This document shows, in pieces, positions 1 through 20,836 of a stretch of DNA of 20,836 bases. This stretch comes from Acidimicrobiales bacterium (lineage in GTDB: Bacteria; Actinomycetota; Acidimicrobiia; Acidimicrobiales; Acidimicrobilacustridaceae), in contig JALOLF010000084.1 in assembly GCA_025456085.1 (NCBI GenBank), forward strand, positions 1 through 20,836. The letters run 5' to 3'. Made by a program: the position numbers and the translations under genes. The notes beneath the pieces were generated by a model. The model saw only the letters and a list, made by a program, of their open reading frames with translations, made no database searches and was not told the origin of the DNA. How positions within the stretch are numbered: position 1 is the first letter of the stretch; every line of letters starts with the position of its first letter.

Positions 1-547
1 GGCACATCCGCTGGGTCGGCGGCCAGTTCGGGTCGAGCGGCTCGTGTGGCCCACACCGGTGTCACGACCGGGCGAGCTGTCGCCTCACGTCGCGCCGGCG
101 CTGCGCCAGCTCGTGCCAGCCGGGCTCGACGGGGAGGCGACACGTCGACTGTGGGTCGGGCGACGCTGCGAACGGCGACGGCGCCTCGTGAACGAGGAGG
201 TGCTCGAGCGCCTGCTGGAGCCGCTGGGGTTCGCTTCGGTCGCGCCCGACACGCTGTCCTTCGTCCAGCAGATCGAGCTCTTCGCCCAGACGCGGGTGCT
301 GGTGGGCATCGGTGGCGCGGCCCTGACGAACATGGTGTTCATGCCGACCGGCGGCACGGTCATCAGCATCCAACCGCCGGCGATGGGAGGGACGTTCTTC
401 GAGGGCCTTGCGTCGCACTGCGGCCACGAACTGGTCGTGATCTGGGCCGCGCCCAGGGGCGGGGACGCGCTGCGTGCCACCAACGTCGACATCGAGGTCG
501 ACCCGGAGCTCGTGCTCGACGAGGTACGGGCCGTCGTCGACGGCTGA
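1..547 (+). CDS. glycosyltransferase family 61 / DUF563-like protein, C-terminal portion (5' end lies outside window)
   Basis: The frame is open from position 2 to the TGA at 545-547, and the track ORF 44..547 is its in-window part. The translation (RRLWVGRR..RRLVNEEVLERLLEPLGF..IELFAQTRVLVGIGGAALTNMVFMPTGGTVISI) resembles the C-terminal half of DUF563/GT61 capsule-type glycosyltransferases. The amino-acid composition is normal. Confidence 0.5.
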   Translation, partial: AHPLGRRPVRVERLVWPTPVSRPGELSPHVAPALRQLVPAGLDGEATRRLWVGRRCERRRRLVNEEVLERLLEPLGFASVAPDTLSFVQQIELFAQTRVLVGIGGAALTNMVFMPTGGTVISIQPPAMGGTFFEGLASHCGHELVVIWAAPRGGDALRATNVDIEVDPELVLDEVRAVVDG

Positions 548-594
548 CCCGCGGCGGCAGCGCAGCGCCCGAGCAGAGCGCCTGCGGACGCGGG
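548..594. terminator. imperfect GC-rich inverted repeat between convergent genes (possible bidirectional terminator)
   Basis: CCCGCG (548-553) pairs with CGCGGG (589-594), with an internal CGCAGCGCC...GCGCCTGCG imperfect stem. It lies between the stop at 547 (+) and the stop at 609 (-). There is no U-tract, which is usual for high-GC actinobacteria. Confidence 0.2.
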
Positions 595-608
595 CCAGCC
601 GGGCCCGG

Positions 609-992
609 TCAGGCGTCGGGGCGCATCTCGGCCGGGTCCCAGAAGGCGCGCATCTGGGCGATCCTGCCGTCGTCGCCGAAGACCATGGTGTCGATGATGT
701 CGACCACCATGGCGGTGCCGCCCACGTCGGTGACGGCCTGCATGGGGAAGGCCGCCTCGTTGCCGGCGACACGGATCGGTCCGGTGCGGCGCAGCGTGAT
801 GGACGCACTCATGGAACGCACCAGGTCCCAGAACTCGCTGATGGCGGCCGATCCAACCCGCACCTCGGTGCCCACCGGGTCCTCGATGGAGCCGTCGTCG
901 GCGAACAGGCCGACGTAGCCGTCCTTGTCGCCGGCGGAGAACACCTCGATGTACCGCTCGATGGTGGCCCGGATCTCGTCTGCGCTCGGCAT
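609..992 (-). CDS. SnoaL-like / NTF2-fold family protein (ketosteroid-isomerase-like small enzyme)
   Basis: 127-aa ORF with ATG at 990-992 (complement) and a GGGGGAG Shine-Dalgarno complement at 1004-1010. The translation (IERYIEVFSAGDKDGYVGLFADDGSIEDPVG) is typical of SnoaL_2/NTF2-like proteins, with balanced composition and high GC3. Confidence 0.75.
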   Translation of the reverse strand: MPSADEIRATIERYIEVFSAGDKDGYVGLFADDGSIEDPVGTEVRVGSAAISEFWDLVRSMSASITLRRTGPIRVAGNEAAFPMQAVTDVGGTAMVVDIIDTMVFGDDGRIAQMRAFWDPAEMRPDA

Positions 993-1124
993 GGTCGGTG
1001 CTGCTCCCCCAGTTGTTCCCCCGCGCCGACCCGGCGGCCGGGCCGGCGCAGCCTACGCCGGGGCCGGAACGCGGGTGCGATACTGACCCGCCCACCGACC
1101 GATCCCCCTGGGAGCGCCCTGCCC

Positions 1125-1634
1125 GTGGCCCTTGACGACCTCGCCGCCATCCGGCTCGTGCTGACCGACTTCGACGGCGTGCTCACCGACAACCGCGTGC
1201 TCGTCGACCAGGACGGCCGCGAGGCGGTGTTCTGCAACCGGGCCGACGGGCTCGGGTGCGACCTGCTGCGCGCCGCCGGCATCGAGGTGCTGATCGTGTC
1301 GACCGAGACGAACCCGGTGGTGGCGGCGCGTGCCCGCAAGCTGCGCGTCGGCGTGTTGCAGGCGGTCGACGACAAGGCCGCCGCGGTGGCCGGGCTGCTG
1401 GCCGAGCGGGGCCTGCGGCCCGAGGAGGCGCTGTTCATCGGGAACGACGTCAACGATCTCGGCGCCCTGACCACGGTCGGGGTGGCGGTGTGCCCGGCCG
1501 ACGCCCACGCCGACGTGCGGGCGGTGGCGGCGCACGTCACGGGGGCCGTCGGCGGCAGCGGCGTGCTGCGCGAGGTCACCGACCTCCTGCTGGCGGCACG
1601 CCGTGCCGCGACGCCTGACGGGACCGGCACATGA
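1125..1634 (+). CDS. HAD-IIIA phosphatase, KdsC family (ulosonic/nonulosonic acid phosphate phosphatase-like)
   Basis: In-frame GTG at 1125 with GGGAG at 1110-1114. The HAD motif I (LVLTDFDGVLTD) and the GNDVNDL motif match KDO-8-P, KDN-9-P and Neu5Ac-9-P phosphatases. The stop TGA 1632-1634 overlaps the next ATG (ATGA). The track ORF 474..1634 carries a junk N-terminal extension. Confidence 0.8.
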   Translation: MALDDLAAIRLVLTDFDGVLTDNRVLVDQDGREAVFCNRADGLGCDLLRAAGIEVLIVSTETNPVVAARARKLRVGVLQAVDDKAAAVAGLLAERGLRPEEALFIGNDVNDLGALTTVGVAVCPADAHADVRAVAAHVTGAVGGSGVLREVTDLLLAARRAATPDGTGT

Positions 1635-3556
1635 GCGCCGCGCCGCACTCGGCATCCGAGCCGACCCCGGGCGCCACTCCCGTCGGACGCCCCGAGCCAC
1701 CCCCGAGCACCACGCCCACCACAGACGCCGCGCGCGGCGATCGCGGCGATCACGGCGGCGGAACGCTCGAGGTGCTCGCGCTCGTCACCGCCCGCGGCGG
1801 CTCGAAGGGGCTACCCCGCAAGAACGTGATCCCGGTGCTCGGCCGGCCGCTCATCGTCTGGACCATCGGGGCGGCTCTGCGGGCCGAGACCGTCACCCGC
1901 GTCGTCGTGTCCACCGACGACGACGAGATCGCCGAGACGGCCCTGGCGGCGGGCGCCGAGGTGCCCTTCCGGCGGCCGGCGGACCTGGCCGGCGACACGG
2001 TGCGAGACCTGCCCGTGTTCCGCCACGCCCTCGAGTGGCTGCGCGACGCCGAGGGCTACACGCCCGACCTCGTGGTGCACCTGCGACCCACCTCCCCGGT
2101 GCGCCCGCCCGGCCTCGTCGACCGGGGCGTGCGCCGTCTGGCCGCCGAACCGGGGGCGGACTCCCTGCGGGTGGTCTGTGAGCCGGCGAACAATCCCTTC
2201 AAGATGTGGCGCATCGTCGACGACCGTCTCGTACCCCTCGTCGACTCGGGCATCCCCGAGCAGTACAACGAGCCCCGCCAGGCCCTGCCCACCGTCTACT
2301 GGCAGATCGGCGTGCTCGACGTCATCCGCCCCGCCACGATCCTCGAGCAGGGCTCCATGTCGGGCCGGGTGATCCTGCCGCTGGTGGTCGACGCCGCCCT
2401 GGCGGTGGACATCGACGACGCCTCCTCCATCCCCCGAGCCGAGGAGGCGCTGCCGAGGATCTCGCATGAAGCGCCGCCGCCGCTCGGCCGCCCCCCTCGC
2501 CGGGGAGGGCGCGTCGTGATCGCGGTGGTGGGCTCGGGCTCGGTGGCCCGCCGACACCTCACCAACCTGCTGGCCCTGGGCCGACGTGACCTGCTCGTGG
2601 TCAGCGAGCAGCGCACCGGCTCGTCGCTCGACCTCGACGGCGTCGAGGTCCCCCTGACCGCCGACCTCGACGACGCGCTCGAGCGGGCGACGGAGGGGGT
2701 GGTCGTGGCGAACGTGACCTCACGGCACCTCGACACAGCGGCCCGGGCCGTGCAGGCGGGTCGCCACGTGTACCTCGAGAAGCCGGCGTCGGTGTCGGCC
2801 CACGGCGTCGACGAGCTCGACGCCCTCGCCCGGGCACAGGGCGTGACCGTGGCCGTCGGCCAGCAGCTCCGCTTCCACCCGCTGGTGCTGGCACTGCGCG
2901 ACCTCGTGACCGGCGAGCGCCTGGGTCCCCTGCTGGCGGTGCAGGCCGAGCTGGGTGAGCACCTCGCCGACTACCACCCCGACGAGGACCACCGGCTCGG
3001 CTACGCCGCCCGACGCGAGCTGGGCGGCGGCGTGCTGCTCACCCAGATCCACCAGGTCAACGTGCTGCACTGGCTCCTGGGAGCCTTCGACACGGTGGTG
3101 GCCAGTGGTGGGAACACCGGCAGGCTCGGCATCGACGTGGAGGACACCGTCGACTACCTGGCCGTCCCCCGCAGCGATACCCCGGGCAGCGGCACCCCGG
3201 GCGGCGACGCGCCGACCCCGGGGCCGGTGGTGCACGGGCACCTCGACTACCTGCAACGCCCCAAGGTGTGGACCGTGACCGTCCTCGGCACGCTCGCTCG
3301 GGCACACCTCGACCTGCACGCCGGCACCCTCACCGTGCTCTCGCAGACCGGCACGGCCGACACCATCCCCGTCGAGCAGGACCGCAACGCCCTGTTCGTG
3401 GCCGCCCTGGAGGACTTCTTCGCTGCGCTCGCCGAGGGCCGGCCACCCCGGTGCACGCTGGCCGAGGCGACCACGGATCTCCGACTGGTCGACGCCATCC
3501 GTCGCTCGATGCGGTCGCACCAGGTCGAAGCGATCCAGCGCGAGGATGCGCCATGA
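1631..3556 (+). CDS. fusion protein: N-terminal CMP-sugar (acylneuraminate/Kdo-type) cytidylyltransferase domain + C-terminal Gfo/Idh/MocA-family NAD(P) oxidoreductase domain
   Basis: Single 641-aa frame with no internal stop. Residues around 50-275 carry LALVTARGGSKGLPRKNV..LGRPLI (CTP_transf_3, the NeuA/KdsB signature). Residues around 290-640 carry VVIAVVGSGSVARRHL...YLEKPASVS (Gfo/Idh/MocA Rossmann fold and EKP motif). ATGA overlap with the upstream gene. The roughly 45-aa Pro/Thr-rich N-terminus makes the start uncertain (alternative GTG at 1772). Confidence 0.8.
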   Translation: MSAAPHSASEPTPGATPVGRPEPPPSTTPTTDAARGDRGDHGGGTLEVLALVTARGGSKGLPRKNVIPVLGRPLIVWTIGAALRAETVTRVVVSTDDDEIAETALAAGAEVPFRRPADLAGDTVRDLPVFRHALEWLRDAEGYTPDLVVHLRPTSPVRPPGLVDRGVRRLAAEPGADSLRVVCEPANNPFKMWRIVDDRLVPLVDSGIPEQYNEPRQALPTVYWQIGVLDVIRPATILEQGSMSGRVILPLVVDAALAVDIDDASSIPRAEEALPRISHEAPPPLGRPPRRGGRVVIAVVGSGSVARRHLTNLLALGRRDLLVVSEQRTGSSLDLDGVEVPLTADLDDALERATEGVVVANVTSRHLDTAARAVQAGRHVYLEKPASVSAHGVDELDALARAQGVTVAVGQQLRFHPLVLALRDLVTGERLGPLLAVQAELGEHLADYHPDEDHRLGYAARRELGGGVLLTQIHQVNVLHWLLGAFDTVVASGGNTGRLGIDVEDTVDYLAVPRSDTPGSGTPGGDAPTPGPVVHGHLDYLQRPKVWTVTVLGTLARAHLDLHAGTLTVLSQTGTADTIPVEQDRNALFVAALEDFFAALAEGRPPRCTLAEATTDLRLVDAIRRSMRSHQVEAIQREDAP

Positions 3557-4404
3557 GCTCCGGGAGCACCGCCGACCTGTTCGACCTCACCGGGCGGCGC
3601 GCCATCGTGACCGGTGGGGCCGGCCTGCTCGGCCGGGTGTTCGCCCGGGCGCTGCTGGACGTGGGTGCCGAGGTGCACCACCTCGACCGGGACGAGGGCC
3701 GCCTCGAAGAGGTGCTCGCCGCACTGCCCGACGATCTGCGCCGCCGAGCCGTGGCCGTGCGCTGCGACCTCACCGACGAAGACGACGTCGAAGCCACCGT
3801 GGCTGCGCTCGCCCGCCAGGGACGCATCGACATCCTGGTCAACTCCGCTGCCATCGACCCCAAGTTCGACGGCACCGCGGCGGGCGGCGCCGGCCCCGAC
3901 GCGCCCGACGACGGCCATCTCACCCGCTATCCCGTCGATCGGTGGCGCCAGAGCCTCGAGGTGAACCTCACCGGCGTGTTCCTCATCACCCGATCGGTGT
4001 GCCGGGTCATGCAGACCCAGGGCGAACGGGGCGAGGGCACCGTCGTGAACCTGTGCTCGACCTACGGTCTGGTCGGTCCCGACCAGCGGATCTACGACGG
4101 GGCGCCCACCCCGTTCTTCAAGCCGGTCGACTACTCGGTCACCAAGGCCGGCCTGCTCGGCTTCACCCGGGCGGTGGCCTCCCTCTACCGGGACAGCGGC
4201 ATCCGGGTGAACGCCCTCAGCCCCGGCGGGGCCTTCGACGACCACGACCCGGCCTTCGTGGCCGCCTACTCGTACCGCACGATCACCGGACGCATGGCCG
4301 ACCCCGACGAGTATCGTGGCGCCATCGCGTTCCTGTGCAGCGACGCCTCCTCCTACATGACCGGCGCCAACCTGGTCGTCGACGGAGGCTGGACGGCCCT
4401 CTAG
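3553..4404 (+). CDS. short-chain dehydrogenase/reductase (classical SDR) oxidoreductase
   Basis: ATG 3553 overlaps the upstream TGA (ATGA). TGGAGLLG Rossmann motif, YSVTK catalytic Y-x3-K, and C-terminal NLVVDGGWTA. 283 aa. Confidence 0.85.
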   Translation: MSSGSTADLFDLTGRRAIVTGGAGLLGRVFARALLDVGAEVHHLDRDEGRLEEVLAALPDDLRRRAVAVRCDLTDEDDVEATVAALARQGRIDILVNSAAIDPKFDGTAAGGAGPDAPDDGHLTRYPVDRWRQSLEVNLTGVFLITRSVCRVMQTQGERGEGTVVNLCSTYGLVGPDQRIYDGAPTPFFKPVDYSVTKAGLLGFTRAVASLYRDSGIRVNALSPGGAFDDHDPAFVAAYSYRTITGRMADPDEYRGAIAFLCSDASSYMTGANLVVDGGWTAL

Positions 4405-4448
4405 CAGCCCCTGCCAGCACCCCTGCCCCCCCTGCAGCCCTGCATCCC
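4405..4448 (+). repeat. C-rich degenerate CCCTGC-type short direct repeats in intergenic leader
   Basis: CAGCCCCTGC CAGCACCCCTGC CCCCCCTGC AGCCCTGC directly after the SDR stop and about 60 nt upstream of the NeuB-like start. CTGC recurs four times at 9-12 nt spacing. Confidence 0.4.
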
Positions 4449-4505
4449 ACGGTGACCCGAGTGACGGCGAACGACATCCTCCCCACGAGCCCGAGGCCGG
4501 CGCCG

Positions 4506-5393
4506 ATGCTCATCGCCGAGGTGGGCTGCAACCACCTGGGTGATCTCGACGTGGCCAAGCGGTTTATCGAGGTGGCGACCTCCTTCTGCAACGTGACCAC
4601 CGTCAAGTTCCAGAAGCGCGACGTCGCCACCCTGCTGACCGAGGAGCAGCGCAACGCCCCCCACCCGGCGCCGCACAACTCCTACGGCCCCACCTACGGC
4701 GAGCATCGGGAGTTCCTGGAGCTCGACCTCGACCAGCACCGGGAGCTGAAGGAGGCGTGCGAAGCCCGCGGCGCCACCTACACCTGCTCGGTGTGGGACG
4801 CGCCCAGCTTCGAGGAGATCGCCTCGCTCGAACCCGAGCTGATCAAGATCCCGTCGGCCAGCAACACCAACCCCGACCTGCTGGAGGCGGCGTGCCGGCA
4901 CTTCCCCGGGCCGATCCACATCTCCCTCGGCATGACCACCCGCGCCGAGGAGGCCACCATCGTCGAGGTGTTCCGGCGTCACGGTCGCCTCGGCGACCTG
5001 GTGCTCTACGCCTGCACGTCGGGCTATCCGGTGCAGCCCGCCGAGGCCTACCTGCTGGAGATCCTGCGGCTGCGCGAGGCCTACGGCGCCGAGGTGGGGG
5101 GCATCGGCTACTCGGGACACCACAACGGGATCTCGCTCGACCTGGTGGCCTTCACCCTCGGCGCCGACTACCTGGAACGGCACTTCACCCTCGACCGGAC
5201 GTGGAAGGGCACCGACCACGCGGCCTCCCTCGAGCCCGACGGGCTGCGGCGCCTGCGCCGCGACCTGGACTACGCGGCGCAGGCGCTGCAGGCCCGGCCC
5301 ACCGAGATCGTGGAGGTGGAGCGCCCCCAGCGGGCGAAGCTCAAGTGGCTGCGGGGCAACGTGGGCGCGTCGCCGGCGGCGGGCTCGCACTGA
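4506..5393 (+). CDS. N-acylneuraminate (nonulosonic acid) synthase family protein, NeuB-like PEP-condensing TIM-barrel; C-terminal SAF/antifreeze-like domain apparently absent
   Basis: ATG 4506 gives MLIAEVGCNHLGD, the classic NeuB/PseI/LegI N-terminal motif, and the TIM-barrel body follows (KIPSASNTN, GYSGHH). The product is only about 295 aa and its C-terminal 50 aa do not resemble a SAF domain. An alternative upstream GTG lies near 4461. Confidence 0.8.
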   Translation: MLIAEVGCNHLGDLDVAKRFIEVATSFCNVTTVKFQKRDVATLLTEEQRNAPHPAPHNSYGPTYGEHREFLELDLDQHRELKEACEARGATYTCSVWDAPSFEEIASLEPELIKIPSASNTNPDLLEAACRHFPGPIHISLGMTTRAEEATIVEVFRRHGRLGDLVLYACTSGYPVQPAEAYLLEILRLREAYGAEVGGIGYSGHHNGISLDLVAFTLGADYLERHFTLDRTWKGTDHAASLEPDGLRRLRRDLDYAAQALQARPTEIVEVERPQRAKLKWLRGNVGASPAAGSH

Positions 5394-5420
5394 CGCCCGG
5401 GCTGCGACGACCGCTCCGTG

Positions 5421-5433
5421 ACGGGAATCCCGT
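5421..5433. promoter_or_regulatory. 13-bp perfect palindrome ACGGGAATCCCGT upstream of the 5488 gene
   Basis: Seen directly: ACGGGA-A-TCCCGT, flanked by a CCGTGAC direct repeat. It shares the GGAATCC core with the 17-bp palindromes at 7407 and 7469. Confidence 0.3.
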
Positions 5434-5437
5434 GACA

Positions 5438-5479
5438 GGCACGCCGCGACCGGCACCTCCCGGCGGGCACGCCGCGACG
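5438..5479. repeat. direct repeat GGCACGCCGCGAC x2 (about 28-bp spacing) in the promoter region of the 5488 gene
   Basis: aGGCACGCCGCGACCGG at 5437-5453 and gGGCACGCCGCGACGG at 5465-5480, both within the 94-bp intergenic region. Confidence 0.35.
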
Positions 5480-5487
5480 GCGGCGCC

Positions 5488-7383
5488 GTGACCGAGACCC
5501 TGGTCCACCTCGACGTCGACCCCGCCGACGCCTCGCTGCTGGCGCTGCTGCGCGCCCGGGTGGGCGCCGGCGCGCGGCTCGCGGTCCCCGCCGGCACGGC
5601 ACTCGACGGGGAATGGGCCGGGCCGGTGGTGACGGTCACCGGCCGGGCCGCGTTCTCGATCCTCGACGACACGGACCGACTGGTCGAGACGCTCATCGAC
5701 ACCGCACGCACCCGGGGCGCGGACGAGGACCTGCTGGCCGCGCTGGAGGCGGCCCGCTTCCCCCTGGCCGTGGCGCTGGCACCGGACTGGCACCGCTGGC
5801 GGACCGTGAGCCGGCTCATCGCCGAGCACCGACCCCGGCGGCTGGTGGTGGTCTCGTCGTCGATGCGATCGCGTCGCGACGCCGCCCGGTTCGCCCGGTC
5901 GTTCCCGGGCGTGGCGGTGGAGGTGCTCGACGTCCGGACCCGCGGCGCCCGGCTGGAGCGCTGGCGGCAGCGGATCCACGCAGCCCGGGTGCACGCCGAG
6001 TCCCGGGTGCACGCCGAATCCGCCCGTGGCGGCGCGGCGCCCCACGACCGGCCCGTCGTGGCCTTCGTGGAGTTCTTCCCCAACAACCTCAAGGCGTCGC
6101 TGCCCGTGGCCGGGGCGCTGGCCGAGCACCACGGCCTGCGACCGATGTGGATCGCCTGCCGCCGGGCCGTCGTCGATGCGCTCGCCGACGCGGATGCCCT
6201 CGGGGGCACGCGCGCGACCGACGACGTGGTCACGGCGCCCGCGACGCTGGAGCTGCCGCCCGACCCGTTGCTCCACCGCGCCACCGCGCGGCGCCTCACC
6301 GCTGCCGGCCTGCGCGACGCGGTGCGCGCCTTCGCCACCGGGTTCCCACCCCCTCCCGGAACTCGGGCGGATGGATGCCGGAGACCGACCTCGGAGGACC
6401 CGATTTCGGAGCTTGTGCGGGCGGGGGCGCGGGCGCGGGCGGGGGTGGTGGACCCGTGGCTCGTGCCCACCGTGCGCCGTCATGCCGTCGTCACGGCGGC
6501 GGGCGGCGAGCGGTGGCGGCGCTGGCTCGCCGAGACGATCACCGGACTCGATGCCCGGCTCGTGGTCGTGACCACGCCCTACGACCTGACCGCTCGCGCC
6601 GGCGTCGTGGCAGCCCACCGCGTCGGTCTCCCCACGGCGTGGATCCAACACGGCATCTACAACCCCCGCCACGCCCACCGCAGCATCGACGTGGACCTGG
6701 CACTGCTGTGGGGCGAGTACGAGGCCGCCGACCTCCGGGACCGGCAGCCTCCGATCGGCGAGATCGCGGCGGTGGGCTCCCCGGTGCACGATCCCCTCGC
6801 CGTCCATCGAGCCGTGCGGGCGCAACGGCGCTTCCCCGCCGAGGGCGAGCCGCTGCGGGTGACCTATCTGGCCTCCCACTCACGGTGGTTCTACACGCTC
6901 GACGACGCGGCCCGGGCGACGTCGGTGGTGTGCGAGGCCGCGTCCCGGCTTCCCGACGTCGAGCTGACCGTCAAGTGCCATCCGCACGACGACACGGGCG
7001 TCCCCGAGGCCGCGGCGGGTCCCTTCCCGGGCGTCGTGGTGGTGCGCCATGGCGACAGCCGGGAGCTCACCGTCGCCTCCGACTTGGTGATCGTGCGGGA
7101 TTCGACAGCCGGCTACGAGGCCTGCATGGCCGACGTCGCGCTCCTGGAGCTCGAGATCGGCGAGCGGGTGCTCGACTTCTCCTACACCCACCTCGGAGCG
7201 GCCCGACCCGTGCGCAACGCCGACGACATCGTCGCTGCTGTGCGGGACCTGCGCGAGGACCCTGCGGCACGTGCGGCCCTCGCCGCGGGGCGGGAGCGGT
7301 TCCGGGTCCACCACCTCCACGGCGGCCACGGCGACGCCGCCACGACCGCCGCCGACCAGCTGGCGCGCCTCCTGACGCGCTGA
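5488..7383 (+). CDS. putative TagF/KpsC-like GT-B polymerase or transferase (K-x-HP motif); function unknown
   Basis: 631-aa frame with normal composition, whereas the overlapping alternate frames are Arg/Gly/Pro junk. The C-terminal third carries RVTYLASHSRWFYT ... LTVKCHPHDD ... DLVIVRDSTAGYEACMADVALLE. This resembles the acceptor-binding, HP and nucleotide-binding motifs of CDP-glycerol glycerophosphotransferases and KpsC/KpsS-like transferases. GTG start at 5488. Confidence 0.55.
   Translation: MTETLVHLDVDPADASLLALLRARVGAGARLAVPAGTALDGEWAGPVVTVTGRAAFSILDDTDRLVETLIDTARTRGADEDLLAALEAARFPLAVALAPDWHRWRTVSRLIAEHRPRRLVVVSSSMRSRRDAARFARSFPGVAVEVLDVRTRGARLERWRQRIHAARVHAESRVHAESARGGAAPHDRPVVAFVEFFPNNLKASLPVAGALAEHHGLRPMWIACRRAVVDALADADALGGTRATDDVVTAPATLELPPDPLLHRATARRLTAAGLRDAVRAFATGFPPPPGTRADGCRRPTSEDPISELVRAGARARAGVVDPWLVPTVRRHAVVTAAGGERWRRWLAETITGLDARLVVVTTPYDLTARAGVVAAHRVGLPTAWIQHGIYNPRHAHRSIDVDLALLWGEYEAADLRDRQPPIGEIAAVGSPVHDPLAVHRAVRAQRRFPAEGEPLRVTYLASHSRWFYTLDDAARATSVVCEAASRLPDVELTVKCHPHDDTGVPEAAAGPFPGVVVVRHGDSRELTVASDLVIVRDSTAGYEACMADVALLELEIGERVLDFSYTHLGAARPVRNADDIVAAVRDLREDPAARAALAAGRERFRVHHLHGGHGDAATTAADQLARLLTR
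5986..6021 (+). repeat. 18-bp tandem duplication inside the CDS (encodes RVHAES RVHAES)
   Basis: CGGGTGCACGCCGAGTCC followed by CGGGTGCACGCCGAATCC, one mismatch. Confidence 0.6.
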
Positions 7384-7406
7384 GCCGCCGCTGCAACCGC
7401 GGCCCG

Positions 7407-7423
7407 CTGTCGGAATCCGACAG
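7407..7423. promoter_or_regulatory. perfect 17-bp palindrome CTGTCGGA-A-TCCGACAG (candidate operator or RNA hairpin)
   Basis: 8-bp arms around a single central A, read directly from the sequence. Confidence 0.35.
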
Positions 7424-7468
7424 CCCACCGCCGAACCAGCGTCCACGCCGCACTGGAAACCCGCCCCG

Positions 7469-7485
7469 CTGTCGGAATCCGACAG
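7469..7485. promoter_or_regulatory. second copy of the perfect 17-bp palindrome CTGTCGGAATCCGACAG
   Basis: Identical to 7407-7423 and lies 158 bp upstream of the SPFH gene start. Confidence 0.35.
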
Positions 7486-7623
7486 TCCACCGCGGAACCA
7501 CGCTGGGCACGCGGCTCCTCCTGGACACGCGGTAAACCCGCCGGGCCGCGCCCTGTGCCGCGATCGACCGCTACTACACTGCCCGTCTTGTGCCCGGGCG
7601 GGGAACGGGTCCCGCCTGCGCGC

Positions 7624-7630
7624 GAAGGAG
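7624..7630 (+). promoter_or_regulatory. ribosome-binding site (GAAGGAG) of the SPFH gene
   Basis: GAAGGAG sits 12 nt upstream of ATG 7643. Confidence 0.5.
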
Positions 7631-7642
7631 CGATCGATCCAC

Positions 7643-9115
7643 ATGCCGGACAAAGACGAGGCCTCCGAGCCGTCCCCGGGGGCGGGCCGTCCCGACGAGT
7701 CGCCGGGTGGCACCGCCGACGCACCCGCCACGCCCCCCACGCCACCGGCCCCGGCTGCGCAGACCCCGCCGACCGTCCCCCAGCCCCCCGCCCCCGCCCC
7801 CGCCGCAGCCGCGGCCGCGGCCGGCCCGACGCCAGAGGGCGAGCCCACAGCGCCCCCGGTGACCGCTCCCGCCGGCGACGCGTCCGGCCCGCAGGCGCCA
7901 ACCGAGCCGGGCGAGCAGCTCCCCCGTCCCAAGAAGAAGGCCGCCAAGAAGGCCGCTGCCAAGCGCACCGCTCCACTTCTGCACACCCCCGAGCCGCCCA
8001 CCACGGAGGTGCCACCGGTCAAGGTGAGCTGGCGGGGCATCGCCGACGACGCCCCCGAGAAGCCCGCCAAGCGCAGCGGCGTGCTGGCTGCGGTCGGCCG
8101 GGGCGTCGCCGCGCTCCTCGAGGCGATCGGCCTCAAGCGCAAGCGCAACGCCGACGGCAGCCTCCAGCCCCGTGCGTGGAAGCGGCTCGGCATCGTCGGC
8201 GGCAGCGCGGTGGTCGTGCTCTTCCTGTGGACGATGGTGCACATCGTGCCGGCCGGTTCGGTGGGCGTGCCCATCACCCTGGGCAAGGCCGGCGGCGAGC
8301 TGGGGCCGGGCCTGCAGCTCACCGTCCCCTTCACCCAGGTCAAGACGATGTCCACCCGGACCCAGAACTACACCATGACCGCCATCCAGGGCGAGGGCCA
8401 GTATGCCGGCGACGACTCCGTGGCCGTGCTGGGCCGCGACGGCGGCGCGGCCAACGTCGACGCCACCGTGCTGTTCCGCCTCGACCCCGGGGAGGCCACC
8501 CGGGTCTACGAAGAGGTCGGCACCGACTTCCCGACCAAGCTGGTGCGCCCCGCGGCGCGCACGTGCATCCGCGCCGCCTTCACCAAGTACGACATGGTCG
8601 AGGCCGCCACCAGCGCCTGGGAGCCCATGGCCGACGAGATCTCGGACTGCATGCGGGAACGGATCGAGCCCCGCGGCATCCAACTGCTGGACTTCCAGCT
8701 GCGTGAGGTCCGCCTGGCCGACCCGGTCCAGCAGGCCATCGACGCCAAGGTCGCCGCGCAGCAGCAGGCCGAGCGTCAGCGCTTCGAACGCCAGACGGCC
8801 GAGCAGCAGGCCGACATCTCCCGCATCAACGCCATCGCCACCGCCGACTCCCAGCAGATCCTGGCCTGTGGCGGCACCGTCACCACCGTCGAGAAGGACG
8901 GCCAGCAGGTGCAGGTGGTGACCCCCAACCCGACCGAGCAGTGCGACCAGGCCCAGCTCACCCCGCAGTACCTGCAGTACACCTACATCCAGGCGCTGAA
9001 GCAGCTCGTCGACTCGCCGAACAACTCGACCATCATCCTGCCGATGGACCAGAACCTGACGCCGCTGCTGAACATCGACGGCACCACGGCCACCACCACG
9101 GCGCCCGGCGGCTGA
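7643..9115 (+). CDS. SPFH/band-7 (prohibitin/HflC/flotillin-like) membrane protein with a long Pro/Ala/Thr-rich disordered N-terminal tail
   Basis: Strong RBS. About 190 aa of low-complexity sequence (PATPPTPPAPAAQTPP...KKKAAKKAAAKR) is followed by a TM helix (LGIVGGSAVVVLFLWTMV). The SPFH core (VPAGSVGVPITLGKAGGELGPGLQLTVPFTQVKTMSTRTQNYT ... VLFRLDP) and a Gln/Ala/Glu-rich coiled-coil C-terminal region follow. Confidence 0.85.
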   Translation: MPDKDEASEPSPGAGRPDESPGGTADAPATPPTPPAPAAQTPPTVPQPPAPAPAAAAAAAGPTPEGEPTAPPVTAPAGDASGPQAPTEPGEQLPRPKKKAAKKAAAKRTAPLLHTPEPPTTEVPPVKVSWRGIADDAPEKPAKRSGVLAAVGRGVAALLEAIGLKRKRNADGSLQPRAWKRLGIVGGSAVVVLFLWTMVHIVPAGSVGVPITLGKAGGELGPGLQLTVPFTQVKTMSTRTQNYTMTAIQGEGQYAGDDSVAVLGRDGGAANVDATVLFRLDPGEATRVYEEVGTDFPTKLVRPAARTCIRAAFTKYDMVEAATSAWEPMADEISDCMRERIEPRGIQLLDFQLREVRLADPVQQAIDAKVAAQQQAERQRFERQTAEQQADISRINAIATADSQQILACGGTVTTVEKDGQQVQVVTPNPTEQCDQAQLTPQYLQYTYIQALKQLVDSPNNSTIILPMDQNLTPLLNIDGTTATTTAPGG

Positions 9116-9118
9116 GCA

Positions 9119-9140
9119 CCGTCCCCGCCGGCGAGGACGG
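9119..9140. terminator. short GC hairpin after the SPFH stop (possible terminator)
   Basis: CCGTCC-ccgccggcga-GGACGG: a 6-bp stem with a 10-nt loop, 4 nt after TGA 9113-9115, in convergent intergenic space with no U-tract. Confidence 0.25.
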
Positions 9141-9180
9141 CCGGACGTCGGCGACCAGACGTCGACGACCGGACGTCGGC
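9141..9180. repeat. 12-bp perfect direct repeat CCGGACGTCGGC x2 with GACGTC palindromic cores
   Basis: Copies at 9141-9152 and 9169-9180, with GACCAGACGTCGACGA between them. The second copy abuts the wzt stop codon. Confidence 0.4.
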
Positions 9181-9974
9181 TACATGTCCTCGGCGGCGGT
9201 GGCCTCGTCGAGGACGCCCTCGAAGCGCAGGTAGGCGTCGACCACGTCGGGAGCGGGGCCCTCGGCCATCACCCGGCCCTTGTCGAGCCACAGGCACCGG
9301 TCGGCGAGCGACGAGATGATCCGCACGCCGTGGGTGATGATCATCACGGTGCAGTCGCGCTCGCACAGCTCGCTGATCTTGTCCGAGGACTTCTTCTTGA
9401 AGCGGGCGTCACCGGCGGCCAGAGCCTCGTCGATGAGCACGATCTCGGGGTCGAGGTGCACCGCGACTGCGAACCCGAGCCGGGCCGACATGCCCGAGGA
9501 GTAGGTGCGCATCGGGTAGTCGATGGCGTCGGCCAGCTCCGCGAAGGCCACGATGGCCTGGTACTGCTCCTGCACCTCCTCAGGGGCGAGGCCCATGGCC
9601 AACCCGCCGAGCAGCACGTTCTCGCGGCCGGTGAGCTCCCGGTTGAAGCCGATGCCGAGAGAGAACAGCGGCGTGACGTGGCCCCGCACGACGACACGAC
9701 CCTCGCTCGGGGTGAGGATGCCGCAGATGGTGCGGAACAACGTGGACTTGCCGGCGCCGTTGCGGCCGATCACGCCGCACACCGAGCCCCGCTGCACGGT
9801 GAAGCTCACCCCCCGCAGGGCCTCCACGTAGCGGGTCACCTTGCGTCGTTGGGTCATGCCCACGAGCGTGCGCTTGAGCGTGGCCTCCTGACTCGAGCGG
9901 TAACGCAGCCAGAGGTCCTGCACCTCGATGGTGGGTGGAACCGCCAGCGACGCGGTCTCAGAGTCGAACGGCAA
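9180..9974 (-). CDS. wzt: ABC transporter ATP-binding protein, polysaccharide/teichoic-acid exporter type (Wzt/TagH/KpsT-like), without a C-terminal carbohydrate-binding extension
   Basis: Walker A GRNGAGKST, signature YSSGMSARLGFA, Walker B IVLIDEALAAGD, and H-loop ITH, across 264 aa. TAG stop at 9180-9182. The start is probably TTG at 9972-9974 (first in-frame start), which would overlap the wzm end by 17 nt, so the start is uncertain. Confidence 0.88.
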   Translation of the reverse strand: MPFDSETASLAVPPTIEVQDLWLRYRSSQEATLKRTLVGMTQRRKVTRYVEALRGVSFTVQRGSVCGVIGRNGAGKSTLFRTICGILTPSEGRVVVRGHVTPLFSLGIGFNRELTGRENVLLGGLAMGLAPEEVQEQYQAIVAFAELADAIDYPMRTYSSGMSARLGFAVAVHLDPEIVLIDEALAAGDARFKKKSSDKISELCERDCTVMIITHGVRIISSLADRCLWLDKGRVMAEGPAPDVVDAYLRFEGVLDEATAAEDM

Positions 9975-10809
9975 GGTCCCGCTCCCGACGCAGGAAGTAG
10001 AAGGCCCCCAACCCGAAGACGGCGACCGCGAAGACGGTCATCATGAACAGGCCCTTGGCGGTGGGGCCGTGCCCGGTGAAGATCAGCTCCAGCGAACCCA
10101 GGAACCAGTACATGGGGTTCAGCTTGAGGTACGGGGCGATGTTGGGCGGCACCTCGGACACGGTGAACAGCACCGGCGACACGTACAGCCAGATGCGCGT
10201 GGCGTAGGGGAGGATGTCGGACGCGTCCCGGAAGAACACCGTGACGGTCGAGGCCAGCAGGGCCAGACCCAGGTTGAACATCGTCAACAGCACCAGGATC
10301 AACGGCAGCCACAACAGCGCGGCCGTGATGGGCTGGCCCAGCAGCACGTGCAGCCCCATGTACACGACGAAGGTGGGCAGGAAGTCGAGGAAGGCCTCGA
10401 TCACGGCCACCAGGGGGAACACCAAGCGGGGCAACGAGGAGTTGAGCACGGTGTTGCGGTTGGACAGGATCGCCTTCGTCCCGCCCATGAGCGACGCCCG
10501 GGTGTAGCCGAAGAAGAACACGGCCATGATGAGGTGGGCGAGCAGCGCGTTGCGCTCGGCATCGGTGCCGATGGGACGCACCACGGTGCGCAGCAGGTAG
10601 TAGACCGCCGCCTCGAGGAGCGGATCGAGCACGATCCAGGCCTGGCCGATGACCGTGTCGTAGTGCTGCGCCTTTAGCTCGCTGCGCGACAGGTGCCACA
10701 TGAAGGCCCGGCGACCCCAGATCTCGCGCAGGTAGCGGTGCAGCGGCGGCAGACCGGTGTCGGTGGGCTCGTAGACGTGGACGGTGGGAGACGACGAGGG
10801 CTCGGCCAT
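9958..10809 (-). CDS. wzm: ABC-2 type polysaccharide exporter permease (Wzm/TagG/KpsM-like)
   Basis: About six hydrophobic TM segments (LLAHLIMAVFFFGY, LVFPLVAVIEAFLDFLPTFVVYMGL, ALLWLPLILVLLTMFNLGLALL, MMTVFAVAVFGLGAFYF). I chose the internal ATG (MAEPSSS, complement 10807-10809) over the track start at 10902, whose first 31 aa look like a non-coding extension. Confidence 0.82.
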   Translation of the reverse strand: MAEPSSSPTVHVYEPTDTGLPPLHRYLREIWGRRAFMWHLSRSELKAQHYDTVIGQAWIVLDPLLEAAVYYLLRTVVRPIGTDAERNALLAHLIMAVFFFGYTRASLMGGTKAILSNRNTVLNSSLPRLVFPLVAVIEAFLDFLPTFVVYMGLHVLLGQPITAALLWLPLILVLLTMFNLGLALLASTVTVFFRDASDILPYATRIWLYVSPVLFTVSEVPPNIAPYLKLNPMYWFLGSLELIFTGHGPTAKGLFMMTVFAVAVFGLGAFYFLRRERDLAVRL

Positions 10810-10903
10810 GGGGTGCACTGGCCCCGACCGGCTCGGCGCGCGGGCCAGCCGGGGAGGAGGGGTGGAGGTACGGTCAGGGTAGCCAACCGGGAGACCACGC
10901 ACG

Positions 10904-10922
10904 GGCCGGTTCGGGACCGGCC
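10904..10922. promoter_or_regulatory. 19-bp inverted repeat GGCCGGT-tcggg-ACCGGCC in the divergent wzm / lipoprotein intergenic region
   Basis: 7-bp perfect arms with a 5-bp spacer, about 95 bp upstream of the wzm start and 100 bp upstream of the lipoprotein gene start. Confidence 0.3.
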
Positions 10923-11021
10923 GCGAGCCTCCGATCGGCTGGGGTCGGCTAGGTTACGCGTTCAACGACGTCCGTCGCGCCGAGTCCCGCGCTCGATCCG
11001 GCACGCAGGAGATCCGATTCC

Positions 11022-11864
11022 GTGAAACGACCCCGCTCGGCACTGCTGCTCGCGCTCCGACTGCTGTTGGCGTGCACCGTGCTGTTGGCGGTTGCCGGGT
11101 GCAGCGACGACGAGGAGCCGACGTCGTCCGGCTCCCGGGGCACCGCCAGCGACGCCGCAACCAAGCCCACGGTCGGCGCCGGCGACCGGGCGACCACGGT
11201 GACCATCTACGCACCCGACCAGCTCCAGCGGGCCATGAACGAGCTCAAGGGCGGGTTCGAGTTCCTGACCGAGTACACCGTCGTGATCACGCAGGGCTCC
11301 GAGACCGACCTCATCGCCGGTGTGCAGGGCGGCGACCGACCCAACCTGCTCGTCGCCGACACCACCGAGCTCATGCCCCTCGTCGACAACGGCACGATCA
11401 TCGCCACCCCCACCGACTTCGGCACCGATCCCCTGCTGATGTTGACCGCCAAGGGCAACCCCGAGGGCGTCCCGGCGCAGATCGGGGTCTTCGGCGAGGG
11501 AAGCGCCTTCGTGACCGGCCTGTGCGCGCCGGACGTGCCGTGCGGCGCCGCGGCGCAGTCCGTGTTGCAGCAGGCCGGCGTCACACCAGCAGCCGACACC
11601 GTGGAGCCCACGGGTCGCCGACTCACCGACAATGTGGCCAAGGGCAAGGTCGACGTGGCGCTGGTGTTCCGCAGCGACTACATGAACCGGTTCTTCCGGA
11701 CCGGCGCGCTGGCGGATCCCGACTTCGCGCCCTACGTGATCACCTACGACATCGGCACCATCGAGGAGACCGACGCCTCCAAGGCCTTCCTCGAGTTCCT
11801 GGGCTCGATCGCCGGCCGCACGATCCTCGTGCAGCGGGGCCTCCTCCCGCTCGGCTCGGTGTGA
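11022..11864 (+). CDS. ModA/WtpA-like oxyanion (molybdate/tungstate/sulfate family) periplasmic-binding lipoprotein
   Basis: GTG start with AGGAGA at 11007-11012. Signal peptide plus lipobox LAVAG-C. The mature protein aligns by eye to ModA: VTIYAPDQL (like ITVFAAASL), GDRPNLLVADT (like GAPADLFISAD), KVDVALVFRSDY (like LGIVYGSDA), and a SKAFLEFL C-terminal segment. Confidence 0.7.
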   Translation: MKRPRSALLLALRLLLACTVLLAVAGCSDDEEPTSSGSRGTASDAATKPTVGAGDRATTVTIYAPDQLQRAMNELKGGFEFLTEYTVVITQGSETDLIAGVQGGDRPNLLVADTTELMPLVDNGTIIATPTDFGTDPLLMLTAKGNPEGVPAQIGVFGEGSAFVTGLCAPDVPCGAAAQSVLQQAGVTPAADTVEPTGRRLTDNVAKGKVDVALVFRSDYMNRFFRTGALADPDFAPYVITYDIGTIEETDASKAFLEFLGSIAGRTILVQRGLLPLGSV

Positions 11865-11877
11865 GCACCGGCCGCTG

Positions 11878-12870
11878 ATGGGGACCGACTCAGCCGCGCT
11901 GGCGGGCCGAACCGCCGTGTGCGTCACCGGCATGCACCGCAGCGGCACCTCCTTCGCGACCCGGGCCGTGCAGTTGCTGGGCGTGTCGTTGGGAGACCCC
12001 GAGCGCCTCATGCCGCCGGGACGGGACAACCCGAGGGGCTACTTCGAGAACGCCCGCGTCAAGGAGCTCGACGACGAGATCCTCGCCCACCTCGACGGAT
12101 CGTGGGACGCCCCACCGGTGCTGGCACCGGGCTGGGAGCTCGACGCGGGCCTCGACGAGCTGCGGGCACGGGCGGCAGCCGAGCTGGCCGAGACCTTCGC
12201 CGCCACGCCCCCCGGTGAGCCCATCGGCTGGAAGGACCCCCGGCTGTCGCTGCTCCTGCCCCTGTGGCGCACCGTCTCGCCCATCTCCACCACCATCGTG
12301 GTGGTGCGCGACCCGGCCGAGGTGGCGGCGTCGCTGCACACCCGCAACGGCATGCCCCCGGCGCAGGCTGCCCTGCTGTGGTTGCGCTACCTGCTGGCGG
12401 CCACCACGAACGATCCCGGCCACCTGCTGGTGCGTCACCGGGACTTCTTCGAAGACCTCCCGACCACGCTGGCCCGCATCGCCACCCACCTCGCCCTGCC
12501 CGCACCGGACGAAGCGACGCTCGAGGCGGTGCGCGGCCACCTCGACCCGTCGCTGCACCACCACGACAACCGACGCTCCACCCAAGCCGCGTCCGCGCCG
12601 GCTGCCACCGCCCCGGCGGAGTCCGACCCGGCTGGAGCCGACCCGGTGACCCGTCTGGCGACGCAGGTGTGGAACGGCGGCGACGTCGACGTGACGCTGG
12701 TGCCCGAGCCGATGGCCGCCGCCGTCCGGGAGGGGTGGTTGCGACCGCCCGTCGACGGCGAGGCCTTGGCCCGGGCGCGGGCCAAGGTGGTGGAGCTCAC
12801 CGAGGAGATCCGCCGTCGCAACCGGGAGAAGGCCGCGGCCAGGGCCGCGGCCCGGGGCGGGACGGGGTGA
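11878..12870 (+). CDS. sulfotransferase family protein (Sulfotransfer_3/Stf0-like; PAPS-dependent)
   Basis: 5'-phosphosulfate-binding P-loop VTGMHRSGTSF and the GWKDPRLS motif. 330 aa. ATG 11878 lies 13 nt after the lipoprotein stop. Confidence 0.75.
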   Translation: MGTDSAALAGRTAVCVTGMHRSGTSFATRAVQLLGVSLGDPERLMPPGRDNPRGYFENARVKELDDEILAHLDGSWDAPPVLAPGWELDAGLDELRARAAAELAETFAATPPGEPIGWKDPRLSLLLPLWRTVSPISTTIVVVRDPAEVAASLHTRNGMPPAQAALLWLRYLLAATTNDPGHLLVRHRDFFEDLPTTLARIATHLALPAPDEATLEAVRGHLDPSLHHHDNRRSTQAASAPAATAPAESDPAGADPVTRLATQVWNGGDVDVTLVPEPMAAAVREGWLRPPVDGEALARARAKVVELTEEIRRRNREKAAARAAARGGTG

Positions 12871-13742
12871 GCGACGCCCCGCAGCTGGTGCACCCCGAGG
12901 GCTGGGTCCTGGACTGGATCACCCGGGACCGGCTCGCCCGACAGCTGCGCAGGGCGGATCCCGCCGTCGACGGCATCGTGGCGCCAGCGACCGAACTTCC
13001 CGCCGGTGCGTCGTTCCGGGTCCACGCCGAGCGGTGCGCCCTGCGGCCCGTGGACGCGCTCGAGCCACTGGGGTCGGCCACGACGGCCGACGCCACCTCG
13101 GTGCGCGGCGCGCTGCTGGTGCGACCCGGCGTGCGGTGCACGGTCGAGGGCGACGTCGTCGCTGCGCCCGGCGCCCACCTGCTGGTCGATCCCGGTACCC
13201 ACGCCCACGACCCCTGGCAGCCGCCCACGGCGCTGGTCGACGCCTCGCCCGCGGCCCGGCCGCCGTTCCCGTGGCGACCGGTCGTGGCGGTGGTGGTGTG
13301 CGGCCCGGACCCCGATCCCGACCGGCTCGACTGGGCCCGCTCGATGGTCAACGCCCTGCTACGCCGCGACGTCGAGGGCCGGCTCGCCGTGACCGCCGCG
13401 CCCGAGGGGCTGCACCTCACCCGCCCCTGTCTGGCCTCACCGGCCTCGCTCGAGGCCCTCGCCCCCGACGTGGTGGTGGCGGCCGACGACGCGGCGCGGG
13501 AGGCCGCTCCGGGGTGGTGCCGACGCCGCTCGACCGTGGTGGTCGAGGTGGCCGACGATCCCCTGCTCGGCGTCGAGCTGGTTTCGTGGCGGCTGGGTCG
13601 AGCCCAGGGCCGACTGCGGGCCCGGATCGGGGAGCGGGTGGCACCGGCGACGGTGGCCGACCTGGCCCGCCGCCTGAGTGCCGGACCCCAGCCCGAACCA
13701 CCGCAGCCCAAACCCGCGCTGCGGGCGGTGGCCGAGCCGTGA
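12867..13742 (+). CDS. hypothetical protein (no recognisable domain)
   Basis: 291-aa frame bounded by GTGA overlaps at both ends (12867-12870 and 13739-13742) and sandwiched inside the coupled operon. Typical high-GC composition. The competing minus-strand ORF 12797..14941 is Gly/Arg/Ser low-complexity junk. Confidence 0.5.
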   Translation: MSDAPQLVHPEGWVLDWITRDRLARQLRRADPAVDGIVAPATELPAGASFRVHAERCALRPVDALEPLGSATTADATSVRGALLVRPGVRCTVEGDVVAAPGAHLLVDPGTHAHDPWQPPTALVDASPAARPPFPWRPVVAVVVCGPDPDPDRLDWARSMVNALLRRDVEGRLAVTAAPEGLHLTRPCLASPASLEALAPDVVVAADDAAREAAPGWCRRRSTVVVEVADDPLLGVELVSWRLGRAQGRLRARIGERVAPATVADLARRLSAGPQPEPPQPKPALRAVAEP

Positions 13743-15889
13743 GCACCGCCACCCCCGTGACCGTGGTGGTGCCCGTCTACCGGGGCCTCGACGACGTGCG
13801 GGCCTGCCTGGCCAGCCTGCGACGCCACGCCGCGGGATGCGCCACCGACCACGACGTGCTGCTCATCGACGACGCCTCGCCCGAACCGGGCATGGCCGCC
13901 CTGCTCGACGGCCTGGCCGGCGGAGCGACCGGCGGCCCGACGGTGCGGGTGCTGCACAACGCGCAGAACCTCGGTTTCGCGGGCACCGTCAACCGGGGCT
14001 TCGCCGAGTCCGACGGCGACGTGGTGGTGCTCAACGCCGACACCGTCGTCACCGCCGGCTGGCTCGACCGTCTCGCGGCCACGGCCGCCACGGCCACCGA
14101 CGTCGCCACGGTGACGCCGCTGACCAACGCCGGGTCCATCTGCACGGTGCCCCGGGCGGTCATCGCCACCTTCGACCTCGACGGGGACCAGCCCCGCATC
14201 GACGACTGCGCCGCCCACGTGGCGGCCGAGTCGCTGAACCTGCGGCCGGCGGTCATCACCGGGGTGGGGTTCTGCCTGTACGTCACCCGGGCCGCGCTCG
14301 ACGACGTCGGCCCCTTCGACGCCGAGACCTTCGCAGCCGGCTACGGAGAGGAGGTGGACTTCTGCCTGCGGGCCGGCGCCCGGGGCTGGCGGCACCTGGT
14401 GGACGACGCCACCTTTGTCTTCCACCGCCAGGGTGGCTCGTTCGGCGCAGCCCGCGACGAGCGACGCGCCACCAGCGCCGCCCTGCTGCACCAGCGGTAC
14501 CCCACCTTCGGGGCCGAGAACGCCGCCGAACGGGCCCGGGACCCGCTGGCCGTGCCGTTCGCGGCCCTGGAGCTGGGCCTGCACCGCCGGCGTCCCGACC
14601 GGCCCCTGGTGCTGCACCTGCTGCACAACTCCCCCGAGGAGCTGGGCGGCACCGAGACCCACCTGCGCACCCTCGTGGAGGCGCTGTGGCAGGAGTTCGA
14701 CGTCGCGGTGCTGCACCCGGTGCGCGGCGGTTTCGTCCTGCGGATCACCTTCGAGGACCGCCACGGCACCCGCGCCGAGCAGGAGCTCCACCTGCCCGGC
14801 GCACCCGAGCTCGACGCGCCGGCCGGCACCGGGGGACCCGCCGGGGAGGAGGTGCTCGACGAGCACGCAGCCGAGGCCCTGCGCCTGGCGCTGGCGCTGG
14901 AGGACGTGGCCGCCGTGCACCTGCAGAACCTGGTGGGCCACTCGTTGGCGCCGCTAGCGGTGCTGGCCGACTTCCCCGGTCCGGTGGTGTGCTCGGTGCG
15001 CGACCTGTACCTGGCCTGCCCCCACCACTGGCTGCTCTACCGCAACGCCGAGCCGTGCGGCATCCCCGAGGACCGCTCGCTGTGCGCCCGGTGCCTGCCG
15101 GAGGCCAAGGGCCTCCCGGTCGAGTACCTGGAGACCTTCCGCGACACGGTGACCCGCTGGCTCGACACCGTCGACCACTGGGTCTTCTCCACCAGGAGTG
15201 CCGCCGACTACTTCGCCCGGGTCTACGACGTGCCCGAGGAACGGGTGCAGCTCATCCCCCACGGCGCCACCATCCCCCTCGGCCCCCGAGATGGCGACGC
15301 CGACCTGCCTGACACGGACGCCGTGCTCACTGGTCCGCTGCGCCTGGCCTTCGTGGGTCGGGGGTGGGCCAAGAAGGGGCTGGGCGTCGTCAACCACCTG
15401 GTGGCCGACCTGGCAACCATGGACGAAGACGCTGTCGACGTGGAGGTGCACCACTTCGGCGAGCTGCGCGAGGCCGCCCACCCCGATCTGGTCCTGCACG
15501 GCACCTACGACAACCGGGACCTCCCCGGTCTGCTGCACCGCGCCGGCATGCACGTGGTGCTGTTGCCCGGCCCCTACGCCGAGACCTTCGGCCACGTGAT
15601 GACCGAGGCGCTGGTGGCCGGCCTGCCGGTGATCGGCGCCGGCTACGGAGCGTTGGGCGAACGCATCCGGGCCGAGGCGGTGGGCTGGACCATCGAGCCC
15701 ACCGACGCCGACGGGGTGCGCGACCTGGTGGTGAACCTGGCCCGCTGCCGCCCGGAGGTGCGCCGAGCCACCCGCCAGGCCCGACGCGTCGCGCTGCGAA
15801 CCGTCGCCGAGACCGCGGATCGCTACGCTGCCCTCTACCGCGCGCCGGCCCCGGCGGGGCGCGAACCCACGTGGGAAGCGACGACGTGA
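13739..15889 (+). CDS. bifunctional glycosyltransferase: N-terminal GT2 (GT-A) domain + C-terminal GT4/GT1 (GT-B) domain
   Basis: VTVVVPVYRG...LLIDDASPE...VLNADTV (GT2 DxD region) and, at the C-terminus, ETFGHVMTEALVAGLPVIGAGYGALGERI (the GT4 E-x7-E-like motif). 716 aa. The GTG start overlaps the upstream TGA. Confidence 0.85.
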   Translation: MSTATPVTVVVPVYRGLDDVRACLASLRRHAAGCATDHDVLLIDDASPEPGMAALLDGLAGGATGGPTVRVLHNAQNLGFAGTVNRGFAESDGDVVVLNADTVVTAGWLDRLAATAATATDVATVTPLTNAGSICTVPRAVIATFDLDGDQPRIDDCAAHVAAESLNLRPAVITGVGFCLYVTRAALDDVGPFDAETFAAGYGEEVDFCLRAGARGWRHLVDDATFVFHRQGGSFGAARDERRATSAALLHQRYPTFGAENAAERARDPLAVPFAALELGLHRRRPDRPLVLHLLHNSPEELGGTETHLRTLVEALWQEFDVAVLHPVRGGFVLRITFEDRHGTRAEQELHLPGAPELDAPAGTGGPAGEEVLDEHAAEALRLALALEDVAAVHLQNLVGHSLAPLAVLADFPGPVVCSVRDLYLACPHHWLLYRNAEPCGIPEDRSLCARCLPEAKGLPVEYLETFRDTVTRWLDTVDHWVFSTRSAADYFARVYDVPEERVQLIPHGATIPLGPRDGDADLPDTDAVLTGPLRLAFVGRGWAKKGLGVVNHLVADLATMDEDAVDVEVHHFGELREAAHPDLVLHGTYDNRDLPGLLHRAGMHVVLLPGPYAETFGHVMTEALVAGLPVIGAGYGALGERIRAEAVGWTIEPTDADGVRDLVVNLARCRPEVRRATRQARRVALRTVAETADRYAALYRAPAPAGREPTWEATT

Positions 15890-16857
15890 CCGACGACGAG
15901 CAACGCCTGAGGCGGCACCTGCGTGCCTTGGCGGCCACCAACCGACAGCTCCACGAGCAGGTGGAGGCGCTCGGGGGCGGCCGGCCCGCCAAGGACCTGC
16001 GCGACGACCTGACCCGGCTCGCGGGCCGCGGCGAGCGCGACTGCATCCTGGCCCAGCGCGAGGACGGCGCGGTGTTCCTCGTGGACGGCGGCCTGCGCCG
16101 CGACGTGACCTGGCAGCTGCTGGCCGAGGCCCTCGAACGCCACCTCGGCGGTCGACGCGAGCTGGGCGCGGACGAGCTCGACGCGCTCGAGGCGGGCCCA
16201 CCGGTCCAGGTCCTGCAGAGCTCCCACGGCGCACCGTTCGTGGTCGTCGGCGGTGAGCGCCTCCCGCTGCGCGGCCTACCCACCCCCCTGTTCGTGCCCG
16301 CCCGCGACGTACGCGACCTGGGTGAGGGTCCGACCCTGTCGGTGGGGCCCGACGGCGGCGAGCAGTCCGCCGCCGCCCGACGGACCAGGCGGGCCCGACG
16401 CTGGCTGGCCGAGCTCGCCGCCCAGCCGCCCGACGCCGACGGCGCCATCGCTCCCCAGCTGGTGGCCGCACCCGACGGCGCCGTGCACCTGCTCGACGGC
16501 GGTCGGCGCCGTCGGGTCGCCGGCCGCCTGTTGGCCGACGCGCTCGCCACCCGGTTCGGCCCGTGGCGACCCGTCACCGACGACGAGCTGGACCGCCGGC
16601 CGGAAGGCCCCCCGGTGGAGGTGCTCGAAGGTCCCGACGGCGCGGCAGTCGTCGTGGCCGCGGGCCGGCGGCTGCGCCTCCGGGGCTACCCGGCCGCCCA
16701 CCTCGTCGACGCCGCCGGGCTCGACGACTTCCCTGAGGGCGACCCGCTCCCCCTGCAGACCCCGAACACGGGGACCGGTGGCGGGTCGCTGCTCGACAGC
16801 GGACGCCACCAGGTGGTCGAGCTGGGTAGCCGGCTCCGTTCCCGGCTCGGCCGATGA
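15886..16857 (+). CDS. hypothetical protein with an N-terminal coiled-coil-like segment and an internally duplicated roughly 95-aa domain
   Basis: Repeat 1 reads DGAVFLVDGGLRRDVTWQLLAEAL...ELDALEAGPPVQVL...VVVGGERLPLRGLP. Repeat 2 reads DGAVHLLDGGRRRRVAGRLLADAL...ELDRRPEGPPVEVL...VVVAAGRRLRLRGYP. GTGA and ATGA overlaps lie at the two ends. Confidence 0.6.
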   Translation: MTDDEQRLRRHLRALAATNRQLHEQVEALGGGRPAKDLRDDLTRLAGRGERDCILAQREDGAVFLVDGGLRRDVTWQLLAEALERHLGGRRELGADELDALEAGPPVQVLQSSHGAPFVVVGGERLPLRGLPTPLFVPARDVRDLGEGPTLSVGPDGGEQSAAARRTRRARRWLAELAAQPPDADGAIAPQLVAAPDGAVHLLDGGRRRRVAGRLLADALATRFGPWRPVTDDELDRRPEGPPVEVLEGPDGAAVVVAAGRRLRLRGYPAAHLVDAAGLDDFPEGDPLPLQTPNTGTGGGSLLDSGRHQVVELGSRLRSRLGR

Positions 16858-17606
16858 CGCCGCCGCTACCCACCTTCCTCGTCATCGGCGCGCAGAAGAG
16901 CGCCACCCGCTGGCTGCGACTCAACCTGTTGGCCCATCCCGAGGTGTACCTCGCCCCGACCGAGCTCGAGTTCTTCGACCACGACGACCGCTTCGAGCGA
17001 CTCGGCCCCGACTGGTACCGCCAGCAGTTCGCCGACTGGGACGGCGCCCCCATCATCGGGGAATCGACACCCGGCTACCTGATGTGGCGGCGCCGGCCCG
17101 AGGTGGTGGCCGAGCGCATCGAGCGCACCCTGCCCGACGTGCGGCTGGTCGCCCTGCTGCGCAACCCGGTCGACCGGGCCCACTCGGCCATGGTGCATCA
17201 CATCACCCGGGAACGGCTCCGACCCGACAGCTCCCTGGTGGCGCTGGCCCGCACCCGGCCCGCCGACACCGACTGGCTGGGACTCGTCGCCGGCGGGTGG
17301 TACGGGGCGAGCCTCGAACCGTACGTGCGCCGCTTCGGCGAGCGGCTGCTGGTGCTGCTGCACGACGACGTCGGCACCGACCCGGCCGGCGTGTACGCCG
17401 CCGTGCTGCGCCACCTGGGCGCCGACGCCACCTTCGTACCCCCCGAGCTCGACCAGGTCCGCTTCTCCAACCGTGCGGCCGCACCCCGAGACGTGCGCCC
17501 GCTGTCCGACGCGGACCGCCGCGAGCTGCACAACTACTTCGTCGACGACCTCCGCCGGCTCGAGGACCTCCTCGACCGGGACCTGCGTTGCTGGGAGCCC
17601 GCATGA
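16854..17606 (+). CDS. sulfotransferase (Sulfotransfer_1 family, carbohydrate sulfotransferase-like)
   Basis: 5'-PSB motif TFLVIGAQKSATRWL (like PKSGTTW) and 3'-PB motif LLRNPVDRAHS (like RNPxDxxVS). 250 aa. ATGA overlaps at both ends. Confidence 0.85.
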   Translation: MTPPLPTFLVIGAQKSATRWLRLNLLAHPEVYLAPTELEFFDHDDRFERLGPDWYRQQFADWDGAPIIGESTPGYLMWRRRPEVVAERIERTLPDVRLVALLRNPVDRAHSAMVHHITRERLRPDSSLVALARTRPADTDWLGLVAGGWYGASLEPYVRRFGERLLVLLHDDVGTDPAGVYAAVLRHLGADATFVPPELDQVRFSNRAAAPRDVRPLSDADRRELHNYFVDDLRRLEDLLDRDLRCWEPA

Positions 17607-19282
17607 CCGCGCTGCACGAGCTCGCCGCCCTCGCCCTGTGCGACCCCAGGGCCGCCGACCCCTCGGGCCGACGCCGAACCGACCCGGAGCTCGACCGCCG
17701 GGTCGCCCTGAGCCGCAAGGCCGCGTGGTGGTTCTTCGTGGCCGCCCTGGTCGCGGGGACCGTGGTGCTGCTCGTGGCGTTCGCCGACTACCAGTGGTTC
17801 TTCCTGGACGAGTGGCTGTTCCTGTCCGATCGCGAGGCCACCTCGATCGACGACCTGCTCCGGGACCACAACGGCCACTGGTCGACCGGGCCGGTCCTCG
17901 TCTACCGGCTGCTGTTCGCGTTGTTCGGACTGCGGACCTACCTGCCGTATCAGCTACCCGTCATCGCCTCGCACCTGGCAACCGTGGTGCTGTTGCGTCT
18001 CGTGATGCGCCGCAGCGGCGTGAGCCCGTGGATCGCCACGTTCGCCGCGCTGCCCCTGCTGCTGTTCGGCAGCGGCCAGGAGAACATCCTCTGGGGGTTC
18101 CAGATCGCCCTGGCCGGCGCCCTCCCCCTCGGGCTGGGCCACGCCCTGCTGGCCGACCACGACGGCGCCATCGACAAACGGGACTGGATCGGCCTGGCGC
18201 TCGGCGGGCTGGCGCTCACGTTCGGCGCCGTCGGGGTCGTGATGATCGGCGTGGTTGCCGTGTCGACCTTCCTACGCCGCAGCTGGAAGCCAGCGCTGTT
18301 CCACGCCGGGCCGCTCGTGGCCGTGTACCTCGTGTGGCGGGCTGCCATGGAGCCCGCGAACTCGCTGCTCACCGGCCTCGAGAGCGTGGACGTCGTCTTC
18401 CGCTTCGCCCGGGACCTGTTCTCGGACTCCTACGACGCGCTGGCAGGCGGGGCCGTGCTCGCGTGGCTGGTCGCGCTGCTCCTCGTCGGCGGTGGTGTCC
18501 TGATCGCGCGCACGAGGTCCCTGCGCGACATCCGAGCCGAGCTCGCTGTACCCATCGCGTTGCTCTTGGGCGCGGTCGCGTTCGCCGTGCTCACCGGCAT
18601 GAGCCGGTGGTTCGGCGGAACCGCCGGCACCGCACCGGGGCGCTACATCTACCTCCTGGCGGCCTTCACGCTGGTGCCGCTGGGGGTCGCGGCCGACGCC
18701 ATCCTGCGGCGGTGGCCACTGGCTTTTCCTGGCGTGGCGGTGCTCCTGCTGGCCGGCGTCCCGTCGAACATCGACGCCTTCGCCCCCGCCCTGTCGAGCA
18801 GCCCGGCGACCCTCGTCGGTTGGGCGAGCCATCCCCTCGTCGACCAGGTCGCCGCCGGTGTGCGCCCGGACCCCACGGGCCACCCCGGCCTGACGGTGGG
18901 ATGGCTCCGTGACGTGCGCGACGCAGACGACCTCCCCGATGCCGAGCCTCCCGGACGGTCGCCTGCCGACCGGATCCGGCTCGGACTGCTCCAGTCAGAC
19001 GACACGGCACCGACCGGGTGCGTCGAGCTCGCCGGCCCTGTCGACCTCTCGCTGGGCAAGGGCGACCGGGTCGGCTTCGAGGTGGTGGCCGTCGAACCGG
19101 ACCTTCCGCTCCTGGTCCCGGACCTGCTCATCGCCCCGAAGGAGGGCAGGACCGATCGCTCGGTGGGGTACGCGGCGCGCGACGGCAACGTCCTGGAGGC
19201 ACAGACCGACCTGGAGCTGACGCTGCAACCCACCGACAGCGTGACCGTCCGCGTGTGCCACCCCTCCCTCGCATCGGGCTGA
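17603..19282 (+). CDS. polytopic integral membrane protein (about 10-11 TM helices) with a roughly 170-aa C-terminal soluble domain; possible GT-C-type transferase or polymer-processing protein
   Basis: Multiple hydrophobic helices (WWFFVAALVAGTVVLLVAF, LPYQLPVIASHLATVVLLRLV, IATFAALPLLLFGSG, IGLALGGLALTFGAVGVVMIGVVAV, VLAWLVALLLVGGGVLIA, YIYLLAAFTLVPLGVAA, AFPGVAVLLLAGV). ATG 17603 overlaps the upstream TGA. The track ORF 16253..19282 has a junk N-terminal extension. Confidence 0.75.
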   Translation: MTALHELAALALCDPRAADPSGRRRTDPELDRRVALSRKAAWWFFVAALVAGTVVLLVAFADYQWFFLDEWLFLSDREATSIDDLLRDHNGHWSTGPVLVYRLLFALFGLRTYLPYQLPVIASHLATVVLLRLVMRRSGVSPWIATFAALPLLLFGSGQENILWGFQIALAGALPLGLGHALLADHDGAIDKRDWIGLALGGLALTFGAVGVVMIGVVAVSTFLRRSWKPALFHAGPLVAVYLVWRAAMEPANSLLTGLESVDVVFRFARDLFSDSYDALAGGAVLAWLVALLLVGGGVLIARTRSLRDIRAELAVPIALLLGAVAFAVLTGMSRWFGGTAGTAPGRYIYLLAAFTLVPLGVAADAILRRWPLAFPGVAVLLLAGVPSNIDAFAPALSSSPATLVGWASHPLVDQVAAGVRPDPTGHPGLTVGWLRDVRDADDLPDAEPPGRSPADRIRLGLLQSDDTAPTGCVELAGPVDLSLGKGDRVGFEVVAVEPDLPLLVPDLLIAPKEGRTDRSVGYAARDGNVLEAQTDLELTLQPTDSVTVRVCHPSLASG

Positions 19283-19304
19283 GCCGGCGACGGAGCTTCG
19301 GTCG

Positions 19305-20836
19305 TCACACGAAGCGTCGCGCCACCCGCCGGGCGGTGTCGTCGACGCGCGACGGCAGGCGGGGCCCGACCCGCTGCCAGTTGCGCCAGGCCAGCTCCAC
19401 CGCGCGGGCCCGCAGCGCGGGGTTGCGGTCCAACAGCACCTGGGTGCGGCTTCGGGCCTGTTCCCGGGCCCGGAAGTAGCTGTCCATCCAGCCCGCCACG
19501 GCCCGGGCGATGTCGCGGTTCCGGGCGTGGCGCTCGGGCGGGCAGCTCGCCAGGCGGGCCGTCTCGGCGTCGCCCATCCACTTGTCCAGGAACCGCTGGC
19601 GGTTGGCGGCCCACAGCCCCCGCCAGTCGTCGAGACGCGTCGCGGTGCCCTTGGAGATGTGGTCGACCAGCACCCGCTCGTCGACCACGATGTCGAGCTC
19701 GTTGACCCACACCTGGAACGCCAGGTCCACGTCCTCGCCCGAGGCCACCGGATACTCCTCGGACCAGCCGCCCAGCTCCTCGACGACGGCGCGGCGCATC
19801 ACCCACACCACCGCCGCGGGCGGCGCCGAGAACGGTGCCACGTCGAAGACCTCCGTGCCGGGCACCTCCCGCACGCTGATGGCGTTGTTGGCGGCCGTGA
19901 CCGCCGGGGCCACGATGCCCACCCCGGGTCGCTCGTCGAGCACCGACACCAGCGTCGACGCCCAGGCCTCGGGTAGGACCGTGTCGTTGTTGCAGAAGGC
20001 CACGTAGCGACCCCGGGCCTGGGCCAGCCCCTGGTTCATGCCGCAGGCGAAGCCCCGGTTCGTGGGGTTGAGCACCACCCGGTCGCCGGCGTGCGCCGCG
20101 TAGTGGGCCGCCTCGGGGGCCGAACCGTTGTCGACCACGATCAGCTCGTAGGGCACGTCGGTGTGGGCCCGCACCGACTGCACGAAGCGCTGGGTCAACA
20201 GCAGCTGGTCCCAGGCCGGCACCACCACCGACAGCACCGGATCGTCCGGTGCCTCGGGCCGCTGTGGCGGCGGCGCGCTGATCATGCCGGCCACGACGCC
20301 ATCGAGCACCTCGGCCAGCTCGTCGGTGCGTCGCTCCCAGTCGAAGGACCCGGCCACCAGCTCGAGGCCGTTGCGGGCGAGCCGCTGCGCCAGCTCGGGA
20401 TCGTCCAGCAGGCGCCTCACGGCTTCGGCCATGGCCCCTGCGTCCTTCGGAGGCACGACGAGCGCCGTCTCGCCGTCGATCGCGTACTCGCGGCAGCCTC
20501 CGTTGTCGGTGGTGACCAGCGGTGCGCCACACGCCAGGGCCTCGAGGCCGGGCTGGCAGAACCCCTCGTACCAGGAGCCCACGGCGAACACCTGGGCAGC
20601 GCTGTAGGCCCGACCTAGCTCCTCCTGGGAGAGGTGCTTCGGGGCGTAGCGGTCGAGGGGCACGCCGGCCCGACGGGCCGCCTCCACGATGGTGTCGGTG
20701 CCCTTCCACGGGCGGCGGTCGTCGCCCACGCACAGCAGTGGCACCGTGCGGGGCACGTCCCAGGGGTGGAAGGTGTCGCGGTTGACGCCGCCGAGCTGCA
20801 CCGTGGGCCGCACGCCGGTCACCTCGGCGACGCGGT
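19305..20836 (-). CDS. bifunctional glycosyltransferase, GT4-type domain followed by GT2 domain (N-terminus lies beyond the right edge of the window)
   Basis: The frame stays open past the track start at 20822 to the window end. GT4 C-terminal motif GFCQPGLEALACGAPLVTTDNGGCREY, then GT2 LSVVVPAWDQ...LIVVDNGS...AFCNNDTV. Stop TGA (complement) at 19305-19307. Convergent with the 17603 gene, with a 22-bp gap. Confidence 0.8.
   Translation of the reverse strand, partial: RVAEVTGVRPTVQLGGVNRDTFHPWDVPRTVPLLCVGDDRRPWKGTDTIVEAARRAGVPLDRYAPKHLSQEELGRAYSAAQVFAVGSWYEGFCQPGLEALACGAPLVTTDNGGCREYAIDGETALVVPPKDAGAMAEAVRRLLDDPELAQRLARNGLELVAGSFDWERRTDELAEVLDGVVAGMISAPPPQRPEAPDDPVLSVVVPAWDQLLLTQRFVQSVRAHTDVPYELIVVDNGSAPEAAHYAAHAGDRVVLNPTNRGFACGMNQGLAQARGRYVAFCNNDTVLPEAWASTLVSVLDERPGVGIVAPAVTAANNAISVREVPGTEVFDVAPFSAPPAAVVWVMRRAVVEELGGWSEEYPVASGEDVDLAFQVWVNELDIVVDERVLVDHISKGTATRLDDWRGLWAANRQRFLDKWMGDAETARLASCPPERHARNRDIARAVAGWMDSYFRAREQARSRTQVLLDRNPALRARAVELAWRNWQRVGPRLPSRVDDTARRVARRFV

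Follow-up and report, generated by a model that had tools for sequence, protein, structure and literature searches.

Organization of the gene cassette

Our in silico analysis of the window (the whole stretch of 20,836 nucleotides under study, from an uncultured member of the Acidimicrobiales) located a tightly packed group of genes on the forward strand between positions 1125 and 5393. These genes encode, in this order, a HAD phosphatase, a cytidylyltransferase, an oxidoreductase of the Gfo/Idh/MocA family (GFO), an SDR, and a PEP-condensing NeuB-family synthase; all five had been named in a preliminary description of this DNA, and domain searches recovered each of them. ATGA overlaps join the HAD gene to the cytidylyltransferase gene and the GFO gene to the SDR gene, and the third-position GC content amounts to 0.9-1.0 in the reading frames of the cassette, which is a translationally coupled unit.

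The preliminary description had further claimed that genes for NeuC, PseB/C, LegB/C, an aminotransferase, or an acetyltransferase are absent, and this holds for every coding-like ORF of the 20.8-kb window and for 5.4 kb of upstream DNA in a sibling contig (L001). Neither a glutaminase nor a NanE/NeuC-type enzyme was found in the window.

Synthase and phosphatase of a probable phosphorylated Kdn route

The synthase gene (4506-5393) codes for a protein of 295 amino acids when counted from the ATG at position 4506, with alternative GTG start codons at 4452 and 4461. The protein matches PF03102 (1.2e-59) and lacks a SAF domain. Over its full length (284 residues), it is 52% identical (E-value 4e-100) to the characterized Kdn-9-P synthetase of Prymnesium parvum. 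The preliminary description had named a firm grouping with PseI/LegI-type enzymes, together with PseB/PseC-type genes just outside the window, as the outcome that would favor a Pse/Leg pathway. The identity of the window protein is only 26% with PseI and 28% with NmNeuB (26-32% when 6NCS is included), and its NCBIfam scores fall far under the NeuB and PseI equivalog cut-offs. An NJ tree calculated without bootstrap values places it in a compact clade of SAF-less enzymes that includes the P. parvum enzyme and is well separated from NmNeuB, PseI, and 6NCS. The members of this clade, the window protein included, have 86 near-invariant positions in common.

The P. parvum enzyme converts only Man-6-P, and uses neither ManNAc-6-P (0% conversion) nor Ara-5-P nor free sugars. 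Since the window synthase possesses all clade-invariant residues of this Man-6-P-specific enzyme, Kdn-9-P is its expected product. It seems improbable that it would instead condense ManNAc-6-P, or an amino- or oxidized hexose-6-P furnished by the GFO and SDR proteins, to Neu5Ac-9-P or to another 9-phosphorylated nonulosonate. The human enzyme accepts Man-6-P and ManNAc-6-P alike (PMC6200933, Table 2), and the synthases linked to the GFO and SDR genes form a subclade of their own in the same bootstrap-free NJ tree, but a single alignment position is all that sets this subclade apart. Such substrates are also difficult to reconcile with the inability of the P. parvum enzyme to convert ManNAc-6-P and with a window devoid of aminotransferase, glutaminase, acetyltransferase, and NanE/NeuC-type genes.

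The HAD protein (1125-1634; 169 amino acids) is a member of the KdsC/C0 family and is of the Kdn-9-P phosphatase type. KdsC is its top NCBIfam match by score (3.3e-31; 108 bits versus a cut-off of 208), and the model for Kdn-9-P phosphatase (KDN-9-PPhBT) is matched as well (1.9e-27; 96 bits versus a cut-off of 180). The HAD protein is 38% identical to BT1713, the Kdn-9-P phosphatase of Bacteroides thetaiotaomicron, and 3MMZ is its top PDB match (3e-40). It possesses Glu56, Arg64, and Lys67 as does BT1713, for which the mutants E56A and E56A/K67A are represented by the PDB entries 4HGQ and 4HGR; KdsC has Arg56 and Asp or Ser at position 67. These three residues are kept in the window protein and in 62 of the 63 HAD proteins linked to the synthase clade.

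An eight-carbon Kdo-type pathway, in which arabinose-5-P is condensed with PEP, dephosphorylated by a KdsC-like phosphatase, and activated by a KdsB-like enzyme, would be in line with the leading KdsC score and with weak NCBIfam matches of the cytidylyltransferase to KdsB. We regard it as very unlikely: KdsA, the Kdo-8-P synthase, belongs to another family than the NeuB-family enzyme encoded here, Ara-5-P is not used by the P. parvum homologue, the Glu at position 56 of the HAD protein replaces the Arg of KdsC, and NeuA-type structures match the cytidylyltransferase far better than KdsB does (7e-31 versus 8e-8).

Among 80 loci from many phyla that we compared on the basis of their related synthases, the synthase and HAD genes are neighbors in 62, lying within 3.5 kb of each other in 60 and within 1 kb in 53. 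This clustering is not due to chance. The two proteins are fused in one locus (L011), and in two others the HAD protein is fused to the cytidylyltransferase (L047, L069).

The cytidylyltransferase, GFO, and SDR proteins form a triad

The cytidylyltransferase domain (1631 to about 2480) is the N-terminal part of an ORF (1631-3556) in which CTP_transf_3 (PF02348; 5e-17) is followed by the N- and C-terminal domains of GFO_IDH_MocA proteins (1e-12 and 1e-9). In L001 and L002, two contigs nearly identical to the window, the cytidylyltransferase and the GFO protein are called separately, with 284 and 346 amino acids, respectively. The sole gap in the blastn alignment of the window with these contigs is a 16-nt deletion at 2451/2452, which shifts the frame past the stop codon of the cytidylyltransferase gene and is absent from the sibling contigs; the fusion results from this deletion. 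The GFO gene (2516-3556; PF01408, PF02894, PF22725) has retained its own GGAGG sequence and GTG start codon within the fused ORF.

The best NCBIfam match of the cytidylyltransferase is PseF (TIGR03584; 9e-33, under the cut-off), and its best PDB match is 6IFD (7e-31), compared with 1e-17 for NmNeuA, 1e-15 for PpNeuA, and 8e-8 for KdsB. The P. parvum CMP-Kdn synthetase matches it over 71 N-terminal residues only. It is 40% identical to its counterpart in a PtmE-GFO-CTP-SDR gene array on a Sulfitobacter plasmid, and the best tblastn matches of the GFO protein among 72,556 plasmids are likewise GFO proteins of GFO-CTP-SDR arrays (32-33% identity over the full length). The SDR (3553-4404; 283 amino acids; adh_short_C2, 1e-41) has NF006619 (PRK09186) as its best match among 222 NCBIfam SDR models (3.5e-48) and 6UH2 as its best PDB match (5e-33), and is 38-40% identical to the SDRs of the arrays found on plasmids of Rhodobacterales. 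The cofactor and catalytic motifs of both oxidoreductases are intact (GSGSVA and EKP in GFO; TGGAGLLG and YSVTK in SDR). 6IFD and 6UH2 were the models used for solving the structures of ElaB and ElaC, respectively. As judged from their sequences, the three proteins are a triad whose homologues are PtmB/PtmF/PtmA, to which family ElaB/ElaA/ElaC belong as well. This relationship lends support to the earlier suggestion that the presence of two oxidoreductases points to a sugar that is modified and possibly epimerized.

The same relationship could be read as a sign of a 5,7-diamino (Pse/Leg) pathway with early genes beyond the window, as the cytidylyltransferase, GFO, and SDR types are all known from Leg clusters and PseF is the top NCBIfam match of the cytidylyltransferase. 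We give this reading hardly any credence. The SAF-less synthase is too distant from PseI and NeuB, a 9-phosphatase would have no role in the synthesis of Pse or Leg because both are 9-deoxy sugars, and the dehydratase, aminotransferase, acetyltransferase, and NeuC genes are missing from the 20.8 kb and the 5.4 kb upstream. Furthermore, the self-contained five-gene cassette recurs in other phyla.

In 54 of the related loci, all without the triad, the synthase has next to it a cytidylyltransferase of the same type as the CMP-Kdn synthetase of P. parvum (37-47% identity). The window and nine other loci have the triad instead, with a cytidylyltransferase of the window type that is closer to Leg-type enzymes; the gene order of the cassette is conserved in L006-L011. 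Four loci possess a Leg-type cytidylyltransferase beside the synthase and neither GFO nor SDR, so that the type of cytidylyltransferase alone does not imply epimerization.

These four loci bear on the possibility, which we consider a serious if less probable one, that the same phosphorylated route ends at ordinary CMP-Kdn and that GFO and SDR leave the CMP-sugar alone. They might then supply or balance the precursor, for instance by converting fructose-6-P or glucose-6-P to mannose-6-P through redox steps, or modify another sugar of the glycan. Homologues of PtmA and PtmF are indeed counted among the enzymes of the first (precursor) segment of the Leg pathway; in the work of Schoenhofen (2009) and McNally (2007), those of Campylobacter were reportedly assigned to GlcN-6-P supply, and the product is said to have been Leg and not 8eLeg. 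The Man-6-P-specific signature of the synthase, with Kdn-9-P as the expected product, also speaks for ordinary CMP-Kdn, and no deaminated nonulosonic acid other than Kdn is known from the walls of actinobacteria. On the other hand, GFO and SDR always come as a unit with the swapped cytidylyltransferase, coupled in the window and in constant order in L006-L011, while the 54 canonical cassettes work without them. In addition, the presence of ElaA and ElaC separates 8eLeg from Leg clusters in Acinetobacter.

Putative transfer and export functions

The next gene after the synthase (5488-7383, forward strand) encodes a GT-B fold protein of 631 amino acids, a candidate CMP-nonulosonate transferase of the BFO_1060/TIGR04396 family. 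The BFO_1060 model is matched by 56 of 62 homologues of this protein, whereas the protein itself scores only 27 bits, with the cut-off at 200. In its family, the C-terminal GT-B half is conserved and contains an invariant HP motif, and its fold is equally close to UDP-GlcNAc 2-epimerases, MurG, and sialyltransferases; no D/E-D/E-G motif was identified in it. Nearby, on the reverse strand, are genes for an ABC exporter: a TagH/Wzt-like ATPase (9180-9974; PF00005; NCBIfam teichoic-acid export ATPase, 6e-57, and galactan export Wzt, 1.3e-56) and a Wzm/KpsM-like ABC-2 permease (9958-10902; PF01061, 4e-10; NCBIfam galactan Wzm, 2.7e-10, and KpsM, 1.6e-8). Their context points to glycopolymer export.

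Proposed pathway

We favor, with a probability of roughly 0.55, a reading in which the cassette makes a Kdn-type nonulosonic acid, free of nitrogen and activated with CMP, via a phosphorylated route, followed by a probable modification by the triad, transfer, and export. The preliminary guess of a phosphorylated Kdn route is supported by the similarity of the synthase to the P. parvum enzyme (52%), the Glu56/Arg64/Lys67 residues of the HAD protein, the synthase-HAD linkage, and the lack of Pse/Leg precursor genes. By its close homology to a characterized enzyme, the synthase would condense Man-6-P and PEP to Kdn-9-phosphate, from which the HAD protein would remove the 9-phosphate, as its specificity residues, conserved linkage, and fusions suggest. 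The cytidylyltransferase would then form the CMP-sugar. In what is the most tentative step of this scheme, GFO and SDR would most likely oxidize one hydroxyl group of the CMP-sugar and then reduce the resulting keto group from the opposite face; by analogy with CMP-Leg5,7Ac2, the site might be C8, and the outcome an epimer or keto derivative of Kdn. The GT-B protein may attach the sugar, as part of a polymer or as a cap, to a glycan. Neighboring GT2/GT4 enzymes probably build this glycan, which may also be sulfated and would leave the cell through the TagH/Wzm-type ABC transporter.

Comparison with known systems

The cassette has the logic of the Kdn route of P. parvum and B. thetaiotaomicron, to whose synthase and phosphatase (BT1713), respectively, we compared its enzymes: condensation of a sugar-6-P with PEP, dephosphorylation, and CMP activation. 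It differs from this known route by a cytidylyltransferase that is not of the P. parvum type and by the two added oxidoreductases.

The Streptomyces locus for teichulosonic acid, a Kdn polymer (SCO4873-SCO4882), is comparable in that it, too, serves a wall glycopolymer in an actinobacterium and includes a SAF-less synthase of the NeuB family together with a HAD protein of the KdsC type. This HAD protein is about 52% identical to that of the window, for which 3MMZ is the best PDB match. The identity of the Streptomyces synthase to those of the window and P. parvum, however, reaches only 34%, and the PF07388 polysialyltransferase-like gene of this locus has no counterpart in the window; the locus studied here is not an orthologue of the teichulosonic-acid cluster. 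In Streptomyces, a cytidylyltransferase-like sequence directly precedes the HAD gene and GFO and SDR are absent, whereas the window instead encodes a GT-B protein of the BFO_1060 family and an ABC exporter. The nonulosonic-acid transferases of Tannerella forsythia (Tanf_01245/TFUB4_00887/BFO_1060) represent a family related to the homologues of the GT-B protein through the C-terminal half and its HP motif; the window protein itself is a weak match (27 bits versus 200) without an identified D/E-D/E-G motif.

In prophages of Acinetobacter, EpaA, a cytidylyltransferase-reductase fusion, and the SDR EpaB convert Pse to 8-epi-Pse (8ePse). Their arrangement resembles that of the 1631-3556 ORF and the SDR gene, but the reductase domain of EpaA is an aldo-keto reductase, and the fusion in the window, with its Gfo/Idh/MocA domain, is due to the 16-nt deletion.

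ElaA/ElaB/ElaC of Acinetobacter baumannii KL49 and Vibrio vulnificus, a proposed C8 epimerase, correspond to PtmF/PtmB(LegF)/PtmA of the Leg clusters of Campylobacter, Plesiomonas, and Vibrio fischeri. On the basis of knock-outs, crystal structures, and docking, ElaA (GFO) and ElaC (SDR) have been proposed to oxidize CMP-Leg5,7Ac2 at C8 and then to reduce the 8-keto product. The window contains the same three adjacent families (Gfo/Idh/MocA, CTP_transf_3, and SDR), which we liken to Ela by these families and by their closest structures, 6IFD and 6UH2; the PtmE-adjacent GFO-CTP-SDR arrays on Rhodobacterales plasmids are 33% (GFO), 40% (CTP), and 38-40% (SDR) identical to it. The gene order is GFO-CTP-SDR in the Ela/Ptm triads and CTP-GFO-SDR in the window. 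The Ela/Ptm triads sit with Leg precursor enzymes (LegB/C/H/G, PtmE), whereas the triad of the window accompanies a Kdn-9-P synthase and phosphatase, so that its substrate would bear hydroxyls instead of N-acetyl groups at C5 and C7, plus a 9-OH. With the usual CMP-Kdn synthetase replaced by an epimerase-like triad, the product may thus be an epimer or keto derivative of Kdn, possibly an undescribed isomer.

Organization of the gene cluster

The real reading frames of the contig (20,836 bp, about 73% G+C, from the metagenome-assembled genome [MAG] of an uncultured member of the Acidimicrobiales) were picked by their third-position GC content. On the forward strand, a gene for a KdsC-family HAD phosphatase (1125-1634) is followed by a single ORF in which a cytidylyltransferase domain precedes a Gfo/Idh/MocA oxidoreductase (GFO; 1631-3556), by an SDR gene (3553-4404), and by the gene for the NeuB-like protein MCU0269969.1 (4506-5393, with alternative starts at 4452 and 4461). 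Since ATGA overlaps connect the HAD gene with that of the cytidylyltransferase and the GFO gene with that of the SDR, the genes form an operon. The five-gene cluster that the preliminary description had placed at 1125-5393 is thus present, and the absences reported there hold as well: neither the window nor the preceding 5.4 kb, which the near-identical sibling contig L001 covers, contains a gene for NeuC, a dehydratase, an aminotransferase, or an acetyltransferase.

The synthase groups with a characterized Kdn-9-P synthetase

The NeuB-family protein ends after its NeuB domain at 295 amino acids; PF03102 (1.2e-59, residues 39-280) is its sole domain, and it possesses no SAF domain. In place of the latter it carries a basic C-terminal tail (QRAKLKW), and R276, K278, L279, and K280 are near-invariant in its clade. 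The residues that it has in common with NmNeuB and PseI include E5, N9-H10, K34, Q36, K114, S117, S140, Y174-P175, S203, H205, E224, H226, and D237. Overall identity to these proteins is low (28% to NmNeuB, 26% to PseI, and 32% to 6NCS), and its relatives in the PDB are distant, with 6NCS as the best match (2e-25), followed by PseI and NmNeuB (about 1e-15). Scores against the NeuB model TIGR03569 (167, cut-off 400) and the PseI model TIGR03586 (119, cut-off 340) stay far below the thresholds, and both matches end at about position 270 of 329 model positions.

A much closer relative is the Kdn-9-P synthetase of P. parvum (CAMPEP_0191217894), whose sequence we took from the supplement of PMC6200933 and with which the window protein shares 52% identity across 284 residues (E 4e-100). 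The P. parvum enzyme, identified via its similarity to the B. thetaiotaomicron Kdn-9-P synthase BT1714 (Q8A711), condenses Man-6-P and PEP to Kdn-9-P and shows zero conversion of ManNAc-6-P, Ara-5-P, and free sugars (Wagstaff et al., 2018; PMC6200933). Homologues of about 290 amino acids with 55-72% identity to the window synthase are abundant in many phyla. In a neighbor-joining tree of 80 related genomic loci and reference enzymes, the window synthase and the P. parvum enzyme fall into one tight clade, far from NmNeuB, PseI, and 6NCS. Across this clade 86 positions are near-invariant. Among them are the catalytic and metal residues that NeuB also possesses, as well as several basic residues specific to the clade; only one position sets the subclade of the window protein apart. 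Since the synthase lies inside the P. parvum clade and far from PseI, clustering with PseI or LegI, which the preliminary description had named, together with PseB/PseC-type genes just outside the window, as the result that would favor a Pse/Leg pathway, was not found. By its sequence, the window enzyme is predicted to form Kdn-9-P from Man-6-P and PEP.

A Pse/Leg pathway was also rejected on wider grounds: in addition to the 26-28% identity of the synthase, a 9-phosphatase would be pointless in such a route and the precursor genes are absent from the window and the 5.4 kb preceding it.

Specificity residues of the HAD phosphatase

The HAD protein (1125-1634) is 38% identical to BT1713, the Kdn-9-P phosphatase of B. 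thetaiotaomicron from HAD subfamily C0, and its catalytic residues D10, D12, S/T54, K80, and N/D103-D104-D107 align with those of that enzyme. So do Glu56, Arg64, and Lys67; the KdsC proteins of H. influenzae and P. syringae possess R, R, and D/S at these positions. The Glu/Arg/Lys combination is present in 62 of the 63 HADs that adjoin synthases of the clade. PDB entries exist for the BT1713 mutants E56A (4HGQ) and E56A/K67A (4HGR), which mark residues 56 and 67 as those that the investigators of BT1713 probed. Together with Arg64, Glu56 and Lys67 reportedly set specificity, and we take Glu56 and Lys67 to be markers of Kdn-9-P versus Kdo-8-P specificity.

The HAD matches a KdsC model with 3.3e-31 and a BT1713-based Kdn-9-P phosphatase model with 1.9e-27, and it scores below the cut-offs of the Kdn-9-P phosphatase equivalog NF058599 (96.4 bits, cut-off 180), of the KdsC model NF007019 (108, cut-off 208), and of TIGR01670 (95, cut-off 107). 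Its best match in the PDB is 3MMZ, a Streptomyces-type protein (3e-40). A Kdo pathway was rejected because the synthase belongs to the wrong family and the HAD possesses Glu56, not Arg.

Linkage and fusion of synthase, phosphatase, and cytidylyltransferase

A KdsC-type HAD is encoded near the synthase in 62 of the 80 loci and within 1 kb of it in 53. In a Planctomycetota MAG (L011, 7986-9446), the synthase and the HAD are fused in one ORF of 486 amino acids. Fusions of a cytidylyltransferase with a HAD occur in Dysgonomonas (L069, 8878-10047; 389 amino acids) and, after a synthase of 290 amino acids, in a Lachnospiraceae isolate (L047, 8862-10007; 381 amino acids); animal CMP-sialic acid synthetases are laid out in the same way. 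Because of these fusions, the conserved neighborhood, and the specificity residues of the HAD, the phosphorylated Kdn route suggested by the preliminary description is well supported. Judged from sequence comparisons, the core of the cluster would combine CMP activation with a Kdn-9-P synthase and a Kdn-9-P phosphatase, which adds a further member to a pathway that is already known.

Two types of activation module accompany the Kdn core

In 54 loci, the synthase has a neighboring cytidylyltransferase that shares 37-47% identity with the characterized CMP-Kdn synthetase of P. parvum; these loci represent the canonical three-gene Kdn cassette of synthase, HAD, and CMP-Kdn synthetase. The window and nine other loci possess a different type of cytidylyltransferase, and GFO and SDR are always present in them. 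Carriers of this triad are Acidimicrobiia, other Actinomycetota, a gammaproteobacterial single-cell genome, a Planctomycetota MAG, and two Lachnospiraceae; the neighbors of a Lachnospiraceae triad are generic capsule genes only.

The triad of the window consists of adjacent CTP_transf_3, Gfo/Idh/MocA, and SDR genes (1631-4404). The best solved relative of its cytidylyltransferase is 6IFD (7e-31), ahead of NmNeuA (1e-17) and PpNeuA (1e-15), and that of its SDR is 6UH2 (5e-33; best NCBIfam model, PRK09186). PDB searches with the GFO yielded generic sugar dehydrogenases only. Among 72,556 plasmids, its best matches were GFOs within PtmE-GFO-cytidylyltransferase-SDR arrays of Rhodobacterales, to whose proteins those of the window are identical over the full length at 33% (GFO), 40% (cytidylyltransferase), and 38-40% (SDR) of positions. 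Cofactor-binding and catalytic motifs are intact both in the SDR (TGGAGLLG, YSVTK) and in the GFO (GSGSVA, EKP, and the conserved His in GGGVLLTQIH).

The triad has the same arrangement as the PtmF/LegF/PtmA genes listed for the Leg clusters of Plesiomonas, Vibrio fischeri, E. coli, and Campylobacter. Neither in the window nor in the conserved triad cassette did we find the Leg precursor genes (LegB/C/H/G, PtmE), and the substrate of the triad can therefore not be CMP-Leg. The same family arrangement is also that of ElaA, ElaB, and ElaC from A. baumannii KL49. In a 2026 structural study, ElaB was proposed to form CMP-Leg5,7Ac2, the GFO ElaA to oxidize its C8 hydroxyl group, and the SDR ElaC to reduce the 8-keto intermediate to the 8-epimer; that study used 6IFD and 6UH2 as search models for ElaB and ElaC, respectively, so that the PDB matches of the window proteins are the molecular-replacement models of their Ela counterparts.

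Four further loci (L014, L044, L046, and L050, from Rubritalea, a deltaproteobacterial MAG, a Firmicutes MAG, and Saprospiraceae) combine a Kdn-9-P synthase with a Leg-type cytidylyltransferase and possess neither GFO nor SDR. They are intermediate between the canonical and the triad cassettes.

The joined cytidylyltransferase and GFO genes

In L001 and L002, near-identical contigs from other assemblies, the cytidylyltransferase (284 amino acids) and the GFO (346 amino acids) are encoded by separate genes, and 16 extra nucleotides are present at the site corresponding to window position 2451/2452 (L001 7930-7946). The deletion of these 16 nucleotides in the window joins the two genes into one ORF of 641 amino acids, inside which a GGAGG and a GTG (at 2516) of the GFO itself are preserved. 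The fusion may thus be either a real strain variant or an assembly error. It is reminiscent of EpaA, a natural fusion of a cytidylyltransferase with a reductase. EpaA and the SDR EpaB are a pair related to the Ela enzymes that converts Pse to 8-epi-Pse, as NMR of the capsule has shown.

Proposed product of the pathway

The most economical reading of the cluster would be a module swap, in which a Kdn front end is joined to an Ela-type back end. GFO and SDR would then convert CMP-Kdn to an epimer, by analogy at C8, or to a keto derivative. That the two oxidoreductases point to a modified or epimerized sugar had been suggested in the preliminary description, and the homology of the triad to the Ela/Ptm systems speaks for this proposal. 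The epimerization itself is something we infer, because the Ela mechanism is itself a proposal, because PtmA and PtmF of Campylobacter have reportedly been assigned to precursor supply in an organism that makes Leg, because four loci carry the Leg-type cytidylyltransferase without the oxidoreductases, and because the triad was likened to Ela by way of the plasmid arrays and the search models 6IFD and 6UH2. We would give a probability of roughly 0.3 to the specific product suggested by this analogy, a stereoisomer of CMP-Kdn, tentatively CMP-8-epi-Kdn, for which the two-enzyme epimerization by oxidation and re-reduction that was proposed for CMP-legionaminic acid would have been moved onto the nitrogen-free Kdn pathway. 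The sugar in question, 8-epi-Kdn, is 3-deoxy-L-glycero-D-galacto-nonulosonic acid; the literature that we searched makes no mention of it as a natural sugar. If CMP-8-epi-Kdn is made, the back end would be a mobile one, with carriers among the Acidimicrobiia, Gammaproteobacteria, Planctomycetota, and Lachnospiraceae. To judge from the literature that could be searched, the combination of a Kdn core with an Ela/Ptm-type triad is an undescribed variant.

A candidate transferase and the glycan context

All remaining coding-like ORFs of the window were scanned for families. One of them encodes a protein of 631 amino acids with no Pfam domain (5488-7383). An exhaustive HMMER search of a representative library yielded 664 homologues, mostly of about 600 amino acids. 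The C-terminal half of this family is conserved, and the near-invariant residues are QHG, K496-x-H498-P499, and S539-T540-x-G-x-E. TIGR04396 matched 59 of 62 aligned members, and the "BFO_1060 family glycosyltransferase" model (NF046086) matched 56 of the 62; the window protein itself reached 27 bits, with a cut-off of 200. BFO_1060 is one of the transferases for Pse/Leg derivatives of Tannerella forsythia, in which CMP binding is ascribed to the conserved C-terminal half with its HP motif.

The AlphaFold model of the protein is confident and has a GT-B fold (pLDDT 89, pTM 0.90). UDP-GlcNAc 2-epimerases, MurG, and NeuC lead its structural matches; many GT-B glycosyltransferases come next, with TarL, WaaA, TagF, and the polysialyltransferase SiaD among them. 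Given such mixed matches, the fold alone does not decide the function. The leading positions of the 2-epimerases and NeuC would suit a cryptic NeuC-like 2-epimerase; this is the less likely interpretation, however, as the near-invariant residues, the HP motif included, are all confined to the nucleotide-binding C-terminal half and a model for nonulosonate transferases recognizes the family. The 631-amino-acid protein hence reads as a candidate transferase for the product of the cassette.

Between the candidate transferase gene and an ABC exporter lies the gene for an SPFH/band-7 protein (7643-9115), whose long N-terminal region is rich in Pro and Ala. The exporter is composed of a TagH/Wzt-like ATPase and a Wzm-like permease. 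Elsewhere in the window there are two bifunctional GT2+GT4 glycosyltransferases, a GT61 fragment, a SnoaL protein, and, at 11022-12870 and 16854-17606, a ModA-like periplasmic binding protein and two sulfotransferase-like genes. Taken together, the candidate transferase, the exporter, the GT2/GT4 proteins, and the sulfotransferases point to an ABC-transporter-dependent surface glycan, and the presence of sulfotransferase-like genes among glycosyltransferases and a TagH/Wzm-type exporter suggests that the exported glycan may be sulfated. The Kdn-type sugar could be either its repeating unit or a terminal cap. Three coding-like ORFs (12870-13742, 15886-16857, and 17603-19282) matched no family; the last of these encodes a multi-pass membrane protein, which might serve as a component of the polymerase or ligase type.

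Implications for bacterial Kdn biosynthesis

Kdn is the least studied sialic acid in bacteria, and B. thetaiotaomicron and one alga are, to our knowledge, the only organisms for which the phosphorylated pathway to it has been proven. Our data indicate that the trio of synthase, phosphatase, and CMP-Kdn synthetase is widespread and highly conserved in bacterial phyla and in at least one archaeon, and that there is a second version of the cassette, in which the activation step is swapped for an Ela/Ptm-type cytidylyltransferase and two oxidoreductases. Should this triad version lead to an epimer of Kdn, the nonulosonic acid family would gain a new member, and a clean test system, free of nitrogen, would be at hand for the disputed function of PtmA/PtmF-type enzymes. 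Should plain Kdn be the product, the locus would be a routine though well-defined annotation. The locus also hints that uncultured Acidimicrobiia possess wall glycans that are acidic and may be sulfated. Overall, the observation of the preliminary description is confirmed, and its interpretation is supported.

Comparison with the Streptomyces teichulosonic acid loci

S. coelicolor possesses a Kdn teichulosonic acid and a PhoP-activated cluster (SCO4873-4882) for it. Through the 3MMZ-type HAD we reached two Streptomyces loci (L086 and L087, about 5000-11700), in which a HAD and a SAF-less NeuB-family protein are encoded beside a PF07388 alpha-2,8-polysialyltransferase-like gene, a GT2 gene, and an acyltransferase gene; the HAD is directly preceded, in the same orientation, by a cytidylyltransferase-like sequence. 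Gene calls in these two loci appear truncated, and a reverse-strand call of 171 amino acids looks spurious.

Identity between the Streptomyces synthase and the enzymes of the window and of P. parvum is no more than 34%, and the window encodes no PF07388 protein. Orthology with the teichulosonic locus was rejected, since the synthases differ to this extent and the polymerase is a different one; the logic of the two loci is, instead, parallel. GFO and SDR genes are absent from the two Streptomyces loci. Streptomyces does not need the oxidoreductase pair for authentic Kdn, which is compatible with, though no proof of, a role of this pair in adding a modification.

Follow-up and report, generated by a model that had tools for sequence, protein, structure and literature searches.

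A joined cytidylyltransferase-dehydrogenase reading frame in an acidimicrobial nonulosonate cassette: two neighbouring genes probably brought together by a one-contig 16-nt deletion

Related systems

ElaA, ElaB and ElaC of Acinetobacter baumannii KL49, a Gfo/Idh/MocA dehydrogenase (GFO), a cytidylyltransferase (CT) and an SDR, respectively, have been described as the CMP-Leg5,7Ac2 8-epimerase cassette, and each of the three genes is needed for capsule (PMC13656337). ElaABC homologues also occur in Vibrio vulnificus (PMC13656337; PMC9676051), and the presence of the cassette correlates with a polymer containing an 8-epimer (PMC9676051, PMC13656337). The substrate proposed for oxidation by ElaA is CMP-Leg5,7Ac2, which ElaB makes (PMC13656337). 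Both this oxidation and the inverting reduction were deduced from polymer structure, genetics, crystal structures and docking, not from in-vitro assays (PMC13656337).

Cytidylyltransferases also occur as parts of larger proteins. EpaA of A. baumannii prophages is a natural fusion, documented by in-vivo evidence, of an N-terminal CTP_transf_3 CT with a C-terminal oxidoreductase domain (PMC12053666). Together with the SDR EpaB it converts Pse5Ac7Ac to its 8-epimer (PMC12053666). In NeuA-HAD fusions (~410 aa) an N-acylneuraminate cytidylyltransferase is followed by a C-terminal YrbI/Kdn-9-P phosphatase domain.

The locus described here lies in a 20,836-nt stretch of a contig of an Acidimicrobiales bacterium; this whole stretch of DNA is referred to as the window. 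It shares with ElaABC three adjacent genes or domains of the same families (Gfo/Idh/MocA, CTP_transf_3 and KAR-like SDR) and their location beside a NeuB-family synthase in a surface-polysaccharide locus. The gene order is CT-GFO-SDR, whereas it is GFO-CT-SDR in ElaABC. ElaABC is accompanied by lga (legionaminic acid) genes; the window has none of these and carries a KdsC/Kdn-9-P-type phosphatase and a short NeuB instead. The Ela proteins are separate, while CT and GFO are joined here by a deletion private to one contig. The locus resembles EpaA in combining a CT-redox fusion with a partner SDR, an arrangement which is experimentally supported for EpaA (PMC12053666). However, the redox part of EpaA is an aldo-keto reductase domain (PF00248) rather than a Gfo/Idh/MocA protein, and the epaA gene is stable and recurrent, in contrast to the one-contig indel variant described below. 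NeuA-HAD proteins differ in that the partner is a phosphatase and not a dehydrogenase; the same phosphatase family is represented here by a gene of its own (1125..1634).

The reading frame and its two domains

The frame at 1631..3556 (+) runs for 641 codons without an internal stop up to its terminal stop codon, just as the original prediction of a single frame uninterrupted between the domains had it; every other assembly of the same strain has two genes in this place. The predicted domain content, a cytidylyltransferase and a full Gfo/Idh/MocA dehydrogenase, is borne out as well. Pfam places CTP_transf_3 at aa 50-122 and the GFO_IDH_MocA N, C3 and C domains at aa 297-631 of the product, and the NCBIfam PseF model spans aa 49-271, which is the whole CT fold. 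Third-position GC stays at 0.88-1.00 in one and the same frame from about 1730 to 3450, so the CT and GFO domains share a reading frame. There are 104 chance high-GC ORFs of at least 80 aa in the window, and the 1631..3556 ORF is not one of them. The GC3 frame plot did identify the ORFs 5613..7535, 13034..15889 and 16253..19282 as wrong high-GC frames. The 641-aa product is on record from the contig of the window only; the NCBI call for the fused protein is shorter (594 aa, MCU0269967.1) and starts at GTG 1772.

The first domain (1772..2452, +) is an ElaB/NeuA-like CMP-nonulosonate cytidylyltransferase, as judged from the PseF model, PDB 6ifd and the CT of another locus, L001, in which this gene is separate and 68% identical. 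The CTP_transf_3 (PF02348) match has an E-value of 5.1e-17 and is over the Pfam cut-off. The PseF model is covered at positions 1-217 of 222, and the score of 113.8 bits is under the equivalog cut-off of 205.7; therefore the CT is not a PseF equivalog. The match to PDB 6ifd, a CMP-NeuAc synthetase, extends over aa 2-226 (4.6e-30), and the closest CT sequence relatives are NeuA-HAD fusions (54-63% identity). The P-loop-like motif RGGSKG(L/I)PRKN is present as ARGGSKGLPRKN at aa 54-65, and so is the Mg-binding Asp pair, D260-I-D262 in the 641-aa numbering or D213/D215 counted from V48. It corresponds by numbering to D211/D213 of ElaB (PMC13656337).

The second domain (2516..3556, +) is an ElaA-like NAD(P)-dependent dehydrogenase of the Gfo/Idh/MocA family according to Pfam, and is called at this position as a 346-aa gene in the other five contigs of the strain (L085-L089). 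The matches to PF01408 (1e-12), PF22725 (8.9e-8) and PF02894 (1.2e-9) are all above cut-offs. The N-terminus has the Rossmann GxGxxG/A motif in the form VVGSGSVA. The catalytic motifs are EKP with K89 and TQIH179Q, 90 residues apart, and K89/H179 match K91/H181 of ElaA (PMC13656337) by numbering, not by direct alignment. The nearest GFO relatives (40-55% identity) are without exception standalone and about 330 aa long. Further matches are to UDP-GlcNAc 3-dehydrogenase (5e-11) and inositol dehydrogenase (3.5e-19), and WlbA and YjhC are distant PDB matches.

A Pro/Thr-rich leader of 45 aa preceding the first catalytic motif (1631..1771, +) also belonged to the original prediction. The sequence is there, but its place in the protein is doubtful. 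Its GC by codon position (0.74/0.77/0.83) is closer to that of local intergenic DNA (0.76/0.79/0.70) than to that of coding DNA (0.77/0.48/0.95), and the orthologues lack it, beginning directly at '(E/D)VLA(I/L)xPARGGSK'. The NCBI protein begins at V48 (GTG 1772) and excludes the leader; other gene callers include it (P0240, 284 aa). It is probably an untranslated spacer between the stop of the upstream phosphatase gene and the CT start. The ATGA overlaps noticed at both ends of the ORF do exist, one of them (1631-1634) between the phosphatase stop and the start of the fused ORF, the other (3553-3556) between the fused ORF and the SDR start. Since the leader is probably untranslated, the upstream overlap may be a coincidence.

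The cassette

The first gene of the cassette (1125..1634, +) codes for a 169-aa HAD-IIIA phosphatase of the KdsC/Kdn-9-P phosphatase type. Its matches to the NCBIfam KdsC (2.1e-30) and KDN-9-P phosphatase (1.6e-26) models are both under the equivalog cut-offs. The protein falls in the Pfam family Hydrolase_3 and contains the motifs DFDGVLTD and GNDVND. Gene calls in L085-L089 include the same 169-aa gene, and the frame signal starts near 1050-1125.

Downstream of the fused ORF is the gene for an ElaC-like SDR/ketoacyl-reductase-like oxidoreductase of 283 aa (3553..4404, +; Pfam adh_short_C2, 9.8e-42) with the Y194xxxK198 motif and FabG-like PDB matches. A 615-aa ORF, 3546..5393, which had been considered as the downstream neighbour, is a high-GC artefact, and the true neighbour is the SDR gene. 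A phage search with this SDR for EpaB returned generic SDR matches only, at no more than 39% identity. The next gene (4506..5393, +) encodes a NeuB-family nonulosonate synthase of 295 aa without the SAF domain (Pfam NeuB, 9.5e-60), and its call is identical in L085 and L088. Co-oriented CT, GFO and SDR (1772..4404) are thus found together with NeuB (4506..5393), and glycosyltransferases, sulfotransferases and an ABC exporter are encoded downstream of the cassette.

Neither the 20.8-kb window nor the additional 7.4 kb of upstream sequence in L085 yielded an aminotransferase, dehydratase, N-acetyltransferase or NeuC-type epimerase. Leg and Pse pathway genes, lgaA-F included, are absent from the window. 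The KdsC/Kdn-9-P-type phosphatase and the short NeuB suggest a Kdn- or Neu-type substrate, and the cassette probably acts on such a sugar. The proxy for Ela, a Sulfitobacter plasmid cassette with GFO-CT-SDR annotation, is only 32-40% identical to the cassette of the window; PDB sequence searches gave no Ela-named chain among the matches.

The junction in further assemblies of this strain

The fused protein's 90%-identity cluster includes a 284-aa CT, identical to it through aa 274, and a 346-aa GFO that matches its aa 296-641 completely. They are encoded by split genes on five contigs (L085-L089), each from its own assembly: two are NCBI GCA assemblies, one is a Logan assembly of SRR12684591 and two are JGI metagenomes. 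Maybe not all of the five represent independent samples, but at least two JGI samples are distinct. In blastn each of them has one 16-nt gap relative to the window. With ragged ends and N runs left aside, they differ from it by 0-1 mismatch over 2.9-6.9 kb: L087 and L089 have none, L085 and L086 one each. Six mismatches of L088 are all within its ragged end and were rejected as microdiversity, as was a 24-nt 'indel' of L086 in the NeuB gene, which is an N run. An exact-pattern scan for either allele in the JGI metagenome collection found no match, the collection evidently being without L088 and L089.

The 16 nt in question, CGTCGCGTTGGGCATC, are carried by L085-L089 and absent from the window, where the junction is at 2451..2452. 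Their number is 3n+1, and 15 nt separate the deletion from the CT stop codon downstream. In the undeleted allele the CT of 284 aa ends at TGA 2467-2469 (+), a 46-nt spacer follows, and the GFO gene begins at GTG 2516, which is also where the 346-aa proteins P0241 and P0242 begin. The same TGA is out of frame in the window, where the ending '...AEDLA*' is read in the +2 frame; the tail of the 284-aa CT (P0240) is VALGIAEDLA. The deletion shifts the CT frame past its own stop, through the 46-nt spacer and into the GFO frame, so that 21 residues translated out of frame and from intergenic DNA take the place of the last 10 CT residues. The loss to the CT is limited to the 10 variable residues beyond the C-terminal Asp-pair motif.

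The linker PRISHEAPPPLGRPPRRGGRV (2453..2515, +) has an intergenic-like GC by codon position (0.86/0.76/0.81). The Shine-Dalgarno site of the GFO gene and its native start (2502..2518, +) are intact inside the fused ORF, with the Shine-Dalgarno sequence GGGGAGGG at 2502-2509, a 6-nt spacer and GTG at 2516-2518. As the undeleted allele has the TGA at 2467-2469, this Shine-Dalgarno site and GTG 2516, the linker is the frameshifted CT 3' end followed by the translated CT-GFO intergenic spacer.

Two other accounts of the junction were discarded. TGA 2517-2519, which would overlap the GFO start as 'GTGA' in the manner of L001, is ruled out as the ancestral CT stop by the same-strain contigs. A 1-nt slip in the C6 run at 2491-2496 is not the cause of the fusion either, the true difference being the 16-nt deletion further upstream.

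Separate and fused genes in other taxa

We collected 28 loci across phyla with CT and GFO within 4 kb of each other, the five same-strain contigs included. The two genes are separate in 26 of them (these five and 21 in other taxa) and fused in L002 and L090, which agrees with the expectation that they are normally separate genes. SDR accompanies them in 27 loci, NeuB in 22 and HAD in 11. L007-L009 have a gene order identical to that of the cassette described here at 44-72% identity. GFO is coupled to CT and SDR tightly and almost universally, by 4-nt overlaps and in either order. Separate and usually translationally coupled CT and GFO genes in a HAD phosphatase-CT-GFO-SDR-NeuB cassette are thereby shown to be the normal state in this strain and across phyla.

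A search for the same two-domain architecture, proposed along with the original prediction, gave sporadic fusions elsewhere; no orthologue at 42-72% identity is fused. Among the 150 matches listed from 1.84 billion representatives searched, one is an end-to-end CT-GFO match, P0245 from a Clostridiales MAG (34% identity). Other fusions are GFO-CT (P0252 and P0317), CT-HAD-GFO (P0002) and GFO-SDR (P0213); at 90% clustering none of the fusions from elsewhere forms a cluster of more than two. Their domain families and cassette context (NeuB, HAD, SDR) are those of the locus studied here, but they are only 30-55% identical and of independent origin, each coming from one or two contigs.

Origin of the deletion

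In our opinion the 641-codon ORF very likely consists of two ordinary neighbouring genes, for an ElaB-like CT and an ElaA-like GFO, joined by a 16-nt deletion in one contig. We give a little better than an even chance to the deletion being a real allele. Whichever it is, allele or error, the fusion is not a conserved architecture.

That the deletion is purely an artefact of the assembly, consensus or binning pipeline, the organism having the two-gene form only, is a serious possibility, though somewhat short of an even chance. The 16 nt are present in five of the six assemblies of an otherwise identical sequence, the fused product is known from a single contig, and both the frame-shifting length and the place just before the stop are what a chance error needs to produce a fusion. 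Nevertheless, a comparison with up to 7.8 kb of the other contigs shows no further indel in the window, and a noisy assembly is therefore not its source. De Bruijn assemblers require junction-spanning reads, no repeat lies beside the breakpoints to mislead an assembler, and a clean loss of 16 nt is neither of the homopolymer type nor a typical sequencing error. As for the mechanism, the alignment with the same-strain contigs shows breakpoints without microhomology, so simple slippage fails to explain the deletion. An 8-nt direct repeat, GCCGAGGA, does flank the region, yet slippage between its copies predicts a 30-nt loss and not the observed one.

If the deletion is real and the product active, we would see a nascent gene fusion, with the stop bypassed and the intergenic spacer co-opted as a linker. 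Such a protein would parallel the independent CT-redox fusions EpaA and P0245. That the deletion is real and both halves of the 641- or 594-aa protein are active is a reading we put forward tentatively, as rather unlikely, and so is the separate one that the conserved cassette makes an undescribed Kdn- or Neu-type epimer.

Proposed function of the cassette

Judging from ElaABC and the gene content, the cassette most likely works by activating a sugar, oxidising it and re-reducing it with inverted stereochemistry. NeuB would condense PEP with a hexose, probably phosphorylated, the HAD enzyme would remove the phosphate and the CT would make the CMP-sugar. The GFO enzyme may then oxidise a single secondary hydroxyl of the CMP-sugar, giving a ketone which the SDR could re-reduce from the opposite face to yield a CMP-activated epimer. 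A redox partner acting on a CMP-activated ulosonic acid, as suggested originally, is therefore a plausible component by analogy with the role proposed for ElaA (PMC13656337). The epimer would presumably feed the glycosyltransferases, sulfotransferases and ABC exporter encoded downstream, and the product of the HAD-CT-GFO-SDR-NeuB cassette of Acidimicrobiia and other phyla may serve a sulfated cell-surface polymer.

GFO-family enzymes also use nucleotide-hexoses and free sugars, so GFO and SDR might instead remodel the hexose or hexose-phosphate before NeuB, or yield a stable keto or otherwise modified sugar. We consider this improbable: GFO is almost universally coupled to CT and SDR and repeatedly fused to CT, which argues that it works with the CT, and polymers with an 8-epimer go together with the homologous ElaABC (PMC9676051, PMC13656337). 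Independent support for joint action on CMP-nonulosonates comes from the recurrent sporadic fusions in metagenomes that link CT, GFO, SDR and HAD. Activation followed by epimerisation stays our preferred function, with the locus as a further ElaABC-type cassette, this one actinobacterial and probably non-legionaminic. If its product were determined, a new sialic-acid-like stereoisomer might come to light in environmental Actinomycetota.

Status of the fusion

An evolved, selected bifunctional enzyme channelling the CMP-sugar from CT to dehydrogenase is highly unlikely: although CT and GFO take consecutive steps in the ElaABC model (PMC13656337), the same partners are sporadically fused elsewhere (P0245, P0252, P0317, P0002, P0213) and EpaA gives a precedent with CT and aldo-keto reductase (PMC12053666), the fused and split forms of the same strain differ by one indel, the linker is untouched intergenic DNA of non-coding composition in which the relic stop, the Shine-Dalgarno site and GTG still persist, and the architecture is shared neither by the same-strain contigs and the 21 loci of other taxa nor by any orthologue at 42-72% identity, the fusions elsewhere being singletons or doubletons.

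The channelling enzyme of the original prediction is accordingly not supported. The comparison with orthologous loci, which had been offered with it as a check, found separate genes, and in all five same-strain contigs a stop codon lies at their junction, the very outcome named beforehand as speaking against it. One indel separates the fusion from the split state of the same strain, and it should not be catalogued among new bifunctional architectures. More generally, a striking fusion in a single metagenome-assembled contig can be one 16-nt indel from an ordinary two-gene state. P0245 comes from a genome of low GC, in which chance produces long open frames less readily.

The fused frame and the split genes of the same strain

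As originally predicted, a single frame (window 1631..3556, + strand) spans a CMP-nonulosonate cytidylyltransferase (CT) domain and a Gfo/Idh/MocA dehydrogenase (GFO) domain. It translates into 641 codons plus a terminal stop with zero internal stops; Pfam places CTP_transf_3 in the N-terminal part of the product and three Gfo/Idh/MocA domains at residues 297-631, while the NCBIfam PseF model matches the whole CT fold (residues 49-271) with a score below its equivalog cut-off. Since the window has 70-77% G+C and its ORFs of 80 aa or more number 104, open frames by themselves carry little weight here. In the codon-position GC plot, third-position GC stays at 0.88-1.00 from about 1730 to 3450 in the frame of the fused ORF only, so CT and GFO do share a reading frame in the window sequence. 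NCBI annotates the fused ORF as a 594-aa "Gfo/Idh/MocA family oxidoreductase" starting at V48 (MCU0269967.1).

The 90%-identity cluster of MCU0269967.1 also contains two shorter proteins: a 284-aa CT, which follows the window sequence through residue 274 and then ends in the tail VALGIAEDLA and a stop, and a 346-aa dehydrogenase that matches residues 296-641 of the window product exactly. Their genes adjoin on five further contigs of essentially the same strain: L085 (GCA_025491015.1), L086 (GCA_025490975.1), L087 (Logan assembly of SRR12684591), L088 (JGI 3300037524) and L089 (JGI 3300037408). The 641-aa product was recorded from the contig of the window alone. In blastn alignments one 16-nt gap separates the window from each of the five; L087 and L089 have no mismatches, L085 and L086 one each, and the six in L088 all lie within its ragged end. 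L086 seems to have a second indel, but this is a stretch of Ns. Collinearity with the window stops at 6925 in L085 and runs to 7801 in L088. The final 99 nt of L085 (14401-14499) match window 7041-7139 exactly in reverse complement; this reflects a fold-back break in the L085 assembly and is no feature of the window.

The gap corresponds to CGTCGCGTTGGGCATC, present in L085-L089 and missing from the window at the 2451/2452 junction. Once these 16 nt are put back, CT terminates at a TGA (window 2467-2469), followed by a 46-nt spacer containing the Shine-Dalgarno (SD) site GGGGAGGG (2502-2509), and the dehydrogenase starts at a GTG (2516). Without them the CT frame is shifted, bypasses its own stop, crosses the spacer and enters the dehydrogenase frame. 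Because of this loss, the linker PRISHEAPPPLGRPPRRGGRV is made up of five codons from the CT 3' end, read out of frame, and the translated spacer. Its GC by codon position (0.86/0.76/0.81) is intergenic-like, compared with 0.77/0.48/0.95 in the CT domain and 0.80/0.47/0.92 in the GFO domain.

An evolved CT-GFO fusion is therefore not borne out: gene-boundary relics remain in the linker, and the fused form is not common to the 28 related loci. The original prediction had named two separate genes with a stop codon at the junction as the pattern speaking against a fusion, and this is what the orthologous loci have. The main value of the case is a caution on fusions seen in one contig.

Status of the deletion

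The missing 16 nt could be an assembly artefact rather than a real, established allele: the split form is found in five of the six assemblies and the fused form is confined to one contig. However, up to 7.8 kb of compared sequence holds zero other indels, which argues against a noisy assembly, the clean loss of 16 nt does not resemble a homopolymer slip, and the breakpoints lack a flanking repeat able to mislead a graph assembler. On balance we slightly favour an allele, minor or sample-specific, that reads would support. If the deletion is real, its effect may be mild: CT would lose just 10 variable C-terminal residues, 3' of the Mg-binding DID motif, and the dehydrogenase would gain an N-terminal extension, with its own SD site and GTG still usable for internal initiation.

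The 12-mer GAGGAGGCGCTG occurs in the HAD gene (window 1420-1433) and at the deletion junction (2439-2452), the second copy, exactly at the junction, existing in the deleted allele only. A repeat of this length would not mislead an assembler, and its presence here is probably a coincidence.

CT and GFO genes in other organisms

The expectation that CT and GFO are normally separate genes holds for 26 of the 28 gathered loci in which they lie within 4 kb of each other (five are the same-strain contigs; the remaining 21, with CT or GFO first, come from other organisms); a fused gene is present in L002 and L090. An SDR gene accompanies them in 27/28 loci, NeuB in 22/28 and a HAD phosphatase in 11/28, and the order HAD-CT-GFO-SDR-NeuB is identical in L007-L009. 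In orthologous loci the separate genes overlap by 4 nt, with a GTGA junction in L001. The CT/GFO/SDR trio is plasmid-borne in cultured Alphaproteobacteria and annotated there as three separate genes, and the cassette variant to which the window points is widespread and uncharacterised. At 40-55% identity, the closest relatives of the GFO half all stand alone, with lengths near 330 aa; those of the CT half (54-63%) are NeuA-HAD phosphatase fusions, which are well known.

Among the best 150 matches listed when 1.84 billion cluster representatives were searched, only P0245 aligned with the fused ORF from end to end; this Clostridiales MAG protein has 616 aa and 34% identity. The reverse order, GFO-CT, was seen in P0252 and P0317 in that search. 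These three, P0002 (CT-HAD-GFO; L002 2493..4880) and P0213 (GFO-SDR) are all singletons or doubletons at 90% clustering, the sporadic apparent fusions P0252, P0317, P0213 and P0002 coming from one or two contigs each. The strongest case for a genuine CT-GFO fusion is P0245. Its low-GC locus (L090 3829..8723, JGI 3300042612) encodes NeuB, a CBS plus mannose-6-P-isomerase-like gene beside NeuB and HAD, the HAD phosphatase, P0245 and an SDR, content that hints at a Kdn-type pathway.

Leader and gene coupling

A Pro/Thr-rich leader and ATGA coupling on both sides had also been proposed. Downstream coupling is confirmed, the partner being the SDR gene (3553..4404, +). Upstream, an ATGA is indeed present at 1631-1634, but the leader (47 codons, 1631-1771) is intergenic-like in GC (0.74/0.77/0.83 by codon position) and missing from orthologues, which start just before (E/D)VLA(I/L)xPARGGSK. 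NCBI starts CT at GTG 1772, while other gene callers keep the leader, as in the 284-aa split CT P0240. By our estimate, an A precedes a TGA stop by chance about as often as A occurs in this DNA. For these reasons the leader is probably untranslated.

Function of the cassette

Family membership was found for CT, Gfo/Idh/MocA, SDR, NeuB and HAD. Like the ElaABC cassette of Acinetobacter baumannii KL49, the window has CT, Gfo/Idh/MocA and KAR-like SDR genes beside a NeuB synthase. ElaB is a CTP-transferase, ElaA (Gfo/Idh/MocA, 323 aa) was proposed to oxidise the C8-OH of CMP-Leg5,7Ac2 and ElaC (SDR) to convert the 8-keto intermediate into the 8-epimer by re-reduction. Capsule depends on each of the three genes, and crystal structures are available; the chemistry is deduced from docking and polymer structure (PMC13656337; PMC9676051). 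The motifs lie at corresponding positions: K89/H179 in GFO (K91/H181 in ElaA), D213/D215 in CT numbered from V48 (D211/D213 in ElaB) and Y194xxxK198 in the SDR (Y168/K172 in ElaC). Joining a CT to a redox domain is not new in kind: EpaA naturally combines CTP_transf_3 and an aldo-keto reductase in one fused protein, and together with the SDR EpaB it converts Pse5Ac7Ac into its 8-epimer in vivo (PMC12053666).

The families and synteny of the cassette are plain, and the following order of steps, substrate and carbon involved are what we infer from them. NeuB would join PEP to a hexose, probably a 6-phosphate since a dedicated KdsC/Kdn-9-P-type phosphatase is present; the phosphatase would free the nonulosonate, CT would activate it with CTP, the GFO enzyme would oxidise one hydroxyl of the CMP-sugar and the SDR would reduce it with inverted stereochemistry. 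Neither the window nor the 7.4 kb preceding it in L085 contains Leg/Pse/NeuC genes; given this and the mannose-6-P-isomerase-like gene of the Clostridiales cassette, a Kdn-type substrate is a reasonable guess. Unlike ElaABC, the cassette lacks the Leg pathway and is therefore best called an ElaABC-like cassette, presumably working in the same way on another nonulosonate.

Gene neighbourhood

The neighbourhood map was corrected by the codon-position GC plot. Upstream of the fused ORF lie a GT61 C-terminus (..547, +), a SnoaL-like protein (609..992, -) and the HAD phosphatase (1125..1634, +); the SDR gene is followed by NeuB (4506..5393, +). Several long ORFs are high-GC artefacts joining out-of-frame sequence to real genes: 474..1634 (HAD), 3546..5393 (615 aa, seemingly the gene after the fusion; SDR and NeuB), 13034..15889 (12867..13742 and 13739..15889) and 16253..19282 (15886..16857, 16854..17606 and 17603..19282). 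The window NeuB has 295 aa only, without the SAF domain that sialic acid synthases usually carry at the C-terminus; its 748-aa homologue in L003 has CBS, SAF and AP_endonuc_2 domains.

Four genes with clear coding signal have no Pfam or NCBIfam match: 5488..7383 (631 aa, +), 12867..13742 (291 aa), 15886..16857 (323 aa) and 17603..19282 (559 aa). The first, directly 3' of NeuB and conserved in L088, could encode a nonulosonate transferase or polymerase. Next comes an SPFH (Band 7) protein (7643..9115, +) with an N-terminal region of about 200 aa beyond the domain; GC under it (7650-7800) is about 0.8-0.88 at all three codon positions, and its start site and N-terminal extension are uncertain.

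The region 9180..17606 looks like a sulfated surface-glycopolymer locus hosting the cassette. It carries an ABC-2 exporter pair (9180..10902, -; 9180..9974 and 9958..10902), an SBP_bac_11 solute-binding protein (11022..11864, +), two sulfotransferases (11878..12870 and 16854..17606, both +) and multidomain glycosyltransferases (GT2+GT4, 13739..15889, +; beyond the region, GT1(GT4)+GT2, 19305..20822, -). In L001, three sulfotransferase genes adjoin the CT-GFO-SDR genes. A DegT-family aminotransferase of the same 1.19-Mb contig (3718..4831) is broken into 91-aa and 289-aa ORFs, likely by a frameshift error or as a pseudogene in that assembly.

Follow-up and report, generated by a model that had tools for sequence, protein, structure and literature searches.

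The locus described here raises the question of which enzyme transfers the CMP-activated nonulosonic acid made by its gene cluster, and whether this enzyme is encoded by the large open reading frame of no evident family that follows the donor-sugar genes. Compared with the well-known biosynthetic pathways, transferases for bacterial nonulosonic acids (Pse, Leg, Kdn and related sugars) are few in number (PMC5420450), and every such enzyme that was newly characterised gave rise to a CAZy family (GT107, GT118 and GT140; PMC10148158, PMC12887879). Within the analyzed window, a contig of 20,836 nucleotides belonging to a MAG of the Acidimicrobiales, the product of this frame is probably an inverting CMP-nonulosonate transferase. 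The target gene, its parts and the donor-sugar genes described below are located on the forward (+) strand.

Identification of the gene and its protein family

The open frame at positions 5488–7383, which the first-pass annotation had proposed as a coding region, is a real gene. It starts with GTG, ends with a stop codon at 7381–7383 and encodes a product of 631 amino acids. GC3 amounts to 0.91 compared with a GC2 of 0.56, representing a coding signature for DNA with a GC content of 73%, and two further metagenome assemblies (L013 and L014) encode an identical 631-aa product. The start at 5488 was considered to be right because the N-terminus of the product aligns with those of its homologues. 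Based on these features, the AlphaFold model and the family HMM, the gene was listed as encoding a putative CMP-nonulosonate glycosyltransferase of the GT-B type.

Family members were gathered by exhaustive HMMER search, conservation was counted over 106 full-length homologues and family profile tests were performed over 63 aligned relatives. The family is sparse and consists of proteins of approximately 600 aa; it comprises 664 cluster representatives, the best of which are just 33–39% identical to the target. The target itself scored 470.9 bits against the family HMM and is the sole family match in the window. A tblastn search of the target against plasmids yielded no match. The protein contains 78 arginines and just two lysines, both at family-conserved positions, one of them being K496. 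Its maximum 19-residue hydropathy is 1.26 and no transmembrane segment was found; amphipathic membrane helices, considered in the comparison with TagF/TarL, were not detected in the target either. A soluble or peripheral cytoplasmic protein is proposed.

Genomic context of the gene and its homologues

As the first-pass annotation had stated, the gene directly follows those for CMP-sugar synthesis, which are arranged in the order KdsC-like phosphatase, CMP-NulO cytidylyltransferase, GFO/IDH/MocA oxidoreductase, SDR and NeuB. The first gene (1125–1634; also called as a gene in L012) encodes a KdsC/Kdn-9-P-phosphatase-like HAD hydrolase. It matched the NCBIfam models for KdsC (E 3.5e-31) and for KDN-9-P phosphatase (E 2.9e-27), with scores that remained under the cut-off in either case. 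The CMP-nonulosonate cytidylyltransferase and the GFO/IDH/MocA oxidoreductase share one 641-aa ORF (1631–3556; Pfam CTP_transf_3 and GFO_IDH_MocA, PseF E 9e-33). In sister assemblies, this region represents two genes; the fusion of the ORFs results from the loss of 16 bp after window position 2451. An SDR oxidoreductase of the donor-sugar pathway or of sugar modification (3553–4404; adh_short_C2 E 1e-41) and a NeuB-family nonulosonate synthase (4506–5393; Pfam NeuB E 1.4e-59) complete the set. The latter enzyme comprises 295 aa, lacks a SAF domain, is 100% identical to a 295-aa protein (P0152) and is likewise supported by a gene call. Further neighbours of the cluster are GT2/GT4 enzymes and an ABC-2 transporter. 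None of the other window proteins matches the target family or any CMP-dependent GT family. Three window ORFs (12870–13742, 15886–16857 and 17603–19282) belong to no family, and one of these could be the real transferase instead.

The window was compared with six independent loci that encode a homologue and extend far enough on its flanks, originating from Planctomycetia, Acidobacteria and other MAGs. NeuB and a CMP-sugar synthetase (CTP_transf_3) were encoded within 10 kb of the homologue (≤10 kb) in all six of them, and three feature the same GFO, SDR or HAD set as the window. Moreover, a Wzx flippase (Polysacc_synt) adjoins the homologue in four of the six loci.

These neighbourhoods bear on the question of whether the enzyme adds a single sugar or builds a chain. 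The target possesses an extra N-terminal alpha/beta (Rossmann-like) domain (aa 1–186; 5488–6045) that is kept across the family (E87, R90, R103) and showed no specific match. TagF-like polymerases, unlike single-addition enzymes, likewise bear an extra N-terminal domain of variable fold (PMC10901376), the ABC-2 exporter of the cluster is a typical route for polymers finished in the cytoplasm, and actinobacteria, to which the Acidimicrobiales host belongs, are known for teichulosonic acids (PMC11481543). These observations would fit a polymerase that processively adds CMP-nonulosonate to form a teichulosonic-acid-like chain, with the N-terminal domain serving as in the TagF-like enzymes. However, Wzx next to the homologue implies one addition per repeat unit, and the homologues beside Wzx carry the same N-terminal domain as the target. 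Sequence features do not separate processive from single transfer, and a polymerase is considered unlikely.

Predicted fold and relationship to UDP-GlcNAc 2-epimerases

The AlphaFold (AF2) model of the target reached a pLDDT of 89.2 and a pTM of 0.90. Residues ~190–631 adopt a canonical GT-B fold consisting of two Rossmann-like lobes, with a C-terminal helix that leads back to the N-lobe. The N-terminal Rossmann lobe (aa ~190–450; 6055–6837), delineated by means of the secondary structure of the model and the hhalign alignment to WecB, bears a helical insertion (aa ~250–353) including a stretch disordered in the model (289–306). An N-terminal region of about 300 residues had initially been described as lacking any family, which is true of the extra domain (aa 1–186), whereas aa ~190–450 represent the GT-B N-lobe. 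The nearest solved folds are UDP-GlcNAc 2-epimerases and not TagF or KpsC, with which kinship had been presumed. All of the top 40 Foldseek matches belong to these epimerases, with E-values down to 1e-11.

Such a ranking may suggest that the protein acts in the donor pathway as an epimerase or hydrolase of the UDP-GlcNAc 2-epimerase/NeuC/PseG group. In support of this assumption, the longest profile alignment obtained for the family was that to E. coli WecB (hhalign 94.9%, 269 columns, target aa 342–629), Epimerase_2 (PF02350) was matched by 31 of the 63 relatives (best E 1.5e-17), and the window contains no NeuC or PseG gene. A His at the equivalent phosphate-binding position and a D-S-x-G-x-x-E-A loop are shared with WecB, MnaA and NeuC. 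However, the target scored 14.2 bits against Epimerase_2 and its close relatives are also below the gathering score of 30.6 bits. The catalytic WecB residues D95, E117 and E131 face P364 (where the family has Y, D or E), Q387 and V402 of the target, respectively. Gln occupies position 387 in 101 of 106 homologues (95%), and the family has A-S-R-T-G-G in place of the HRRE loop of the epimerases. In one locus (L005), the homologue already has two genuine Epimerase_2 genes as neighbours. Moreover, a synthase accompanied by a KdsC-like phosphatase would use a sugar phosphate from central metabolism, so that no NDP-sugar hydrolase would be needed. An epimerase or hydrolase of this group is improbable, and an epimerase function, despite the fold ranking, was rejected on account of the missing catalytic carboxylates.

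Profile matches to transferase families

Concerning the transferase families, the target alone showed no significant match to any Pfam family and no match to PF04464 or PF05159 at E≤10. It was recognised by TIGR04396 (E 7.5e-10, 38.5 bits; curated cut-off 125 bits) and by NF046086 BFO_1060_trans (E 2.2e-6, 27 bits; curated cut-off 200 bits). Relatives scored one by one also missed these cut-offs (maximum 47.4 bits); TIGR04396 was matched by all 63 relatives and the BFO_1060 family by 59 of them. Searches of the target and of the homologue P0013 against PDB sequences using phmmer yielded nothing meaningful, and hhalign comparisons with NeuS (GT38) and NeuE (DUF6716) revealed no relationship. 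The target remains under every curated family threshold and its longest alignment is to epimerases, which are not transferases; both observations count against the preferred assignment as a CMP-nonulosonate transferase.

In Tannerella, Pse/Leg transfer depends genetically on two members of the BFO_1060 family, Tanf_01245 and TFUB4_00887 (PMC5420450). The target family shares with BFO_1060 (NF046086; Tannerella forsythia Tanf_01245/TFUB4_00887) and TIGR04396 the HMM similarity of the C-lobe, the HP motif, the location beside CMP-nonulosonate biosynthesis genes (in the window and in 6/6 loci) and the lack of a transmembrane segment. In contrast, the match spans only ~115–160 residues with scores far under the curated cut-offs, and the proteins of those two families (~365–445 aa) are shorter than those of the target family (~600 aa), which feature the 186-aa N-terminal domain and the helical insertion. 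Moreover, the D/E-D/E-G motif of the Tannerella enzymes is not conserved in the target family, and the donors differ, being Pse/Leg in Tannerella and probably a deaminated Kdn-like acid in the case of the target.

The first-pass annotation had placed the protein near TagF and KpsC and had named a lack of HMM or structural similarity to such enzymes as evidence against its proposal. On the KpsC side, similarity was found. KpsC was the best match of the family profile among PDB sequences (E 4e-5), and hhalign related the family to KpsC (94.3%, E 1e-7) and KpsS (91.5%) over 66–74 columns corresponding to the CMP-binding core. Capsule_synth (PF05159) was matched at E≤0.01 by 44 of the 63 relatives, and five of the seven closest relatives passed its gathering cut-off of 20 bits (21.2–30.6 bits). 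The claimed kinship is therefore visible in the KpsC profile match and in relatives above the Capsule_synth cut-off, but not in a direct PF04464 or PF05159 match of the target.

Conserved motifs

Three motifs noted earlier are present at aa 459–467, 495–502 and 534–554. The second one, VKCHPHDD (K-x-H-P-x-D/E; 6970–6993), putatively contacts the CMP phosphate and is conserved at K496 (102/106), H498 (102/106), P499 (103/106) and D/E501 (98/106). The chance expectation for K-x-H-P, calculated from residue frequencies, is ~0.005 matches. The third one, VIVRDSTAGYEACMADVALLE (S-T-x-G-x-E-A; 7087–7149), represents a predicted nucleotide-binding element of the C-lobe, made up of a loop and a helix, in which S539 (103/106), T540 (98/106), E544 (92/106) and A545 (101/106) stand out. 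VKCHP and DSTAGYEA occupy the most conserved columns of the family, with K496, H498, P499, S539, T540, E544 and A545 being 87–97% conserved among the 106 full-length homologues. Their earlier description as KpsC-like was supported, since VKCHP aligns with VKVHPD of KpsC and KHHPMD of KpsS, and the third motif aligns with TSQYGFEA of KpsC, NSTAGISA of KpsS and DSGGIQEEA of WecB. The features common to the target and KpsC/KpsS (PF05159, GT107; retaining beta-Kdo transferases) are K-x-H-P, S/T-x-x-G-x-E/S-A and, as proposed for the target, a CMP-ulosonic donor.

The first motif, TYLASHSRW (6862–6888), had been regarded as an acceptor motif. This role is contradicted by its location in the C-terminal, donor-binding lobe, where it spans strand 1 and the adjoining loop, and by its weak conservation: moderate values (60%) are confined to A462 and S463, and H464, R466 and W467 are specific to the target. 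The most conserved N-lobe motif is instead Q387-H388-G389 (6646–6654; Q 101/106, H 98/106, G 100/106), which is accompanied by W408-G409; both had been overlooked before. In hhalign, Q387 stands opposite E117, a catalytic residue of E. coli WecB. The target retains the whole conserved core, namely Q387, H388, G389, W408, G409, G430, D435, K496, H498, P499, D532, S539, T540, G542, E544 and A545. The combination of HP motif and D/E-D/E-G motif described for bacterial GT-B sialyltransferases (GT38/GT52/GT80) was not found in the target.

Each lobe thus carries one conserved histidine, H388 (92%) in the N-lobe and H498 (96%) in the C-lobe. In TagF/TarL (PF04464), the invariant catalytic histidines TagF H444/TarL H300 (N-lobe) and TarL H433 (C-lobe) likewise lie in one lobe each (PMC10901376), the first following an N-lobe strand and the second within the HP motif of the C-lobe. 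These enzymes also have CMP as leaving group, and their polymerase members possess an extra N-terminal domain. The TarL match of the family profile to PDB sequences spans the C-lobe only. Accordingly, the protein may be thought of as a TagF-like CDP-polyol phosphotransferase forming a classical teichoic-acid linkage instead of a glycosidic bond, and the homologue P0013 is indeed named CDP-glycerol:poly(glycerophosphate) glycerophosphotransferase by NCBI. Glyphos_transf yielded weak matches in 13 of the 63 relatives (best E 9e-12). However, the close relative P0012 remained at 18.4 bits against PF04464 (cut-off 22.1), the target has no PF04464 match, and it features Q-H-G and not the W-H-G of TagF/TarL. 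Furthermore, the sole cytidylyltransferase in the window is of the CMP-NulO type (PseF-like), and genes for a glycerol-3-P or ribitol-5-P cytidylyltransferase or a ribulose-5-P reductase, which would supply a CDP-polyol, were not found among the window genes. NeuB and the CMP-NulO synthetase recur in all six homologue loci instead, and the phosphotransferase reading is improbable.

In the KpsC/KpsS (GT107) and GT99 enzymes, a QxxxD motif supplies the aspartate that acts as nucleophile, D160 in KpsC (PMC10148158). A retaining KpsC/KpsS/KpsS1-type ulosonic-acid transferase with a covalent aspartyl-sugar intermediate, although KpsC and Capsule_synth gave the matches reported above, is very hard to reconcile with an alignment confined to the CMP-binding core, with a canonical GT-B fold where beta-Kdo transferases show a modified architecture that departs radically from GT-B (PMC10148158), and with a C-lobe strand-1 loop (placed by secondary structure, outside the hhalign alignment) that reads A462-S-H-S-R-W467 in the target and A-S-R-T-G-G in the family consensus, without QxxxD or any conserved acidic residue. 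The KpsC-like covalent mechanism was rejected on the basis of the absent QxxxD motif, and double displacement is unlikely in the target because this nucleophile is missing.

Proposed function as an inverting CMP-nonulosonate transferase

For the preferred reading, an inverting CMP-nonulosonate transferase, we infer donor, residue roles, stereochemistry and acceptor from homology. The enzyme would transfer the CMP-nonulosonic acid provided by the five upstream genes to a hydroxyl group of a lipid-linked glycan acceptor, the donor sugar probably being Kdn-like and made via a phosphorylated intermediate. The C-terminal Rossmann lobe is predicted to bind CMP, with E544 holding the ribose hydroxyls and S539, T540 and K496 holding the phosphate and possibly also the carboxylate. 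H498 of K-x-H-P may stabilise or protonate the leaving CMP phosphate. H388 of Q-H-G in the N-lobe would serve as general base on the acceptor hydroxyl, enabling a single-displacement (inverting) attack on C2; this role is proposed from its position and conservation, by analogy with the histidine of the W-H pair in TagF (H444) and TarL (H300) (PMC10901376). The domain of aa 1–186 may be involved in binding of the acceptor chain or in oligomerisation. Subsequently, the neighbouring GT2/GT4 enzymes would extend the polymer, which is perhaps sulfated, and the ABC-2 transporter would export it.

Relevance of the protein family

The target family is rare and uncharacterised, and it offers a lead to a scarce enzyme class without revealing a biological system of a new kind. 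A more far-reaching scenario, which we consider a long shot, is that its members are CMP-nonulosonate transferases that form a CAZy-level family of their own, dedicated to a hitherto undescribed Kdn-like sugar which the recurring set of NeuB without SAF, KdsC-like phosphatase, GFO and SDR would produce. Its N-terminal domain would then bind the growing acidic chain, and the enzyme would be the polymerase of a possibly sulfated, ABC-exported wall polymer of the teichulosonic-acid type in Acidimicrobiales. The target offers a candidate from an uncultured actinobacterial lineage that combines a high-confidence model and a short mutation list with a neighbourhood kept across three phyla. If confirmed, the assignment would provide an annotation for several hundred ‘hypothetical’ or mis-named proteins and add a glyco-engineering tool for Kdn-like sugars.

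Genomic Context of the Putative Transferase Gene

The 631-aa protein encoded at 5488–7383 (+) probably acts on the CMP-activated ulosonic acid produced by its neighbouring genes. This use, proposed in the first-pass annotation, is the best-supported explanation of the results, and the gene was indeed located directly after CMP-sugar synthesis genes. Five upstream genes on the same strand encode, in this order, a KdsC/Kdn-9-P-phosphatase-like HAD hydrolase, a PseF-like CMP-nonulosonate cytidylyltransferase (E 9e-33), a GFO/IDH/MocA oxidoreductase, an SDR and a NeuB protein of 295 aa without SAF domain. In all homologue loci with usable flanks, namely L001 (Planctomycetia MAG), L002 (Acidobacteria MAG), L005, L006/L007, L008 and L009, NeuB and CTP_transf_3 genes were present within 10 kb. 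The full set of GFO, SDR, CMP-synthetase, HAD phosphatase and NeuB recurs in L001 (2808–6718) and L008 (3585–7470), and part of the donor-sugar set in L002 (40–2152) and L009 (554–2687). The set recurring with the transferase homologue in Planctomycetia, Acidobacteria and other MAGs (SAF-less NeuB, KdsC-like or HAD phosphatase, GFO oxidoreductase and SDR, the phosphatase sometimes being fused to the CMP-synthetase) appears to constitute an undescribed but conserved form of a nonulosonate pathway.

Downstream, the window encodes an SPFH protein, an ABC-2 exporter pair (9180–10953, −) and an SBP_bac_11 solute-binding protein (11022–11864, +), adjoining two sulfotransferase-like genes (11878–12870 and 16854–17606, +), as well as two GT2+GT4 fusion proteins and three further ORFs. 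The exported glycopolymer may carry sulfate groups, a modification that would be unusual in the wall polymers of actinobacteria; the SBP_bac_11 family also takes in binders of sulfate, molybdate and similar compounds. The three ORFs (12870–13742, 15886–16857 and 17603–19282, +; 290, 323 and 559 aa) are placed amid glycosyltransferase and sulfotransferase genes and had no Pfam or NCBIfam match despite clear coding GC3. The SPFH/Band-7 protein (490 aa, 7643–9115, +), featuring an N-terminal extension of approximately 200 aa, is encoded directly downstream on the same strand. It is an odd partner in a glycan cluster and has no counterpart in the homologue loci; there, the transferase homologue is usually followed by a methyltransferase or GT4 gene.

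Conserved Core and Sequence Relatives

The word-indexed protein search returned zero matches, with either the protein or the family profile as query; such searches may systematically miss Ala/Arg-rich low-complexity proteins of high-GC genomes. When 1.84 billion cluster representatives were scanned exhaustively with HMMER, 664 relatives reached E<=1e-3, of which 31 reached E<=1e-30; sequence identity was only 33–39% even for the best of them. Since most of them are about 600 aa long and match in two stretches, they share the architecture of the protein. Relatives looked up were metagenome singletons named ‘hypothetical protein’, one being named ‘CDP-glycerol:poly(glycerophosphate) glycerophosphotransferase’.

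The alignment of 106 full-length family members defined a conserved core comprising Q387-H388-G389 and W408-G409 on the N-lobe side, G430 and D435, and K496-x-H498-P499-x-D/E501, D532 and S539-T540-x-G542-x-E544-A545 on the donor side. All of these residues are retained in the protein. Therefore, two of the three motifs quoted in the first-pass annotation, VKCHPHDD (aa 495–502) and that at aa 534–554, fall on the functional core of the family. The remaining motif, TYLASHSRW (aa 459–467), is likewise present but lies outside the core, with only A462 and S463 moderately conserved, and its ‘acceptor’ label was misassigned. Because the protein contains only two lysines versus 78 arginines, one being K496, chance occurrence of K-x-H-P is very unlikely (expectation approximately 0.005 from its residue frequencies). 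Both lysines, K202 and K496 (6091–6093 and 6973–6975), apparently were kept solely at functionally needed sites: K496 is conserved in 96% of members, and K202 sits in an FPNxxK loop past N-lobe strand 1, where 42 of 106 homologues carry K or R.

Pfam provided no significant match for the protein (best: Epimerase_2, E 0.02), which is outside the TagF and KpsC Pfam families to which its motifs had been likened. Sub-threshold but significant matches, confined to the C-terminal 150 residues, were obtained for TIGR04396 ‘surface carbohydrate biosynthesis protein’ (E 7.5e-10, 38.5 of 125 bits) and NF046086 ‘BFO_1060 family glycosyltransferase’ (E 2.2e-6, 27 of 200 bits). Scanned one by one, all 63 aligned members matched TIGR04396 (best E 3.1e-25) and 59 matched BFO_1060 (4.6e-32), followed by Capsule_synth (KpsC/KpsS; 44, 4e-8), Epimerase_2 (31, 1.5e-17) and Glyphos_transf (TagF; 13, 9e-12). 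Among the seven closest relatives, five passed the Capsule_synth gathering score of 20 bits (21–31 bits), and none reached the Epimerase_2 or Glyphos_transf cut-offs. The best PDB-sequence match of the family profile was KpsC (E 4e-5), with VKxHP opposite VKVHP and SSTTGxEA opposite TSQYGFEA. BFO_1060 itself is from Tannerella forsythia; genetic evidence shows that its orthologues Tanf_01245 and TFUB4_00887 are needed for attaching a Pse or Leg derivative as the terminal O-glycan sugar (PMC5420450). Judged from sequence, the significant homology to this nonulosonate transferase family and a putative GT-B donor site (K-x-H-P/S-T-x-G-x-E-A) resembling the CMP sites of KpsC/KpsS argue for a CMP-nonulosonate transferase. 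The protein's own family, a relative of TIGR04396 and BFO_1060, is uncharacterised and only sparsely populated; because nonulosonate transferases are scarce and in demand, the protein is of moderate interest.

Predicted Structure and Alternative Functions

The AlphaFold2 model calculated from the 63-sequence alignment (pLDDT 89.2, pTM 0.90) predicts a canonical GT-B fold with an N-terminal Rossmann lobe (residues 190–450), including a helical insertion (approximately 250–353) with a disordered stretch (289–306), and a C-terminal lobe (456–631) closing with the usual returning helix. The N-terminal region, described initially as lacking an obvious family over roughly 300 aa, fits this description for its first 186 residues, an unexplained extra domain, and not for those beyond. 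No hydrophobic segment long enough for a transmembrane helix was found in the protein. Fold comparison ranked UDP-GlcNAc 2-epimerase first (25.1), followed by MurG (23.3), NeuC (23.1), TagF (20.3), TarL (20.0), WaaA (18.5) and a polysialyltransferase (17.6), and Foldseek also placed 2-epimerases first (E 1e-11). The nearest solved fold is thus the 2-epimerase/MurG type of GT-B. Since 2-epimerases lead and KpsC was not among the first 60 matches, the CMP/CDP-dependent families are not distinguished by fold ranking alone.

Polymerisation of the ulosonic acid, also considered initially, is a minority possibility. The exporter in the window is of the ABC-2 type, which favours it, whereas a Wzx flippase adjoins the homologue in four loci, implying a single addition per repeat unit. 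An epimerase or hydrolase, favoured by the fold search, is unlikely, because the catalytic WecB residues D95, E117 and E131 are replaced (opposite P364, Q387 and V402 in hhalign) and two genuine Epimerase_2 genes accompany the homologue in L005. Of the 106 members, 101 have Gln at position 387, and A-S-R-T-G-G takes the place of the WecB HRRE loop. Using sequences from E. coli genomes, hhalign assigned probabilities of 94.9% to WecB (UDP-GlcNAc 2-epimerase; 269 columns), 94.3% to KpsC (74 columns), 91.5% to KpsS (66 columns), 0.9% to the polysialyltransferase NeuS (34 columns) and 0.2% to NeuE (73 columns).

The CMP-nonulosonate transferase proposed here has only the CMP-binding core in common with KpsC/KpsS, whose nucleophile it lacks. 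A KpsC-type retaining mechanism, which requires the QxxxD aspartate just past C-lobe strand 1 (PMC10148158), was rejected as acidic residues are missing from this position in the family; likewise, the sialyltransferase-type D/E-D/E-G motif is not conserved in the family, and no CDP-polyol supply genes for a TagF-like phosphotransferase were found in the window. A further argument for a CMP-nonulosonate transferase is the conserved H388, which sits at the tip of a strand in the N-lobe, beside the residue aligned with a catalytic WecB residue. By analogy, its position may match that of the base His in TagF (H444) and TarL (H300) (PMC10901376).

Gene Prediction and Assembly Variants

Within the window (G+C content 73%), the third-position GC profile picked out one frame per gene. 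Frame 5422–7383 (+) showed GC1/GC2/GC3 values of 0.80/0.56/0.91; its first start codon, GTG at 5488, yields the 631-aa product, whose N-terminus aligns residue for residue with those of homologues. This product was found with zero differences on two JGI metagenome contigs, and a family HMM search revealed no paralogue in the window. Neighbouring gene products correspond to NCBI proteins MCU0269964-69 by exact-sequence comparison.

The NCBI MAG contig JAOQIA010000810.1 (GCA_025491015.1; L012), another assembly of this locus, ends with a 99-nt inverted copy (12411–12509, corresponding to 7041–7139 of the window, inside the transferase gene); this copy, apparently a fold-back artefact of the assembly, cuts the gene call there to 484 aa. 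In ORF 1631–3556 of the window, 16 bp (CGTCGCGTTGGGCATC) present in L012 and a further assembly (L013) are missing at 2451/2452. This deletion, which reflects strain variation or else an error of assembly, fuses the CMP-nonulosonate cytidylyltransferase (284 aa in L012/L013) and the GFO/IDH/MocA oxidoreductase (346 aa) into a 641-aa ORF; on the window contig, the NCBI call is a 594-aa product.

Follow-up and report, generated by a model that had tools for sequence, protein, structure and literature searches.

A tightly packed operon with two sulfotransferases, most likely for a sulfated surface polymer, in an uncultured Acidimicrobiales bacterium

Teichoic acid and galactan polymers are built on the cytoplasmic face of the membrane by multi-domain glycosyltransferases, and in mycobacteria the exported polymer is decorated by extracytoplasmic GT-C enzymes. 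We know of no sulfation of either wall teichoic acid or mycobacterial galactan. Synthesis of the cyanobacterial polysaccharide synechan follows a Wzx/Wzy-type route, and its envelope is of the Gram-negative kind. For sulfated-polysaccharide clusters, the presence of cysDNC within the cluster has been called a hallmark (PMC11641403). Here, we describe a locus from an uncultured Acidimicrobiales bacterium (Acidimicrobiia), contained in a window of 20,836 nucleotides, which is the whole stretch of DNA that was analysed. The locus is most likely a tightly packed operon that makes and sulfates a surface sugar polymer. Its main interest lies in the products of two of its six genes (g1 to g6), g2 and g4, which represent two undescribed families of helper proteins travelling with sulfotransferases.

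Gene structure of the operon and its surroundings

The six genes occupy positions 11878-19282, and the codon-position GC pattern was that of the plus strand over the whole span. The initial annotation had reported five consecutive ATGA or GTGA stop-start overlaps; RTGA tetramers were indeed read at exactly these places, namely 12867 (GTGA), 13739 (GTGA), 15886 (GTGA), 16854 (ATGA), and 17603 (ATGA). This is the stop-start arrangement of translationally coupled co-directional pairs. When GC3 was plotted, the frame stepped back by one at every junction (frames 1, 3, 2, 1, 3, 2). The chance of a spurious in-frame RTGA overlap was about 0.14 per junction and about 6e-5 for five, both rough values from a simple model. 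The overlap starts were not unique choices: alternative in-frame GTG codons lie close by at 13757 (g3) and 15871 (g4), and automatic annotations of the same contig conflict, giving g3 as 710 or 716 aa and g4 as 323 aa, 328 aa, or split. The N-termini of homologues and the conservation of the overlaps in diverged relatives decide for the overlap starts. Homologue alignments begin at residue 1-4 of the 716-aa form of g3, and the N-termini of the g4 family (MT..DE..RLRR) are in register with GTG 15886. A 4-nt-overlap start fitting the expected N-terminus was found at the g2-g3 junction in 14 of 18 related loci, and a 4-nt overlap with a fitting N-terminus occurred at the g3-g4 junction in most of the same-strand cases. 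Furthermore, three consecutive 4-nt overlaps run along the same gene series on an unrelated JGI contig. Together with the GC3 frame shifts, these results argue against mis-called starts. The overlaps are thus genuine, yet of an ordinary kind: in most groups of prokaryotes, about 15% of co-directional pairs show one (PMC6728339). Subunits of complexes are often encoded by overlapping pairs (PMC10666635).

Six colinear genes were found as initially annotated, but the operon probably does not start at g1. A gene for a ModA-like solute-binding lipoprotein (11022..11864, plus strand) is probably its first gene, so that the operon would begin one gene earlier. Among the operon genes, an AGGAG ribosome-binding site was observed upstream of GTG 11022 only, and a ModA-like gene directly precedes g1 or g2 in L007, L021, L029, L032, and L035. 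The earlier call of a ModA-like binder was backed by matches to Pfam SBP_bac_11 (1e-18), to NCBIfam modA (2.3e-9, under the cutoff), and to ModA structures (4e-7); the protein also carries the lipobox LLAVAGC. The absence of a core SD sequence before g1 to g5 is only suggestive of translational coupling by termination-reinitiation, and the stoichiometric co-expression that the initial annotation drew from the overlaps is likewise a prediction.

The divergent exporter was also confirmed by Pfam and NCBIfam matches. It consists of a Wzm-like ABC-2 permease (9958..10902, minus strand; ABC2_membrane, 4.1e-10), with weak matches to galactan export permease and KpsM models, and a Wzt/TagH-like ATPase of 264 aa (9180..9974, minus strand; ABC_tran, 4e-21). 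The whole ATPase was covered by the matches to teichoic acid export ATPase (6.2e-57) and galactan export Wzt/RfbE (1.3e-56); an ATPase model of 244 positions covers the full protein, which has no C-terminal carbohydrate-binding domain. Wzm/Wzt genes lie beside the module in L007, L008, L025, L032, and L035 as well. At the other end of the operon, a convergent gene (19305..20822, minus strand) encodes a bifunctional GT4-GT2 glycosyltransferase (Glycos_transf_1, 1.8e-22; Glycos_transf_2, 9.5e-18). Its 5' end is outside the window, and the protein has 638 aa on the longer contig L001; homologues of 53-64% identity were found in many related loci.

Sulfotransferases, candidate partner proteins, and glycosyltransferases

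The g1 product (11878..12870, plus strand) was assigned by profile match and motifs as a sulfotransferase of the Sulfotransfer_3 type that ends in a helical, coiled-coil-like tail. Its best Pfam match was Sulfotransfer_3, at 25.3 bits against a cutoff of 27, and all 10 aligned family members matched the same model (best, 1.4e-9). Two motifs, G18-M-H-R-x-G-T-S25 (GMHRxGTS) and R144-D-P-x-E-V-x-x-S152 (RDPxEVxxS), are invariant in the family, and we take them to be PAPS-binding loops. No significant match to PDB sequences was obtained. The protein had been called Stf0-like; PF09037 was found neither among its matches (E <= 0.01) nor among those of any of the 10 members (E <= 0.1), and the label was abandoned.

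The g5 product (16854..17606, plus strand) was identified from Pfam matches, PDB matches, and motifs as a PAPS-type carbohydrate sulfotransferase resembling heparan sulfate 3-OST and NDST. Sulfotransfer_3 (40.6 bits, cutoff 27) and Sulfotransfer_1 (23.2 bits, cutoff 22) were both above cutoff, in line with the original Sulfotransfer_1 call. It matched PDB 3rnl at 5.8e-20 and 3-OST-3A at 1.7e-14, and the alignment with 3-OST-3A paired GAQKSATRWL with GVKKGGTRAL, ELEFFD with EPHFFD, and RNPVDRAHS with RDPVTRAIS. The Lys of the 5'-phosphosulfate loop, the catalytic Glu (E-x-x-FFD), and the R..S motif for the 3'-phosphate are kept. Profile matches and motifs support both sulfotransferase calls, g1 itself lying under the Pfam cutoff. 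The two had also been placed in different families; they are distant, with no BLASTP match between them, but Sulfotransfer_3 is the best Pfam family of both, so that the phrase can refer to their mutual distance only.

Each sulfotransferase is accompanied by a candidate partner. The g2 protein (12867..13742, plus strand), initially called unknown, likewise gave no Pfam match here and no recognisable fold. Comparison with homologues indicated that it is the stand-alone N-terminal module of a longer GT4-bearing family: the 189 representatives are mostly long forms of 620-660 aa with a C-terminal GT4-like domain, which matches the GT4 structures of MshA and PimB and was not found within the window. 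One relative, P0165, joins g1, g2, and GT4 in a single protein, and this Rosetta-stone fusion supports a predicted tie between g1 and g2. The g4 protein (15886..16857, plus strand) has a conserved N-terminal helix followed by two repeats, so that the tandem duplication noted at first is genuine; the repeats are tentatively read as PlyCB/EccB-like, and across the family, one to four repeats stand behind the constant helix. On this reading, the repeats resemble cell-wall-glycan-binding domains. The protein has neither a signal peptide nor a membrane segment. In two relatives (P0011 and P0198), the g4 helix, a repeat, and a g5-type sulfotransferase form one protein. These Rosetta-stone fusions support a predicted tie of g4 to g5, and since the fusion partner is a PAPS-type enzyme, g4 is presumed to be cytoplasmic. 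We regard it as a putative glycan-binding adaptor for the sulfotransferase.

The g3 product (13739..15889, plus strand) is a bifunctional GT2 and GT4 glycosyltransferase, as the initial annotation had read it, with Pfam matches to Glycos_transf_2 (4.5e-17), Glycos_transf_1 (5e-9), and Glyco_transf_4 (3.1e-8). Four cysteines clustered between its halves (C427, C440, C449, and C452) are invariant. The last gene, g6 (17603..19282, plus strand), had been described as a polytopic membrane protein with a C-terminal soluble domain. This description was upheld, and the protein was further identified as a membrane glycosyltransferase of GT-C fold whose C-terminal beta domain is extracytoplasmic, AftB, AftD, and AftA being among its fold matches. 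Its Arg-rich N-terminus is expected to face the cytoplasm. The first extracytoplasmic loop contains, within FFLDEW directly after TM1, an invariant D69 and an E70 conserved to at least 90%. No Pfam or NCBIfam match was obtained for g6 or for 26 family members; judged by sequence, it stands outside every described GT-C family (PMT, STT3, ArnT/PMT_2, Arabinose_trans, and the others tested). No obvious synthase for a lipid-linked sugar (polyprenyl-phosphate donor) was seen near g6 or its homologues.

Conservation, proposed pathway, and alternatives

The gene set recurs beside Wzm/Wzt in about 25 Acidimicrobiia loci; all 25 genome loci are from MAGs, with no cultured organism among them. Homologues of g3 (52-58% identical) come after g2 in all related loci whose context suffices, g4 adjoins g3 in 16-17 of 20 loci, and about 19 of 20 contain a g5-type sulfotransferase, frequently as two to four copies. 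The order and strand of g1, g4, g5, and g6 differ between loci. Because of this variation, the colinear six-gene operon is lineage-specific, and all six proteins are unlikely to form one fixed complex. The genes therefore do occur together, but not as a conserved colinear unit. Taken together, the co-occurrence in about 25 loci and the fusions tying g1 to g2 and g4 to g5 support the initial proposal of a dedicated sulfated-glycan system.

With moderate confidence, we propose that the locus encodes the core of a pathway that makes a sulfated cell-envelope glycan and depends on an ABC transporter, with multi-site sulfation in the cytoplasm and GT-C decoration outside. From the observed gene structure, domain and fold assignments, fusions, and co-occurrence, we infer what the substrate is, in which order the steps run, how the partners act, and that sulfation takes place. 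One transcript would probably run from the ModA-like lipoprotein gene through g6, and the genes after the first, each with at most a weak ribosome-binding site, would be translated by termination-reinitiation at the 4-nt overlaps. In the cytoplasm, g3 and the neighbouring GT4-GT2 enzyme would extend a lipid-linked glycan, which the PAPS-type enzymes g1 and g5 would sulfate at different positions, each with a non-catalytic partner (g2 for g1, g4 for g5). The N-terminal helix of g4 may serve for docking, while its PlyCB/EccB-like repeats would hold the glycan. After export by Wzm/Wzt, g6 might add a sugar from a polyprenyl-phosphate donor or move the glycan onto an acceptor. No initiating polyprenyl-phosphate phosphoglycosyltransferase was found among the Pfam-annotated genes of the window or the L001 flank; this enzyme is commonly encoded elsewhere, which may hold here. 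A bolder version, which we consider unlikely, is that uncultured Acidimicrobiia have an anionic wall polymer that is heavily sulfated and contains no phosphate, its sulfation being organised by two new adaptor families. The g4 helix would dock on the g3 polymerase, its one to four cytoplasmic repeats would hold the nascent chain, and their number would set sulfate spacing or chain length. At the cell surface, the orphan ModA-like lipoprotein would either bind sulfate esters as a recognition protein or provide sulfate.

It is also improbable that the system glycosylates a protein such as an S-layer. In that case, Wzm/Wzt would export a sulfated glycan built on a lipid carrier, and g6 would act as an oligosaccharyl- or O-glycosyl-transferase that attaches the glycan to a surface protein instead of the wall. 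The C-terminal domain of g6 has only about 150 aa, no WWDxG-type motif was visible in the translation, and none of the 26 g6-family members matched Pfam STT3 or PMT. Furthermore, the window holds no candidate acceptor protein, and most related loci have no g6 within 10 kb.

Terminator-dependent systems use a C-terminal carbohydrate-binding domain of Wzt, which the ATPase found here lacks. This speaks against another, rather doubtful reading, in which one of the sulfotransferases, together with its coiled-coil or repeat partner, would cap the non-reducing end and so determine chain length, the repeat number of g4 acting as a ruler. Such a cap would agree with the helical ends of g1 (C-terminal) and g4 (N-terminal), the variable repeats behind a constant helix, and the predicted translational coupling of g4 to the polymerase-like g3, and the phosphate-methyl terminator WbdD of E. 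coli O9a is a coiled-coil protein of an ABC-transporter pathway (PMC3482155). However, as many as four or five genes for sulfotransferases are present in related loci, more in keeping with decoration at several sites than with one cap, and in a third of the loci g4 and g3 are on opposite strands.

We likewise doubt that the locus is just a set of ordinary genes lying side by side in a large, variable glycan island, with overlaps reflecting compact high-GC operons and with g2 and g4 unrelated or degenerate and without a role in sulfation. Overlaps are common (PMC6728339), gene order is fluid, the g2 of the window lacks the GT4 domain borne by most relatives, and clusters devoid of sulfotransferases also contain g6 homologues. 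However, two independent kinds of fusion join g1 to g2 and g4 to g5, the adjacency and overlaps of g2, g3, and g4 are kept at only 35-58% protein identity, and the short form of g2 recurs in other genomes. A short, lipid-borne glycan sulfated and then flipped, in the style of mycobacterial sulfolipid, is very improbable: sulfotransferases do lie beside glycosyltransferases in an actinobacterium, which together with the earlier Stf0 analogy suggested it, but the Stf0 family was unmatched, genes for a polyketide synthase, a lipid acyltransferase, or an MmpL-type protein were absent from the window and flanks, and three multi-domain glycosyltransferases with a teichoic-acid/galactan-type Wzm/Wzt point to a polymer.

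Comparison with known systems

The proposed envelope-glycan pathway resembles wall teichoic acid (TagGH) and mycobacterial galactan (Wzm/Wzt, Rv3781/Rv3783) export, which gave the best matches of Wzt and Wzm. However, the scores are far under the equivalog cutoffs, and g6 belongs to no described GT-C family. With heparan sulfate 3-O-sulfotransferases, NDST, and the bacterial homologue PDB 3rnl, g5 shares the Lys loop, the catalytic Glu, and the R..S motif, a likeness at the level of fold and motifs only (E 1e-14 to 6e-20); unlike 3-OST and NDST, some g5 relatives are fused to a PlyCB/EccB-like repeat. The cell-wall-binding domains of PlyCB and enterococcal phage lysin and the repeat domains of EccB act extracellularly, whereas g4 has no signal peptide and would be cytoplasmic.

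We know of no g2- or g4-like partner proteins described for synechan. Its cluster (xss) is similar in being a bacterial polysaccharide cluster with sulfotransferases (PMC13125312). WbdD-type O-antigen terminators are likewise modifying enzymes of an ABC-transporter pathway whose non-catalytic parts are helical or extended (PMC3482155); their modification is phosphate-methyl instead of sulfate, the sequences are unrelated, and the Wzt found here has no cap-reading domain.

Marine Gram-negative sulfated capsule clusters, as in Vibrio sp. KMM 8419, combine cytoplasmic glycosyltransferases, PAPS-type sulfotransferases, and ABC export in the same way (PMC11641403). They carry cysDNC, whereas no PAPS-synthesis gene cysD, cysN, or cysC (APS-kinase and ATP-sulfurylase domains) was seen among the Pfam-annotated genes of the window and the L001, L007, and L008 flanks. 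The host also differs, being an Acidimicrobiia actinobacterium here, and the g2 and g4 partner families, the GT-C enzyme, and the ModA-like lipoprotein of the present module are undescribed for the marine clusters of PMC11641403.

Overlapping reading frames and the extent of the operon

The window, a metagenomic contig of 73% GC, is assigned by NCBI to an Acidimicrobiales metagenome-assembled genome (MAG; locus tags MUF83_15215 and MUF83_15225), and proteins identical to those of the window were present in three JGI metagenomes. In a third-position GC plot, plus-strand genes were observed without a break from 11022 to 19282. The frames of the six genes g1 (11878-12870), g2 (12867-13742), g3 (13739-15889), g4 (15886-16857), g5 (16854-17606), and g6 (17603-19282) were 1, 3, 2, 1, 3, and 2, one step back per junction, which is the outcome expected of successive 4-nt overlaps. 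Indeed, the overlap tetramers were read in the sequence as GTGA at 12867, 13739, and 15886 and as ATGA at 16854 and 17603.

Automatic annotations of the same DNA conflict with each other, giving g3 as 710 or 716 aa and g4 as 323 aa, as 328 aa, or as split with an antisense ORF; other in-frame starts are found at 13757 (g3) and 15871 (g4). The N-termini of homologues decide among these annotations and favour the overlap starts. Relatives of g4 start with MT..DE..RLRR, in register with the GTG at 15886, and the alignment of g3 relatives begins at residue 1-4 of the long form. Furthermore, a 4-nt-overlap start fitting the expected N-terminus was found at the g2-g3 junction in 14 of 18 related loci and at the g3-g4 junction in most same-strand related loci. 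On a separate JGI contig, three successive 4-nt overlaps run through a long form of g2, g3, a g4-sulfotransferase fusion, and a sulfotransferase. The five successive overlaps reported in the initial annotation are thus confirmed. Under a simple chance model, an ATGA or GTGA overlap is expected at about 0.14 per junction and at about 6e-5 for five. Such overlaps are unremarkable as such, since in most prokaryotic groups about 15% of co-directional gene pairs overlap (PMC6728339), and overlapping start codons are by themselves of minor importance.

The first codon position of g4 is as GC-rich as the third (0.89 vs 0.90), and for this reason antisense ORFs in g4 look coding. Two minus-strand ORFs over g4 (15835-16275 and 16276-16881) passed the GC3 filter; they were rejected as replacements for g4, since the plus-strand protein belongs to a conserved family, repeats internally, and was modelled with confidence. 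NCBI's annotation of GCA_025491015.1 breaks g4 into a 171-aa fragment and a 130-aa antisense gene.

The gene upstream of g1 (11022-11864, plus strand) encodes a ModA-like lipoprotein. When the 20 nt before each start of the series were inspected, canonical AGGAG was found solely before this gene (11002-11021), suggesting that the operon probably consists of seven genes, the lipoprotein gene included. The starts of g1 to g5 have no core Shine-Dalgarno motif, which fits a dependence on reinitiation, and that of g6 has GGAG at -9; the overlapping genes are presumably translationally coupled. A scan of 10700-19500, uninformative at 73% GC, gave nothing that resembled a promoter, and the three terminator-like hairpins were weak and intragenic.

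Sulfotransferases and their putative fusion-linked partners

The initial annotation placed two sulfotransferases in the operon. The product of g5 (250 aa) matched PDB 3rnl at 5.8e-20 and heparan sulfate 3-OST-3A at 1.7e-14, and the PAPS-loop Lys, the catalytic Glu, and the R..S motif were all aligned; g5 is thus clearly predicted to be a carbohydrate-type sulfotransferase. The product of g1 (330 aa) reached 25.3 bits with Sulfotransfer_3, just under the cutoff of 27, and this domain was matched by all ten aligned relatives. GMHRxGTS and RDPxEVxxS are invariant in the g1 family, and the helical C-terminal tail is conserved. Domain searches therefore upheld the call for g5 and placed g1 just under the Sulfotransfer_3 cutoff; the assignment of g1 as Stf0-like was abandoned, as PF09037 was matched neither by g1 nor by its ten aligned relatives.

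The two halves of the g4 product share 46% identity over 99 residues (E 5e-17), by which g4 is judged to be a true tandem duplication, as had been proposed. Members of its small family share a constant helix at the N-terminus and differ in repeat number, with one to four copies of about 100 aa behind the helix; fold scores for g4 were modest. Two homologous proteins, P0011 and P0198, unite the helix, one repeat, and a g5-type sulfotransferase in one protein. For g2, no Pfam match was obtained even at E <= 1, and the N-terminal module of its family had no PDB sequence match; kinship with g3 or g4 was rejected (hhalign probabilities of 0.5% and 0.1%, respectively). The g2 family has 189 representatives, mostly of 620-660 aa, and the additional C-terminal half of the long relatives is GT4-like, matching MshA and PimB. 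This half is absent from g2 itself and from the rest of the window, and short stand-alone forms were found again elsewhere. The homologous protein P0165 combines a g1-type sulfotransferase, a coiled coil, g2, and the GT4 half in a single chain.

Neighbourhood conservation, exporter, and accessory genes

Scanning genomes with an alignment of 13 closer g2 sequences gave 25 loci, all from MAGs and none from an isolate. They are labelled Acidimicrobiia or broader Actinomycetota, including Microthrixaceae and Aquihabitans, except one full module (CAZLEC010000060.1) labelled "uncultured Burkholderiales bacterium", which is probably a binning error and not horizontal transfer. Mapping by tblastn showed g2 next to g3 in every locus with context, g4 adjoining g3 in 16-17 of 20, g5-type sulfotransferases in about 19 of 20 (often multicopy), and g1-type enzymes in most. 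In seven loci g6 was no more than 10 kb away; the lipoprotein gene preceded g1 or g2 in five, and Wzm/Wzt genes were close by in five. Order and strand vary, one common layout being g1+ g5- g2+ g3+ g4- g5+ ... g6+. Since the gene set recurs while its order and strand vary, the neighbourhood check supports a conserved module, and the colinear six-gene operon is restricted to this lineage.

Wzm (9958-10902) and Wzt (9180-9974), both on the minus strand and divergent from the operon, are similar to exporters of teichoic acid and galactan, and Wzt lacks any additional binding domain. By longest-ORF calls the two overlap by 17 nt (9958-9974), and it is uncertain where Wzm starts (the JGI call gives 283 aa, the longest ORF 314 aa). 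An SPFH/Band_7 gene (7643-9115, ORF open from 7376) with a long unannotated N-terminal part adjoins Wzt, and the same arrangement in three related loci (L025, L032, and L035) suggests a conserved link of a flotillin-like scaffold with the glycan exporter.

Nonulosonic-acid genes occur as unusual fusions, of a PseF-like cytidylyltransferase with a Gfo/Idh/MocA oxidoreductase and of an unannotated domain of about 320 aa with NeuB. The two fusion genes (1631-3556 and 3546-5393) overlap by 11 nt and are followed by a 631-aa ORF (5488-7383) with only a weak match, to a "surface carbohydrate biosynthesis protein". Because of these genes, the polymer may also hold a sialic-acid-like sugar. Downstream of the window, locus L001 encodes a protein of about 1100 aa with TylF-type methyltransferase, GT2, and CmcI-type methyltransferase domains (16840-19817), which recurs in L008, L009, and the P0011 contig; an Acyl_transf_3-SGNH O-acetyltransferase gene lies near it. 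The glycan is probably also methylated and acetylated.

Proposed pathway and comparison with known systems

The GT2-GT4 fusion proposed for g3 was borne out by matches to both domains. Four cysteines between its halves (C427, C440, C449, and C452), invariant in nine homologues, may form a zinc site in the glycosyltransferase. The structure of g6, a GT-C protein, was predicted confidently (pLDDT 86). An Asp of its first outside loop is invariant, and its C-terminal beta domain contains a conserved pair of cysteines; none of 26 relatives had a Pfam match. PhyH-type Fe/2-oxoglutarate dioxygenase genes repeatedly lie beside or near genes of this family (L001, 13515-14591; L009, 3383-4159; L011, 11808-12659; L023, 17193-18146), with a radical-SAM/SPASM gene (353-354 aa) next to the PhyH-type gene in both L007 and L009.

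Gene structure, folds, motifs, fusions, and co-occurrence are established by observation; the substrate, sulfation itself, the partner roles, and translational coupling are what we infer. In the most likely reading, favoured with moderate confidence, a lipid-linked glycan would be built in the cytoplasm by g3 and neighbouring glycosyltransferases. It would be sulfated at different positions by g1 and g5, assisted by g2 and g4, respectively, exported by Wzm/Wzt, and modified or transferred outside the membrane by g6. No donor synthase for g6 was found in the vicinity, and beside the g6 homologues in L023 there was no polyprenyl-phosphate sugar synthase, SDR, methyltransferase, and PhyH genes being there instead. 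Relatives of g6 also occur in glycan clusters without sulfotransferases. Protein glycosylation by g6 is an unlikely role. PAPS-synthesis genes in the cluster are a criterion for sulfated-polysaccharide clusters (PMC11641403), and none were found in the window or in the annotated flanks of L001, L007, and L008; no initiating transferase was found among the annotated genes of the window and the L001 flank. Sulfation that terminates the chain, as in the WbdD type, appears improbable, and so, equally, does a mere neighbourhood of genes. A sulfated glycolipid as the product is likewise improbable.

The module offers a specific case that is open to experiment, in an actinobacterial class that is widespread but has not been cultured. 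Each of two sulfotransferases is tied by fusion to a putative non-catalytic partner, one with a variable number of glycan-binding-like repeats, and a GT-C family has escaped recognition by sequence databases. Should the module make a sulfated wall polymer, that polymer would be anionic yet free of phosphate, bearing on envelope biology in waters and soils poor in phosphate and on the enzymatic making of sulfated glycans.

Sulfated polysaccharides are rare among bacteria, and how sulfotransferases are targeted to the growing chain is largely unknown (PMC11641403). Nothing relevant to Acidimicrobiia sulfotransferases, or to sulfated wall glycopolymers of actinobacteria, turned up in the literature searched. 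The novelty lies in the taxon, in both partner families with their sulfotransferase fusions, in the unrecognised GT-C family, and in the ModA-like lipoprotein predicted to be co-transcribed. Bacterial clusters that bring together glycosyltransferases, sulfotransferases, and an ABC exporter are on record, for instance the one for a Vibrio sulfated capsule (PMC11641403), and cyanobacterial synechan is another sulfated polysaccharide system (PMC13125312).
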